The translations under genes and the position numbers were made by a program. The notes below the pieces were generated by a model. The model was not told the DNA's origin. It saw nothing but the letters and a program-made list of their open reading frames with translations, and searched no databases. This document shows, one piece after another, positions 1-64,000 of a stretch of 64,000 bases of DNA. The DNA comes from Vitrella brassicaformis CCMP3155 (taxonomy: Eukaryota; Protista; Chromerida), in contig CDMY01000204.1 in assembly GCA_001179505.1 (NCBI GenBank), positions 103,761-167,760 of the forward strand, in the 5' to 3' direction. The stretch's first letter is position 1. Each line of letters starts with the position of its first letter.

Positions 1-518
1 AGGTGTGCTCCCATGGATTCACAGTGGTTCCTGGCCGAGTACCAGTCCATGAGGCGAAAGACACGTAGATAACAACGCCCGCTGGCGAAAATCCATCCGC
101 CCCCCCCGCACTCGCCACTCCCACCACGAGGGGGAACCGCGGGTGCTGCTTGATGTCCAGGAGGGGCAGGTGCTGGTGCTGGTGCTTGTTCTGGTAGTGG
201 TGGTGGGGGTGCCCAGTGTGGTGGCGGAGGCGCAGGGGCGGGTGCCGCCGGCGGCCCTGATTTCATCCACCCACAAACATCGCAGACACATCAGCATGAG
301 GCAGGCCGATGATAAAAGGACGAATCAACTCGAGCAAATGAGAGTCGAGCTCTGCTGGGCTGCCTGCCTGCCTGTACTGTTGGTTGTTGTCTGCCCTATA
401 TGACGTGGATAGTCTCATGTATGTCCGTGTGCCTACCTTGGGCAAGTAGCGGCATCCAGCATATGAGGAGCACGCCCACCAGCGCAGGGATCAGTCCATT
501 GACTCTCCCGCAGGCCAT
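1..518 (-). CDS. Secreted C-type lectin domain protein, 5' part (continues beyond window start)
   Basis: Manual splicing: exon 518-437 encodes the signal peptide MACGRVNGLIPALVGVLLICWMPLLAQ, followed by a GT-AG intron. Exon 256-1 reads a Pro/Ala-rich linker, then ECGGGGWIFASGRCYLRVFRLMDWYSARNHCESMGAHL, the C-W-CY-W-A-C-GAHL start of a CTL domain. This frame is not in the ORF track. Confidence 0.8.
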
Positions 519-666
519 CGTCACCCACACGACTCTCGTGGAAAACTACCCTTCGTACATGGTGGTAAATTCGACGAGCCGTTTGACCAACCGCCGTTGC
601 TACGTTGTACCAACAGGCGCTCCAGAATCGCCCTTTTTCGCGTCCTTCGTGCGTCGTGTAGAGTAG

Positions 667-2187
667 ATGATGGCCGTCTGTGTGTTTCGTTCCGCGTGGG
701 GTAGCCTCCTCCTCACCCTTGTGCTCCTCGCCTCCCAGGGACACGCCGAAAGTAAGTCGTCAACACCTGGCACGCCGCGCGCCGCTGAAAGACGCTCACG
801 TCGCTGAGACACCGTCATCCAGCGTTGTTTTGTGTGCGTCCCTGTGTGCGTCTCACGTGCAGGTGCCGTGTCGTCAACTGCCCTCCGGCGTGTGAGACGT
901 GAGGCTGAGCTCGCCCCCTCCCCCGGCCTCACGTCTGCCAATGTGACCGTCCCGGGGCGGCGACTGGGCATGTGGTGGATGGATCCCATGGCGGTGGAGA
1001 AGGATGGCACGGCAGGGTGTGAGGCCGAGTGGACTGCCCTGGGCGGCAAGTGCTACCGCGTCAACCTCGATAAGATCACCTGGGAGGAGCATCGCCGGGA
1101 GTGCCAGGCACACGGGGGAGACCTCGCAATGCCCAAACGAGGCCACGTGAGTGAGTCAAGGAAGGAGAGGAAAGGGGCAAGGGCCGGCTGGGGTGGTTGG
1201 TGGGGTCGGCCACTGATGTGTTGCCTGTGGTGTCTTGTTGTCTTGTATTGTGCTGTGATGTGCTGTGATGCGGCTGGTGGATGTAGGCGGATCTGGCGGT
1301 GTACCAGCGACTGGTGCTCAACATCCCTTCATACGAGGAGGAAGATCCCCGCCACGACCCGTCCGACCAAGTCTTCTGCGTCGGCGTCCGGATGAAACCG
1401 GTACGTCCGTGCGACCCTCAGCCTGACATGTCACACCTCCCACAGCCAGCCAGCCAGCCATATATCCATTCGTCATCCAGTCACCGATCCCTTTCTGTCT
1501 GTTTGTGTATGGGTGTGCACGGCATGGGGCCCCCCCATTGCTGATTGGTGTTCTTTTGGCAGGACCGCGTAGAGGGCTGTCCCGATCTTGACTGCGGCAA
1601 TGAGAACTTCACAAATCCTGGCAATGATAGCCGAAAGCTGGACTCATGGGAGTTTGCCGACGGCAGTGGCGAGGCGCCCTATCTCTTCGGGCTTACCTGG
1701 TGGTACAACCACTGGGTGCGGCAGCCAGGTCAGAACCCATCCACGAAATAAGCTCATACGATCCCTCGCTGGCTGGTTGACAACCTGTTTTCCCAGACAA
1801 TTACTTCCCTGGCCAGCGGTGCTCCAAGTACGCCGCCTATAAGCTTCCCCTGAGCCACGGCCTACTCCCGGACAAGGGCGTCCTCATGGACACCGAATGC
1901 AATCAGTGGGGATTCAGAGGCATCTGCGAGAAGGAACCAGGTACGTACAGTGCGCAGGAAGCAACAGGGGGCTGACACGCACGCACAGCAAACAGCTCTA
2001 TGGGTTTACGACCCCGGTCTCTTGTTCTCCTTCTGCTGTGCTGCCATGCTGGAACATGACTGCAGAGGGCTCCGTTGGTGACGGTAATGGTGGCGGGAGC
2101 GGCGGGGAGTCGGAGGATCAGTGGAGGGACGACACCAAGGCGGTACCTGCACCCCCACCCCCACCCCCGGACACCAACTGGTGGTGA
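667..2187 (+). CDS. Secreted C-type lectin domain protein (about 6 exons)
   Basis: Signal peptide MMAVCVFRSAWGSLLLTLVLLASQGHAE ends at a GTAAGT donor. Then RRVRR, CEAEWTALGGKCYRVNLDKITWEEHRRECQAHGGDLAMP, FCVGVR, WEFADGS, NHWVRQPGQ and LMDTECNQWGFRGICEK (CTL consensus), with a Pro-rich tail ending DTNWW*. Confidence 0.85.
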
Positions 2188-3665
2188 GAGCCCGGCCCAT
2201 CTGGATGGATGGCCTGCCTACATACCTCACCCACCGACCAGCACATGAGCTAGCCCAAGCTAAAGTCTGCTTGCGGCCGCTACAATGCATGCAGACATGG
2301 GCTAGCCAGAGCAACGTACGTATTACTAGGGACCGGGGCCTTCTATTCGGTCAGGTTTGTTTTTCTTTTCCCTTTCCCGAATCATGTGTGCAAGTCTTTA
2401 GCTCGTGATGCATACATACGATGATAAATAGCATAGGTACGTACGGACATGGGATGCATAGTGGGCCCGGTCATCGCCTTCTGCTGTACACAAGCGCACT
2501 CACCGCCAAGTTTTCCTCAATTAATGGATAGATGGATGGACTGTCCGGGGGCCATCTGGTCTGTTCGGGCTGCTTTTTCCTCTCCCCTGAAGGAGGGAGG
2601 GGGCTGCACGTAAGCTTCGGCGCTTTGTTCTTGCGTGTGTGTAGAAGTGTTATCTTTTTGCTTTGTGTATGTAAGTACGTGTCCCACCACACACAATGGG
2701 TGAAGAGGGGAGGTCACTGTCTGCCTCTATCTCTTTGGGCATTCGTTGATTTTTTTCTTCATCAGCCCGGTCGACGACACACAACGGCCATCAGTCTGTC
2801 AGCACACCGACTGTGCGGCTCCCTCCTCTCCTTTTCTTGCTGGTGTGTGTGGCCAAGTGAGACACCGAGCGGCCGGGCGATTGGGATCGTAGCGATGCGC
2901 ACGTGTGTGTGACGTACGTGCGTTGATTGTGATAGAAAGGCAGGGCCGGCAGTGTTTTGCCGGCCAGCCCCCCTCAGGTGAAATAATCTCAGTTGGTGTG
3001 GTACTCGTGAGTGCGGGAGCGATTCGCATTAGTGTCGGCCTGTCTGACTGAGTGCATCGCAGCGACGCCCTCGACAGACGAAGGGAATTTTGGTGACCTC
3101 ATCCATGCGTGTGCGTGTGTGTGTGTGTCTGCTCACTGCAGTGCCCTGTGTGTGTGGTGTGCATACTCAGTGAGAGAGACACGGGGGGGCGGGGCGACGG
3201 CTAAATGAACGTCATCGACTGGCGAGTGATGCGCTAGTCCGTCAGAAACGATATGGCCGCATATGAAATGAATGGCACACGGCCTCTGGCTGACACACAA
3301 TCGACTACATCGGGTCTAAGCCTAAAGGCGAACACTCCACACACAAACCGCTCCCTATTTACCATTCTACAAAACAACTAAATGGCCTAATGCACCCCTC
3401 CCTCCTTCTAGACGGAGCCTGTGGCTTTGTGAGGGCGATGATGCGATCCTTGTGTTCATCAGAGCTGCGAAAGCCAATGATAGTCCGCTACTTTGATGAG
3501 GGAGCCAATGCATATTATGTCCCAGCTCGACAGAAAAGGTATCGCAAGTCACAATGCACTTGCAAGAACTACAGGGCCTCGACAAATGGCGACAAAAAGC
3601 CTGCACTAACAGGTGCACTCGTCGCCTCACGAACTCAGTAATCTCGGATGGTCCTTGTCAGGTCG

Positions 3666-5726
3666 TTACGCGTTCGTCCTCAGTAGGCCGGTCCTCTGTT
3701 TCTTCTGTTTCGGCCGCTGTTTGGCAATCCAGAAGGCATTCCGTCTCCGAATCTCAGAGAAAGGCACGAGGGTCTGCGACAGGAGGGTCTGAGACAGGGA
3801 ACACGGGCGGGATGAAGCATTCACGACTGTCGTTTGCTCGAGCATGAACGGCGTCCGTACTTGCAGTGGCGGGTCGACGGGCAGGGCCAGTGATGATAGC
3901 ACGCCCCTGCCCAGCTGCTCAAGACCATACATAAACCCGTTCAGCAGTCCAGGAGGCGGCAACAGCAGCAGGTCCAGAAGAGCCTGCGCACGACAGAAGC
4001 CCACTCACTATAGACGAAATGGCTCGAGCGCCTCCTTCCTACCCGTCCTTCTTTTGTTTGCCGTTCTGAGTAGAGCTCTGCAGCCTTCCGCAGATTACCG
4101 TCGCACTGACTGACCGCCTGGTCAAATGCAGCGGCGTCGCTGAATGCACTATTTGCACCTATTGCAAAAAAGGCACATAGATTCTGTGGCCCTGTCGCCC
4201 CGATACCCTTCCTGCACGCATCACCTTGGCCCAACCGCCCGCCAGTGGAGTGTGCGGCATCACCCATGATAATCACCCGACCCTCCCCGTTGTCCCAGTA
4301 CGAATCGCACCTCACGATCCCTGAAATGAGCCGCTCCTGGTTGAGGAATTGCTCACAGGCCGATAAAGGCGCTTTCCCGAACTGTGGAAAAGCGTCAGCG
4401 ATTATTCGCTGCACTTCTTGTGGTGATGTTGCATTGGCGAGGGCAGGTGGCCGTTCTTCGCTCCAACTGACCAGTGTGCTGCAAGCACACAAGTACAGTA
4501 CAGTGCAGAAGATGCAGGAGCAAACTTCGTGAAAGGTAAAGCTTACCAGCATGTGTTGTGAGGGCCTGGAATAATGAACAAGCCGAATCCGGCGCTGAAA
4601 GAAGCCATGGCGTGGATGGCACTCGGTTCGAGAGCTGCAGGCAATTGTGACGCGAATCAAAGTATATCAAGAGAACACTGTATACTCTGGTTGTGTCGGC
4701 TGTTTAAACCTGCTGGCCATGGCACGTGCATCACTCTTCCCTCCCCACCTGCATTCCAGAGACACAAACAATATATGCACGTGCAACAGATGGCTCTACC
4801 CCATACCCAGTATCTCGACATCTTCCTTCATATGCTGTGGCCAGGCCTCCACCAGCGACGCACGCACAGCGCTTCGGACTCCATCGCACCCTGTGAGACA
4901 CGACATCCACACGGATGCTGCTGTTAGCTGGCTCACGAGCGACAGCACGATTGCCACCCGCGAGGAAGTCATACGGGACCGTCGAGTGTTCCTCCCCGTC
5001 TGAACCGCGTAGTATCACCCTCCGGTTGGCCAAATCGACCTTGTCGATTCTCTTGGCAAACATCAACTTAAGGCGTCCATCGGCCACGAATTTCTGCAGT
5101 GTATCGAGGAGAGCACTGCAGAGTAATCCCCTGCTAATAAGCAAGGATGGGGGTGCGCCGCTGCGCTTCTGCCGAATGTTGAGCTTGATCCTCGTGCCGA
5201 GATGGACGAAGAACCGATCGGACTCGACTCCTTGGTCCTTAATTGCGTCCCAAACTGATCCATTATTGGGTCCACTTAGCGTCGTACGAGCCCTAATGTT
5301 CAGACCCAAGGAGTACTGCCTGGGACCTGAAAAGAGATGACAGGCACCTTTCACATGAGTAGCTGCTGCGCTGCCACATACCGAGGGGCTCTCCTCGTGG
5401 ATCGCCCCGGCTCTCGATGACCTAAACATGACAATCAGAAGGTACACGTATAAAGCCATCGGGAACATACCGTGATGTTGAATCCTCTTCGAACAAGAAA
5501 ATGAGCTAGCGCTAATCCGCATGGGCCACCTCCCGCAATGACGATTCTGAAGAAGAATAACGTCAAATCGAATCGATTGTGTGCGTCATATATATTGTCA
5601 TTCTGACCGGCTGCGTAGTGATGATGACGCGGGGGAGGGAGAGGTACTGAAGGCACGGACGTCGGCGTGATAAATAGTCAATGACGTGAGGATGACAAAC
5701 GGGACGACAAGGGAAGATTCTAACAT
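3666..5726 (-). CDS. FAD-dependent monooxygenase (kynurenine 3-monooxygenase / UbiH-like family), multi-exon
   Basis: Rossmann motif IVIAGGGPCGLALAHFL, YSLGLNIRA, ISRGLLCSALL, YDFLAG, and the GD motif IIMGDAAHSTGGRLGQG then ANSAFSDA. First exon MLESSLVVPFVILTSLTIYHADVRAF is tentative; its splice phase was not resolved. Confidence 0.8.
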
Positions 5727-6095
5727 ATATCGTCCCTCGTGTGGTTAGACCATCCGATGTGATTCGAGAGCAATTGGATGAACGAACGTCCGGTGAAGGT
5801 CCGTCGTGGAGCTATTTGTCGTGGAGTGCCGCTCCTGTAGTCAGGTCAACCGGCGGGCGGTGTGGCATTCGGCAAGAGGGAACTCCTGAACACAAGCAAT
5901 GTACGTACGTATGCATGGCAGCCACCCGTCATTGTTCTTTGCTTACCATCACCGACTGGGGGAGGCCGCTCACAACCGTGTCCTTTTTGGTTGACTTACC
6001 CTAACTCCGACCGTTATGTTTGTATACGTATTTTGGGCGTGGAGGAGGACGGCCTCGCGGACTTTTGCCAGAAGGGCGCACGGACTCTTGCCGTC

Positions 6096-8807
6096 ATGTT
6101 CACTTTGCTCTGTATCATCTTGGTCATTTTCTGGGCCACTCCCCATTGTGATGCGCAGGGCTTCGACACCACGCTCTCTCCGTCCTGGGCCACGTCAGAA
6201 CAGGAAACGCCCCTTCGAGTGAGGCTGTTTGTCGATCCTGAGAACAAGCTCAAGTATGAGGTGTATTCTGGGCCTCACAAGATTGTGGCCCCGTCGGCTC
6301 TCGGGCTCATTCTGGATCACTACGGCCAAGAGGTCCACCTCGGTGACAATGTGCAAGTGGAGGTATTATCGCCGCCCAGGGAAGCCTCTCAGACATATTC
6401 CACCATGGGAGGTCATGCCACTGCAAACAGCCAATACGGTGAGCTCTATTCGTCTGGACAAAGTCTGGACTTCACCTGTGTGTGTCTTCTTTGGTTCTGT
6501 TTTCAGTGGAAGCATCATACAGCGTTCGTCACGTTCCCACTGGTTTGACGTACTCTGTTGACTTTCGCGTATCAGCAGCAGGTTCTCCTGGCGTGGCATT
6601 TCTTTACGCTTTTCGCGATGACGCCACTGTAGACAAAATTCGAATCAAGGACGACGGCTCTGAATTCGTCATGGAATTCGGCGACACGGACAATGCATGG
6701 ATTGTGGAGAGGCGTGACGGCCTCTTTTCCTACATCGGCCAGTACATGAGTGTACCGGCAGCTTCGCTGTGGTCTCGGAGCTCACAGGGCGGCACAATAG
6801 ACCGTTACAACACACCCGTGACGATTGAGGATTCTAGCAGGAGCAGCCCATTCCCCTATATTGTGATCAATGAGGCTAGTCTCTTCGGTTTTGAGGGCTT
6901 TCATCTGGTGGCGTTGCCTGGAGGCGTCGGTTTCAAAAGCGAGCTCGCGAGGGGGCTAGAGTATGCACGTCAGGAGCAGAACTTATGGGGGCCGCTGGAG
7001 TTGGAGCTTCCCGTGAAGACGTCTTGGCGAGTGATTCAACTGGCTGCAAATCTGGACCAGCTGGCCAATCACAGTAATAATTATGACAGCCTCACCTCAG
7101 CCTGTCACAAGTGCGTCAATTTGGATAATTACCTTAGACCTCGTCAGTGACCTGAATCCTTCGCCGGATGAGCGCAACCCGGGACTCTTCACTGAGACAT
7201 CCTACATCAAACCAGGCAGGTCGGCTCGCCACAGCGGGCGCGGAATGTGTCGATTTCCTCTGTGATTGTAGGTCGGTGTGGACGTGCCTCGCGTCTCCTA
7301 CCTGTGGCCACCCTCTACTCTATGAGCAGGTGGACAGAAATAGACATCACGCTCTTTTGCTTAGTGAGTGGGTGCTGTGCCGCACCTTCTGGATTGCGCA
7401 GGAATGGGATCAAGTGACGGGAGCGGCAGCGCTAGCCCTGGAGTACTCGACGGTCGATATCGGTAGGGATGGGGGGACGCTGGAACGGATTCGGTGGCCG
7501 TGTGCAGTTCCAATGCGGTTTGTCAGGTTGGGAGGACTGGCCTGGCCCCTGGGAGAGTGTTAAGAAGCTCACAGCATATGGAGATTCGAAGGGAGTGGGC
7601 ATCTTTCTGTGGAAGCACCGTGAACAAGTGGACGATCCTGCCGACAATTACAAAGCCCTTCGTGACTTCCTTGATTTGGTTAAAGACGCTGGTGCTGTGG
7701 GTAAGACTGAGATAGACGAATACTCTTTCTTCACGGTCTTCGTCCTGTGCAGGAGTTAAGTTTGATTTCTTTGACGCGGCCAGCTTCAACACCATTTTGC
7801 TGCAAGAGACCATCCTACGTGAAGCTGCCAAAAGAAAGCTCCTCCTCAACTTTCATGGGATACAGGTGTTTGAGCGAGTCAGTTCAACTGTGGCCGCATT
7901 AACCTCTTTGCCCTGTGTTTCTGCTGTGTGTTGCAGAAGGCTACCGGAGAGTCACGTACGTACCCAAACCTTATAACGCAGGAGGCGATATGGGGCCTGG
8001 AGGTGGGCACAGTCGATTGCTGGCATGCAGAGCACACACGTTTTTTTTCGCACGCCTTCTGTTCAGATCAACCACAACCCAGCAATCTTGGACAAGGTAA
8101 AATGAGCATCATGTGTTTGAGCGCACAAGATGTTGCTGAGAAGATGCTCGACAGGCATAGAAACTCACTTTGTTCTGTCTTTCCATTCTGCTCGGCAAGA
8201 TTCCGCCCTCCCACAACGCTGCTCTTACCTTCACAAGGTATCATTCCCCTATCTGTATCTTTCCCTGGTCCCCGTCATTGCGTACAGGTTTCCAACGGGC
8301 GCTGCGGACTATACGCCACTGTCATTGGGTCACATAAGACAAGGGACAACTCAGGTGCACCAGGTGGCCCTCCTCGTGACATTTAACTCGCCAATACAGA
8401 CTTTTGCGGAGGCGCCCCGAGTGATTCTCGAGCAGAAGTTTACTGACATCATTACCGACATTCCCACGACATGGGATGTCACGAGGGTCCTCCCTCCCTC
8501 AAAAATAGGAGACATGACTGTGCTGGCGAGGAAGAAGGGCGACGATTGGTGGCTTGGCGTGGTCAGCGGTACAGTCGACACACGGGTTGTCTCGTCCATT
8601 CCACTCGATTTTCTCGATCCGTCCAAGACCTACTTGGCCTCGCGTCTGTACACATTGCACTTGAGCAGCGACGGCAAAGATGAGCAAGTCGGTGTCGAGA
8701 GGGACCGGAGGATGGGTCCGAGCGAGAGGACACTGACGGACATTTTGCTGTGGGGCGAGGGCCACAAAGGAGATGGGCTGGTCGTCAGCTTCCGTCTCGA
8801 GCAATAA
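6096..8807 (+). CDS. Glycoside hydrolase family 97 (SusB-like alpha-glucosidase/galactosidase), secreted, multi-exon
   Basis: Signal peptide MFTLLCIILVIFWATPHCDA. GH97 motifs: LPVKTSWRVI, YIKPG, SKGVGIFLW, VKFDFFD, AAKRKLLLNFHG, RTYPNLITQEAIWGLE, LPFTR, GAADYTP, HQVALLVTFNSPIQ, IPTTWDVT, IGDMTVLARKKGDDWWLG. Confidence 0.92.
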
Positions 8808-9849
8808 CCAAATGCGAGACCTTTCTGAATGACCTAGGCTAAGACTGTCGCGGCCTGCCATAACTGTGTGCGTGTGTGTGTAGTCTTCTCTTTTGTGAAT
8901 GCTTCCTACAAAGAACAAAACAAACTGACAGACGCTGCGTCCGTGTGGATATCGAATAAGCGGTCCATATGTGTCCCGTGGCCTGTGCACATACAGGAAT
9001 TCTCGAAGTGACGAATGAGCCAGTTTTTCGGCTGATTGTCTGACTGACTGACCGACTGACTGACTGACTGACTGGCTGTCGGTGTCTGTCGCTGGGTGAC
9101 ACAGTGTGTGTTGCTCGTGCCTGAAGTTCTTGTGTTTGGTTTGATGCCGATGATTCGGCGGGTCACGGTGAATTCTCTCTGATACGTCGCTTGTCTGAGT
9201 GTGTGGATGCCCTCGTTGAGAACTCATACGCTGAGAAGACGGTGGTTAAGCTTTATGCTCACCTGAGTCATTCGACGCGCTTGAGGGATGATGTCTCACT
9301 TCGTTAACGCTGGAATTTCTCGTTCATTCAATGAGAGCTGCGTGGTGGCTGGGGAGTCATACACATGCTTGTCTGAGTCCATTGTACACAATGAAAGGCC
9401 TGGAAAGTTTCACGCCTGACGTTTATTCATTCAATCTCGAGTCCTCGCGCTTGACTCATTGATACGCATTCCATCCCGGGCCTTTGATCGACAAGAGGCA
9501 ATCCATGGTTGGAAGTCAGGGGTTGTGGATGGTGCTCTCCATATGGTGCTCTCCATATGCATATGTTGGATAGCCAACTGCAAGACTCAGTGGGTTCTGC
9601 CCTCCGCAGTTGACTCAACCACTGGCTAGTCGGTGCTCGGCTCGGCCCTTCGGGCCTCGCCTTCGCACCACCGCCGATTTTGTGTCCTTCAATTCGTTTC
9701 GGCATGCGAGTCATCGGTTTATTCACCCTAGAGCTCTTGCCTGGCAATTCAGAAGGAATGTCTGCTCTAACGCGTACCATCCCCAACGGTCGTCGCCTCC
9801 GAGAGGTGGACCGTGCGTCCCTTTCCGTTGCGTGCTCCGCCAAAGCGAT

Positions 9850-10829
9850 ATGCGTGCCCTCATTTCGCTCGTCGCTCTTTTCCTCGTATGTGCCACGTGT
9901 GCGGATGCAGCTCCACTCAGCAGCTTCACTGTGTACAGCAGGGAATGGGCCGAAAACACTTGCTCTCTCTCTCCCGACCCATATATAGGGGTTGCCGACG
10001 TTGCCACTGGAGAAAAGCAAGAGAATAGAGGGACAATCGGTTGCAGTGCTGCGCAAAGCATCCGCAGTGTCTATACCACCGGCATCTTTGCGACGGATTG
10101 GGAGAGCCTATCTGACGAGCAATTTAAGACCAACATGAAGGTGAGAGAGTGAAGAACAAAGACGTGAGACACTCCTGTGTCCTGCCCACCTCGCTGCCTG
10201 CTGCAGGATGTGACTCGTGAGTTCAAGGAAGACGCATACTCCAAGGTGAGCTGCTTCGCTTCGTCATGAAGCTGTCTACGGACGTCATGGTGCTCCTCTT
10301 GTTGTTTAGTTCGCCACACTGCGTCTTAAAGAATTTCAGTGGAACCGAATGGGTTCCACTGAAGACAAGAAGGACCGAATGCACATCGGTAAGTTGACGC
10401 ATGGGTCGAGCAAAAGGAAACCTGTCCTTGCCCGTGGGTGCCGTGCGGTGCGCGCAGGTGTCTCTGCCCAAGACATCATGAGAGTGCTTCCAGGCAAGGG
10501 GACGAGCGGACACGCACTCTTCTTGCGGACGCGTGATGAGTCTGTGTCTGTGCATTCTCCCAGATGCGGTCAATGTGTATATGGAGCCCACGGGAGGGGG
10601 CGCAAACTCGAACATGACCGAGGTCCATTACATCGACATGAACTATATGAACTATCTTCAGATGTCCGTAGTCCAGCAACTGCAGAAGCGTACTGAGGTG
10701 GTCCAGCAGCTGGAGGAACGTGTCGAGGCACTCGAGAATCAGCTGGCCGACATCCAGGCGGAACAGGAGAACGGCTTCATGACCATGCTCGAGCAGGCCC
10801 TCAAGGACTTTAGAGGCGGCCGCGACTGA
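9850..10829 (+). CDS. Small secreted protein with peptidase S74 / intramolecular chaperone (ICA) domain and coiled coil, copy 1
   Basis: Spliced product: signal peptide MRALISLVALFLVCATCADA, about 67 aa passenger, SDEQFKTNMK (Ser at 10111), LRLKEFQWN, HIG|VSAQDIMRVLP|DAV, YIDMNYMNYLQMSVVQQLQKR, then a coiled coil. Matches the SDxxxK ... L.PV.F.W ... GxxAQEV..P..V ... DY..L pattern of S74. Confidence 0.8.
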
Positions 10830-11804
10830 GGACTGGCCTTGCTGACTTGGCTGGCTCATACATATGAAAGGTGTGCATCGTGCTCTACGCTGTTTGTTGT
10901 TGGAGTGTGTGTGTGCGTGACTCTTTTTCGTCTGCTTCCGTCCTATTCGTTTTTGCAAATGCAACGGAAGGCGACCGCCCTGCTCCCGTGTGCAGAGCGG
11001 GCGTGCATTACACGCAAAACACCCTTGTGTGAACGTGTGTATGCGCGTCCCATCTGCACTGTCTATCGGTGTTTATGTGTTGCACTTGCTCTCTGGTTGT
11101 GTATCTGCATGTGTGTCCGCATGGATGTGATCGTTCATCTCGCTCGGTAGCCAGTGGTGCTTGCAGGCAATGACCTTGCGAGCTGCACATCTGGAATTGC
11201 TTGCACACACACATCTCCCTCAAGAGAGTTCATGTGGTGGCTGAGTACATGTGCATGTTTCTGTCTGCACAAAGGTCATTTGCCCTTTTACGTCTCACCC
11301 CATCTGTCCTCTTGTCACTCGCAGGTAAGTGGCTGTCACGTGATGCGTGCTCGCGTGTGCATGTCGATAGATGAGCATACAGGTGATTTGTCCTTCTGAA
11401 CTTGGCGCCTGGTGTGTATGGGTGTCTGTGTGACCTGCCGTCTCGGGCGGGTACACAAGAGCGGGCACATCACGTGCGCAGACACCACCCCCAAGTCATT
11501 TTCACTCCCACACGCCCTTTTGTAATTCGGTGTAATTCTTTGGACAACAAATGTGGACGAATTTTCATTTTGATTTAGACATTGATTCTGTCGGTGCCTC
11601 TCCTGACGGGCCAGCTAAATCCTTCCCAGAACTTTTCTGTCGCCGCGCAGCCTAAACCATCACCGCCTGGCAAACGCTTCTCAACACATGTGCAGTCCGG
11701 CTGGACCAGGGGCACATCGAGCGTGGCCGTGGGTTGGCTGAACATTGTTGCTGCTTCGATACTGTAATGACGGACGTCCTCTGACCGGTAGTGAGCATAC
11801 GTAT
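10740..11804 (+). repeat. Near-identical duplicated segment A (last codons of S74 gene 1 plus about 1 kb downstream)
   Basis: From CAGCTGGCCGACATCC to GTGAGCATACGTAT it aligns by eye with 12920-13973, with only scattered SNPs and small indels. Confidence 0.95.
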
Positions 11805-11957
11805 GTCTCGGCAATTTACCACAACGGTCGTCGAGAAATCTCACACAGCGTGCACTTCCGTTGTGGCACGTACAGTACGGCTCACTGTACCTTTGCAACA
11901 GCATTCCTCGTTCACCCGTCCGTCCTTCCCGCCCTTTTCTCTGCAGCTGCCGTCACG

Positions 11958-13009
11958 ATGCGTGCCCTCATTGTGCTCGTCGCCCTTGCCATCGTGTGCG
12001 TCACGCGTGCGGGCGCGGCTGAACTCAGCAGCTTCACCTTGTTCGACCGAGAGTGGTCTGAGCAGAGTTGCTCTACCTTGCCCCTCGAATCACCCTATCT
12101 CGCGGTTGCCGACGTCAACACTGGAGAAGTTCAACCGGATGAGGGTGGGCGAGCTCAGAAGGATAGGCAGGCTATCCCTGGGCACGTGAGTCTCATCTTG
12201 TGTGTGCGCGTCAGGCTCCATCGGATGTGGCTTTGAGTTCCGCATTGGCAGCGTGTACGCGACCAACATCTTCAGGACAAACGAGCAGAGCATCTCTGAC
12301 GAGCAATTCAAGACTGACCTGCAGGTGAGGGGTCGGTCATGTCTCATGACGTCCACAAGAAAACACGACACTTCCTGTCTGTCTGGCTGCCTACCTGCTT
12401 GCCTGCAGGATATGAGCCCTGAGTTCAGTGAAGAAGTATACGACAAGGTGAGTTACTGCACATGAAGGCGTGTTCGACGACACACATTTGGTGTCCGACG
12501 TGTCCAGTTCGCCGATCTGCATCTCAAGTTTTTCCCCTGGGACTCAGAGAAGATCAAGATGCGCTCCGGGGCCGAGGAGGACCACTGGGAGATAGGTGAG
12601 TCGGAAAGGAAGGAATGCTCGGCACGTATGTCAAGCAGAGACTAAGACGCACTCCCTCTGCCCGTTTGTCTCCAGGAGTAGTAGCCCAAGAGGTTCAGAA
12701 GGTGTTTCCAGGTACTCTTGCACACTCTTGCCGACGTGTGATGGTCTTCTGTCTCTAATTCTTCCTGTCCTAGATGCCGTGCGCACATACGAGGAGGCCA
12801 TTAGGGATGGCGCAAACTCCACCACGACCGAGGTCCATTACGTCAACATGGACTACATGAGCTACCTGCAGATGACCGTAGTCCAGCAGCTGCAGAAGCG
12901 AGTCGAGTCGTTGGAGAAACAGCTGGCCGACATCCAGGCGGAACAGGAGAACGGCTTCATGACCGTGCTCGAGCAGGCCCTCAAGGACTTTAGAGGCGGC
13001 CGCGACTGA
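11958..13009 (+). CDS. Small secreted protein with peptidase S74 / ICA domain and coiled coil, copy 2
   Basis: Signal peptide MRALIVLVALAIVCVTRAGA, passenger, SDEQFKTDLQ (Ser at 12295), LHLKFFPW, EIG|VVAQEVQKVFP|DAV, YVNMDYMSYLQMTVVQQLQKRVESLEKQL. Intron positions largely match copy 1, with one extra intron in the passenger. Confidence 0.82.
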
Positions 13010-13973
13010 GGACTGGCCTTGCTGACTTGGCTGGCTCATACATATGAAAGGTGTGCATCGTGCTCTACGCTGTTTGTCGGAGTGTGTGTGTGTGTGTGTG
13101 CGTGACTCTTTTTCGTCTGCTTCCGTCCTATTCGTTTTTGCAAATGCAACGGAAGGCGACCGCCCTGCTCCCGTGTGCAGAGCGGGCGTGCATTACACGC
13201 AAAACACCCTTGTGTGAACGTGTGTATGCGCGTCCCATTTGCACTGTCTATCGGTGTTTATGTGTTGCACTTGCTCTCTGGTGCGATTTGTGTATCTGCA
13301 TGTGTGTCCGCATGGATGTGATCGTTCATCTCGCTCGGTAGCCAGTGGTGCTTGCAGGCAATGACCTCGCGAGCTGCACATCTGGAATTGCTTGCACACA
13401 CACATCTCCCTCAAGAGAGTTCATGTGGTGGCTGAGTACATGTACATGTTTCTGTCTGCACAAAGGTCATTTGCCCTTTTACGTCTCACCCCATCTGTCC
13501 TCATGTCACTCGCAGGTAAGTGGCTGTCACGTGATGCGTGCTCGCGTGTGCATGTCGATAGATGAGCATACAGGTGATTTGTCCTTCTGAACTTGGCGCC
13601 TGGTGTGTACGGGTGTCTGTGTGACCTGCCGTCTCGGGCGGGTACACAAGAGCGGGCACATCACGTGCACAGACACCACGCCCAAGTCATTTTCACTCCC
13701 ACACGCCCTTTTGTAATTCGGTGTAATTCTTTGGACAACAGATGTGGACGAATTTTGATTTTGATTTAGACATGGATTCTGCTAAATCCTTCCCAAAACT
13801 TTTCTGTCGCCGCGCAGCCTGAACCTCATCACCGGCTGGCAAACGCTTCTCAACACCACGTGCAGTCCGGCTGGACCAGGGGCACATCAAGCGTGGCCGT
13901 GGGTTGGCTGAACATTGTTGCTGCTTCGATACTGTAATGACGGACGTCCTCGACCGGTAGTGAGCATACGTAT
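12920..13973 (+). repeat. Near-identical duplicated segment B (last codons of S74 gene 2 plus about 1 kb downstream)
   Basis: Direct repeat of 10740-11804. Confidence 0.95.
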
Positions 13974-14690
13974 TCGGACGGTTCAACGTAAATATGTGTA
14001 TTCCATCGCCTAAATCCGCGGTGCAAGTTCATTACATGATTTATTTATTCATTCATCAGCCCATCATCCACACTATACCTGCACACTCGCAGGGGCACTG
14101 AACATGTAAGATAAGACGCGCCTGCCTGCTTGTCTTCTTGTAGGTGTCTGCCGTGGCAAAATACTGGCGGGCAACCAGACACTGACAAATGACTGACCCA
14201 GACGAGCAATGAGACACGAAGGCGCATTGTCACTGAGAGCGTGTAGAGCGTCTTTGAATGGCTTGTAATGTCATGTCATTATCCATGTCTCCTCCTGCCC
14301 AGAGCTAGGATGGAAGAAGGCCAGCGCATCCAGAAAAGACCAAAACACACTCATTCAGTATTTGTGTATGATGGCTGTACATGCGTTCAGAGTGTGACAA
14401 GCCGCCTCCACGCACGAGAAGTACGCCGAGGGAAAGACGTGAGCTGACGCTGAGGCAAGGGCCGGTGAAAAGAGGCGGGAAAGAGGGAGGACAAGTCTTG
14501 GGAGGGCATGCGGATGATTGGATGAGTGGACACCTGGATGCCCTCTCCTGCTGCACGAAACTGTCGGGATGTGGATCGTTCTGGAGGGGGATGACCGCTT
14601 CTTGGGGCCTTCTGCCGAAGGTCGCGAAAAAGCGAAAAACGCGAAAAAGCAAGTACTGGGTCGCGCGCGACCGGCTCCTGTGTCGCTGGG

Positions 14691-14990
14691 NNNNNNNNNN
14701 NNNNNNNNNNNNNNNNNNNNNNNNNNNNNNNNNNNNNNNNNNNNNNNNNNNNNNNNNNNNNNNNNNNNNNNNNNNNNNNNNNNNNNNNNNNNNNNNNNNN
14801 NNNNNNNNNNNNNNNNNNNNNNNNNNNNNNNNNNNNNNNNNNNNNNNNNNNNNNNNNNNNNNNNNNNNNNNNNNNNNNNNNNNNNNNNNNNNNNNNNNNN
14901 NNNNNNNNNNNNNNNNNNNNNNNNNNNNNNNNNNNNNNNNNNNNNNNNNNNNNNNNNNNNNNNNNNNNNNNNNNNNNNNNNNNNNNNNNN
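14691..14990. other. Assembly gap (300 N)
   Basis: Run of N. Confidence 1.
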
Positions 14991-16098
14991 GGGGTAGCTC
15001 AGATCCTCCCCGACCAAATAAACAAGAAGCGGGGGTCCACTTGTACTCGCCGAGAATCTTGACATGTGAGGCCCCTTGCACGAACATGAACTTTCACAGA
15101 GCCAGGCCATAAGGATGGACAGATGGAGAGGGAGGGAGGGATGTGTCATCGTTCCAGAAGAATTCCACGGTCTGCGGGTTGCCTGTGCCTGCACACACCA
15201 AACCAGACACACAGATACTGCCATGGAGGATGCATGTGCTGCTGTGGATCTGGCCCTCCAGGATTCTTGACCCCTCCAACAACTAAGACGTGTTACGAGG
15301 TGGCATTTTGAGCCGAATGAGAGAATGTGACTCCGTTCTGCACCAGATTGTCTCACATCGCTTGTTTGATTCCAAAAAGAGTGGGTACCCGTGGTGAGAT
15401 TCTGTCCCTTTTGGTTGTTAAAAAGGTCTCGGACATTCATTTTGTGTGGCCATGGCTGAGATGAGAGACACGACACGAATATAGTCCTTGACACACACCC
15501 GCTATCGCACAGTCTCATGCATGCAGTCAAGTGCGACTCAGTACAGACATGAATATCCCCGTACATCCGGGCTTTCCCCCTTGTTCGATTTTCTTTGTAA
15601 CATCGAACAAGGGCACGACCGAGAAGTCAAGCTGGCAGAACGCCTATGGCATTTGGTTGGCTGTAATACATACGAAAAACATGCACCGCTGAGATGGCCC
15701 GCATCGTGCACATATGGACCGAAGATAAAAGGGAAATTCACAGAGCATCAACACTGGCTCACTCGAGACGCACTCTTGCATGAACACCTCAAAAATTGGT
15801 GGGGGACCTAAAGGAAAGGCCTCACCTCCACCTTTTATATAACCAGGACATGATAACCAAGACAAGTGGAAGCAGGCGGTGACAGAAAAGACCATAAGAG
15901 CCTTAAATCCGCACAGTCATTCGCAACAAATATACGCATTTGTGCATCCGCATTGAAAGATGGCCAAAGCAAAGTAATGGAATAGGTAAAAAAATATACA
16001 AAGAACCCACCCACGAAAGAGAGCGATCCACGCATGTGCGATCCGCACCTAGATGAATGCCCGCATTAACAAATAGACAGAGAATGCAGTCACGTCAG

Positions 16099-17620
16099 TC
16101 ACGTGCAGGCGGGGGAGGTGACGACGCTCGAGTAGGCCATGACGGAGTCGTCATCGGCCAGCGCCACCACCTGGAAAAACAGGCACTGCGAGCGGCCCGC
16201 ATCGACAGCCACCCAGTGCTCAAACCGCGTCCTCGTCACCGTTTCAAGATACTCGCCGACATTGTCGGCGACCAACCCCTGCATGACCCGCCACTTGGCC
16301 ACATTGGTGGCGCCGTTCCAGCTGAAGTGCAGCTGCAACAGGCCATCCGTGTTGTCGTCGTCGAGCAGTGCGACGGGCTGCCACGTGGGCCGGCCCGTCC
16401 AGGGGGCCTTGACGCTCCGATAGCTGTGATAGGGGCCATCCCACCTCAGACTCACCAACCAGCTTCCGGATGGGCTCGTCTGATCCACACAGGCGTGCAA
16501 AGGAGACGGAGGAATCACGACACAGATGCAATAGACGGCAATGGATGCAATGCAACTCGTCTCTATTGTCTATGAACGGACATACCTCCGCATAGAATGG
16601 GTTGCCGACGACGTTTTCCTCCTGCATTGATGTGAAGACGCGTGTGCATCGTCGTTGTCTTTTCGTGACAGCGGGTCTGACCTGTATTTGCTGGTCGTTG
16701 GGATTGAACTCGTCTGGGACGTCGAAGCCCAAGCACACGGCTCTGTTGCCGTTGTCGAGGCGGCGGTAGCTGCCCTTGGCGTAGGCGCGCATGCCGCTGT
16801 CCCACATGCTCTCGACGCGGGCGACCGTCGGCGTGCCGTCGCCATCGAATTCCAGCGCGTAGTCCATTGCCCTCGCGTGGGTGTCTCCTGTGCGGACGGC
16901 ATTGTCGAAGAGCGTGATGATGTCGCCGCCGAGGTCGCGCGCGTCGTGCTGGGCGGCGAACTGACCATTCGGGTCGCCAACTATCTCGAACGAGCTACGC
17001 TTTCCGCCGAGACGCCACAAGACTGCACCAGTGGTCCTGGATGAAGAGGAGAGAGAACCATGTGGTAGCAACGGCGCAAGAGGGAGGAAGCAACGACCAT
17101 TCGTACCTGTCGATNNNNNNNNNNNNNNNNNNNNNNNNNNNNNNNNNNNNNNNNNNNNNNNNNNNNNNNNNNNNNNNNNNNNNNNNNNNNNNNNNNNNNN
17201 NNNNNNNNNNNNNNNNNNNNNNNNNNNNNNNNNNNNNNNNNNNNNNNNNNNNNNNNNNNNNNNNNNNNNNNNNNNNNNNNNNNNNNNNNNNNNNNNNNNN
17301 NNNNNNNNNNNNNNNNNNNNNNNNNNNNNNNNNNNNNNNNNNNNNNNNNNNNNNNNNNNNNNNNNNNNNNNNNNNNNNNNNNNNNNNNNNNNNNNNNNNN
17401 NNNNNNNNNNNNNNAGGCAAGGTCAGACAGCAGGGATGTGCAGCTGCACATAAGCAAGAGGCAAGAGCTACGAACAAAATTTCCCTCTCCCATAATATGG
17501 TGCGTCCACCGACACGAAGAGAAGCGGAAGCCGTTAATCTGGCCAGGGTCAGTCTGGCCAAGTTCGCTGGCCATTCTGGCAGGTGTGCGGCAGGAGATCC
17601 TCGGTGCAGGATATGATCCC
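16099..17620 (-). CDS. Arylsulfotransferase (ASST-like, Arylsulfotran_2 family) protein, paralog 1; 5' part interrupted by gap, start unresolved
   Basis: IDR|TTGAVLWRLGGKRSSF, FAAQHDAR, ITLFDN, GSYRRLDNGN, SYRSVKAPWTGRPT, LHFSWNGATNVAKWRV, RTRFEH, FQVVALADDDSVMAYSSVV. These are typical of the fungal/actinobacterial-type ASST family. Confidence 0.82.
17115..17414. other. Assembly gap (300 N)
   Basis: Run of N. Confidence 1.
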
Positions 17621-18089
17621 TAGTGCATGCTTGTGTTTCCTGGCCGATCGGCCGACTCTGCCGTCTCAATCAATGCGACACACGGAGTTTGTGAGTACAG
17701 GTACCTCAACAAAAGAGGACCAAGGCAGCCACGTGTGCGTCTGTGGGTGTGTGGTGAGGGCGTGGGATGTGGGTTGGTCTTTATGTTCGCGCTTTATGAA
17801 GATTGCCGTCCAATGATTTCCGTCGCAAAAATCATCGCGAGAAAGGGTCGTGCACATCAACGAGACAGAACCCACACCCCTCGTGCCATGCATCTGTACA
17901 TCACCGCTGGAAGCAACGCAGCGCTCCCTCGCATCAGCCACGGGAGCAACAATCACCACATAGAGTCCGAACAACGCTGTGGCGAGTAGAAAGCAGGGCG
18001 TACACGTAACCCAAGCGGCAACGGCAACCCCAAACGTGCAGTAACGTGCAAGGCTACATATTCATCCGCACACGTGCACGCGCGTAAGT

Positions 18090-19370
18090 CTATCTTACGG
18101 GGGGCCCTCCGAAGTACGGTGGCATGGGGAGGTAGGGGACGGGGAACGTGGAAGAGGGGCGGTGTGGGTGAGGGATGGGCGGGGGCATCGCCACAGGAGG
18201 GTTGGGGGGGGCTGGGGGGACAGGTGCCGCCGTCTTCTTGCCATCCCTCGTACCTCTCCCTGCTGAGCTGCTATAGGTCGACAGAATCGAATCCACACAC
18301 ATCCTGCAGTAATAACCAACACAGCAGCCCCTATGTGAACAAGCTCTTTGTAACACAGCAAGCAGTGTGCTTCCAGCACTTGAAGGACTTAATGGACGTC
18401 TGACAGACGGACAGACAGACAGATAGAGTGTGAGTAGTGTTTTCGATTTGGACCGACATGCTTGTGTGCAAGTGGGCCCACCTGATCGTTCTGCAGAAGG
18501 CTCTCGAGCTCTGCCCTCTTTGACTGGTCTATTCCCATGTCCTGGACAAACTCATCGCCCATCGACAAATATCGAGTCGCCTCGGATATCCTGCATACGC
18601 ATGCACACTGCATACACACAGTCCATCCCGTGCAAGCCCCACCTCGGCTGGCTCCAGTCGACCATTTTGCAGAGCTCGTTGATCTTGCCGCCCTGCATGG
18701 CCTGCATCCTCTTGACGGCCTCGATCTTCCGGCGCCAGTCACCGATAGTGCTGCAACGCTGCTTGCGACGGTTGGCCGTGACGGACAGCGGAGCATCGGG
18801 ATAGCCGGATGCCTCTGAGGCATGGGGGGCGCGTGATCCGTGCTGGATGCCCCCAGACGCCACGCCGTTCAGCAGCTGGACCTGCACAGTGAAATACATT
18901 CGGGTGTACGCCTAGCTGTCTGGATCTTCATTAGGTTGTCACCGGGTACCTCGTAGAGGAATAGCCTGAGCGAGACGTCTGCGTTTGGATCCTTGATGAT
19001 TTGCAGCGGCAGCCACTTCATCCTGATGCTCGAGGGGCTGTCGAAGGGCAGGTGACCGATGCAGTACATGCAGTGCCGGCCAGACGGGGAGCGCTCGATG
19101 TAAACATCGAAACAACCTGTGTGGGCAGATAGCATGAGTGAGTGACGCAACCATTCCTCCCGCTACATCTCCTTCCTGTTCGCTCTGGTGGATACCTGCC
19201 CTGAGTCGCGGGAAGTGCTCCTGTATGGTGTTGAAGCAGTCATGTGCGTAGGCATGGAGCACCTTCATGGAGCTGTGCCGCACGCGGACATGCGCAGCCA
19301 GTTTGGACGCCTTCACCGTTGCCGAGTCCTTGCTGTCGGAAAGCAGGATCAGCTCGAGGATCACCTTCAT
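18090..19370 (-). CDS. Hypothetical multi-exon protein with Pro-rich C-terminus
   Basis: Open exons MKVILELILLSDSKDS..., GCFDVYIERSPSGRHCMYCIGHLPF..., ...RRKQRCSTIGDWRRKIEAVKRMQ..., bounded by GT-AG. Ends PPYFGGPPVR*. No family recognised. Confidence 0.55.
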
Positions 19371-19537
19371 CCCTCTACCTCACCACGGGCACAAGAGAGG
19401 TGTGCCCTCATCATCTTTGTTGATTCGCTTTCATCACTTTTTTGGATTGCGAGCTTCGCCCTTCCCTTAGATTCCTCGTTCTCCAGCCCCAGCCAAAGCA
19501 AGAGATCTGCGGCTGAGTGGCTGTCGGGGAGAGAGCC

Positions 19538-23248
<3,711 letters not shown>

Positions 23249-23623
23249 TATGAGGGTGATCGTGCGCCACCCACGGTTGGAATGCCGATAAGATGACCTC
23301 TGACTCTAGCTCGGTGCATGTTGCGCGTTGGGCTTACAAGTGTTTGTGTTCATTCAAACGCAACGCAAATTAACCCACCCATGATCCGCGTCTCGTGGCC
23401 AGTCCATGGCCAGCTGTCAGGCCAGGATCACGGCCGTCTCTCCAGCAAAGGTTCACTGAATGAATTGACAGTGACTCATCATTGATTCATTACTTGACTC
23501 ACACTCGTGTGACTCGACTGATGCCGTTTCTAGGCGTCATGCGTGCCGTCAAAGCGGCAGCGGTTTCAGGGAGCACCTTAACCTGTGAGCAACTCTGATT
23601 CGTTTTAAGAGACGCCAGGGAGG

Positions 23624-26389
23624 ATGGACAAAGCGGAAGGGAGCTGCAATAGCACGGATCCCCATGAACTCCCTCAGGTCGCATCGGGGAGTCGACGAGC
23701 GGCCAAGAGAGGGAAATACCCGCGGGCGAAGCGCACGCCTTGGTGGATGAAGGTAAAAGGAAAAAGAAAAGCAAAAGGAGGATGTGAGAGATTCATTGTT
23801 CAGAAGAAGCAAGAGGAGCGAATGAAGAGGAAGGCCAACAGCGGGGGAGATGAGCCTCAGGCAGACCAGGAGGAGGAACAACAAAAGGAGGAGGACGGTC
23901 CGCCATCGAAGCGGCAGAAGAAGTGGCAAGGGTTTCAGGTAGTGCAGAAGCGACAAGCAGATCCGGTTCGTTGACGCACATTCGTTGGTACCTTACTCCT
24001 CCTGGCAGAAAGTCGAGGTTGGTCCATCAAGGCCGCGATGGCGAAAATTCCCAATGGCCCTCGTGCTAGGCTATGTGGGCACCGGTCAGTCAGCCATGCA
24101 GCCAGTGCCTTCGTTCGTTGCCGTCTGAACGACTGCATTCTTCCTCTGTGTCCCATGTGAATGCTCAGAGTATCACGGCCTGCAAAAGTGAGAGGCAGGA
24201 TCAGAGGACGGACGATTGACTAGATGACGAACACGCATTGTATGTCTGTGTGTAGGCAGGTGGATGCGTCGACCAACACAGAAAGGGTGCGAACTATCGA
24301 GGGCGTCCTGGAGAAGTGCCTACACGAGTACAGATTCGCCCTAAGTTAAAGACACGCCCCACCCTGGTATCTGCGTGTCAGGTGTGAGGGCATCGCGGAT
24401 GACGACTTCGGCTACCTGCAGAAGGCAAGAAGACAGCGAGTGGCAACAGTTGCTGTCGGTTAACGTCACATACATCACGGCAATTTTGCTGTCTGTAGAT
24501 CAAGTGGACGCGCGTCGGTCGCACTGACAAGGGCGTCCACGCAGGTGGGGAGGCTGCCATACGCATCCACATGACAGGTGTGATAGATTCTCTTGCCCGT
24601 TTGTCTGCAGCGTGCCAAGTGGTCGGTCTGCTGTTGCGCCTTCCTCTAACGGACGAGGAGAAGGCCGAAAGAGACGAAAGATACCGCAAACACAAAGGTC
24701 AGTCGAAAACCACTTGTTGGCAATGGCAGGCAGGCCAGCCTCCTTTTGACAGTTCTCACTTCTGTATGTCGACTGAGAAGAGAGAGAATATGGGGAGGGA
24801 GAGGGAAGCCTCGCTGGCTGCGGGTGGTCGAAAGCACGTGACATCACCCACCGAAACGCGGGGAACACTCACGGACCAAAAGCATTGTTCCCGTTCTCTT
24901 GTGTGCAGAGTTGGCCGATGGAGTGAGTGACGAGCGAACAAAGAACGGAGGCGACGGGCAGGTTGACGAGCAAGCCGAGCCAGAAGAGGAGCAGAACGAA
25001 TCCAACGAGACAAAGATGGCCAGGATTGCGGTCAGGAAAGAGCTCTTCTTGAAGCGACTCAACGACAAGCTGCCCCCGGACATGAAGGCTTTAGGTCAGA
25101 CGGACAGAGGATCATGGATGAGTGAGTGTTCCGTTTGTTTGCTCCATCCACGTAACCGTCTTCCGTCAGGTCTGTTCAAGGTCACGAAGGGCTTCGACGC
25201 CCGCGTGCAGTGTTTGAGACGCCGGTACATGTATGTCTTTCCTGGCTACGCGCTGGCGCCGGTGACGGTCAAGTCGACCTACAGGGCAGCATATGAGGGC
25301 ACAGGTGACCTCCCTGCCGCACAGAATGACCTGGATGACGCACAAGACGAGACTGAGGATAGCTACAAGCCCCCCGTGTGGATAGACAACACCCAGGAGA
25401 ACTTCGAGCCGACGGACGAGGACGTGGTATGCGATGGCACGGACAAATACTGTTTTGTTTCTCCCACTGACACATAATATTGTTTCTCTGCGCTAGTAGG
25501 CACGTTTCGAGAGGATCATGAAGGAGTACGAGGGGACGCACGACTTTTACAATTTCACGTCGAGAATAGAGGCAAGCGACCCGTCGACCAAACGATATAT
25601 CGAGAAAATATCGGTAAGGCGGGTTCTTCAACAGAACGTGGTAGCCGGTGCGTGGCTGTGTTCTTCTCAGGTCCATCGCGAGACAATCGAAGGTCAGTCG
25701 TTCCTCTGCGTGACCCTTGTTGGGCAGTCGTTCCTGTTGAACCAAATACGGAAGCTCATCGGTCAGGCAGGAGAAAGGCATACACATCACACAAACGCAC
25801 ATGTTCGGCGAACGCGTGCGGCAGGTTTGGCATTGGAAGTAATCCGCGGTTCTGCTGCTAGTGATTCGATCCGACTGAGTCTGTCGACCAAGACCAAGAT
25901 GTTCATCCACCTGGCGCCCGGAGAGGGCCTGTTCCTCGAAAGGGTACTTGCATCCAGCAAAGCACCCCCACTTTCAGTTTCAAACCTGCGGGTGCACTGC
26001 AGGCATTCTACGAAGGTTATAATCGTCGGCTTGTAGGCGAAGGCACGTCGGAACCAGTTCAATGGGAAAATCTGGAGGTATCGCCACGACAGTCTCCCGT
26101 GGACATCATTCGTGACACGTGTTTCCTATTTCTGTCTGTGTGTGGACACCAGCCTGCAATCGAAGCTTTCAAGAGGGACACGATCTTCAAAGAGATCGCC
26201 AAGGCGGCGCGGGATGGAGCGTAAGCAAGCATCAGACACGTGACCCTGGACAGCTCCTCCTTTTCTGGTGGTGCTCAGGTGGCATCACTGGCTGGAGGAG
26301 ATCAATTGGCATCCGTTTTTCTCGGAAAATTACGGGCCAGTCTCGAGTATGCGATCGAGGCAGAGAGAGGCAGACAAGGGAAACGATAA
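23624..26389 (+). CDS. PUS1: tRNA pseudouridine synthase TruA/PUS1 family
   Basis: MALVLGYVGT|YHGLQK, TIEGVLEKCL, catalytic RTDKGVHA, LNDKLPPD, FDARVQCLRRRYMYVFP, YEGTHDFYNFT, GQSFLLNQIRKLIG, APGEGLFLE. Confidence 0.95.
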
Positions 26390-27408
26390 GTAGCAGGTCA
26401 GTCAGTACGTGGGCGTCTGTGAGTGTCTCAAGAGAGTGTTTTGGCTTCCTGTTTCTGAATTGTTTGACGCATCGTCGTGTGGAAGACATCAGACTGTATG
26501 ACAATGAAATCAGTCTGGGTCCGTCTCATCCTGTTCGCCACGCATGCGCACACGTCACCACAAAACCACATGGCATGTCACACTTCACAGACAGACAGAC
26601 AGACAGACAGACAGATAGACAGGCAGACAGATCACACGACTTTCAAGTCAGAAGTGTGACAGGCGTAGGTCAGGCGAGGCATCGTCCCTGGCTTATACTT
26701 GAGCGATCTCTTTCCTTGTTCAATGCACTGTATGAAGGAGGAAAAAAGACACACGCCATATCTCACTAGAGGTGCACGTCAGAGCGATCGAATTGACAAG
26801 CTCACAACATTGCTTATCGGTAGGCAGTCATTCATCTCAGTTGTCACTGAAACCTAAGCGTCGTGACAACAACGCCAACAATCGACCTGTGCGTACACGT
26901 CTGTACTGTACGTGTCGATAAATGTTCCTCTCACTCTCACTTCTCGCTTGCTCCCCCGCCTATGCACTTCTCCGCTCTCGACACACACACGCGCACCAGT
27001 GAAACTTACGGAACTACATGCCAACTCAATCTGTGAGTGGCACCCTTCTTTCACCACCACGATAGTGCAGTGTCAGGAAAAACGCAGTTTTACATTTATG
27101 ATGCCTTTCTCCTGCCTCGCAACATGTACCGAGGTACCTTACCAAGCAACTCACTCAGTCACTAGGGTAAGCAAAGACACACACACGCACGCACACACAC
27201 ACCCGACAGCGAGCACACTTGAGACATGCATCCCCGTCCCTCCTGGTTTTAAAACATGAGCGTTACGCAGCCCGGGGATCGCATCTCTGCGCTTGGCTGA
27301 TGAGCGCTGCGCCAGCAATACGAACCTCCCCTTCGCCTCGCCTTCGCAAAGTGAACAGCAGCGACAGTGGGCTCGGCCCTCCGGGCCTCGCCTTCGTGTC
27401 TCGCCGTG

Positions 27409-30359
27409 CTAAGGGCCAGCGCCGAGGATCAGCGGGATGTCCAGATTGTCCGGCACCTGCAATTTAGCCATGCACACGTGTGATCACACATGCAGACACC
27501 CTGCGCTTTCATTGCCCCGTCGTCCGTTTCCCCCTGTACCACTTCGCTCTCCCAGATGTAGGTGAACTTGCCGACAGTGATAGAGTACAAGAACAGCCGA
27601 TCACCTGAATGAATGACGCCACAGACAGACAAACAGACAGAGGCGGTCACACAGGGAATCGCACACATTCTGCACAGATCAGCGACGCACCAGCATCATC
27701 TATGAAGTCAACTCCGAGACCAAAGTCCTCCGTCTCGACTTCGGCGGACCCCTGTGGGATACCGTCACCTCCCACACCAGCGCCAACTTGCACGTACGTC
27801 ACGCCCAACACACCGAAACCCACTTGAATGAACACCTCAGTCGATCGCGGGTCGGGGAAATCGCCTGAAGGGCAACAAAACATGCATACGGATGGAGAAT
27901 ACCACGAAATACCCATCCATTTTCGCACCATTAAGCACAAGCTGGTACCCGTCGGCCCAGTTACCTAGTACAGCACCAAACACAAACACGTAGACGTGAA
28001 ATAGGCCCTGGGGGCCGGGACAGGTATGTCCTTGTTTGTGTTTTACCCTGGAAATCGGTTTCCCTCTCGTCAAAGTCTCTGAGAACGGAGAACTGGTAGC
28101 CCAGCACGCCCGTACTAACGGCGTATTCGGTGTCATCGACATCGGTACCGACGGCCACGGCCACTGACTTGTAGCCCGCAAACACCTCCGTGGCAAGCTC
28201 CTCGTCGTCACCAACTGTGGGATCTTGCTGATCGTTGAAATCGTGCCTGTAAGCCACAACGGAACGCAGCGGAAAAGCAATGCACACATGCAGGGGGTGC
28301 GTGCGGTATTCTCTCGCAGTAGGCTTGGTGGTCGGGACAAGAGGGAGGGGGATAAGGAGTGGTGTAGTTCACCTGACGGCGACCTCAGTGTTCCTGACTT
28401 TGACTCTTTGACCGTAGTCGCGATCGAGGATATCCACATTGGTACCTGACTCGACACCACGGGCAACCACCTCGACGGCGGTCTGCCTGTCGTCCAAATC
28501 TTGATCAACCTATCACACAGAGGCAGGCAGGCAGGCAGGCAGACAGGGAGGGAGGGAGGGAGGCAGGCAGGAGGCAGGAAAGCAGGCAGATGAGGCGACT
28601 TGCATGTCTCTCTCCATGCTTTGCCATGCGTGTGTGTGCAAATGTCTGGCCGGTTGATATACTTACTCGCACACTGTACGCCCCGTACGAGACACCCACA
28701 CCGCCCTCGAGGTCGCTCTCATCGGTCGACACTGACACACCGAGCTTGCCCCAACCCGTGTTGACCGACGTCTCTCGGTCAGCAAAGCCGATACCGACGC
28801 CTGATGAGAGACGAAGAATAGACACCGATAGACAACGTGCTGTCCCGACGACCAGATGCAAGCAAGCTCACCCACGAAGCCAAAGTCGTTGCCGACCTGC
28901 ACGGCCGTGTCGCCACCGGCCTCAATATCTCTGCCCCACTGAGTAGTTGATCCACACAGAGAGGACACATGCGAGTGAGGCGGATGGATGGATGTATGGA
29001 TGATGGAAAGTCGAGAGCACCCACTGACCTGTACGGCCCAGTTGTCGTAGACGATTTCATTGGACACTTCGGTGATGATGGTCCCTTCCCTCAAGTTGAA
29101 CGGGTTCTGGGCAGTGACGCCAAGGGCAGTGGGCAGAGGGCCGAGCCCCTGTCCCTCGATCTCTGCCGCACCAGGCACCGCCACAGCAGCCTTGGCTTTG
29201 GCCGTCGCACGCTGAGAAGACCCAGTCCGTTGGTACTCGTCCCAAGCGTCTGTAGCAAACAGCCGCCTCCTTTTCTTGACGAAGTGACCGCTCCATTCGC
29301 ACTGCTCGTCCGTATTGGTGGTGTTGGGGAATGTAGCCATCATGCACTGGATTTTCATGCTGTCGTGGTCCTCGAACTTCATGGGCTTCACCGAAAAGAC
29401 GATGCGGCCAGGCGTCAGAGAGCGGACCCGGAAGTCAAGTACATCGTCTGTGGGGCAGCCGTTGACAATCAGGTGGTGGACGCACGATGGGTTGCTGTTG
29501 TAACCCTGTGGGCAGACAGCGTCACACAGCATGGGCCAAGGGTAGCGGGCGCTGCCGACGACCGTGCTCTCGAACACCATGACGCTGCAGCGCAGGAAGA
29601 ATGGGGAATGGAATGGAATGAAAAGAAATGATTGCTAAGCCCTTGCTTACTCGTCGTCGTTCGTAATAGAGACATTCAGGTCCGGTCCCGCGATGAGACC
29701 ACTGCTTAGCACGCGGCCCTGGGTGACTGGCCTGACATCCTTACCCAGCGGTTTCTTGCCGTCGAAAGCCCTGATTGCCTGCGTCTTGTGCTCCCACTGC
29801 GCTGTAGCCATGCACTCCCCGCTTGCTTTGTCACATGCACAAGTGACGATGGCGTTGTTCATGGCACCGTGGACGCGCATGTAGTTGGTGTGGTACACGT
29901 ACTTTTCCGTCTCGCTTGTCATCGTCGCGCACTGGCCATACTCTGTCGATGCGATCAGCGCCGACGCCTTACCGAAGAAACCCTCCACGTATATCGCCCG
30001 ACATTCTGCGTTAGCAGTGCTGTTGCGGAACCCTCCCCTCGGGTGCCCTTGCAGCACGGGATCGTCGTGTACGGGAATCGCTGCACAGGACACACAGGTC
30101 AGCATGATCCCTCTGTCACCTAATCCCGCGATTGTGGTTCACCCGCAGTCATTTTGGCGTCGCTACACCAAGCAACAGGTGGAATGTGTTTTGGGAAGCC
30201 AGTAGCGTTCAGCCACCGGACAGCTGAAGGTGCATTCTGGGAGCTCCTTGCGGATGAAGCAGTGAGGGTTGGCCGGGTCTTGCGGATTGCGAAGCTCCAT
30301 GATGACAGGGGAGCAAAGAGAAAGAAGAGAAGAAAAGAAGGGAAGAATACGCGCATCAT
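27409..30359 (-). CDS. Secreted protein with ZP (zona pellucida)-like module, polybasic furin-type site and Gly/Val/Asp-rich C-terminal region; 3' end approximate
   Basis: Signal peptide MMRVFFPSFLLFFLFAPLSSWS. ZP-N-like ECRAIYV...YGQCAT...YVYHTNYM...VTCAC. ZP-C-like MLCDAVCP...HLIVNGCPTD...FSVKPMKF...IQC...QC followed by KKRRR (29263-29277). Several further GT-AG-bounded exons follow. The gene is well supported; the ZP call is by motif recognition only. Confidence 0.65.
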
Positions 30360-30529
30360 TATGCGATGGAAGACGCGGTGGCCAGCAAATTTACAGGGGC
30401 ATGCGCCGTTGTGATGGTTAGGGTAAGATTGTCCACAAAATTACAGGCCCCTCCCTACCTGCCCATGCACATCCACCCACCCACTGCAATCAGCGAGCCC
30501 CTCGAGGGCCCTACCCGACAAGGTGCGGC

Positions 30530-30750
30530 GAAAAGCTGGATTTCCGGCCGGAAAGCTGAGAGGAGGCGGGGAAAGCTAGCTAAACCCGCGGGAGGCTAGC
30601 TGAGCCCGCGGAAAGCCAGCCAGCCAGCCGGAAAGCTGGATGTCCGGGCCGGAAAGCTGGCTTTCCGGGCCTCCCTGCCAGCTTTCCAGCCGGAAAGCTG
30701 GATGTCCAGCCGGAAAGCTGGCCTGTGTGCTCAGAGGGCGGAAAGCTGGC
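30530..30750. repeat. Array of about 10 GGAAAGCTGG-type motifs at about 20 bp spacing, one inverted
   Basis: Motifs at 30531, 30550, 30570, 30610, 30630, 30651, 30692, 30712 and 30740, with reverse copy CCAGCTTTCC at 30678. Confidence 0.9.
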
Positions 30751-30919
30751 CTTCTGCACTGCTGAAGGCTTTCCACGGACATACGAACTCTCTCCATGAA
30801 TCATTGACTGTCAGTGAATGAATGTCATGCATTGGCTCCAACGGTCCAACACACTCACACACACACGCAGAACCCATCAATGAATGAACGAATGAATGAA
30901 TGGATGAATGGATGGACGG

Positions 30920-31415
30920 ACGGCACCAACACTCAACCACACTGACATCTCACTGCACCCCCCACCCCCCACCCCCTGCAATCAACGAGGGTGGAAAGGC
31001 CCCCGCTCTAGCAACAGCCCCTCAGCAAAACCCTCCCTTTCCTGCCCATTCCACCTGCTTGCCCGCCACGCCCTGCTCCGCACCATGTGTGCGTTGCCCT
31101 TCTGCAGCAGCACGCTGCGTCGAGCCCGCCACCTGTCCGCCGCTGTCTCACGGAATAACTCCGCGTCGCCCTTCATATAGACATGCAGGTGGCCGTCGCC
31201 CTTCATATAGACAGGTGGCCGCACGTGCCGGGCCATGCGGTTGACAAGGGCAGCCGCCTCGTCCCCCCACCGCCCGTAGCTCTCCGCCGACAGTGGGACG
31301 ATGGTGAAGTTGCTTGCCCTGGCCTCTGTGCCGTATTTGCTGTGCTTCCTGTCGGCCGCATTGCGCAGCGCCATGCCGTCTTCTGCTCCGTCCAACGAGC
31401 TAGCGGTGGACTATA
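30920..31415 (-). mobile_element. 5'-truncated, degenerate CRE-like non-LTR retrotransposon (end of restriction-like endonuclease domain)
   Basis: ORF 31395-30982 reads AADRKHSKY...FTIVPLSAESYGRWGDEAAALVNRMA...RRSVLLQKGNA, matching the K..KY / P...E..G..G / R.S..LQ.GNA pattern at the end of CRE-clade RLE ORFs. IVH(P) lies just upstream, out of frame. It is followed by a (CATT/CATC)n tract at about 30880-30915. Confidence 0.7.
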
Positions 31416-31572
31416 AGCAGAGATCCGTCAAGCGCGGATTGGAAAAGCTGTACCTGAAATGGAGCGCAGTCGCCGCGTGACGATGCCAGCAACAAGAAGG
31501 ATTTGTACTTCCAGGCCAAGGACCGCACATTGCTGCTTGACCTCAAGCACATGCTCATGCAGCGAGACAAGG

Positions 31573-33006
31573 ATGAGCAAAGGTGAAGCGATAGGAGAGG
31601 GGCGAGACACCACCCTTGCTGTCCTTTGTATGTCCAAGGTACTCCGCCACCCTCTCAGTTTTTGATCCGAGTTTGTTATCCCTATCTACCTCTCGGCTTT
31701 GCATGCTGCGTACTGCGTGTGCGTGTCGCGTGTCCATGTCGCTGGCTGGTTGCTTATTGTGTTGACGACGAGACACATGCTAAGAGCATGGAGAAAACCA
31801 TGCACGAGGATTTCTACCTGACCTGAGGGACCCCCGAAACCGCTTCTACTGTTGAAGTGAGGGTGAGTGTTCTCAGTAGCGAGTTGCAGATCTGATCACC
31901 GTCACCAGTTGATAGCGTTCACAAAAAAAAAGAAAGAAAGAACTGGCGAGCCTCAAGTTGACCCCCCGCTTCGGGAGCAATTGGGAGGTTTTGCATTTCG
32001 AACGGCACCGGTCCGTTTGTCTGCGCCTCAGGAGGAAGTAGAGTTGTGCCCGCAAAAGGGGGGAAACAGACGAAGTGCGCGGGCGTTTGGGGGGAAAGTC
32101 AAACGTGCGTGAAGAAATAGCTCAGAGAAAGCATCCTGATGCAACGGTGCGCAGTGCGTGCGTTCCTCTGCACCGTTCGACCACAGTAGCCGACTGACGA
32201 GAGCAACAGAGTGCGTGAGAGGTAAAGAGAGGGGAGGCGGAGGAAGGTGGAATTCTCTCCGCTGGATGGGCGCCTTGTGTTCATCAGGTGTTGCCATGGA
32301 TGAGGACGAGCAGCGAGAGCTGGAGTGGCTGCGGTGGGAGCTTCAGGAGGTCGGAGAGGGCGGAGAACCACCAGCAGAAGAGGAGCAGCAACAACACGAG
32401 CCATGCTACCACAACAGCACAGCCAACAACACTGGCTACCCACAGCACCCTCTCCATCCCCCTCTGCCCCCGTCAGCACACCAGCAGCCTGCGTTCCCTC
32501 CGTTCCTGCCGCGTCACACGGCGCCGTGCTCAGCTCCAGGCGGTGAGAATGGTACCTTTCCCGTGTACTGCGCCCGCGACGCGCCAGGAGTGCCCATCGC
32601 TGCTCCTGTAGCTGCTCACGGCTTCGTCCCACCTCTGTCCAACCCCTTCGACCGTCGCGGAACAGAGGAGCGTGCGGAACAGAGGAGCGTGCGGAGCCCC
32701 CTGCCAAGCAGCGACGTCAGGCAAGCCGCGTTGCCGCGCTTCCACCCCTGAGGACCTTGGCCGATCACTCACCCATTGGCGGCACGGACACCACCGAGTC
32801 TGCGGCCTCCTCATCGGCAGCGGCGGTGGGCGGGGCTTCTCAGGCGCCTCGCTTCTTCTCAGCGCAGCTGAGCACCACCCAGACGACCGAGCAGATCCCC
32901 CATGTCGCTGTTCAGCCATCGGGTTTCTCTCTGTCGGCGATGCCCGCCGGGAGCGCAGTTGGTGCTGAGTCCGCAGCGGGCGTATCTGTCGCGATGGGAG
33001 ATGGGG
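31573..33006 (+). repeat. Repeat family copy 1 (runs into gap; 5' boundary unresolved, may extend to about 31415)
   Basis: Aligns with 33307-34746, with SNPs and indels. Confidence 0.95.
32296..32751 (+). CDS. Repeat-encoded ORF1 (acidic/Gln/Pro-rich, unknown function), copy 1
   Basis: MDEDEQRELEWLRWELQEVGE...LPRFHP*. The frame is kept in copy 2 despite a 3-nt indel. Confidence 0.4.
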   Translation: MDEDEQRELEWLRWELQEVGEGGEPPAEEEQQQHEPCYHNSTANNTGYPQHPLHPPLPPSAHQQPAFPPFLPRHTAPCSAPGGENGTFPVYCARDAPGVPIAAPVAAHGFVPPLSNPFDRRGTEERAEQRSVRSPLPSSDVRQAALPRFHP

Positions 33007-33306
33007 NNNNNNNNNNNNNNNNNNNNNNNNNNNNNNNNNNNNNNNNNNNNNNNNNNNNNNNNNNNNNNNNNNNNNNNNNNNNNNNNNNNNNNNNNNNNNN
33101 NNNNNNNNNNNNNNNNNNNNNNNNNNNNNNNNNNNNNNNNNNNNNNNNNNNNNNNNNNNNNNNNNNNNNNNNNNNNNNNNNNNNNNNNNNNNNNNNNNNN
33201 NNNNNNNNNNNNNNNNNNNNNNNNNNNNNNNNNNNNNNNNNNNNNNNNNNNNNNNNNNNNNNNNNNNNNNNNNNNNNNNNNNNNNNNNNNNNNNNNNNNN
33301 NNNNNN
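33007..33306. other. Assembly gap (300 N)
   Basis: Run of N. Confidence 1.
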
Positions 33307-35588
33307 ATGAGCAAAGGTGAAGCGATAGGAGAGGGGCGAGACACCACCCTTGCTGTCCTTTGTATGTCCAAGGTACTCCGCCACCCTCTCAGTTTTTGAT
33401 CCGAGTTTGTTATCCCTATCTACCTCTCGGCTTTGCATGCTGCGTACTGCGTGTGCGTGTCGCGTGTCCATGTCGCTGGCTGGTTGCTTATTGTGTTGAC
33501 GACGAGACACATGCTAAGAGCATGGAGAAAACCATGCACGAGGATTTCTACCTGACCTGAGGGACCCCCGAAACCGCTTCTACTGTTGAAGTGAGGGTGA
33601 GTGTTCTCAGTAGCGAGTTGCAGATCTGATCACCGTCACCAGTTGATAGCGTTCACAAAAAAAAAGAAAGAAAGAACTGGCGAGCCTCAAGTTGACCCCC
33701 CGCTTCGGGAGCAATTGGGAGGTTTTGCATTTCGAACGGCACCGGTCCGTTCTGTGTTCAGGAGGAAGTAGAGTTGTGCCCGCTAAAAGGGGAGAATCAG
33801 ACGTGCCGGCATTCCCGCATTGTGTGCGGGCGTTTGGGGGGAAAGTCAAACGTGCGTGAAGAAATAGCTCAGAGAAAGCATCCTGATGCAACGGTGCGCA
33901 GTGCGTGCGTTCCTCTGCACCGTTCGACCACAGTAGCCGACTGACGAGAGCAATAGACGTGCGTGCGTGAAATAAGGAGAGGGGAGGCGGAGGAAGGTGA
34001 ATCCCTCCGCCGGATGGGCGCCTTGTGTTCATCAGGTGTTGTCATGGATGAGGACGAGCAGCGAGAGCTGGAGTGGCTGCGGTGGGAGCTTCAGGAGGTC
34101 GGAGAGGACGGAGGACCACCAGCAGAGGAGCAGCAACAACACGAGCCAAGCTACCACAACAGCACACCCAACAACACTGGTTACCCACAGCACTTTCTCC
34201 ATCCCCCTCTGCCCCCGTCAGCACACCAGCAGCCTGCGTTCCCTCCGTTCCTGTCGCCTCACACGGCGCCGCGCTCACCCCCAGGCGGTGAGAATGGTAC
34301 CTTTCCCGTGTACTGCGCCCGCGACGCGCCAGGAGTGCCCATCGCTGCTCCTGTAGCTGCTCACGGCTTCGTCCCACCTCTGTCCAACCCCTTCGACCGT
34401 CGCGGAACAGAGGAGCGTGCGGAACAGAGGAGCGTGCGGAGCCCCCTGCCAAGCAGCGACGTCAGGCAAGCCGCGTTGCCGCGCTTCCACCCCTGAGGAC
34501 CTTGGCCGATCACTCACCCATTGGCGGCACGGACACCACTGAGTCTGCGGCCTCCTCATCGGCAGCGGCGGTGGGCGGGGCTTCTCAGGCGCCTCGCTTC
34601 TTCTCAGCGCAGCTGAGCACCACCCAGACGACCGAGCAGATCCCCCATGTCGCTGTTCAGCCATCGGGTTTCTCTCTGTCGGCGATGCCCGCCGGGAGCG
34701 CAGTTGGTGCTGAGTCCGCAGCGGGCGTATCTGTCGCGATGGGAGATGGGGAGGGCGGATTGGGCGTAGGGGGCGGCAGGGGGACATCGGGCAAGAGGAA
34801 GCGCGGATCGCCTGTTCCATCCCCTGTTCCATCTCTGCGCCTGCCGGAGTTGCGCGGGCCAGAAGCATCGTCGACGGGCTCGAGGGCGGGCGGCGTTCAC
34901 CAACCGATGACGGTGAGCGCGGTCTCGTTTCCCCGGGGGCCTGCGTTTCCCCGGTCGACTGCTCCGATTGGCTCGGGCTCTAGTTTGATCCTGCCGCCAT
35001 ACCCCGACTCGAAGAGCCTGATTCGTCGGCGGCCCGACCGCATTTCGCAGCCCCAGGGGCGTTCTGACGGCACGCGGGGAGGGCCGAGTGGACAGGGAGG
35101 GTCCGCGGCGCAGGAGAGAGGCCAGCCCTCAACAACACCCGGTGCGTTCAACCCGTTGTCTAACTTGTCCCACCCCCCCACGCCACAGCAGCCCCCTTCT
35201 GTGCCGTCGAGTCCGCCCGTGGCCATCGACATCGACGTGACAGAGAGCGGAGGCGGGCACTGGCTGTAGATTAGCGACCGCAGGGGTGGCTGGCTTGCAC
35301 TTGTCTGTTTGTTTGTCCTTCGGGAGGATGCATGTATGTGTACGGGAATGGCGTGAGGGTATTTATGATATGTATGCTCGGGTGCATTTTCTATTGACGA
35401 ATAGACGCACACCGTGCCCATCAGTGACTGAAATGGATGCTCCGTACGGCTGGGGTGTTTTTCGAATGAGTGACTCTACCTACTGAGTGTTTGTTGTGTG
35501 CATCTGCATGTTGTGTTGGACCAAGCTGGGCTACGGCTGTGGCAAAGACGTGACGTACCATCTCATTCAAAAGGAGCACAGTCATCAG
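33307..35588 (+). repeat. Repeat family copy 2 (>=2.3 kb)
   Basis: The 5' 1.44 kb matches copy 1. 34639-35588 matches 63062-64000 in inverted orientation. Confidence 0.95.
34044..35269 (+). CDS. Repeat-encoded ORF1 (34044-34496) and overlapping -1-frame ORF2 (open 34292-35269), unknown function
   Basis: ORF2 is Ser/Gly/Pro-rich with an NLS-like GKRKRGSP and ends IDIDVTESGGGHWL*. Its 3' part is also open in the inverted copy at 63370-64000. Confidence 0.4.
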
Positions 35589-36090
35589 TGTCTGTATTCT
35601 GGGTATCGCCAGACAGTGAGTGAATATAACCAATAGAGTTGACGGAGTTAACCAAAGTCGACATGCATACATACCACTTGCTCCCACATCTCGGACATCC
35701 TTTCTTAGTGTCTCCCAGTGGCATATAACTGATCGTGTTCTTGTGAAGAAGGGCGCCTTCGTTGTGACGGGAGGGACAGAGAATGCTGGCGTGGTTCACA
35801 GTATTGTCATCTGACCTCGAGGATGGATTTCCACTCTGCCTGTGTCTCAGTCGAGCACTCCACCCGTTTCACGGTGCCATTACGCGGGTACGCAAGGGTG
35901 AAATCGTTCAAGTGTTCTCGTTCGCTGGCGGACCTCTTGTGGCTCTGAACGGGCTCACTCGTAGTCTTGTGGTGTGGGTGTGTAGATTTGTTGCGGCAGG
36001 TGTTGAGGCAGGTGTGAGGAGGATGGGTCAGACCGGTAGAACACGCTGGACATAACGCTGCTGCGTCTGTGCTGCTGCAGATCTTCCGAG

Positions 36091-37799
36091 ATGACGGAGA
36101 AGGGGTTTCGGATAGTGACCGACAAGAATCTGGGTAACAACAGCGTCAGTCTTGGCCAGTCTGAGGTGTTTCTGATGGCTTCTGTGTTGCTCTGCTTGTC
36201 TAGGACAAGCGGAAGCTAGCGAGTTTCCTGTTGTCTGTGAGAGTTGTCTCGGCGACAACCCATACGTGCGAATGGTACGCCAGAGTCTCAAGTGAGGGAG
36301 AGGACGGGGAATGAACGCACTTCTCCGCCTACGCATGTGCAGATGAAGGGCGAGGCCGACAAGGAGTGCGAAGTGTGCCAGCGACCCTTCACGAGCTTCA
36401 GGTGGAAGCCTGGCGCCAAGGCGAGGTACAAGAAGACCATCGTATGCCAGACGTGTGCCAAGCTCAAGAATGTCTGCCAAGTTTGCCTCTTCGACCTTGA
36501 ATACGGTGCGTGCAAGAGAGAGAGAGAGGGAGGGAGGATATCAGACTATCAATCCCCCCCTCACTGTGCGGCACTCTGTCTGCCTGTGGGTGCAGGTTTG
36601 CCCGTCCAAGTACGTGACAAGTTCCTAGAGGACCAGCAGAAGGTGGAGCTGCCTGACTCGGGAGTCAACAGAGACTACTTCGCGAGCCAAATGGATCGCA
36701 TGGTGAGACGTAAAGAAGCGAGCTGCACATTGGTAGGACAGTTTCAGTCATGCTGTTGCGGCTTTTAGACTGAGCAAGATGCGTTGCCTTACGGCAAGGC
36801 GCCTCCTCACCCAGCCCTCCAGCGATTGGCAAGGCTAGAACCATATTACAAGGTGAGCACAGAGAGGCACTGCAGTGGTCCAATGCACCTTCCATCTTTT
36901 CCTGTGGATGCACAGAGAAACCGCGCTCGCGTGTGTTCATTTTGGTTGAAAGGAGAGTGCAACAGAGGCGATGAGTGCCCGTACAGGTGAGCAAGAAGCC
37001 GCTGGAGAAGCCCGTCCATGATTGTGGAGTTTTGTCGATTTTTGTCAGGCATTCGCAAGAGGAGGGTGATCCTGAGCTCCAGCACCAGAACATCAAGGAC
37101 AGATATCTGGGAGAGAACGATCCTGTGGCGAGGAAAATACTGAGAAACGCGGCGGAGTTCAACACCCTGGTATTTAACGGGATTTCTTGCCCTTCTAGAT
37201 TGTTAACTTTTTGTTGCATTTGTGTCTGGTCTGCAGACGCCGCCAGACGGTCAGGGTAGAGGTTTTTCCGCGTGTGATATCGAATCTGTCCCTTTCTCTT
37301 TCACAGATGGACGCATCACAACGCTCTTTGTTGCCGGTCTTGATGCGAGTGTCACGGAGAGTGACATCAGGGACGTGTTCTATCCTTTTGGAGAAATCAG
37401 ATCCATCAAGATGGTGCCCAGACAGGTAGGTCGGCGACCCAGAGATCGCAGGCTGATGGAACACTCACTCTTTCAACTCATGCAGCAAGCCGCATTCGTG
37501 ACCTACACCACCCGGAAGGCAGCAGAGGATGCCGCAGAGAAGCTGTTCAAGTCACTCACCATCGGGGTAGCCCATGCATTCCACTCTAAGAGGATATTCC
37601 ATTTGTACTGCCTGACCTGTCGCTGCAGGGTCGTCGCGCCAAGCTGATGTGGGGCAGGCAGTCATCATCTGATGCGACGGCTCCTGCTGCTCCTCCCGCT
37701 GGCTACCCGTCTATCCCGCAGCCTGGAATTGGACAAAGGCTGTATTATCCCTCAGCAGATCCTGCCACCTATGGTGGAAACGCCCCGATACAGCGCTAA
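36091..37799 (+). CDS. RBM22: Pre-mRNA splicing factor RBM22/Slt11
   Basis: [73 protein letters not shown]|[25 protein letters not shown] (CCCH), [36 protein letters not shown]. Confidence 0.97.
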
Positions 37800-38274
37800 G
37801 TGATGCGTTATTGTCTTTTTTCCTACGATGGTGGCCATGAACGAGAACTTGTGGCGTCTTCATGGATATGCGTGACTCTTCTTTTCCCGTACTCATGGTC
37901 GCTCATGGTTTTCGAAAAGGATTCCACATCACGGACTGTGAATCCGTTTTGAACAAGAAAATGAGCAAAGATGGTGTGCCGGGCTGCGGGAGCCAATCGT
38001 GTCGTAATGACATACGACAAGAAATCAAAGGACAGTGATCTTAGGTGTGTCCCGCACACCATGACATTGCTTGACGAGACACGAGACAGCATCACTGCTT
38101 CTACATAGGCGCGTGACGTTGTTGTGAAACAGAGGGTAATGGTCACTACATAGCGCGATGACGGGAGTGTCCACCACTCCCTCATGAATGTGTGCCGAGA
38201 CAAATCAGCAACTTACGATTCCAGTGACACAACAGCAATGACTGAAAGACAATTGAATAGACATAACTATGACA

Positions 38275-41200
38275 TCATCTCGGCCACTCGTTTTCGTGCG
38301 AGAGCCTGGGCTCCGGCGGTCTTCTCGAACGTTCGAGCGCCTGCTCGCATGAACAGGAAAGCACAAGCAAGCATCTCATGAATGGAGCCTGCCATCGCCG
38401 CCTGACCTTGAGTCTCTGGTCGAGACTGTCCATCCTCGTCAGCAGCTCCGTACACGCTTCCCTTTCTCGCAGCCTCCTGCTGAGTGTGGCAACGTCGCTC
38501 CTCAAGCGGTCGATCTCACCTTGCTGCTTCTGAATTGTTCGACTGCGATCCTGGAGTGGACATGGGATACGAAGGGGTACTGGTATCAGGCTACTGACAC
38601 ACCGTACCTGATAGGCTTGAGTCAACAAGGCGATCAGATCCTGTTTGATGCAAATAGCAACACACAACAGGAAACGAGTACAAATGTCTGAGTCAATCGC
38701 GGCGTGCGTACTGTAAGGCGCAAAAAATGGGCTTGGGTCCCTTCGCTGAGAGCGTGGACCGATACGATCTCCGACAAGACAGGCTTCACATCCTGTGGAC
38801 GCCAGGACACGGCGAAACCGCGGGAAGAGGTCTCTAGCCACCTCTGCAGGATTTCCAGCGTACCTGCGCAACGAATCCGAAGTTCTTGCCCCCTCCGTGC
38901 TTCGCCTGCAGCACGACCAAGGAAGTTTGGTTCAACACAGAAGCACATGTGCGTTACCTGATCCTTAAATTCAAACTTCACGGGCTTCAAAGCGCTTAAA
39001 ACCCCGTGAGCGTTAGCAAATAACAGGTCAGTAGCATTCGCCCCTCGCGGCTGGTGGGAAGCCCTCATCTGCAGATATCGTGACAGGGGCTGGATATTCG
39101 TCTTCAACCTTGCATCGGAAAGCAAGCTACACCCTCGAAGCACGCAATTCGGGGAGTTGCCAAAGTCGACGGAACCAAAGGCATTTAAGGCCGCACCAGC
39201 GTCTATCAACAGCTGCGAACCAAGGGTCATTGACAGCGTGCCAGCAACAACGACGTTATTGAAAGTCGCCACATCTTGCACAGTGAGTGACGACCCGAGA
39301 CAAGCAAATGACCTCACGGAGAGGGAGCTGCCGATGGTGGCCATGTCTCGAAGTGACAGGGAGCTGCCGAGGATGACGTGGTCGAAGACGGACAGAGAGG
39401 CCCCCAAACGCGCCACGTTGTGAACCGAAAGCGACGAACCGAGGCGAGCGAAGGATCGGACCGACAAGGACGACCGCAAGTCGGCAAAGCTGCTCACTGA
39501 CAAGCTGCTGCCCAGCTCAGTCGGACCGCTCACAAAGAGGGAAGACGCCAAAGCAGATTGGCCGTCGACCGAAAGAGAGGAGCCGAGCTGAAGCGGGCCG
39601 TCAACAGCCAATCCGCCGCTAATGACGCCGTCTTTGTGGACGGACAGCCGATCGCCCACATACGTGAATGATCTCACGGAGAGAGAGCTGCCGATGGTGG
39701 CCATGTCTCTCACTAACAAGCTGCTGCCCAGTTCACTCGGACCGCCCACAGAGAGGGAAGACGCTAGCTCAGATGGACCGTCGACTGACAGCCTTTCCCC
39801 GACCTGCACACATTGCAGTTAACAGACCAATGTGTTAACAGACCATACAGCCCAGAGCATGTCTGAGATCTGCTGGTCGTCGCCGCCTTACTCTGAGCCA
39901 CTGATCAAGGGACAATGAGTAGTATTTGGGAAGGTCCCAGTACTCGAGGAACGCACCACCATATGGTGTCAGTTTGAAGACATCTTTCATCTCCGCAAAC
40001 GTCGAGTTGTACACTTTGATGGTGAGTTGGGGAGTGTTATCATACTCAAAAGACGATTCGAGCGTCGGTTGCGTTCGATGGGTCCCACAGAAGCGAGACA
40101 GACTTGTCTAGATACACAGCCGAGCTGAGACTGAGACTCCCAAGGATCGACGCATTGTGGTGGACCGTCAGCTGACTTTCGAGCTCGGTCGGCCCGCCAA
40201 CAGACAGGGAAGACGCCAGCTCAGATGGACCGTCGACTGACAGCCTTTCCCCGACCTGCACACATTGCAGTTAACAGACCATACAGCCCAGAGCATGTCT
40301 GAGATCTGCTGGTCGTCGCCGCCTTACTCTGAGCCACTGATCAANNNNNNNNNNNNNNNNNNNNNNNNNNNNNNNNNNNNNNNNNNNNNNNNNNNNNNNN
40401 NNNNNNNNNNNNNNNNNNNNNNNNNNNNNNNNNNNNNNNNNNNNNNNNNNNNNNNNNNNNNNNNNNNNNNNNNNNNNNNNNNNNNNNNNNNNNNNNNNNN
40501 NNNNNNNNNNNNNNNNNNNNNNNNNNNNNNNNNNNNNNNNNNNNNNNNNNNNNNNNNNNNNNNNNNNNNNNNNNNNNNNNNNNNNNNNNNNNNNNNNNNN
40601 NNNNNNNNNNNNNNNNNNNNNNNNNNNNNNNNNNNNNNNNNNNNATGACGCCGTCTTTGTGGACGGACAGCCGATCGCCCACATACGTGAATGATCTCAC
40701 GGAGAGAGAGCTGCCGATGGTGGCCATGTCTCTCACTGACAAGCTGCTGCCCAGCTCAGTCGGACCGCTCACAAAAAGGGAAGACGCCAAAGCAGATTGG
40801 CCGTCGACCGAAAGAGAGGAGCCGAGCTGAAGCGGGCCGTCAACAGCCAATCCGCCGCTGATGACGCCGTCTTTGTGGACGGACAGCCGATCGCCCACAT
40901 ACGTGAATGACCTCACGGAGAGGGAGCTGCCGATGGTGGCCATGTCTCTCACTGACAAGCTGCTGCCCAGCTCAGTCGGACCGCTCACAAACAGGGAAGA
41001 CGCCAAAGCAGATTGGCCGTCAACCGAAAGAGAGGAGCCGAGCTGAAGCGGGCCGTCAACAGCCAATCCGCCGCTAATGACGCCGTCTTTGTGGACGGAC
41101 AGCCGATCGCCCACATACGTGAATGATCTCACGGAGAGAGAGCTACCGATGGTGGCCATGTCTCTCACTAACAAGCTGCTGCCCAGCTCACTCGGACCGC

Positions 41201-44200
41201 CCACAGAGAGGGAAGACGCTAGCTCAGATGGACCGTCGACTGACAGCCTTTCCCCGACCTGCACACATTGCAGTTAACAGACCATACAGCCCAGAGCATG
41301 TCTGAAATCTGCTGGTCGTCGCCGCCTTACTCTGAGCCACTGATCAACGGACAAGGTGTAGTATCGCGGGAGGTCCCAGTACTCGAGGAACGCACCACCA
41401 TATGGTGTCAGTTTGAAGACATCTTTCATCTCCGCAAACGTCGAGTTGTACACTTTGATGGTGAGTTGGGGAGTGTTATTATACTCAAAGACGATTCGAG
41501 CGTCGGTTGCGTTCGATGGGTCCCACAGAAGCGGGACAGATTTGTCTAGATACACAGCCGAGCTGAGACTGAGACTCCCAAGGATCGACGCATTGTGGTG
41601 GACCGTCAGCTGGCTTTCGAGCTCGGTCGGCCCGCCAACAGACAGGGAAGACGCCAGAGACGATCTGTCGCTAACCGAGAGTAGGCCCGAAAGCACAGCG
41701 TCGCCGGAGACGCTAAGGGTGGAGCCGAGATGAGCAAATGACATAACGGAGAGAGAGCTGCCGATGGTGGCCATGTCTCTCACTGACAAGCTGCTGCCCA
41801 GCTCAGTCGGACCGCTCATAAACAGGGAAGACGCCAAAGCAGATTGGCCGTCAACCGAAAGAGAGGAGCCGAGCTAAAGCGGGCCGTCTACAGCCAATCC
41901 GCCGCTAATGACGTCGTCTTTGTGGACGGACAGCCGATCGCCCACATACGTGAATGATCTCACGGAGAGAGGGCTGCCGATGGTGGCCATGTCTCTCACT
42001 AACAAGCTGCTGCCCAGCTCACTCGGACCGCCCACAGAGAGGGAAGACGCTAGCTCAGATGGACCGTCGACTGACAGCCTTTCCCCGACCTGCACACATT
42101 GCAGTTAACAGACCATACAGCCCAAAGCATGTCTGAGATCTGCTAATCGTCGCCGCCTTACTCTGAGCCACTGATCAACGGACAAGGTGTAGTATCGCGG
42201 GAGGTCCCAGTACTCGAGGAACGCACCACTATATGGTGTCAGTTTGAAGACATCTTTCATCTCCGCAAACGTCGAGTTGTACACTTTGATGGTCAGTTGG
42301 GGAGTGTTATCATACTCAAAGACGATTCGAGCGTCGGTTGCGTTCGATGGGTCCCACAGAAGCGAGACAGACTTGTCTAGATACACAGCCGAGCTGAGAC
42401 TGAGACTCCCAAGGATCGACGCATTGTGGTGGACCGTTAGCTGACTTTCGAGCTCGGTCGGCCCGCCAACAGACAGGGAAGACGCCAGCTCAGATTGGCC
42501 GTCGACCGAAGGAGAGGAGCCGAGCTGAAGCGGGCCGTCAACAGCCAATCCGCCGCTGATGACGCCGTCTTTGTGGCCACGTTGTGAACCGAAAGCGACG
42601 AACCGAGGCGAGCATAGGATCGGACCGACAAGGACGACCGCAAGTCGGCAAAGCTGTTCACTAATAAACTGCTGCCCAGGTCGAGTGTTTCGAGTATGTC
42701 AAGGGTCGCTCCTGTCTCCACAGTGAGCGTTGCACCCGCGAGGACGTCCAGATTGGTGCCCATTGTCACAGTGAAACTGGCATTCGTCGACACCCCATCA
42801 CCCAGCAGCCAATCGCCCGCCAGAAGGCCCCCCGCCTTGTTGGCCGACGTGATGTCTGCGGAGCTGTAGTCTTTGATGCTCAGGGCCGGCTGCGTGCCGC
42901 AGAGGGCTGTGTAGCCCTTGACAGACAGCGAGCTCTCCATCACCGCCTCACTCTGACCCCGCAACTCTCCAACGTAAGTCAGCCGAGACGCATCAACAGA
43001 AAGCGTGCCCAAGAAGACAGATGGACCGTCGATTGAAAGAGAGGAGCCGAGCTGAAGCGGGCCGTCAACAGCCAATCCGCCGCTGATGACGCCGTCTTTG
43101 TGGACGGACAGCCGATCGCCCACATACGTGAATGATCTCACGGAGAGAGAGCTGCCGATGGTGCCCATGTCTCGCAGCGACAGGGAGCTGCCGAGGATGA
43201 CGTGGTCGAAGACGGACAGGGAGGCCCCCAAACGCGCCACGTTGTGAACCGAAAGCGACGAACCGAGGCGAGCATAGGATCGGACCGACAAGGACGACCG
43301 CAAGTCGGCAAAGCTGCTCACTAACAAACTGGTGCCCAGGTCGAGTGTCTCGAGTATCTCAAGGGTCGCTCCTGTCTCCACAGTGAGCGTTCCGCCCGCG
43401 AGGACGTCCAGATCGGTGCCCATTGTCACAGTGAAACTGGCATTCGTCGACACCCCATCACCCAGCAGCCAATCGCCCGCCAGAAGGCCCCCCGCCTTGT
43501 TTGCCGACGTAATGTCTGCGAAGCTGTAGTCTTTGATGCTCAGGGCCGGCTGCGTGCCGCCGAGGGCTGTGTAGCCCTTGACAGACAGCGAGCTCTCCAT
43601 CACCGCCTCACTCTGACCCCGCAACCTCCCGACATGGCTCAGCTTTGATGGCTGGACCGATATGGGTCCAAGGAAAACCGATGAGCCGTCGACAGACAGA
43701 GTGCTGCCCATCTGATGAAAACGAAATTCAATGAGATACACACAGCCGTCGATGATGCAATGACATGACTCATGGAAGGAACGGCGGTTTTGAGTATGTG
43801 CGGAGCAGAATAGAATATTCATGTCGCTTACACGTAGCCACTGATTTATGGATAGCGTGTAGTATACAGGAAGATCCCAGTACCCGAGAAATGCACCACC
43901 ATACGCCGTTATCTGTAATACATCTTCTAACCTCGCATTTGATGCATTGAAGACTCTGAAGGTTAGCTGAGGTGGGTCATCATATGCGAAGAGAACTTCA
44001 GGATCCGTTGCAGTCGACGAGTCCCACAGAAGCGAGGCAGACTTGTCTAGATATACAGCCGAGCTGAGACTGAGACTCCCAAGGATCGACGCATTGTGGT
44101 GGACCGTTAGCTGGCTTTCGAGCTCGGTCGGGCCGCCAACAGACAGAGAAGACGCCAGAGACGATCTGTCGCTAACCGAGAGTAGGCCCGAAAGCACAGC

Positions 44201-47200
44201 GTCGCCGGAGACGCTAAGGGTGGAGCCGAGATGAGCAAATGACATGACGGAGAGAGAGCTGCCGATGGTGGCCATGTCTTGCAGCGACAGGGAGCTGCCG
44301 AGGATGACGTGGTCGAAGACGGACAGGGAGGCCCCCAAACGCGCCACGTTGTGAACCGAAAGCGACGAACCGAGGCGAGCGAAGGATCGGACCGACAAGG
44401 ACGACCGCAAGTCGGCAAAGCTGCTCACTGACAAGCTGCTGCCCAGCTCAGTCGGACCGCTCACAAAGAGGGAAGACGCCAAAGCAGATGGACCGTCGAT
44501 TGAAAGAGAGGAGCCGAGCTGAAGCGGGCCGTCAACACCCAATCCGCCGCTGATGACGCCGTCTTTGTGGACGGACAGCCGATCGCCCACATACGTGAGT
44601 GATCTCACGGAGAGAGAGCTGCCGATGGTGGCCATGTCTCGCAGCGACAGGGAGCTGCCGAGGATGACGTGGTCGAAGACGGACAGGGAGGCCCCCAAAC
44701 GCGCCACGTTGTGAACCGAAAGCGACGAACCGAGGCGAGCGAAGGATCGTACCGACAAGGACGACCGCAAGTCGGCAAAGCTGCTCACTGACAAGCTGCT
44801 GCCCAGCTCAGTCGGACCGCTCACAAAGAGGGAAGACGCCAAAGCAGATGGACCGTCGATTGAAAGAGAGGAGCCGAGCTGAAGCGGGCCGTCAACAGCC
44901 AATCCGCCGCTGATGACGCCGTCTTTGTGGACAGACAGCCGATCGCCCACATACGTGAGTGATCTCACGGAGAGAGAGCTGCCGATGGTGGCCATGTCTC
45001 GCAGCGACAGGGAGCTGCCGAGGATGACGTGGTCGAAGACGGACAGGGAGGCCCCCAGACGCGCCACGTTGTGAACCGAAAGCGACGAACCGAGGCGAGC
45101 GAAGGATCGGACCGACAAGGACGACCGCAAGTCGGCAAAGCTGCTCACTGACAAGCTGCTGCCCAGCTCAGTCGGACCGCTCACAAANNNNNNNNNNNNN
45201 NNNNNNNNNNNNNNNNNNNNNNNNNNNNNNNNNNNNNNNNNNNNNNNNNNNNNNNNNNNNNNNNNNNNNNNNNNNNNNNNNNNNNNNNNNNNNNNNNNNN
45301 NNNNNNNNNNNNNNNNNNNNNNNNNNNNNNNNNNNNNNNNNNNNNNNNNNNNNNNNNNNNNNNNNNNNNNNNNNNNNNNNNNNNNNNNNNNNNNNNNNNN
45401 NNNNNNNNNNNNNNNNNNNNNNNNNNNNNNNNNNNNNNNNNNNNNNNNNNNNNNNNNNNNNNNNNNNNNNNNNNNNNNNNNNNNNNNGGCAAAGCTGCTC
45501 ACTGACAAGCTGCTGCCCAGCTCAGTCGGACCGCTCACAAACAGGGAAGACGCCAAAGCAGATGGACCGTCAACCGAAAGAGAGGAGCCGAGCTGAAGCG
45601 GGCCGTCAACAGCCAATCCGCCGCTAATGACGCCGTCTTTGTGGACGGACAGCCGATCGCCCACATACGTGAATGATCTCACGGAGAGAGAGCTGCGATG
45701 GAAGCCACTCCAATAACGTTAATCGTGTCGACGTCGCCTGCTTGAATCGTGCGGCCTGTGATATTCCATGTGCCTCCGGTGTGGACATTGAGCGTTGCAC
45801 CCGCGAGGACGTCCAGATTGGTGCCCATTGTCACAGTGAAACTGCCATTCGTCGACACCCCATCACCCAGCAGCCAATCGCCCGCCAGAAGGCCCCCCGC
45901 CTTGTTGGCCGACGTAATGTCTGCGGAGCTGTAGTCTTTGATGCTCAGGGCCGGCTGCGTGCCGCCGAGGGCTGTGTAGCCCTTGACAGACAGCGAGCTC
46001 TCCATCACCGCCTCACTCTGACCCCGCAACCTCCCGACATGGCTCAGCTTTGATGGCTGGACCGATATGGGTCCAAGGAAAACCGATGAGCCGTCGACAG
46101 ACAGAGTGCTGCCCACCTGATGAAAACGAAATTCAATGAGATACACACAGCCGTCGATGATGCAACGACATGACATGGAAGGAACGGCGGTTTTGAGTAT
46201 GTGCGGAGCAGAATAGAATATTCATGTCGCTTACACGTAGCCACTGATTTATGGATAGCGTGTAGAGAACAGGAAGGTCCCAGGAGCCGAGAAATGCACC
46301 ACCGTACGGTGTCACTTGGAGCACATCCACAAGAGCTGTGGCCGTCGAGTTGTACACCCTGAATGTTATTCGAAGTGTGTTGTCGTACACAAGCGCTACT
46401 TGAGGATCCGTTGCAGTCGATGAGTCCCACAGAAGCGAGACAGACTTGTCTAGATACACAGCCGAGCTGAGACTGAGACTCCCAAGGATCGACGCATTGT
46501 GGTGGACCGTTAGCTGGCTCCTGAGCTCGGTCGGCCCGCCAACAGACAGAGAAGACGCCAGAGACGATCTGTCGCTAACCGAGAGTAGGCCCGAAAGCAC
46601 AGCGTCGCCGGAGACGCTAAGGGTGGAGCCGAGATGAGCAAATGACATAACGGAGAGAGAGCTGCCGATGGTGGCCATGTCTCGCAGCGACAGGGAGCTG
46701 CCGAGGATGACGTGGTCGAAGACGGACAGGGAGGCCCCCAAACGCGCCACGTTGTGAAGTGAAAGCGACGAACCAAGGCGAGCAACTGACGCCAGCGAAA
46801 AACTGCTACCAAGCTCCACAAATCCACCCACGGAAAGAGAGCTTCCCAGTAATGTGGCGTCGAAGATAGTGACTTGTGAGCCCAGAGATGTCAGCCCACC
46901 CACAGAGAGGGAAGATGCTAAGTCAAATCGGCTTTCGATTGAAAGAGAGGAGCCGAGCTGAAGCGGGCCGTCAACAGCCAATCCGCCGCTGATGACGCCG
47001 TTTTTGTGGACGGACAGCCGATCGCCCACATACGTGAGTGATCTCACGGAGGGAGAGCTGCCGATGGTGGCCATGTCTCGCAGCGACAGGGAGCTGCCGA
47101 GCATGACGTGGTCGAAGGCGGACAGGGAGGCCCCCAAACGCGCCACGTTGTGAACCGAAAGCGACGAACCAAGACGAACAAATGAGCGGACGGATAGAGT

Positions 47201-48543
47201 GCTTCCAATGGCCAGGAGGCCTCCGAGTGCCGTTTGGTCGAAGACTGACATGGAACTGAATGTGACGTCTCCCTGGACAGAGAGGTCCGAGCCCAGCGAC
47301 ACGAAATCCCTCACCTACAGCAACAGCCAAAGACATTTGTCGGTCTTCTGCGGTCACAAACATGGCAGATCGCTCTGCTTACCGAAAGGGACGATCCGAA
47401 CGAAACGAAGTCGAAAGCGGACAGGCTCCCTCCGAAACGGCTAGTTCCCGAAAGAGACATCGAGAAGCCCAGGCGTGTGAAAGACCTCACCGATAAGGAC
47501 GAGCCGAAATCCACACGATCAATTGCAGAAAGAGCACCATTTGCGACCGACCCGCCAAAGACACTCAGGCCGGAACCGATACTTGTACTCGTGCTCACCG
47601 AGAGGGCGTTGCCCTGTCACAGCAGAGACGGAAGGTGACTTTAATCAATTGGGAGCTTGTGGGTCGACTTGGACCTCCTCCGGTCACCTGACCAAGAATG
47701 TAGTGGACGCGACACTAAGGCTGCCTCTGACATTGACGTCATTCCCAAACAGGGCCTCGTTTCCCACCTGAGGCGGCCAAACCCCATGATATATAACACA
47801 TTTCTTCCATTGCTCACCGAAAAGTCGCCGAAGAATCTTGTTCGTGCGGCCACATCAACAGTACCTAAGACGAGCGCACAGGATGAGTAAGCGCATCAAC
47901 CACACTCAGCCTCACGGTCGAGCACAACACATCCATCCTCAATCCTTTCTGATCTTCTCCCTTCGAAAGAAACCCACCAGCAACAGAGATCGAGGCGCCG
48001 TAGCGCGTGAGACCCTTCACGCTCAGGTGCTGCGAGAAATAGGTCGGCTGCAGGATCGTCAAGTAATTCGGTCCAGCGGATATCTGCGATACAGGAGATA
48101 TCACCAACACACGACGAACAAGACGTTCGCGCCAAATAAAGGAAAGGATGCAGGCGAAACGTGTGATGCTCCTTGCCTGGTCAAGATTGAGAGGTACATA
48201 TCGGAGAACCAGGGGGGCTGGACCAACAGTGCGGTCCAGGAGCATCTCCCATCTGCGATCCCCCTGTACTCCACATGGAAAACAGGAAGGCAATGATCTG
48301 GGTTCTATTCGCCAAGATGCATCCACCTGCAACGTGAATGACAGTTTCGGATCCCCTCGCACAGGGTGCACGTCGAGAGGTCCCGTAACGCTGATGGTGC
48401 CTGAATGAATGGCCAATGAGTACCCAAAGGGCTCATGCATCGTGGCCTCTCACCGTCCTCCCGACGAGCAGCCAGCAGAACACATGCTGGAAGAACCCAG
48501 CGAGTACAAACAGCAGGAACGGGAGGCCAAGCCGCCTTCTCAT
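38275..48543 (-). CDS. Giant secreted 12-residue-repeat (LGSSLSVxxxxx) protein with C-terminal peptidase S74/ICA domain and coiled coil; several frame lesions and two gaps
   Basis: Signal peptide MRRRLGLPFLLFVLAGFFQHVFC (ATG 48543). Long arrays of GSSLSVRSF-type 12-mers with exact 360-nt and 216-nt periods. Then SDARLKTNIQPL (Ser at 39117-39119), LSALKPVKFEFK, NFGFVAQ|DVKPVLSEIV, QDLIALLTQAYQ and coiled coil IQKQQGEIDRLRSDVATLSRRL. Confidence 0.8.
40345..40644. other. Assembly gap (300 N)
   Basis: Run of N. Confidence 1.
45188..45487. other. Assembly gap (300 N)
   Basis: Run of N. Confidence 1.
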
Positions 48544-48768
48544 CCGAGGAAGGGGTTCCCGCGTTTACAGAGAGCGTAAACGAATGCATGATATTGGACC
48601 TATCGTTTTAGTAATCGCGAAAACGGTCTTAAACACTAAGCTCTCCACTGTCCACAGCCTGATCTAAGACTCGATACAGAAAGACGAAGGCCACCACGGA
48701 GTGGAACGAATCCAACGGGGACGAATTCGACCATCAGCCGGTCATGAAAGCCGTGTCCAGAGCAAGCG

Positions 48769-51700
48769 TCACAGCCGCGAGAGAGTTCCTTCTGGCTGCT
48801 CTTCTGCTCCCGTGTCTGACTCACCGATGTCCTCTCCGCTGTCTGCAGTTTCGGTTGTGATAGGGCCATCACTGCTGACGTCATCTGTCTGCTGGAACGA
48901 TGTATGTGGATGGGAAGCAAGGGGAATGGGCGGGCACACATCGTGACAAGACACTGTGCGGTACTCCGTCAATCTGCCGTAATCCTCGATTTCTTGGGCC
49001 GTCAATGTGCAGTAATCGTTCTCCTTGAAGACGTGCTGCACTCGCACCTTAAGGTCGACCTCCTCGTCACACCTGCTGCACTCCTCTGGCTCGACCAAGA
49101 CGTTGACCCAGGAACACTCCATTGCTGATCGAGAACCCACGACATGGATGTGTGAGGGGATTGACATTGTGAACGACACATGTACCAGTGTCTCACGTGT
49201 TTTGATCTCCTGTGGAGCTTCGCAAATGAACGTTTCCTGCTTACGATCCAGGCTGTACGTTGTCACGCGCCAGCTGAAAGCAGACAGGATGGAATGAGAG
49301 ACGGGTTGTCTTCGACAATGGTGCTCACTCTCCGTGCTCGGGGGGAATCGGTGGCGTGAGGAATCTGAACTTGATCCACTCGGGCACGACCGTCTCGCTG
49401 TTGTTGTGTGGCCGGATGTAGTCGTACAGGGATATATGCACCGAGTTGGCGGGGCCCTCCTGGTTACCTCTCTCGCCGAGCACCTCACACTTGCTTATCT
49501 TACCGAAAGACTTGCCTCTGCAAAGAAAGCACCGTAGGTGGAAGACCAGGCTTATTGGCTCACAGTCTTACGTCCATGAGCACGTTCTGTTTCCGAGGCC
49601 GAAATCGAAACCAGGAGGGGCATAGATCTCCAGCTGAGAGCGAGAGAGGCAATCTATGCTATGGCTGGTTCCGCCGTTCTGTGGTCACGAGGAATGATTA
49701 ATACCTTATGCGCCTGTTGCACGAGCGTCACCCATACCCAGACACTTGTGGTTTTACCGGTTTGGGCTTCTCCCTCCAAGTATATCGCACAGTCAGCTAC
49801 GAAACACAGTGTGGGCATTCACTCGTTTGCACCATTGATGGCTGTCTGTCTCCGTTAGCTTACGGCACGTATCGACACCGCAAGGCTCCTCGTGAAGTAT
49901 CTCCTTGGCCGGGGGACACTGCTCGCCCAGTTGGGAGTCAGACTGGCGGGGCCACACTGGAATCACCTGACTGAACATCGATGGTCATGCGTGACAAGTC
50001 GCTTGGCCCGCACCTGTCCTGTTTCCACACCGTATTCTGGTGATTCGGCCGATTCCTCCACAGGGGTACGGGCACATGCCGTCGCCCCACGGATAGTAGC
50101 GAGCGTCGTAGCGCTGCCAGTCGGTGTATCGGCACTGATACTCTGACACATCCGATCATCACAAGCGGGGATGCGTGTCATTGGCCCGTCGGTCTTCTGC
50201 TCTGACCGCATGGCTTGATGTGCTCAGGGTCACAAGGCAGCCGTCTTTTGGCAACGTTGTCTTCTTCGTCCCAGTACGCGTTGCCTGTCCCCTTTTGCAG
50301 GTCAGGATGCTCTTCACAGGACAAACCATCACCCTAGACGAAGGACAAGCACAATTGAACACCCCAGACTCACATTCTCTTTCAATCTGTCTTTACCATT
50401 GGCGGCACTTCGATGGTTCGAATGTCGATGCGAAAAGCTTTGATCCCATGTTTCGCCTCTCTCCCTTCTGCTGTCAGGCACGCTGCAGTGCAGCTGCGAA
50501 AAAACACCGACCGTAAGCGTTTATCGAGTGCATTTCACTGACGCTCACGGCACGATGTTGGTCCATTCGCTCAGCTGACAGTCAACAGCTGCAGCCATAC
50601 ATACACGGTAGAGACACAGGCAATTTGGCTGATCACCACGCTCTTATTTTTACCGCATTCTTTGCTGTTTGCGCAAGGCACCTCTCGCACTGGGCTGCCG
50701 CAACTCTCAGGATTGTGAGTGGGAGCAGACCAAAGAGTTCTCTTCTGGAGAAAGTAACCTCCAGCTGAAAAGGTGCAAGTGGATGTCCCCACCAGCCGGT
50801 GTCAACGGATGCTGATGGAGACTTACGGCCACAAGTGACGGAGCACTTCGTCACGGTCTGCCATTCGCTCCATTGACAGCGATCCTCTGGAGACAGAGAC
50901 AGGGACACAAATGCACTTGTTGTGACGGGCGCGTATACCCCTGCCGACCTTCGTGCAGGTTGGTGTTTGGGGCCCTTTCAAACAGGCGATGGTGGCTATG
51001 GAACTCAAAGAACGCGATCCTGGGAAGGGATGAGTGAGCCGCGAAAGCGATAGGAAAAAGGTCAAAAGCCATGAGACCCGTACCAGTGATTTACCAGTGA
51101 TTCCTCTCATTGGAAGAGTCCAGCGGCATCTCAGCCGTCCGCACTTGGATAGTGAGGTTGTGAGCGCCGAAGGGAGACCGCCCGTCCCTTTCGCCACGTT
51201 GATCTCAACACCCTGTCCACTCTGCGCCAGGAGACTTCTCAGCGCGTTTTTGTCGCGTGGATTGATGTCTTCCTTCCGCTTGTAGATGCATTGGATCTCC
51301 GGAAGGCCTTTCTCATCCTCTGGGACGCTGCAGTCGACCAAATTGCCGAAGCGGCGAATCAGAGTGTAGCCAGGGGGAGTCACGAGAAGCAACTGCGATG
51401 ATATCAAGAAAATGGCAACTATTGCAATGTTTCTCGCCCGCTTCCTACGTGTTTGATTCGATTCGTCTCCCTTATTTTGGCATCTTCCTTTGCATCGTAG
51501 TGGACGATGACCGTCTCCTCCGTGTCAGTCGTCTGCGTCCGGGGCTCAATTATGTCAAAGGAGAAAGGATGCGGGTTGCCCTTGTTGATACTGTCGAGCT
51601 TCAGGGTGATCGGCCATGCACTGGTGAGACGGTCCTCCTCGCCGGTGGCCGCAATCTGGGTCTGAGTTGCAGACACTGCTTCAACCAAGTGGCTCTGTGA

Positions 51701-51800
51701 TTCTGCTTCCTTCGGTCGGTGGCTTGGATGAATGACAAGCCTCTGTCTGTGCGGCTGTTGCGGAAAGGAGAGGCCTCGAGTCGGCCAACGTTTGGCCATC
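48769..51800 (-). CDS. Multi-thrombospondin type 1 (TSP1) repeat protein; ends approximate
   Basis: Spliced motifs: CQWSEWQTVTKCSVTCG|PGGYFLQKRTL...SCGSPVREVPC; VDCQLSEWTNIVP|CTAAC...RTIEVPPM|GDGLSC; CRYTDWQ...PWGDGMCPYPCGGIGRITRIR; and a possible fourth, CSWVNVLVEPEECSRC. Acidic tail. Confidence 0.7.
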
Positions 51801-52104
51801 TTGTGCGCGTCCGTGTTGACGTCGAGAGCGCGACACATGCCGTCACCGCGCAATGAGACTTGTGACGTGCATGGCTGCACTTTGGTTGGGGGCCGGCTGG
51901 GGGGCGGGGGCCAATTCAAATGAATCGGCGCTGAATGTGTTCTGCAGATGCGTGGGCACTTGGATGCATGTACGCGTGGATGTACCTGAGGCCTACGAAT
52001 TGTGCATGTTCCCTGACAGACTCCCTTTCACAATGGCACCCCACTTGGTTTAAAAATCAGGGCATATCAGAAGAGTCACAACCCATACCACCACGGCACA
52101 CGAG

Positions 52105-52682
52105 CTACTTATACATATTCGCAAATTGCTTGTCAATCACTTCGTCCTCCTCCACGATCTCGATATGCACGTCATCTGAGAGTGGCGTGGCTTGACACGC
52201 CAGAGTGTAGCCCGCCTCGGTGACCTCATCGTCTAGCGTCCCCATCCCGTGATCCACACTCCCGGAAACCACCTTGGCCGTGCACTGGAGGCAGGTGCCC
52301 AGCCGGCAGTCATGTGGAAGCTCCAAACCCGCCTCCTGCAGTACAAACAAGTCAGCACAAGACGCCTGTATTGGAAGGGACAGTAATGGACATTGTGATT
52401 CAGTACCTCAGCAGCCTCGAGGATACTATCGCCAGGATTCACCGTCACATCATACGTATCGCCATTGATACTGACCTTGACGATGCGAGAACTCATCAGC
52501 TGTGTTGATGGCCGATGCCTGCGTGCTGCAACTGATAGTGCATCGCCTCTCAGCCGCCTCAGGTAGAGATGGGCCGAAGACGGACATAGAAAACACAGAG
52601 ACTCACCAAGGGATTCCACCAAGGCCACGGTAGAGATGAGGATCAAGAGAAGTAGAAGTGGGATCCCTGCACAAAGGTACAT
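52105..52682 (-). CDS. petF: Plant-type [2Fe-2S] ferredoxin with bipartite plastid-targeting leader
   Basis: Signal peptide MYLCAGIPLLLLLILISTVALVES, an Arg-rich transit-like stretch, then SILEAAE|EAGLELPHDCRLGTCLQCTAKVVSGSVD...LACQATPLSD (Cx4Cx2C...C). Confidence 0.9.
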
Positions 52683-52854
52683 GACATGACAGACAAACGT
52701 CTATGTCCTCTCGCACATACTGTAAAGCCGCTGCATGAGGGGATGCGGAAGTACGCAGGCGACCCGAAGCTGATCCAATGTGGACTCGAGATCACGCTCT
52801 GCTAGAGGCAGGGGAACCGCTGTCCATTTGCGAGCTTAGCGTGAGTAAGTTCCC

Positions 52855-54733
52855 ATGGAGGCAGAAAGGTCGCCGGTTGGTCAGCTTTCAGCTGAGGCTG
52901 CCCGTGTCCCCGAGGCTGCCGAGCTCATCAGCCAGATCAGAGGATACTATGACAGCAAGTGAGCAGGCAGGAGAGGAAAGCAGCACAACACGCACTTGTG
53001 CCGTGCTTTTGCTTTGAAGATACTGGCATCAGCTGACGGATGCATTGTTCGAGTACCTGCAAATGCCTCAAGTGGCCGGCGATGCTGCTGCACTGCTCGA
53101 GTTCCACCACAACTTCGTCAGGAGCGTCGAGAAACGCATCAACCCGTTGCGTATGGTCCAGCTGCTGAAGATTGTCTGCGCCAACCAAGGTGAGCATCGG
53201 ACGCGACTGCGAACATCGCTAATTCGTGTATGCATTGTGTGGCACAAAAGATGCGGACAGGGCGCTGGCAATTCTCGAACCTTACGAAGAGGTCCTGAAG
53301 AACCAACCCGAATCCAACGCTGCACAAATGCTGTGGAGCTGCCTGAAGGTGACATCAGACACAGGGGCCAAGCCGACTCACGAGTGGCAGTTGGCCCCAA
53401 TGTGTACACCACTTGTGTACAGGTTCATCACATGGTTGCGAAGGGCGAGTACATGGAATGCCGGGATCGCCTGGAGGTGCTTCAGCAGCAGCTGGAGGAC
53501 ACGCACGGTGTAGATGTTGCTGTTTCAGCCGCATACCACGGGGCATGGGCCGATCTGCACAAAGTTAGCATGACATCTGAGTACTGTGCAGACGCTTGAG
53601 TGCATGCATCTGTCGCGCCTTCCTCTTCAGGCTATGGGACGGCCCGAGTTGTATTATGCGAGCTGTCTCCTCTGGCTTGCGTACACTCCTATCCGTACAC
53701 GCCCACACATAGAATCTCACTGATCTTGAGTGAGTGCGTGCTTTTCCCTCAGAGAACATCCCCGAAGGAGACCGTCCAAAGATCGCATGTGACATATCGG
53801 TGAGGATGAGTCATTTGCAGATCCTGACCATCTCTCACTACCTGACCTTTTCTGACCTATTCTCAGATTGCGGCACTCCAGGCCTCTGACATGTTCAACT
53901 TCGGCGAGCTGGTGGCACAGTTGGCCAACACTTCGCAACCACGTCCCAGCAGAATGTTTGGGTATTCGATATACTGTCTTTTACCTGCTCAGGTCAATCA
54001 ACCTCTCGTGCAGTCACTTAAGGGCACACCGGAGTACTCGTGGGTGTCTGACATGCTCGCGGCTTTCAACGAAGGACAGCTCGACCTCTACGACAAGGCG
54101 GTGCAGCAGCACGCGTCGACAATCCAGAACTCCGAGCTCAAGGACGTCCTGAACACGACCATGCGACAAAAAATCACACTGCTTGGTACTCACTACGAAA
54201 CAGATGGTCGTCACGGCATCTGCTCGGCTGTGGGACCTGTCAGCCCTCATGGAGCTTGCATTCCGTAAGCCGAAGCTGCAACGCAAGCTCGATTTCGGTG
54301 AAATCGCTGCGCACTGCCGCGTACCCGTCAACGAGGTCCGTACCACGCCCCTGCTTGAGCACCCGTCAGAGTGGTAGTTACCCATGACTGTCTCCGTGTA
54401 GGTAGAGTTCCTTGTAATGAAGGCCATGGCCAACAACCTCATGCGGGGCGCCATCGACGAGGTGAGTGAGGGATAAACTATGGGCGAAATCCTTCACAGT
54501 AAGACGTGTCTCCTTCAGGTCGACAAGGTTGTGCGCGTGACCTGGGTTCGCCCTCGCATTCTCGATAAGGCCAGGTGATGATCCCCGGGCAGCAAAGCAG
54601 ATGACATTGAATGTGGCCTGGCTGCTCCTTTAGGTTGGCGCTGATGCGGGAGCGCATTTCGTCGTGGGCTCAATCTGCCAGGGGTCTCCTCATCAACTTA
54701 GAGGAAGTGACGCCTGAGCTTCTCGTATCATAG
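52855..54733 (+). CDS. PSMD13: 26S proteasome lid subunit Rpn9/PSMD13
   Basis: YDSK|YWHQLTDAL, INPLRMVQL, FNFGELV, WVSDMLAAFNEG, RQKITLL|ALMEL, VEFLVMKAM...GAIDE|VDKVVRVTWVRPRILD (PCI domain). Confidence 0.95.
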
Positions 54734-55222
54734 TATCCACGTGCAGGATCTGTGATGTCGGGGTGTGGACAGACTCTACACACACGATTTATCACATCTC
54801 ATGCAGTATGAACAGAGGAAGTGCATGCATGGAAAGCGCCATACACAATCTGCAGACACGAAACGATATTGATGAAGGCCTACCATCAGAAGGCTTCTTG
54901 AATTCTCACGTATATCACCAGCGGCGTGTCTGACACTGGGGCAGCCACGCCGCTGGTGGGTTTTATAAGGTAAGTAGTGAGAGATACAGGGCGAGCGGGC
55001 AGAGGCGTCTCCTGGGTGACCCTCGTCCTCAAAGTCGCCTGTCACGTCGATGTGAGCAGGAAGGGCAGACATCGGACGGGAAAAAAGGGCGGCCTTTCCC
55101 CTATGCAGCCCGCACTGAGAGTTTTTCGGACTCGCAACGAACGAGGGTTTCTTTGGGTCCCCGTGGGGACAAGGCCGCTTTGTAAGCCGAGACCTCCCTT
55201 TGAAAGTTACCCCGTAACGATC

Positions 55223-56458
55223 ATGGAGAACCTATACGACCGCCTTGGCGTCTCGCGGGACGCCACTGCTACTGAGATCAAGAAGTCTTTCCGACAGCTG
55301 GCGCTGCGGCACCACCCAGACAAGGGTGGTGATGTGGAGCTATTCAAGAACATCAACATTGCATGGGAGGTGCTGGGAGACGATGACAAGCGCAGCGACT
55401 ACGACAAGAAGCTCATACGTCTGCGGTCCATGGACGGGCTGAGGAGCGGCAGACGCGATTACAATGGTGGTGACTCGCAAACCGGCGTGCGGCTTGTGCG
55501 ACGGGCAACGACCTTCGAACATGGAAAGGAAGCGCCTCAGCGGACCGATGCGGGTGCCGCAAAAGACGCCCAGGAACCGAAGCAAGGAGCGAATCTCTTC
55601 ACTCGCCGGGCTTCTGATGCAAACGCCAAGACAGCGTCCACAAACGGAGACGGCACGTCACAGAAGAAGGCCCCGGGCGCTTTCGAGATTCCTTCTGACC
55701 CAAGCAGCCTCACCGTGAAGGAACTGAAAGACCTGCTTTCGCACCTGGGCATCATTCACGATGACTGCATTGAGAGAGGGGATTTGCTGGAGAGGCTGCG
55801 GAGCAGGAGGGATTTCGCCGCATCGAAGCGTCCTGCTGCACCAAAAATGCCGGAGACATCTCCTCAATCCTATTCCTCCAAAGCCGGGCGGCCGCTACGC
55901 ATAAAGGTGATATCATTGGGAGCAGAGGAGACGGGGAAGAGCTGTCTTATCAAGCGCTTCTGCGAGGGACGCTTTGTCAATCGGTACATCTCAACATACG
56001 GCATCGATTACGGCGTCAAAGAGGTGCAGATCGGGTCGCACAACATCAAGATCAACTTTTGGGACCTGTCGGGCCACGACGATTTCTACGACATCCGGAA
56101 CGAGTTCTTCGATCACGTGCAGGGGGTCCTGTTGGTGTTTGATGTGACGAATCGGCAGTCTTTCGAGCGGCTCAACGGATGGCTGCAGGAGGCCAAGAGA
56201 CACAGCCTGCAGCTGTCCAGAGCATCTTCCTCCCGCGGGCCCCCCTTTGTGGTGCTGATCGGCAACAAAGTGGACAGGGGTGGGAGGGTGGTGGCGCAGA
56301 GCGAGGGGGCGGGATTCGCGGCTTCTCATGGGATGGATTACTACGAGACATCGGCCAACACGGGCTACAACGTGCAGGAGGCCCTGATGGCGCTGTTCAA
56401 GAAGGCGGTTGACCAGCTGCTCTCCCAAAGACACAGGTTCGGCATTGCCAATGTGTGA
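55223..56458 (+). CDS. RJL: DnaJ-domain + RJL-family Rab-like GTPase, intronless
   Basis: N-terminal J domain (LYDRLGV...HHPDKGG...AWEVLGD). GTPase IKVISLGAEETGKSCLIKRFCEGRFV...YGIDYGVK, WDLSGHDDFYDIRNEFF, IGNKVD, ETSA. KVIS.G, IDYGV and RNEF are RJL signatures. Confidence 0.92.
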   Translation: MENLYDRLGVSRDATATEIKKSFRQLALRHHPDKGGDVELFKNINIAWEVLGDDDKRSDYDKKLIRLRSMDGLRSGRRDYNGGDSQTGVRLVRRATTFEHGKEAPQRTDAGAAKDAQEPKQGANLFTRRASDANAKTASTNGDGTSQKKAPGAFEIPSDPSSLTVKELKDLLSHLGIIHDDCIERGDLLERLRSRRDFAASKRPAAPKMPETSPQSYSSKAGRPLRIKVISLGAEETGKSCLIKRFCEGRFVNRYISTYGIDYGVKEVQIGSHNIKINFWDLSGHDDFYDIRNEFFDHVQGVLLVFDVTNRQSFERLNGWLQEAKRHSLQLSRASSSRGPPFVVLIGNKVDRGGRVVAQSEGAGFAASHGMDYYETSANTGYNVQEALMALFKKAVDQLLSQRHRFGIANV

Positions 56459-57093
56459 TGCACATCCCATGTGATGCACATCCCGAGGGACTTTTGTCCG
56501 GTGAAAATGATTGACCGATGCATGCATCACTTGATCTGGTGGTGAGCATGTGGTGCATGGTTAACCACTGGACGCTTCTTGTACGTCGAGCCGACGAAAC
56601 ACACAGCACACTTGCTCAGCCCTGCTCTCTGCCTCTTTCGCTGTGAATGTACCCGACTGTGCGTCTCGCGTGTGTTGGAGTGGCCAAAAAAATGAATGAA
56701 TTGTTTTGATCTATGGTGCTTCTCCCGTACGACTTTGTTAATCAACAAATGCAAGATCCCGATCAGCATAGGGTTTCATTCCATCCTACTCCTCCCATTC
56801 ACCTGACACCTGTCTCTGTTCCCAAGCTCCCATAATGGGGTCCCAACTGCAACCTGCGACCATGCAATGCAGACATCATTCTGTAAGACCTACTAGCACG
56901 CACATTCGAGTGCAGACTGCCGATCAGCAGATCAAAGAAAACAGTATAGAGAGGAGCGGGCTGTAAAAAACGGGCGAGAGCAACCTGACTACCCGAATCG
57001 ATCGACGTACATTTCCGACGACAGCACTGTCTCGGCCACAACCTAGTCTTGGCTGACACGATCTGAACTGAGGGAGGCTGACCGACACACAAA

Positions 57094-59540
57094 TCATGGT
57101 AGAAGCACTCTCGCACTCTCTTGCCGGCGCTTCGGATCTGCATTGTCCGTCGGTCCACCTGTAAGGTCCGCACAAACCCGATACACACTCAACACACAGT
57201 GGCGCCGCACCATCGAATGTACCCGCGGATGGGCCATCATTCTGTATCTTGGGGCACCAGGGAGGAAAGATGGTGTCAGACGATCCAATAATGGTCCCCC
57301 GCACATTGAGTGCCTCCACGCGAAAGTAGACACACGAACCTAGAGACACAGGAGTGCACGTGTCGCGTCAGCTTCTCTTAGAACGGTGTCTGCATACCTG
57401 TTGGATTGAATTTTCCGGTAAGCGCGGTACTATGCTCGAACCTGGTCTTGTTGACTACCTCCACAGCGTAGGTCTTCTGGAGACCCCAGCCCCCCAAAAC
57501 ACGCCACTTGGCCACTTTGGTTGCGCCGTTCCAGCTGCAAGTATCCGCAAGGTGAGGGACGTCAGTGTCATGTGCTCGTTCGTTCGCACACATGCACCTG
57601 CATACCTGTAGTGGAGCGTCGCGGGTTCTGCATTTGTGTCGAGTAGGAGGGTCGGCTTTGTCGAGTTGTCGATCCCTTCAAAGGGGAGCCGAGCGGCGCG
57701 GTAGCCCATACCTTTTTTGAACCGCATCCGCAGCAGCTCCTCTCCGTCAGGGGAGATCTCCGAGTAGAAGGGCTGAGCGCCGCCAGGGTCTCCCTCGATC
57801 CCTCCTACATGTCACAATGAATTGACCACATATGCATGCCATTCAAAGATGTGGACAGAGCACAAAATCCATGGTAGCTGTCGCTCACCCCAGCTGACAC
57901 CATGGTTGCCATTCGCAAGACGCTGCGCAGGGAGAACGACAAGAACGGAATACGCAAACAGCTGGTCGGAGGCGCTGGTGTTTACCTGATGACTTCCCAT
58001 GGCCGCACCCCAGATCCCTGATCAGTTACACACACGAGCAGCCGTGTACTTAGTGTCATCTGTCTCCTTTTGCTCCGTGTGAGAGCGGACGCCATTGGGG
58101 CTAGCCTACCCGGCGAGTACTGCCAGACGAGGGTGGCAATCTTCTTGTCTTCGTCCAGCCTATACTCCACGGCTCTTGATCTCGGGGGGTCACGCTCATT
58201 CCCATTGTCATATAGCGTCAGGTGGCCGTCTGGGTGCAGTACCGCATCGTGTTGGAAGCTGAAGCCGTTGAAAGGGTCGTTGACAAACCGGAACTGGTTG
58301 GCTTTGCCGCCCATCTTCCAGATGACGTATCCAGTCTCACGGTCGATCTTGATGACCTGAGACAGGTACCGCAGGCTGAGCAGCACGTGTCCGTCGGGCG
58401 TCCATGCCACTGCGTTGGCGTGCAGGTGGTCAAGTCTCGAAGAGTCGAACTTGAACCGATAGTCGTCAGCTGTTAAGGTCTCCTCAAATTGATTCGGGAG
58501 ATGGTGCTGCGAGACATTCAGAGACGTGGCACCGCAAACATGCCAATCAGATAGAAGATTTCCTTGTTTGCGCACATACCCATGAGGACCACTGCCAGAC
58601 GAGGCGATTGTCGGCGTCGAGCTCTTGCACGACGCATCCAATGGCGACTCCACTTGCATTCCCCGGCAAGGAAGAGATGTTCTGTTTGCTCAGGTCCCTC
58701 AAGTCTTTCGCTATCAGCAGCACGTGGCCATCCTCGCGGATTTTCATGTCGTGATGGTCGGGGTCGTAGCCATTTGCTGGCACGATGGTGCGCACACGCT
58801 TGAAGGAGTTATTTAGCACGTGCCACCTGCAGGAGAGATGAGCCTAATGTGAGGTGAGTCCATGATAACAATCAGTGGAATGCTCTTCGTTCACCCACGG
58901 TCCTCCGGTATCATCTCGATGTAGGACAGCTGATTGTTGCCTTGCAGCTTGAAGTCCCGCAATTGGAAGCGCGGGCCCGTGGTGCCGCCGGTGGTCCACG
59001 GGAAGCGATGATACCACACCGGCCCTCCTGCCCTCCAAGGAGTGAAACACAGTCAGAAGCAGTCTAGTACAATCAGAAGCAACGCTGGGAGTGTCGAGGA
59101 TTTTCACCTGTGTTGTCCAAGATTAGCAGGTACTGATGGGTAGTGATGTTGCCGGATCGCATGTGATCCGTAAAAATATACCCCTCGGCCAGTCTGGGGC
59201 TCGCAGATGGCTTCTTGACAATCTGTACTTCAGGATAGTCGTCAGGTAACGTCAGAAATCCAAAAGCGCCGGGCCTCTTCGCGATAAAGCGGCCACCGTC
59301 CCACAGAAAAACGAAGGGCTCTCGTTCGGACGGAGCCTCCTTAACGAGGACTAGTGGACGGCCATCAGTCAGCACGTCCGGGTGGCCTGTGAGAGAATTT
59401 TTTACACTTTGCGTGGTCGGCGAGTCGCGGGACGACGAGGTCGACGGATGGGCACTGTCAAAAGGGCCAAGTCCCGACGCGCAAGTGGCGACGGCAAACC
59501 CGGCGCACAGGACGACGACGAGGAGGAGATCTGCAGACAT
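57094..59540 (-). CDS. Secreted arylsulfotransferase (ASST-like) protein, paralog 2; 3' end approximate
   Basis: Signal peptide MSADLLLVVVLCAGFAVATCAS. GYIF, LLILDNTG, DHHDMKI, VVQELD...LVWQWSSW, DHLHANAV, LLSLRYLSQVIKIDRETGYVIWKMGG, FSFQHDA, LTLYDNG, SRAVEY, QRLANGN, YRAARLPFEG, SWNGATKVAKWRV, KTRFEH. Confidence 0.9.
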
Positions 59541-59732
59541 GATGAAGAAGGAAGGTTTGACCAGGAGCTGCTCGTCCGTTATTTCGTCCGTTGTCCAACG
59601 CCCGTAAATTCTAAAAGGGGTCGTTCGCTGTAAGTAATTGGACTTGTGTAATGACTTGGACTTTTCCTGTCACAGAACACGCACACAAAGAAAGGCAGTG
59701 GGATACCACGGAAAATGTCATGTATGCAAGGC

Positions 59733-59994
59733 CAATCACCCAAGTCACGGGTGACTTAGGTGATTCGGCTTTCGTACTTTTGAGTTTTCGAATCACCCAA
59801 TCCAGATGAAGCACCCCCTCTGTCGAAATCCTTAGTCACGGGTGACTAAGGATGGTGTCTCAGACTGGTGATGCTGGCTGAGGGCAAGAAGAAGCACCCC
59901 CTCTGTCGAAATGCTTAGTCGCGGGTGACTAAGGATGAGAGTATAAGTGGGCTGGCAGCATGAAGAACCACCCCCTCTGTCGAAATCCTTAGTC
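59733..59994. repeat. Cluster of hairpin-containing repeats: 47-nt unit x2 plus truncated third, and a related upstream hairpin
   Basis: GAAGCACCCCCTCTGTCGAAATCCTTAGTCACGGGTGACTAAGGATG at 59808-59854 and 59891-59937 (2 mismatches), partial at 59965-59994. The first copy has a perfect 12-bp inverted repeat. Related hairpin AATCACC-C-AAGTCACGGGTGACTT-A-GGTGATT at about 59733-59765. Confidence 0.9.
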
Positions 59995-60555
59995 CAGCCG
60001 ATTACAAACACCCACCCTTCCCATCGGCTGGCCGCAAACAAAGCACCCCATCAGACGGCAGGCGAACGAAAGACGGACCTGACAGACAGACAATCACACA
60101 GTCGCATTTAAGCGCTGAATTACCTGTCTGTGTGTGTGCAGCGGCGGAGTCCTTCCGGAAAAGTCCAAGTCGTTACACAAGTCCAATTGGGCGTACAGCG
60201 AACTGGGTGCATTCCCTAGATTATTCCGTCACCACCGACCGATCACATTGTGCGGTCTCCGCCTCCGGGTCGTCACACGTACAATCAACGGGAAGATGAA
60301 CGAGCACGATGAAGTCAATAGAAAGACCCTTGCGCTGTGCTGGTAAACAGAGGGACGCCGTCCCCACCAATTGGAACACAACGATAAAGTCTTGTGCAGT
60401 TTTCGTAGACTGGTTCAAGAGACTTATCGTTCGCTTCATTGGTTCCTCCTTCAACCAGTCTCTGAGTGAAAGACCTAGTAGGAAGTCTTTGTTCTTTCTT
60501 GGCGTACAAAAATGCTCTACATCGTAGATGCAATCCTTTGAAATCCGTCGTGACG

Positions 60556-62700
60556 CTACGCAGCTACTGCGACAGCCTCTTGCATCTGTCTCTTTCTCGC
60601 CGCCACTGCTTTCTTCTGCAGCGCCCTCGGTAGTCTCCCCCTGTACACGTATCTGCGAGGGATGGAGTTCTTGCTTGGGTCCTCGGAATCTGGGTCGTAC
60701 CTGTATTTAGCCGCCAACAGACATCCAGCACCAGTGCATGTGCACGTGGAATCTGTGGGTGTCTTACTCTCCGACGACTTTGTCCATGGTCCTGGGCTGC
60801 AGGAGGAGACACTTGCCTCCATTCGCGATGATTGCGCGGGCGGCACTCTTCGAGTACGAATGGGCCTAATCACATAGCAATCAGAACCGTCATCAGAATC
60901 CCATCATGTGCGTCGAAAGCATGACTGACGTATCGTCGTACCTTGACGGTGAGGTCCTTGGTGGTCAACTGTGTCGATCCTCTGTTCCGATAGATGGAAA
61001 TGGACGGCCCGACCACCTTGACAGGATGCAGCCGGCGATGCTTGCCTAGCTTGGCGCCATAGTACTCAAGCGCTGCCCAGTCAACCTACACCGGACAGGT
61101 AAAACCGCCAGTGAGAAATGTGACTCATCCGTGCGTGCGTTTGTCCTACGTCTGCTCCGTCTGGTGCGACATTGAGCTCATTCAAGGGAATTAGCTCGTA
61201 CTCGAAACGGTTATACCTGCCCAGAGTAGAACGCCACACTCAAGTACATACGAATCTCTTTCCGTCCATGCACCCACCCACTCACCTATGGCCTGTGCCC
61301 AGCGGTCTGCCAACGAATTTCGGCAGTCTTCTGTAGAGAGGTATCTGGCCTCCCTCGAAGCCGGGCCGGATGCTCCCGCCACTCCTTGCCTTCTGTCCTC
61401 GCATGCCCTTCCCAGAGCTCCCACCCAAACCTGTATACACATGAACAGACAGACAGGAGACATACAGGCAAACACAGACACACGCATGGTGTGATACGCT
61501 CGCTGTTCCCTGTATATGTGCATTTACCTGATCCGTATCCTCTGCCCAGTCGTTTCTTTTTCCTCAAGCCAGTGTCCTTCGGCAGGTTGTCGAGACGCAA
61601 GGGTGGCTCTTCGCCTGCGAGCTCCATTTTGCCGAGATAATCCATCTCATCGAGCTGCGCAGTCACGACAACAGGTAAGTTGGCTGATGCACCTGCGTAT
61701 TCACTCATCTCTTTGCCGCCTAGATCCGCGCTGACCTGCTTTACTGAGCCTGATTCCTCCATCCACTTGTTCTCAAGCTGCCGTGCCTCCTCGCCTGTTG
61801 CCAATGTTATGGCGTTGGGCCAGTCAGAAGCGGTGAAGTCCCAGAAGATATGGCGCTGCTCCCATTCACAGCCAGCGGCCTTGAGTTTGGCCGTGTACTC
61901 GTTGTCGAGGGCATCCCGTGCCGCCATCGCCTTCTCCTGTAGTGGTCCGAGGGCCTCCACCTTGTCGTCCCTGGTGCGAGATGTGTCGTTCAAGATCGAC
62001 TCCATTTGGTCCACATAGGGCTCCACTTCCTCCGAATACCTGCACTCCCCCAAGCAGAGTCAATCGACTCCGGTGAGGTCGGTTCGCTTCTGGGCCTGTG
62101 TGTCTATCTCCAGCCTGATGTCGTGCATACCTTTGTTCCCATTCCTCAAAGAGTTCCTCCACCTCCTTTGATGGTTTGGGCGCGTCGGCATCTGGGTCTT
62201 CCCCCGCCAGAATTTTCTCTAGCCGAAGGTTTGTCACGGCAGCATAGTCCCTCGCAGCTTTGTTCTTGTCACCGGCAGACCGCCGCCTCTCCAGCTTCTT
62301 CAAATAGCGCTTCGACTGAAACCACACCTTTCTATCTAGGACACGCACACGGCCATACTTGTCTTTCGGCAGCGGCGTATCAGCAGTTCCGGGCGCAGCT
62401 GGGGAATCAGGATCTGAATGCACGTGGAGGAAGAAAAAGGTGACATCTACGGCTGTGCCAAGCGATCTCCTACCATCAGCATGAAGAATGGTCAGTCCGC
62501 CAGACAAAGGAAGGACATGTTCTGGGGGTGGGAAGCCATGCCTTGCAGAGCGGAAAGGGGTCAGAGATCTGGATTGGATGGCACCCAAGAAGCCTTCAAG
62601 GGCATCAGCAAGCGAGAGGAACCCCACTTCATCACCCTGGGCCAGCAAACGCCACAAATCCAAAACATGAGCAGAAGGACTGACTCCTTGCTTCCTTCTG
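60556..62700 (-). CDS. rplO: Organellar (plastid-type) ribosomal protein uL15 with long N-terminal extension; start unresolved
   Basis: Spliced: [23 protein letters not shown]|[50 protein letters not shown]|VVG, LTVK|[19 protein letters not shown]. Upstream exons encode a long charged/acidic region. Confidence 0.85.
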
Positions 62701-63061
62701 CTTTGCTGGTGCACAGCACCTTCCTGTCGAGCTCATGTGTCCCTCCTGCGTACCGTCGTGTCACTTGCGTCAGGCTCATGCAAGATCTCGGCAACGCTGA
62801 GCACCCCAAAGCCGCACAACCAAGCCACACAAGGATACCACATGGAACACATAGGGACACATAGACTGAAGCCTTCAGCTCGCAAAAGAAGCTCGCACAC
62901 TTGGCCAGGAACTATGGGCCAATCGCACGTTCGTTGACGGACACCGAAGTCCCGGCCCTTGAGGGCAGATGCTGTGTCCATAAAAGCGGTCCCACGAATT
63001 TAGAAGCATAGAGTGTTTGGAAACGCACTGCTGCCACTGCGTTGACCGTATTCTGATGACC

Positions 63062-64000
63062 GATGACTGTGCTCCTTTTGCATAAGATGTACGTCACGTC
63101 TTTGCCACAGCCGTAGTCAAGTTTGGTCCAACACAACATGCCGATGCACACAACAAACACTCAGTAGGTAGAGTCACTCATTCGAAAAACAACCCAGCCG
63201 TACGGAGCATCAATTTCAGTCACTGATGGGCACGGTGTGCGTCTATTCGTCAATAGAAAATGCACCCGAGCATATCATAAATACCCTCACACCATTGCCG
63301 TACACATACATGCATTCTCCCGAGGGACAAACAGACAAGTGCAAGCCAGCCACCCCTGCGGTCGCTAATCTACAGCCAGTGCCCGCCTCCGCTCTCTGTC
63401 ACGTCGATGTCGATGGCCACGGGCGGACTCGACGGCACAGAAGGGGGCTGCTGTGGCGTGGGGGGTTGGGACAAGTTGGACAACGGGTTGAACGCACCGG
63501 GTGTTGTTGAGGGCTGGCCTCTCTCCTGGGCCGCGGACCCTCTCTGTCCACTCGGCCCTCCCCGCGTGCCGTCAGAACGCCCCTGGGGCTGCGAAATGCG
63601 GTCGGGACGCCGACGAATCAGGCTCTTCGAGTCGGGGTATGGCGGCAGGATCAAACCAGAGCCCGAGCCAATCGGAGCAGTCGACCGGGGAAACGCAGGC
63701 CCCCGGGGAAACGAGGCCGCGCTAACCGGCATCGGTTGGTGAACGTCGCCCGCCCCCGAGCCCGTCGACGATGCTTCTGGCCCGCGCAACTCCGGCAGGC
63801 GCAGAGATGGAAGAGGGGATGGAACAGGCGATCCGCGCTTCCTCTTGCCCGATGTCCCCCTGCCGCCCCCTACGCCAAATCCGCCCTCCCCATCTCCCAT
63901 CGCGACAGATACGCCCGCTGCGGACTCAGCACCAACTGCGCTCCCGGCGGGCATCGCCGACAGAGAGAAACCCGATGGCTGAACAGCGACATGGGGGATC
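63062..64000 (-). repeat. Repeat family copy 3 (inverted; continues beyond window end)
   Basis: Reverse complement aligns with 34639-35588. Similarity ends at AAAAGGAGCACAGTCATC in both copies. Confidence 0.95.

What the first reader, a model, noticed from the sequence alone, without database searches (positions are those of the whole stretch)
29263..30359. ZP (zona pellucida)-like module with furin-type cleavage site in an apparent alveolate alga
Seen: signal peptide; ZP-N-like Cys/Tyr/Asn pattern (ECRAIYV, GQCAT, YVYHTNY, VTCAC); ZP-C-like pattern (LCDA, LIVNGCPTD, FSV..MKF, IQC, terminal C); then KKRRR exactly where animal ZP proteins carry the consensus furin site. Established: ZP modules polymerise into extracellular filaments (egg coat, uromodulin, tectorins, cuticlins) and are generally regarded as animal proteins. 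Inference: a non-animal ZP-type filament-forming wall or cyst protein, by ancient origin or transfer. The usual ZP-N Cys2 and the ZP-C Cys-a are not evident.
Basis: partly seen in the sequence, partly recalled or inferred. Interest (0 to 1): 0.8.

Follow-up and report, generated by a model that had tools for sequence, protein, structure and literature searches.

The report
Egg-coat-type ZP module in alga
An expressed, spliced gene of the alga Vitrella brassicaformis (a free-living relative of malaria parasites) encodes a secreted protein that is predicted to carry both halves of the zona pellucida module, which animals use to build egg coats and which reviews still call animal-only; here it is joined through a conserved Arg-Arg-Leu site to an undescribed domain that parasites such as Neospora also have.

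Summary
The motifs lie in exons 1-3 of an expressed 11-exon gene on the minus strand (coding sequence 30359..27409, 687 aa). RNA contigs give every junction, and all introns are GT..AG.

The ZP reading is supported.
- An AlphaFold model of the closest full-length paralogue, made with a 15-row family alignment, has pLDDT 76.7.
- Foldseek's top 21 PDB hits are all ZP modules (best E 1e-8).
- In an independent search of 48,161 PDB representatives, the top 12 are all ZP-C (Z 8.6) or ZP-N (Z 8.0) structures.
- Language-model features of the window's own protein also point only to ZP families.
- Pfam alone is below threshold (ZP-C, E 0.004).

All eight canonical cysteines can be placed. C1 lies in exon 1, which the public gene model omits.

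Three points differ from animal ZP proteins.
- No membrane anchor or clear external hydrophobic patch (EHP) follows the basic site.
- Instead there is a conserved 300-aa beta-rich domain, shared with Neospora, Besnoitia and gregarines.
- The basic run is always followed by Leu (RRL), so it may be a TEXEL-type site rather than a furin-type one.

Cleavage and polymerisation are inferred, not shown. UniRef already names two paralogues "ZP domain-containing protein". This scan had already found ZP modules, including this family, on other DNA of this genome.

The parts
27409..30359 (-). Coding sequence of the gene (687 aa, 11 exons). Exons on the minus strand: 30377-30143, 30080-29651, 29584-29029, 28938-28872, 28800-28667, 28509-28373, 28246-28047, 27964-27929, 27864-27691, 27604-27540, 27456-about 26594 (the last is mostly 3' UTR).
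   Evidence: Spliced transcript contigs of runs X1, X2 and X6; unspliced DNA contigs of X3. All introns are GT..AG and the frame is open. The public protein P0029 is identical from Met70 to the end.
30288..30359 (-). Predicted signal peptide (about aa 1-24: MMR, a 15-residue hydrophobic core, then SFA|I). It is absent from the public gene model, which starts at Met70.
   Evidence: Highest hydrophobicity of the whole protein. The transcript contig starts 18 nt upstream. Paralogues P0028, P0001 and P0027 also start with hydrophobic leaders. No signal-peptide predictor was available.
29803..30194 (-). ZP-N-like domain (about aa 56-165; includes intron 30142-30081). Proposed cysteines: C1=65 (AWC, exon 1), C2=99, C3=123, C4=153 or 155, plus an extra pair among 153/155 and 162.
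   Evidence: Model residues 4-116 of the paralogue model match ZP-N structures: 8rki_C Z 8.0 (rmsd 2.6, 90 aa), 3d4c Z 6.6, also ZP2-N, ZP1-N1 and VERL. Pfam ZP-N scores E 0.0036 on the equivalent exon of paralogue L006. Cysteine columns are conserved. Disulfide pairing is inferred from spacing only.
29287..29745 (-). Interdomain linker strands plus ZP-C-like domain (about aa 185-316; includes intron 29650-29585). Proposed cysteines: C5=236, C6=259 (LIVNGCP), C7=296 (IQCMM), C8=311, plus an extra pair 240/250.
   Evidence: Model residues 138-275 match ZP-C structures: 28yj Z 8.6, betaglycan 3qw9 Z 8.3, ZP2 5bup Z 7.3. Pfam PF00100 scores E 0.0041 (17.7 bits, cut-off 24.6) on exon 3, profile positions 66-132. 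hhalign against a canonical Vitrella ZP protein aligns C236 and NGC with its C5 and C6.
29260..29277 (-). Polybasic/RRL site KKRRR-L (aa 319-324), starting 8 residues after the last ZP-C cysteine. It is the proposed proteolytic maturation site.
   Evidence: An Arg run followed by Leu is conserved in the Vitrella paralogues. RRL lies within 250 aa upstream of the C-terminal domain in 10 of 17 family proteins, against 1.4 expected. Cleavage itself was not tested.
29077..29259 (-). Variable linker (aa 325-385). It carries a motif seen only in the Vitrella paralogues (AAVAVP..EIEGQ).
   Evidence: Alignment A2. Low pLDDT in the exon-3 model.
27412..29076 (-). Conserved C-terminal domain (aa 386-687; exons 3-11). 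It is acidic, rich in Gly, Val and Asp, and has a beta-strand pattern. It starts ..NEIVYDNWAVQWGRD. It has no Pfam family and no PDB sequence relative.
   Evidence: Alignment A5: 38-88% identity to proteins of Piridium, Rhytidocystis, Selenidium, Besnoitia, Neospora and unnamed transcriptomes. Pfam and PDB profile searches were empty. Atlas features gave no hit.

Best explanation
The finding is the front half of an expressed Vitrella brassicaformis gene for a 687-aa secreted precursor. The parts, in order, are:
- a signal peptide;
- a complete but very divergent zona pellucida module (ZP-N, linker, ZP-C) with all eight canonical cysteines plus two extra pairs;
- a conserved Arg-run-Leu site 8 residues after the last ZP-C cysteine;
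- a roughly 60-aa linker;
- a conserved 300-aa beta-rich acidic domain, which in this family takes the place of the animal EHP and membrane anchor.

Shown here: the gene model and its expression; family conservation; the predicted ZP fold of both halves; the position and conservation of the basic/RRL site.

Inferred: the precursor enters the secretory pathway. It is cut at the RRL/polybasic site, either by a subtilisin-type convertase or by an ASP5/plasmepsin V-type aspartyl protease. The cut frees the ZP module from the C-terminal domain. The ZP module then assembles into, or binds, an extracellular matrix such as the cell or sporangium wall, as animal ZP proteins do after cleavage.

My odds: a true ZP module (fold and homology) about 0.85; proteolytic processing at this site about 0.5; filament or wall assembly about 0.35.
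For: - Gene model and expression.
- Eight paralogous loci conserve both Cys-rich exons.
- AlphaFold2 of paralogue P0028:82-362 (58% identical to the window's protein), made with the 15-row family alignment: pLDDT 76.7, pTM 0.75.
- Foldseek against PDB: the top 21 hits are all ZP modules (uromodulin 6zya 1.1e-8, ZP3 3nk3 7e-8, ZP1/ZP3, ZPD, endoglin). They cover 260-290 columns, so both halves align in order. The next fold scores probability 0.3 or less.
- VIA-align against 48,161 representatives, run without Foldseek: the top 12 are all ZP-C or ZP-N (Z 8.6-5.4); the next hit is Z 4.9.
- Atlas shape search: only ZP families.
- ESM features of the window's own P0029:1-259: the ten best named clusters are all ZP-C, ZP3, cuticlin or VERL (0.90-0.93, 185-196 of 256 features).
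- Sub-threshold Pfam hits in the correct halves.
- UniRef names paralogues P0001 and P0028 'ZP domain-containing protein'.
- The same genome has canonical proteins (signal peptide, ZP module, membrane anchor); one scores above the Pfam cut-off.
- RRL enrichment.
Against: - Curated sequence thresholds are not reached. Pfam ZP-C scores 17.7 bits against a cut-off of 24.6 on the exon, and the hit vanishes on the full-length protein.
- The window's exon 2 gives no ZP-N hit.
- Family profiles find no ZP chain in PDB by sequence.
- The family ZP-C profile found no animal ZP protein among 1.84 billion representatives.
- hhalign against canonical Vitrella ZP proteins is weak (E 0.15 and 0.023).
- The good model is of a paralogue, not of the window's protein. 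The window's exon 3 folded alone gave pLDDT 47.6 and only generic Ig hits.
- AlphaFold and ESM are learned predictors, so they are not fully independent of each other.
- No EHP, membrane anchor or GPI signal was found.
- The self-association test gave no verdict.
- There is no experimental evidence for cleavage, location or polymerisation.
Confidence: 0.8

Rival explanations
1. The two Cys-rich domains are generic Ig-like beta-sandwiches. They resemble ZP-N and ZP-C by convergence or by predictor bias, and they are not homologous to animal ZP modules.
For: All sequence-profile evidence is sub-threshold. No animal ZP protein was retrieved by the family profile. The exon-3-only model matched only generic Ig domains. 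Z scores of 8 are described by the tool as 'middling'.
Against: Both halves independently rank ZP structures first, above thousands of Ig domains, with a clear gap (Z 8.6-5.4 against 4.9 or less) and in the correct N-to-C order. The motif contexts of C5-C8 match the Pfam ZP-C profile (LIxNGCP, xQCMM). ESM features agree. The same genome holds canonical ZP proteins, one above the Pfam cut-off.
Confidence: 0.1
2. The ZP module is real, but the protein does not polymerise. It would act as a receptor or adhesion module, like endoglin or betaglycan, or as a carrier or pro-region for the conserved C-terminal domain. That domain would be the functional unit, released by an ASP5-type cut at RRL.
For: The C-terminal domain is the best-conserved part. 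It occurs without any ZP module in Besnoitia, Neospora, Selenidium and others. RRL precedes it in several separate lineages, including the coccidian proteins, which lack a ZP module. No EHP or membrane anchor, which control polymerisation in animals, was found. The self-association test gave no support (by the tool's own note this is not evidence against binding).
Against: Most ZP-module proteins with a basic site directly after ZP-C are polymerising ones (established knowledge of uromodulin, ZP1-4 and tectorins). Eight paralogues in a walled alga fit a structural matrix role. The function of the C-terminal domain is unknown.
Confidence: 0.35
3. The basic site is a true furin/kexin-type convertase site, and not a TEXEL-type RRL site.
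For: KKRRR and RRRR fit R-X-K/R-R. The position, just after C8, matches the animal consensus furin cleavage site.
Against: No P domain (PF01483) was found in the six-frame genome search. This is weak evidence, because introns can split the domain. Leu always follows the Arg run in Vitrella. In distant relatives only RRL is kept, not a four-residue basic run: SRRLQ, TRRLG, PRRLQ, DRRLA.
Confidence: 0.35

Closest known systems
Animal ZP-module proteins (uromodulin, ZP1-4, ZPD, GP2, tectorins, cuticlins; Pfam PF23344 + PF00100)
   Same: Signal peptide. ZP-N followed by ZP-C in one module. Eight cysteines with similar spacing (for ZP-C, 23/37/15 here against 21/39/16 in uromodulin, the latter from my own knowledge of UniProt P07911). 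LIxxGCP and xxCxxxxC motif contexts. A basic site a few residues after C8. These are the best structural matches.
   Different: 11-18% identity and below the Pfam cut-offs. Two extra cysteine pairs. No recognisable EHP, membrane anchor or GPI signal. A conserved 300-aa beta-rich domain follows instead. The site keeps RRL rather than RXXR. The organism is a unicellular alveolate.
Canonical ZP membrane proteins of Vitrella itself (G000 C553, C227, C272; loci L012-L014)
   Same: Same genome. Secreted Cys-rich ZP-N/ZP-C ectodomain. hhalign aligns the equivalent cysteine motifs.
   Different: Those proteins score at or near the Pfam cut-off (27.1 bits on C553). They have CYATPS-type C5 and YCEVxLC-type C7 motifs and a C-terminal transmembrane helix. 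They lack the RRRRL site and the C-terminal beta-rich domain. Similarity to the window's family is weak (E 0.15 and 0.023).
TEXEL/PEXEL substrates of Toxoplasma ASP5 and Plasmodium plasmepsin V (eLife 2015, PMC4764566; mBio 2018, PMC6212819)
   Same: Secretory proteins of the same wider lineage carrying an RRL motif. Per the abstract of PMC4764566, ASP5 matures substrates at both N- and C-terminal ends. RRL is conserved upstream of the shared C-terminal domain, also in the coccidian relatives.
   Different: Cleavage was not tested here. Whether a clade-D aspartyl protease exists in Vitrella was not established here. The motif sits inside a longer Arg run, which would also suit a subtilisin-type enzyme.
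ZP-like domains of choanoflagellates, as described in the 2026 review PMC13361971
   Same: A ZP-related sequence outside animals.
   Different: [quoted passage not shown] The Vitrella family is predicted to have both halves and all eight cysteines, and it lies far outside Holozoa.

Membership tests
ZP module (ZP-N PF23344 + ZP-C PF00100) | Bipartite ZP-N then ZP-C fold in one polypeptide | tested here: met
   The AF2 family model (pLDDT 76.7) matches ZP modules over both halves: Foldseek top 21; VIA-align top 12 with ZP-N Z 8.0 and ZP-C Z 8.6; atlas. The model is of paralogue P0028, which is 58% identical to the window's protein.
ZP module (ZP-N PF23344 + ZP-C PF00100) | Score above curated sequence-profile cut-offs | tested here: not met
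   Window exon 3: PF00100 scores 17.7 bits against a cut-off of 24.6. Exon 2 gives no ZP-N hit. The full-length protein gives nothing. Paralogues are sub-threshold too. This is a detection threshold, not a structural feature. UniRef names two paralogues ZP domain-containing; the rule behind that name was not checked.
ZP module (ZP-N PF23344 + ZP-C PF00100) | Eight conserved cysteines (C1-C4 in ZP-N, C5-C8 in ZP-C) | tested here: inconclusive
   There are twelve Cys. Positions 65, 99, 123, 153/155 and 236, 259, 296, 311 fit the canonical spacing and motif contexts and are conserved in the family. Disulfide pairing could not be read, because no model coordinates were available.
ZP module (ZP-N PF23344 + ZP-C PF00100) | Basic cleavage site shortly after ZP-C | tested here: met
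   KKRRR starts 8 residues after C8. An Arg run is conserved in the Vitrella paralogues. Cleavage itself cannot be tested here.
ZP module (ZP-N PF23344 + ZP-C PF00100) | External hydrophobic patch after the site, and a membrane or GPI anchor (typical of polymerising precursors) | tested here: not met
   There is no C-terminal hydrophobic helix or GPI-like tail. The only hydrophobic peak, at aa 603, lies in a conserved beta segment. No conserved EHP-like strand is shared by all ZP-bearing members. The NEIVYDNW strand belongs to the C-terminal domain, because it is also present in relatives without a ZP module.
ZP module (ZP-N PF23344 + ZP-C PF00100) | Polymerisation into filaments | not testable with these tools
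   The two-copy complex prediction gave no verdict.
TEXEL/PEXEL-type substrates | RRL (RxL) motif in a secretory protein, cleaved after Leu by a clade-D aspartyl protease | tested here: inconclusive
   The motif is present and enriched across the family: 10 of 17 against 1.4 expected. Relatedness inflates the count; about 5-7 independent lineages carry it. The protease and the cleavage were not tested.

The most novel reading that the evidence does not exclude
The complete ZP module is not an animal invention. It was already present, by ancient descent or ancient transfer, in the common ancestor of apicomplexans and chrompodellids. In this family its release is controlled by an RRL (TEXEL-type) cut that separates it from a conserved beta-rich domain, not by a furin site, EHP and membrane anchor. 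Together these would form a previously undescribed wall- or matrix-building filament system of alveolates.
Probability: 0.3. Interest if true: 0.85.

Novelty: new variant of a known kind. Interest (0 to 1): 0.68.

Why it matters
[quoted passage not shown] It treats choanoflagellate ZP-like sequences as incomplete.

This gene family is expressed and has eight members in Vitrella. It has relatives in Piridium, Rhytidocystis and other apicomplexan-lineage transcriptomes. It is predicted to carry both halves of the module with all eight cysteines. If that holds, the origin of the module moves outside animals, or an ancient transfer is revealed.

The family also offers a natural experiment: a ZP module without EHP or membrane anchor, coupled to a different C-terminal domain and possibly to a different protease.

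The C-terminal domain is conserved in coccidian parasites and has no known fold or function, so the alga could serve as a tractable model for it.

Two limits on novelty apply. Databases already label two paralogues 'ZP domain-containing protein', although I found no paper that mentions this. This scan also reported the same family on other DNA of this genome.

Tried and rejected
- **Pfam, exons and full-length proteins:** only sub-threshold ZP hits. DUF4189 and phospholipase A2 on exon 2 (E about 0.01) were dismissed as Cys-pattern noise.
- **PDB sequence-profile searches** with both domain alignments and with the C-terminal domain: nothing relevant.
- **AlphaFold of the window's exon 3** with a 6-row alignment: pLDDT 47.6. 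Foldseek gave only generic Ig domains with E > 0.001. The model is too poor to use.
- **Word-index protein searches:** P0001 found only Vitrella paralogues, and P0007 found only itself.
- **Big profile search:** no animal ZP protein. It also returned bacterial giant proteins with InlB B-repeat (Flg_new_2) domains, which match profile positions 34-76 repeatedly. I treat these as a weak local beta-hairpin resemblance, not as kinship.
- **hhalign to canonical Vitrella ZP proteins:** weak.
- **Two-copy complex prediction:** no verdict, neither for nor against.
- **Atlas features and Pfam for the C-terminal domain:** nothing.
- **Plastid targeting (bipartite leader):** considered because the 40 residues after the signal peptide are basic and rich in Ser and Thr. 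Rejected as unsupported, because the paralogues have acidic or Pro-rich regions there.
- **NEIVYDNW strand as the EHP:** considered, and rejected because relatives without a ZP module keep it.
- **Joined exon 1-3 protein:** built only inside a script, for reading.
Full report
**Observation.** The finding (29263-30359) lies on the minus strand.
- Laying contigs of four public runs on 26200-32000 showed that three runs hold spliced transcript contigs (X1, X2, X6). One DNA run (X3) has no joints.
- The joints define an 11-exon gene. After the tool's 'cut +k' corrections, all ten introns are GT..AG.
- The ATG is at 30359 and the stop codon ends at 27409. The protein has 687 aa.
- The public Vitrella brassicaformis protein on this contig, P0029 (618 aa, 'uncharacterized'), is identical from Met70 onward.
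- The RNA-based model therefore adds 69 residues. They hold a hydrophobic signal-peptide-like leader and the motif PPVAWC, which all full-length relatives conserve.

**Family.** A six-frame search of the window's own genome (72.7 Mb, 1064 contigs) found seven more loci that conserve both Cys-rich exons together.
- A profile of the second Cys-rich domain, scored against 1.84 billion representative proteins, found only six true relatives. Two are from Vitrella, one from Piridium sociabile, one from Rhytidocystis pertsovi, one from a GHVS01 transcriptome and one from a Logan contig.
- No animal ZP protein appeared in that search.
- UniRef already names two paralogues (P0001, P0028) 'ZP domain-containing protein'.

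**Is it a ZP module?** Sequence profiles alone are marginal.
- Pfam ZP-C hits the window's exon 3 at E 0.0041 (17.7 bits, cut-off 24.6), on profile positions 66-132.
- Pfam ZP-C also hits P0030 at 0.042 and an L008 exon at 0.099. Pfam ZP-N hits the first Cys-rich exon of paralogue L006 at 0.0036.
- All of these hits fall in the correct half. They vanish on full-length proteins.
- PDB profile searches are empty.

Structure prediction decides the question.
- The window's exon 3 alone, with six sequences, folded poorly (pLDDT 47.6) and matched only generic Ig domains.
- A 15-row alignment of the whole module gave a much better model: pLDDT 76.7 and pTM 0.75. Its first row is paralogue P0028:82-362, which is 58% identical to the window's protein and includes the AWC motif.
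- Foldseek against PDB ranks 21 ZP-module structures first: uromodulin filaments, ZP3, ZP1/ZP3, ZPD and endoglin. E-values run from 1e-8 to 1e-3 at probability 1.00, and the full-module hits (ranks 1-17) cover 260-290 aligned columns, so both halves align in order. The next fold, staphylococcal adhesins, has probability 0.3 or less.
- VIA-align, which does not use Foldseek, compared the model with 48,161 PDB representatives. It ranks twelve ZP structures first, then drops to Z 4.9 or less for generic Ig folds.
  - ZP-C matches on model residues 138-275: ZPD Z 8.6, betaglycan Z 8.3, ZP2 Z 7.3.
  - ZP-N matches on model residues 4-116: ZP1/ZP3 filament chain Z 8.0 (rmsd 2.6), ZP3 Z 6.6, also ZP2-N, ZP1-N1 and VERL.
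- The ESM Atlas shape search returns only ZP families.
- The language-model features of the window's own P0029:1-259 return ZP-C, ZP3, cuticlin and VERL clusters at 0.90-0.93, with 185-196 of 256 features shared.
- I put the odds of a genuine ZP module at about 0.85.

**Cysteines.** The protein has 12 Cys.
- With Cys65 of exon 1 as C1, the ZP-N set is 65, 99, 123 and 153/155, with spacings 34/24/30.
- hhalign against a canonical Vitrella ZP protein aligns Cys236 with its C5 (CYATPS) and NGC with its C6.
- This gives the ZP-C set 236, 259, 296 and 311, with spacings 23/37/15. Uromodulin has 21/39/16 (from my own knowledge of its UniProt entry).
- Cys155/153 with 162, and Cys240 with 250, would be extra pairs.
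- The pairing is inferred, because I had no access to model coordinates.

**Context in the genome.** A six-frame Pfam ZP-C search of the genome found three further loci outside this family.
- The C553 locus is a 601-aa intronless ORF with a signal peptide, a Cys-rich ectodomain scoring 27.1 bits (above the cut-off) and a transmembrane helix.
- The C272 locus gives both ZP-N (3.4e-4) and ZP-C (2.2e-4) in order.
- Vitrella therefore also has canonical ZP membrane proteins, which makes the divergent family more credible.

**What follows the module.**
- KKRRR begins 8 residues after C8.
- In the Vitrella paralogues the Arg run is always followed by Leu, except one that reads RRRRKL.
- Distant relatives keep only RRL: SRRLQ, TRRLG, RRRRLG, DRRLA. 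The coccidian proteins, which have no ZP module, carry PRRLQ and LRRLQ.
- RRL occurs within 250 aa upstream of the C-terminal domain in 10 of 17 proteins, against 1.4 expected from shuffles. Relatedness inflates this count; I estimate 5-7 independent lineages.
- No kexin/furin P domain was found in the genome. This is weak evidence.
- The site may therefore be a TEXEL-type site, as cut by Toxoplasma ASP5 (PMC4764566), rather than a furin-type one. I hold the two about equal.
- No EHP, membrane anchor or GPI signal follows.
- Instead, aa 386-687 form an acidic domain rich in Gly, Val and Asp with a beta-strand pattern. It is the best-conserved part of the family: 38-88% identity to proteins of Besnoitia, Neospora, Selenidium, Piridium and Rhytidocystis. 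Many of these lack the ZP module.
- This domain has no Pfam family, no PDB sequence relative and no atlas feature hit.

**Mechanism.**
- Shown: an expressed secretory precursor with a predicted ZP module, a conserved basic/RRL site and a conserved C-terminal domain.
- Inferred: cleavage at the site separates the two halves. The ZP half then assembles in or binds the wall matrix. The C-terminal domain either holds the module inactive until cleavage, as the EHP and anchor do in animals, or is itself the functional product.
- A two-copy complex prediction gave no verdict.

**Novelty.**
- I found no paper that links ZP domains with Vitrella, chromerids, apicomplexans or dinoflagellates.
- A 2026 review calls the canonical module a metazoan synapomorphy.
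- Databases already carry an automatic 'ZP domain-containing' name for two paralogues.
- This scan reported ZP modules, including this same family (ZP module, RRRR site, beta-sheet domain), on other pieces of this genome. My results agree with those notes.
- My results add four points: the corrected 5' end with C1, the cysteine map, the RRL reading and the absence of a P domain.

**Limits.**
- The good model is of a paralogue, not of the window's own protein.
- AlphaFold and ESM are learned predictors.

Noticed in passing
window 30527-30757: A cluster of 5-7 direct and inverted copies of CGGAAAGCTGG lies 150-380 nt upstream of the transcript start. DNA contig depth there is about five times that of the gene, so it is a repeat dispersed in the genome. 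It could be a promoter-proximal element or a small mobile repeat.
   Followed up: partly
window 27412-29076 (aa 386-687) and P0031-P0037: An undescribed 300-aa domain is conserved from Vitrella to Neospora and Besnoitia. It has roughly 14-16 short amphipathic strands separated by Gly/Asp/Asn turns, and it ends in KFTYxWES. The pattern recalls a beta-meander or barrel, but the fold was not predicted.
   Followed up: partly
G000 C553:146290-148095 (L012:2791-4596), C227 (L013), C272 (L014): Canonical ZP proteins of Vitrella (signal peptide, ZP-N, ZP-C, transmembrane helix) lie outside the family studied. The C553 ORF is intronless and scores above the Pfam ZP-C cut-off.
   Followed up: partly
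P0004, P0008, P0009, P0012 (bacterial proteins): The family's ZP-C profile (positions 34-76) repeatedly matches giant bacterial proteins. P0004, P0012 and (weakly) P0009 carry InlB B-repeat (Flg_new_2) domains; P0008 carries invasin/Big-type Ig-like domains instead. The summed E-value reaches 1e-13. UniRef names paralogue P0027 'Bacterial repeat domain-containing'. Whether this is a chance beta-hairpin resemblance or distant kinship is unexplained.
   Followed up: partly
window 26200-26580: A convergent plus-strand gene ends next to this gene's 3' UTR. It has a GT..AG intron at 26221-26278 in the transcript contigs.
   Followed up: no
window 30143-30359: The public annotation (P0029) starts at Met70, so it lacks the signal peptide and the conserved AWC cysteine. 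This probably explains why the protein is listed as uncharacterised while two paralogues are named ZP domain-containing.
   Followed up: yes

What the first reader, a model, noticed from the sequence alone, without database searches (positions are those of the whole stretch)
38275..48543. Giant secreted tailspike-like fibre: 12-residue beta repeats capped by a self-cleaving S74 chaperone
Seen: signal peptide; well over 100 LGSSLSVxxxxx-type 12-mers in exact 6x and 10x super-repeats, interrupted by recurring non-repeat modules (DKSVSLLWD...YGGAFL.YWDLP.YYTLS; AGGLLAGDWLLG); then SDARLK, KPVKFEFK, GFVAQ and a coiled coil. Established: this order (beta-repeat shaft, then S74 ICA with Ser-Lys dyad, then coiled coil) is the architecture of phage tailspikes and fibres whose trimeric beta-helix needs the chaperone to fold. 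Inference: an intron-containing eukaryotic extracellular triple-beta-helix fibre (adhesin, wall filament or extrusome part), a poorly described use of ICA beyond MYRF-type transcription factors.
Basis: partly seen in the sequence, partly recalled or inferred. Interest (0 to 1): 0.85.

Follow-up and report, generated by a model that had tools for sequence, protein, structure and literature searches.

The report
Algal repeat fibre gene with self-cleaving cap
The alga Vitrella brassicaformis carries an expressed, intron-containing gene locus for a long beta-repeat fibre that ends in the self-cleaving "chaperone" cap of phage tail fibres. It belongs to an unstudied gene family shared with dinoflagellates and Perkinsus, but the assembly does not show that the whole 10 kb is one giant secreted protein.

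Summary
The sequence features are real. On the minus strand there are about 130 twelve-residue LGSSLSV-type units, exact 216-bp (6-unit) and 360-bp (10-unit) tandem super-repeats, two recurring non-repeat modules, and a C-terminal Peptidase_S74/ICA domain (SDARLK Ser-Lys dyad, KPVKFEFK, GFVAQ) followed by a helical tail.

RNA contigs confirm five GT-AG introns that assemble a complete S74 domain. SDARLK lies in the same exon as the last repeats.

The window is Vitrella brassicaformis CCMP3155 (CDMY01000204.1). The gene belongs to a large, undescribed family of repeat + S74 proteins in dinoflagellates, Perkinsus and chromerids. Its closest large relatives are giant-virus fibres. Intron positions are shared with a 39%-identical Vitrella paralogue and the neighbours are cellular genes, so this is a resident nuclear gene.

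One giant protein is not established. The assembly (Illumina, velvet) breaks the frame at three sites, has one in-frame TAG, and has two N gaps that abut the arrays. The official annotation splits the locus into four genes, and only the last (436 aa) carries S74.

The proposed signal peptide is unverified. Trimer formation and secretion are inferred. A monomer model gives a beta-solenoid at moderate confidence. This scan had already noted S74 genes elsewhere in this genome.

The parts
38275..38340 (-). Last coding exon (C-terminal tail) with stop codon at 38277-38275
   Evidence: Spliced RNA contigs X1 and X7. The in-frame translation ends ...NEWPR*. The annotated 436-aa model has the same end.
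38407..38550 (-). Exon encoding the helical, coiled-coil-like segment (48 aa)
   Evidence: Flanked by GT-AG introns 38341-38406 and 38551-38607, both seen as joints in RNA contigs. Heptad check. The homologous part is a long helix in the model of P0002.
38608..38640 (-). S74 exon (DLIALLTQAYQ)
   Evidence: RNA joints. Aligns to the family motif YQDLIAxLT.
38712..38792 (-). S74 exon (DVKPVLSEIV...FLRLT)
   Evidence: RNA joints. The alternative open reading 'EVARDLFP' upstream of it is intronic. The intron position is shared with paralogue P0079.
38864..38905 (-). S74 exon (AKHGGGKNFGFVAQ)
   Evidence: RNA joints in X1. Intron 38906-38957 is retained in the X7 contig. The intron position is shared with P0079.
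38958..39803 (-). Last repeat exon: about 16 twelve-residue units, a non-repeat neck, the predicted cleavage site ...GCSLL|SDARLK (Ser 39119-39117, Lys 39104-39102), a linker and KPVKFEFKDQ
   Evidence: Continuous ORF. RNA contig X7 record 21 covers 39032-39305 unbroken. PF13884 positions 1-15 match at 18.2 bits. AF2 beta-solenoid model.
39804..39891 (-). Predicted GT-AG intron after DQWLR. Sister introns lie at 40256-40327, 41259-41330 and 42090-42161.
   Evidence: GTAAGG...TGCAG in four near-identical copies. Used in the annotated 436-aa model. The only RNA contig across it (X7 record 24) is unspliced.
39892..40344 (-). Module A copy with preceding repeats. The frame is broken by an extra T at 40048.
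   Evidence: TTTT where the two sister copies have TTT.
40345..40644 (.). Assembly gap 2 (300 N)
   Evidence: The flanks show that the end of a repeat block and a whole module A are missing.
40645..41258 (-). 216-bp tandem array (6-unit super-repeat) running into gap 2
   Evidence: TRF: period 216, 2.8 copies, 94% matches.
41331..42089 (-). Repeats plus module A. An in-frame TAG lies at 41876-41874. The annotated 143-aa protein CEL94085.1 maps to 41744-41349.
42162..42583 (-). Repeats plus module A, entered through an out-of-frame junction (...SVHNVA | HKDGV...) at 42584/42575
42584..43711 (-). Exon with two module B copies separated by repeats
   Evidence: Open frame of 376 codons. Part of the annotated 424-aa model. 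No homologues were found for module B.
43712..43831 (-). Predicted intron (120 nt, happens to be in frame). Its sister intron 46117-46234 is 118 nt.
   Evidence: GTAAGC...ATCAG in both copies. The 118 versus 120 nt lengths show that the piece is not held to a reading frame. The copy at 46117-46234 is used in the annotated model P0249.
43832..45187 (-). 360-bp tandem array (10-unit super-repeat), then repeats and module A
   Evidence: TRF: period 360, 2.6 copies, 98% matches. Translation.
45188..45487 (.). Assembly gap 1 (300 N) inside the 360-bp array
   Evidence: the implied missing length is 306 + 360n bases.
45488..46116 (-). Module B copy and repeats. A 1-nt deletion near 45696 breaks the frame, and the annotated 1205-aa model stops at 45679.
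46235..47314 (-). Exon with 21 to 25 repeat units and module A
   Evidence: 360 open codons. It is an exon of P0249.
47383..47613 (-). First regular repeat exon
47693..48400 (-). Five short annotated exons (beta-rich, degenerate repeats) upstream of the array
   Evidence: Mapping of P0249 onto the window.
48454..48543 (-).
   Evidence: Maximum 10-residue Kyte-Doolittle mean 2.82. It lies inside the 424-nt annotated intron. All in-frame donors are phase 0, so it can join exon 16 (48263) but not exon 15 (and reading of the sequence).
48823..51129 (-). Fourteen annotated exons of a cysteine-rich TSP1-domain region, fused to the fibre in the official model
   Evidence: P0249 residues 1-494. TSP1_spondin scores 42.3 bits (cut-off 41) and TSP_1 scores 22 bits (cut-off 21.6).

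Best explanation
This is a resident nuclear locus of Vitrella brassicaformis. It belongs to a family found across Myzozoa: a 12-residue LGSSLSV repeat shaft, a neck, a Peptidase_S74 intramolecular chaperone, and a C-terminal helix.

The 3'-most unit (at least the annotated 436 codons, 39990 to 38275) is intact, transcribed and correctly spliced. The roughly 7.5 kb upstream on the same strand is coding sequence of the same kind: about 115 more repeat units, module A six times, module B three times. It has evolved under purifying selection. It is most likely part of the same long gene (about 2,600 assembled codons, more inside the gaps), and its frame breaks are most likely faults of a short-read assembly of near-identical tandem arrays.

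Inferred mechanism, from phage endosialidase and tail-fibre ICA domains and from MYRF:
1. Three chains meet through the C-terminal ICA domain and helix.
2. This nucleates folding and trimer formation of the beta-solenoid shaft.
3. The Ser-Lys dyad of SDARLK then cuts the chain before the Ser. This leaves a mature fibre ending ...GCSLL and releases a 175-residue cap.

Shown here: the sequence features, splicing of the S74 part, family membership, and intron conservation. Inferred: trimerisation, cleavage, the single long chain, and where the fibre sits in the cell.
For: - Repeats, arrays and modules.
- Five introns are confirmed by spliced contigs of runs X1 and X7, and an RNA contig spans SDARLK and the last repeats.
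- The spliced product is open to a stop at 38275. It scores 92 bits over the whole C-terminal profile built from 91 family members, against 34 bits unspliced.
- Family members pass PF13884 at 37-47 bits against a cut-off of 22.
- The family profile hits solved tail-fibre ICA domains and MYRF: 6f45 at 1e-10, plus 8jov, 7dc3 and 8hqz.
- The model of homologue P0002 matches the MyRF ICA best: Z 7.2, 113 residues.
- PHROG tail-fibre families match the homologue's C-terminus, at 1e-17.
- Ser and Lys are invariant in the alignments.
- The window is identical to CDMY01000204.1, and the annotated 436-aa model equals my spliced model in length and ends.
- Three S74 introns sit at the same positions in the 39%-identical paralogue P0079.
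- The neighbours are cellular genes: an RBM22-like gene, a DnaJ-Ras gene and a proteasome subunit gene.
- dN/dS between module A copies is 0.22-0.28 at dS 0.56-0.84.
- Long uninterrupted relatives exist: 1612 aa on an RNA contig, and many of 2000-7000 aa.
- The last exon models as a beta-solenoid.
- Both gaps abut the tandem arrays (one lies inside the 360-bp array), and the assembly was velvet k75 on Illumina reads.
Against: - As assembled the frame is broken four times. One break is a TAG that no sister copy could have supplied by mis-mapping.
- The official RNA-guided annotation makes four genes.
- No RNA contig bridges 38981-39031.
- The only contig across the DQWLR intron is unspliced.
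- DNA-like contigs of X3 and X4 leave the window sequence at 39109, inside SDARLK.
- The repeats of homologue P0002 did not fold in AF2, with pLDDT 32-43.
- Pfam itself gives only 18.2 bits on the window's unspliced ORF.
- Cleavage and trimerisation are untested.
Confidence: 0.6

Rival explanations
1. Only the last unit is a working gene: a few hundred residues of repeats plus S74, like the 330-670 aa family members. The upstream 7 kb would be a decaying tandem array of former units or separate defective genes. The 'giant fibre' would then come from reading through pseudogene pieces.
For: - There are three frameshifts and one TAG.
- The annotation splits the locus into models of 1205, 424, 143 and 436 aa.
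- Most family members are small.
- Module A ends in [DN]QWLR where the terminal unit has SDARLK, and it carries a GGxLxGxW-like motif as in homologues' necks. That would fit fused, degenerate former gene ends.
Against: - dN/dS of 0.22-0.28 between old module copies shows long-term translation.
- The internal units have no S74 remnants, no start codons with their own upstream regions, and they keep clean GT-AG introns.
- The likeness between module A and the neck is not significant: hmmsearch E 0.2 and hhalign probability 5.5%.
- Two of the lesions are single-base length changes in homopolymer runs. One is a repeat-to-repeat junction typical of collapse in a short-read assembly.
Confidence: 0.3
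2. The gene is an endogenised viral fibre gene from a giant virus or a polinton-like virus, sitting in the algal genome, rather than a gene with a cellular role.
For: - The strongest long matches include P0122 (2783 aa; repeats plus terminal S74). It lies on contigs with giant-virus markers DUF5767, DUF5759 and Pox_A22.
- Polinton-like viruses of protists carry modular fibres of up to 3.9k aa with a terminal S74 (PMC12220804).
- Heterosigma virus S74 genes vary from 444 to 1529 aa (PMC13659346).
Against: - At least 11 spliceosomal introns lie between 47382 and 38341. Five are confirmed by RNA, and three are shared in position with a 39%-identical paralogue on another scaffold.
- No viral hallmark genes lie nearby, and the neighbours are cellular genes.
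- G+C is about 0.48-0.57, like the rest of the window.
- The family is expressed in transcriptomes of Oxyrrhis, Pfiesteria, Biecheleria, Alexandrium, Chromera and Perkinsus.
- An ancient viral origin of the family remains possible.
Confidence: 0.08
3. The fibre is real but not secreted. It would be a cytoplasmic or cortical (pellicle-associated) filament, and the first reader's signal peptide would be a chance ORF in an intron or intergenic spacer.
For: - Of 70 Met-initiated family members with the S..RLK motif, only one has a hydrophobic N-terminal window. Repeats begin at a median of 9 residues from the Met, and 28 of 92 start with Met-Gly.
- Phage ICA domains fold in the bacterial cytoplasm and the ICA of MYRF faces the cytosol, so S74 does not need the secretory pathway (established knowledge).
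- The ORF at 48543 cannot join the next annotated exon in frame.
Against: - Many transcriptome ORFs may be 5'-truncated. Met occupies repeat position 1 in 5% of internal units, so Met-Gly starts can be artefacts.
- The official model fuses the fibre to a TSP1-domain region, which is an extracellular domain type.
- The ORF at 48543 can join exon 16 in frame, and it sits in a 424-nt 'intron' that looks like a gene boundary.
Confidence: 0.35

Closest known systems
C-terminal intramolecular chaperone (Peptidase_S74, PF13884) of phage endosialidases, tail spikes and tail fibres (solved examples matched here: 6f45, 8jov, 8hqz)
   Same: - The domain sits at the C-terminus behind a beta-repeat shaft.
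- It carries the S-D-x-R-L-K motif with Ser and Lys five residues apart.
- The core is conserved (LRPVxF, GFIAQ, DLIAxL), followed by a helix.
   Different: - It is encoded by a eukaryotic nuclear gene split by five introns.
- A variable linker of 25-60 residues separates the Ser-Lys motif from the core.
- The shaft is a 12-residue repeat with no solved counterpart.
- No virion context is present.
MYRF / MrfA membrane-bound transcription factors (ICA domain, 7dc3)
   Same: This is a eukaryotic use of the ICA. The best structural match of the homologue's model is the MyRF ICA (Z 7.2), and the family profile hits it.
   Different: - No NDT80-type DNA-binding domain was found by Pfam.
- I saw no hydrophobic segment after the ICA when reading the spliced tail.
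- The N-terminal part is a long repeat shaft, not a transcription factor.
Modular fibre proteins of giant viruses and polinton-like viruses of protists with a terminal S74
   Same: - They are very long (2000-4000 aa and more).
- They have LSV-type 12-residue repeats scoring as bactofilin-like or hexapeptide-like.
- They have a terminal S74.
- Their length varies (PMC12220804; PMC13659346).
   Different: - The viral genes lie uninterrupted on gene-dense contigs among viral genes.
- This gene has introns, cellular neighbours and orthologue-like relatives across Myzozoa.
- Identity to the viral proteins is only about 30%, and repeats drive most of the score.
Database-labelled but unstudied 'Peptidase S74 domain-containing proteins' of alveolates (for example Alexandrium monilatum P0041 and Vitrella P0079)
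   Same: Same family and same order of parts. P0079 shares the Vitrella-type neck (FNNV..GTL...) and three intron positions.
   Different: - Those proteins are 330-670 aa with 5-30 repeat units.
- This locus has about 130 units, super-repeat arrays and two orphan modules.
- Its terminal neck lacks the GGxLHGxW motif of the dinoflagellate members.

Membership tests
Peptidase_S74 / intramolecular chaperone autocleavage domain (PF13884) | Catalytic Ser and Lys in the S-D-x-R-L-K motif at the start of the domain | tested here: met
   SDARLK lies at 39119-39102. Ser and Lys are invariant in the family alignments.
Peptidase_S74 / intramolecular chaperone autocleavage domain (PF13884) | Score above Pfam's gathering threshold | tested here: inconclusive
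   The unspliced window ORF scores 18.2 bits against a cut-off of 22, covering profile positions 1-15 only. The spliced product could not be sent to Pfam by reference. It scores 92 bits against a profile of 91 relatives, and the relatives tested pass Pfam at 37-47 bits.
Peptidase_S74 / intramolecular chaperone autocleavage domain (PF13884) | ICA fold, related to solved ICA domains | tested here: met
   The family profile hits 6f45 (1e-10), 8jov, 7dc3 and 8hqz. The model of homologue P0002 hits the MyRF ICA best, Z 7.2 with rmsd 3.0 over 113 residues. This was tested on the family, not on the window's own spliced protein.
Peptidase_S74 / intramolecular chaperone autocleavage domain (PF13884) | Trimerisation-dependent self-cleavage before the Ser | not testable with these tools
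   This needs expression, Ser/Lys mutants and mass spectrometry.
Myzozoan LGSSLSV-repeat + S74 family (unnamed) | N-terminal 12-residue repeats, a neck, S74 with a long linker, and a C-terminal helix | tested here: met
   178 relatives with this order were found from dinoflagellates, Perkinsus and chromerids. The window's last unit aligns from end to end.
Myzozoan LGSSLSV-repeat + S74 family (unnamed) | Neck motif GGxLHGxW shortly before the cleavage site | tested here: not met
   The motif is nearly invariant in dinoflagellate members. It is absent from the window's terminal neck, which resembles that of Vitrella P0079 instead. Similar motifs in modules A and B are not significant.
Phage-type intertwined triple beta-helix shaft | Three chains wound into one helix | not testable with these tools
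   Only monomer prediction was available. The monomer model is a single-chain beta-solenoid at pLDDT 64.5. A homologue's repeats stayed unfolded.
Left-handed beta-helix hexapeptide-repeat proteins (LpxA/LpxD type) | Hexapeptide motif recognised by the Pfam Hexapep models, with 18 residues per turn | tested here: not met
   phmmer finds LpxD at E 1.7e-7, but no Hexapep family appears in Pfam at E up to 0.1. The strand pattern of the model suggests about 24 residues per turn, and its best structural matches are right-handed solenoids.
MYRF-type membrane-bound transcription factor | NDT80 DNA-binding domain before the ICA and a transmembrane helix after it | tested here: not met
   Pfam finds no such domain. 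The tail after the ICA is charged and helical, with no hydrophobic segment.
Viral (giant virus or polinton-like virus) fibre gene | Location in a viral genome or an integrated element with viral hallmark genes | tested here: not met
   The neighbours are cellular genes. The gene has spliceosomal introns shared with a paralogue.

The most novel reading that the evidence does not exclude
Dinoflagellates, perkinsids and chromerids may use phage-type, self-cleaving, chaperone-capped trimeric beta-fibres as ordinary cellular building material, for example a wall or surface filament, a flagellar hair or an extrusome thread. Fibre length would be tuned by expansion of 6- and 10-unit super-repeats. 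This Vitrella locus would be a member of roughly 3000 residues, possibly coupled to a TSP1 adhesive head.
Probability: 0.3. Interest if true: 0.75.

Novelty: new variant of a known kind. Interest (0 to 1): 0.55.

Why it matters
S74 intramolecular chaperones are well studied in phage fibres. In eukaryotic cells the only case studied in detail is the transcription factor MYRF and its orthologue MrfA. Here the domain caps a repeat shaft in an expressed, intron-bearing nuclear gene family shared by dinoflagellates, Perkinsus and chromerids. I found no paper on this family in the library searched.

If these proteins form cellular fibres, they would be an unrecognised structural material of an ecologically and medically relevant group. 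They would also be a clear case of a viral fibre-folding device kept for host use.

For this locus in particular, the practical message is a caution. The short-read assembly of the tandem arrays is unreliable, and the official annotation cuts the locus into four models.

Tried and rejected
- **Pfam on raw ORFs.** It gave only a sub-threshold S74 hit, because the domain is split by introns.
- **My first manual splice guess.** It contained 'EVARDLFP'. RNA joints showed that stretch is intronic.
- **Module A as a degenerate neck plus cleavage site.** hmmsearch E 0.2 and hhalign probability 5.5%, so not supported.
- **Homologues of modules A and B.** None came from the 1.84-billion-protein search, PHROGs or the ESM Atlas.
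- **Foldseek of the last-exon model against PDB.** Nothing below E 0.1. VIA-align was needed to show the solenoid likeness.
- **AF2 of homologue P0002.** The repeats stayed unfolded.
- **N-myristoylation from frequent Met-Gly starts.** This cannot be separated from 5'-truncated ORFs, because Met occupies repeat position 1 in 5% of units.
- **Sushi domain in Chromera P0050** (a name given by UniProt). Pfam did not recover it.
- **The loose end of the X3/X4 contigs.** It is absent from the window and from all fetched loci.
- **Second S74 signal in the window.** Only weak hits at 10482-13006 on the plus strand, which is the other finding's genes.
- **Literature on S74 or endosialidase in dinoflagellates and chromerids.** Only virus papers were found.

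Full report
**What is in the sequence**

The feature lies on the minus strand, and its 3' end is at 38275. Translation of the open pieces shows long runs of a 12-residue unit.
- A motif count gives 132 units with a partner 12 residues away, or 102 by a strict pattern. The consensus is L-G-S-S-L-S-V-x5, with positions 1, 2, 5 and 7 nearly fixed.
- Tandem Repeats Finder reports two higher-order arrays: 216 bp (6 units; 2.8 copies; 94% matches) at 40645-41240, and 360 bp (10 units; 2.6 copies; 98%) at 44247-45187.
- Two non-repeat modules recur. Module A (DKSVSLLWD ... YGGAFL.YWDLP.YYTLS.[DN]QWLR) occurs five times, with a sixth QWLR end at the edge of a gap. Module B (with AGGLLAGDWLLG) occurs three times.
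- SDARLK, KPVKFEFK and GFVAQ are all present near the 3' end.

**Gaps and reading frame**

The scan's program asked for this test first.
- Gap 45188-45487 lies inside the 360-bp array. The last 60 bases before it match the array 54 bases downstream of the phase at which the sequence resumes. The missing length is therefore 306 + 360n bases, always a multiple of three. Continuity in frame is plausible, but copy number is unknown.
- Gap 40345-40644 starts right after the 216-bp array and ends at the last bases of a module A. The rest of a repeat block and a whole module are missing, about 560 bases by analogy with the sister unit. Nothing can be said about its frame.

Apart from the gaps, the frame is broken four times in ways that introns do not explain:
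- One base is missing near 45696, relative to the ATCGGCAGC of sister units.
- A junction of two different repeat units at 42584/42575 is out of frame.
- A TAG at 41876-41874 stands where nine sister copies have CAG.
- An extra T at 40048 gives TTTT where two sister copies have TTT.

The locus as assembled is therefore not one open reading frame.

**Source and official annotation**

A 143-aa protein of Vitrella brassicaformis CCMP3155 (CEL94085.1) maps at 100% identity to 41744-41349. The fetched 20.5 kb of GCA_001179505.1 CDMY01000204.1 is identical to the window, with 0 differences.

The official annotation places four same-strand genes here:
- 1205 aa (51129 to 45679; P0249)
- 424 aa (43711 to 42437)
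- 143 aa (41744 to 41219)
- 436 aa (39990 to 38275; flagged PF13884)

Each model ends or starts at one of the frame breaks.

The assembly was made from Illumina reads with velvet (k = 75), SSPACE, Gapfiller and ICORN (PMC4501334). Such a pipeline cannot resolve 216- and 360-bp arrays at 94-98% identity. Copy numbers and junctions inside this locus are therefore unreliable. That fits two of the lesions, which are single-base length changes in short homopolymer runs. It also fits a third, which is a repeat-to-repeat junction. The TAG is harder to blame on the assembler, because no assembled sister copy carries it.

**Splicing and expression of the S74 end**

Contigs of four public runs were laid on 38150-39990.
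- Runs X1 and X7 carry spliced contigs with five joints whose skipped parts begin GT and end AG on the minus strand. These introns are 38906-38957, 38793-38863, 38641-38711, 38551-38607 and 38341-38406.
- Joining the exons gives an open frame from the last repeat exon to a stop at 38277-38275.
- That frame reads ...KPVKFEFKDQ, then AKHGGGKNFGFVAQ, then DVKPVLSEIV...FLRLT, then DLIALLTQAYQ, then a helical segment and a short tail.
- SDARLK is in the same exon as the last 16 repeats. An RNA contig (X7, 39032-39305) crosses it without a break.

There are caveats:
- No RNA contig covers 38981-39031.
- X7 retains intron 38906-38957.
- The only contig across the predicted intron 39804-39891 is unspliced.
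- Depths are per contig. The 3' contigs run on for 1.5 kb into the convergent RBM22-like gene, so they say nothing about expression level.

**The C-terminal domain is an S74 intramolecular chaperone**

- Pfam on the raw ORF gives only 18.2 bits, against a cut-off of 22, for profile positions 1-15. The domain is split by introns.
- A search with the last ORF found 178 relatives, most with PF13884. Four tested members score 37-47 bits.
- A profile of the C-terminal parts of 91 relatives scores the spliced window product at 92 bits over its full length, against 34 bits for the unspliced ORF.
- Ser and Lys of the S-D-x-R-L-K motif are invariant.
- The family profile hits solved tail-fibre chaperone domains and MYRF: 6f45 at 1.1e-10, plus 8jov, 7dc3 and 8hqz.
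- PHROG tail-fibre families match the C-terminus of homologue P0002, at 1e-17.
- In an AlphaFold2 model of P0002 the neck, the S74 core and a 48-residue terminal helix are confident. The best structural match is the MyRF ICA domain, Z 7.2 with rmsd 3.0 over 113 residues.
- The window's own tail after the S74 core is a proline-free, Leu/Arg-rich stretch of about 60 residues. At best 6 of 8 a/d positions are hydrophobic per 28 residues. It is coiled-coil-like but not proven.

**The family and its relatives**

Named sources of the relatives are:
- dinoflagellates: Alexandrium monilatum, Oxyrrhis marina, Pfiesteria piscicida, Biecheleria cincta and an unnamed dinoflagellate;
- Perkinsus olseni;
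- Chromera velia;
- Vitrella itself.

Many marine metatranscriptome contigs also belong. Typical members are 330-670 aa.

A filter-free search with 868 residues of the internal array found 1410 representatives at E up to 0.001. Many of these are 2000-7000 aa long.
- One of them (P0126, 1612 aa) is of the alveolate type. It sits uninterrupted on a 10.5-kb contig of a Logan run assembly that looks like a transcript, so long members exist.
- Another (P0122, 2783 aa; repeats plus terminal S74) lies among genes with giant-virus markers.

Published work describes terminal S74 on modular fibres of polinton-like viruses of protists, up to 3.9k aa (PMC12220804). It also describes a length-variable S74 gene in Heterosigma akashiwo virus (PMC13659346). 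I found no paper on the alveolate cellular family.

**Cellular gene or viral insert**

The evidence favours a resident nuclear gene:
- The neighbours are ordinary cellular genes: an RBM22/Slt11-like splicing factor, a DnaJ-Ras GTPase, a proteasome subunit and an arylsulfotransferase.
- Composition is like the rest of the window.
- The gene has many short GT-AG introns.
- Three introns of the S74 region lie at exactly the same alignment positions (after KFE[FW]K.Q, after G[FL][VI]AQ, and before D[LF]I) in the 39%-identical paralogue P0079 on another scaffold. Those introns therefore predate an old duplication inside this genome.

A viral origin of the family in deep time is possible but was not tested.

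**Are the internal units coding?**

Nei-Gojobori estimates between module A copies give dN/dS of 0.22-0.28 at dS 0.56-0.84. That indicates sustained selection on the protein.

The piece after [DN]QWLR looks like an intron in every copy (GTAAG...CAG). It differs in length by 2 bases between two copies, 118 versus 120, which a coding segment would not tolerate.

This favours one long gene with assembly faults, or a very recent decay. It cannot decide between the two.

**Fold of the shaft**

- An AlphaFold2 model of the last exon (287 residues, 48-sequence alignment) has mean pLDDT 64.5 and is all-beta with a 12/24-residue rhythm.
- Foldseek found nothing significant.
- An exhaustive structural alignment put only beta-helices and beta-solenoids in the top 50. 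The best were pentapeptide-repeat proteins (Z 11.4, rmsd 3.2, 168 residues). VacA, pectate-lyase-type enzymes and phage tailspike depolymerases were also listed.
- By sequence, the repeats resemble hexapeptide left-handed helices weakly (LpxD, E 1.7e-7). Pfam's Hexapep models do not match.
- The repeats of homologue P0002 stayed unfolded, with pLDDT 32-43.

So a beta-solenoid is supported at moderate confidence. A trimer, intertwined or side by side, is an inference from the S74 cap.

**N-terminus and location**

- It lies inside an annotated intron of 424 nt, while the other 20 introns of that model are 50-118 nt. That outlier suggests Augustus fused an upstream TSP1-domain gene (TSP1_spondin 42.3 bits) to the fibre gene. 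If so, 48543 could be the true start.
- All in-frame donors of that ORF are phase 0. It cannot join the next annotated exon (phase 1), but it could join the following one at 48263.
- Other candidate starts are 51129 (annotated, no signal peptide), 51110 (weakly hydrophobic) and 48440.
- Family members from transcriptomes show almost no hydrophobic N-termini (1 of 70), but many may be truncated.

Secretion is therefore open.

**Unexplained**

DNA-like contigs of runs X3 and X4 (5196 nt) match 38150-39109 exactly. They then continue with letters found nowhere in the window or in the fetched loci, and they leave 39110-39319 uncovered. The RNA contig and the official assembly support the window's junction. 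This could be a second locus or allele sharing the 3' 960 bases, or an artefact of the k = 31 assembly graph.

**Verdict**

It is a new cellular variant of a known kind of protein, the chaperone-capped viral fibre. It belongs to an unstudied family found across Myzozoa.

The claims 'giant', 'secreted' and 'triple beta-helix' remain unproven, and the first is contradicted by the assembly as it stands. Earlier notes of this scan had already flagged several smaller S74 genes in this same genome, so the family is not new to the scan. This locus is its longest and most complex member seen so far.

Noticed in passing
window 48823-51129 (minus strand): Fourteen short exons encode a cysteine-rich region with a TSP1 domain (WSEWQTVTKCSVTCG; TSP1_spondin 42.3 bits). 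The official model fuses them to the fibre through a 424-nt intron, while all its other introns are 50-118 nt. This is probably a separate upstream gene, or else an adhesive head of the fibre.
   Followed up: partly
window 39109 (runs X3 and X4): Unspliced 5196-nt contigs equal the window up to 39109, inside SDARLK. They then diverge into sequence absent from the window. This hints at a second locus or allele sharing the 3' 960 bases, or at a graph artefact.
   Followed up: partly
window 36244 to about 38150 (plus strand): A convergent RBM22/Slt11-like splicing-factor gene (STL11_N, RRM_1; annotated 372 aa) lies here. Its transcript contigs merge with the 3' end of the fibre gene in unstranded RNA assemblies, so the contig depth of the S74 exons cannot be read as expression.
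   Followed up: partly
homologues P0004, P0005, P0018, P0019, P0059, P0079 and others: 28 of 92 Met-initiated family members begin Met-Gly, often MG[SA]SLSV and once MGC. This is an N-myristoylation-like start that would point to a membrane-attached cytosolic fibre. It may also be an artefact of truncated ORFs.
   Followed up: partly
window 38906-38957: This 52-nt intron is spliced in run X1 but retained in the contig of run X7. Retention would put a frame-disrupting insert into the S74 domain.
   Followed up: no
window 10482-13006 (plus strand): Weak matches to the family's S74 profile (E 0.016-0.09) fall in the region another first-stage note (s1-197166) calls secreted mini-proteins with an S74 domain. 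This gene type is clustered on the scaffold.
   Followed up: no
window 54977-56458 (plus strand): A single 493-codon ORF combines a DnaJ domain and a Ras-family GTPase domain (an RJL-type architecture).
   Followed up: no
L002/L003 (GCA_013573075.1, GCA_013572825.1): Giant-virus-like contigs sit inside two very fragmented eukaryotic assemblies. They carry a 2783-aa repeat + S74 fibre gene next to a PA14/GLEYA adhesin-like gene.
   Followed up: no
modules A (e.g. 43832-44116) and B (e.g. 43331-43711): Both modules contain a GGxLxGxW-like motif that recalls the conserved neck of dinoflagellate family members just before their cleavage site. Module A ends in [DN]QWLR where the terminal unit has SDARLK. 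The likeness is at motif level only and is not significant.
   Followed up: yes
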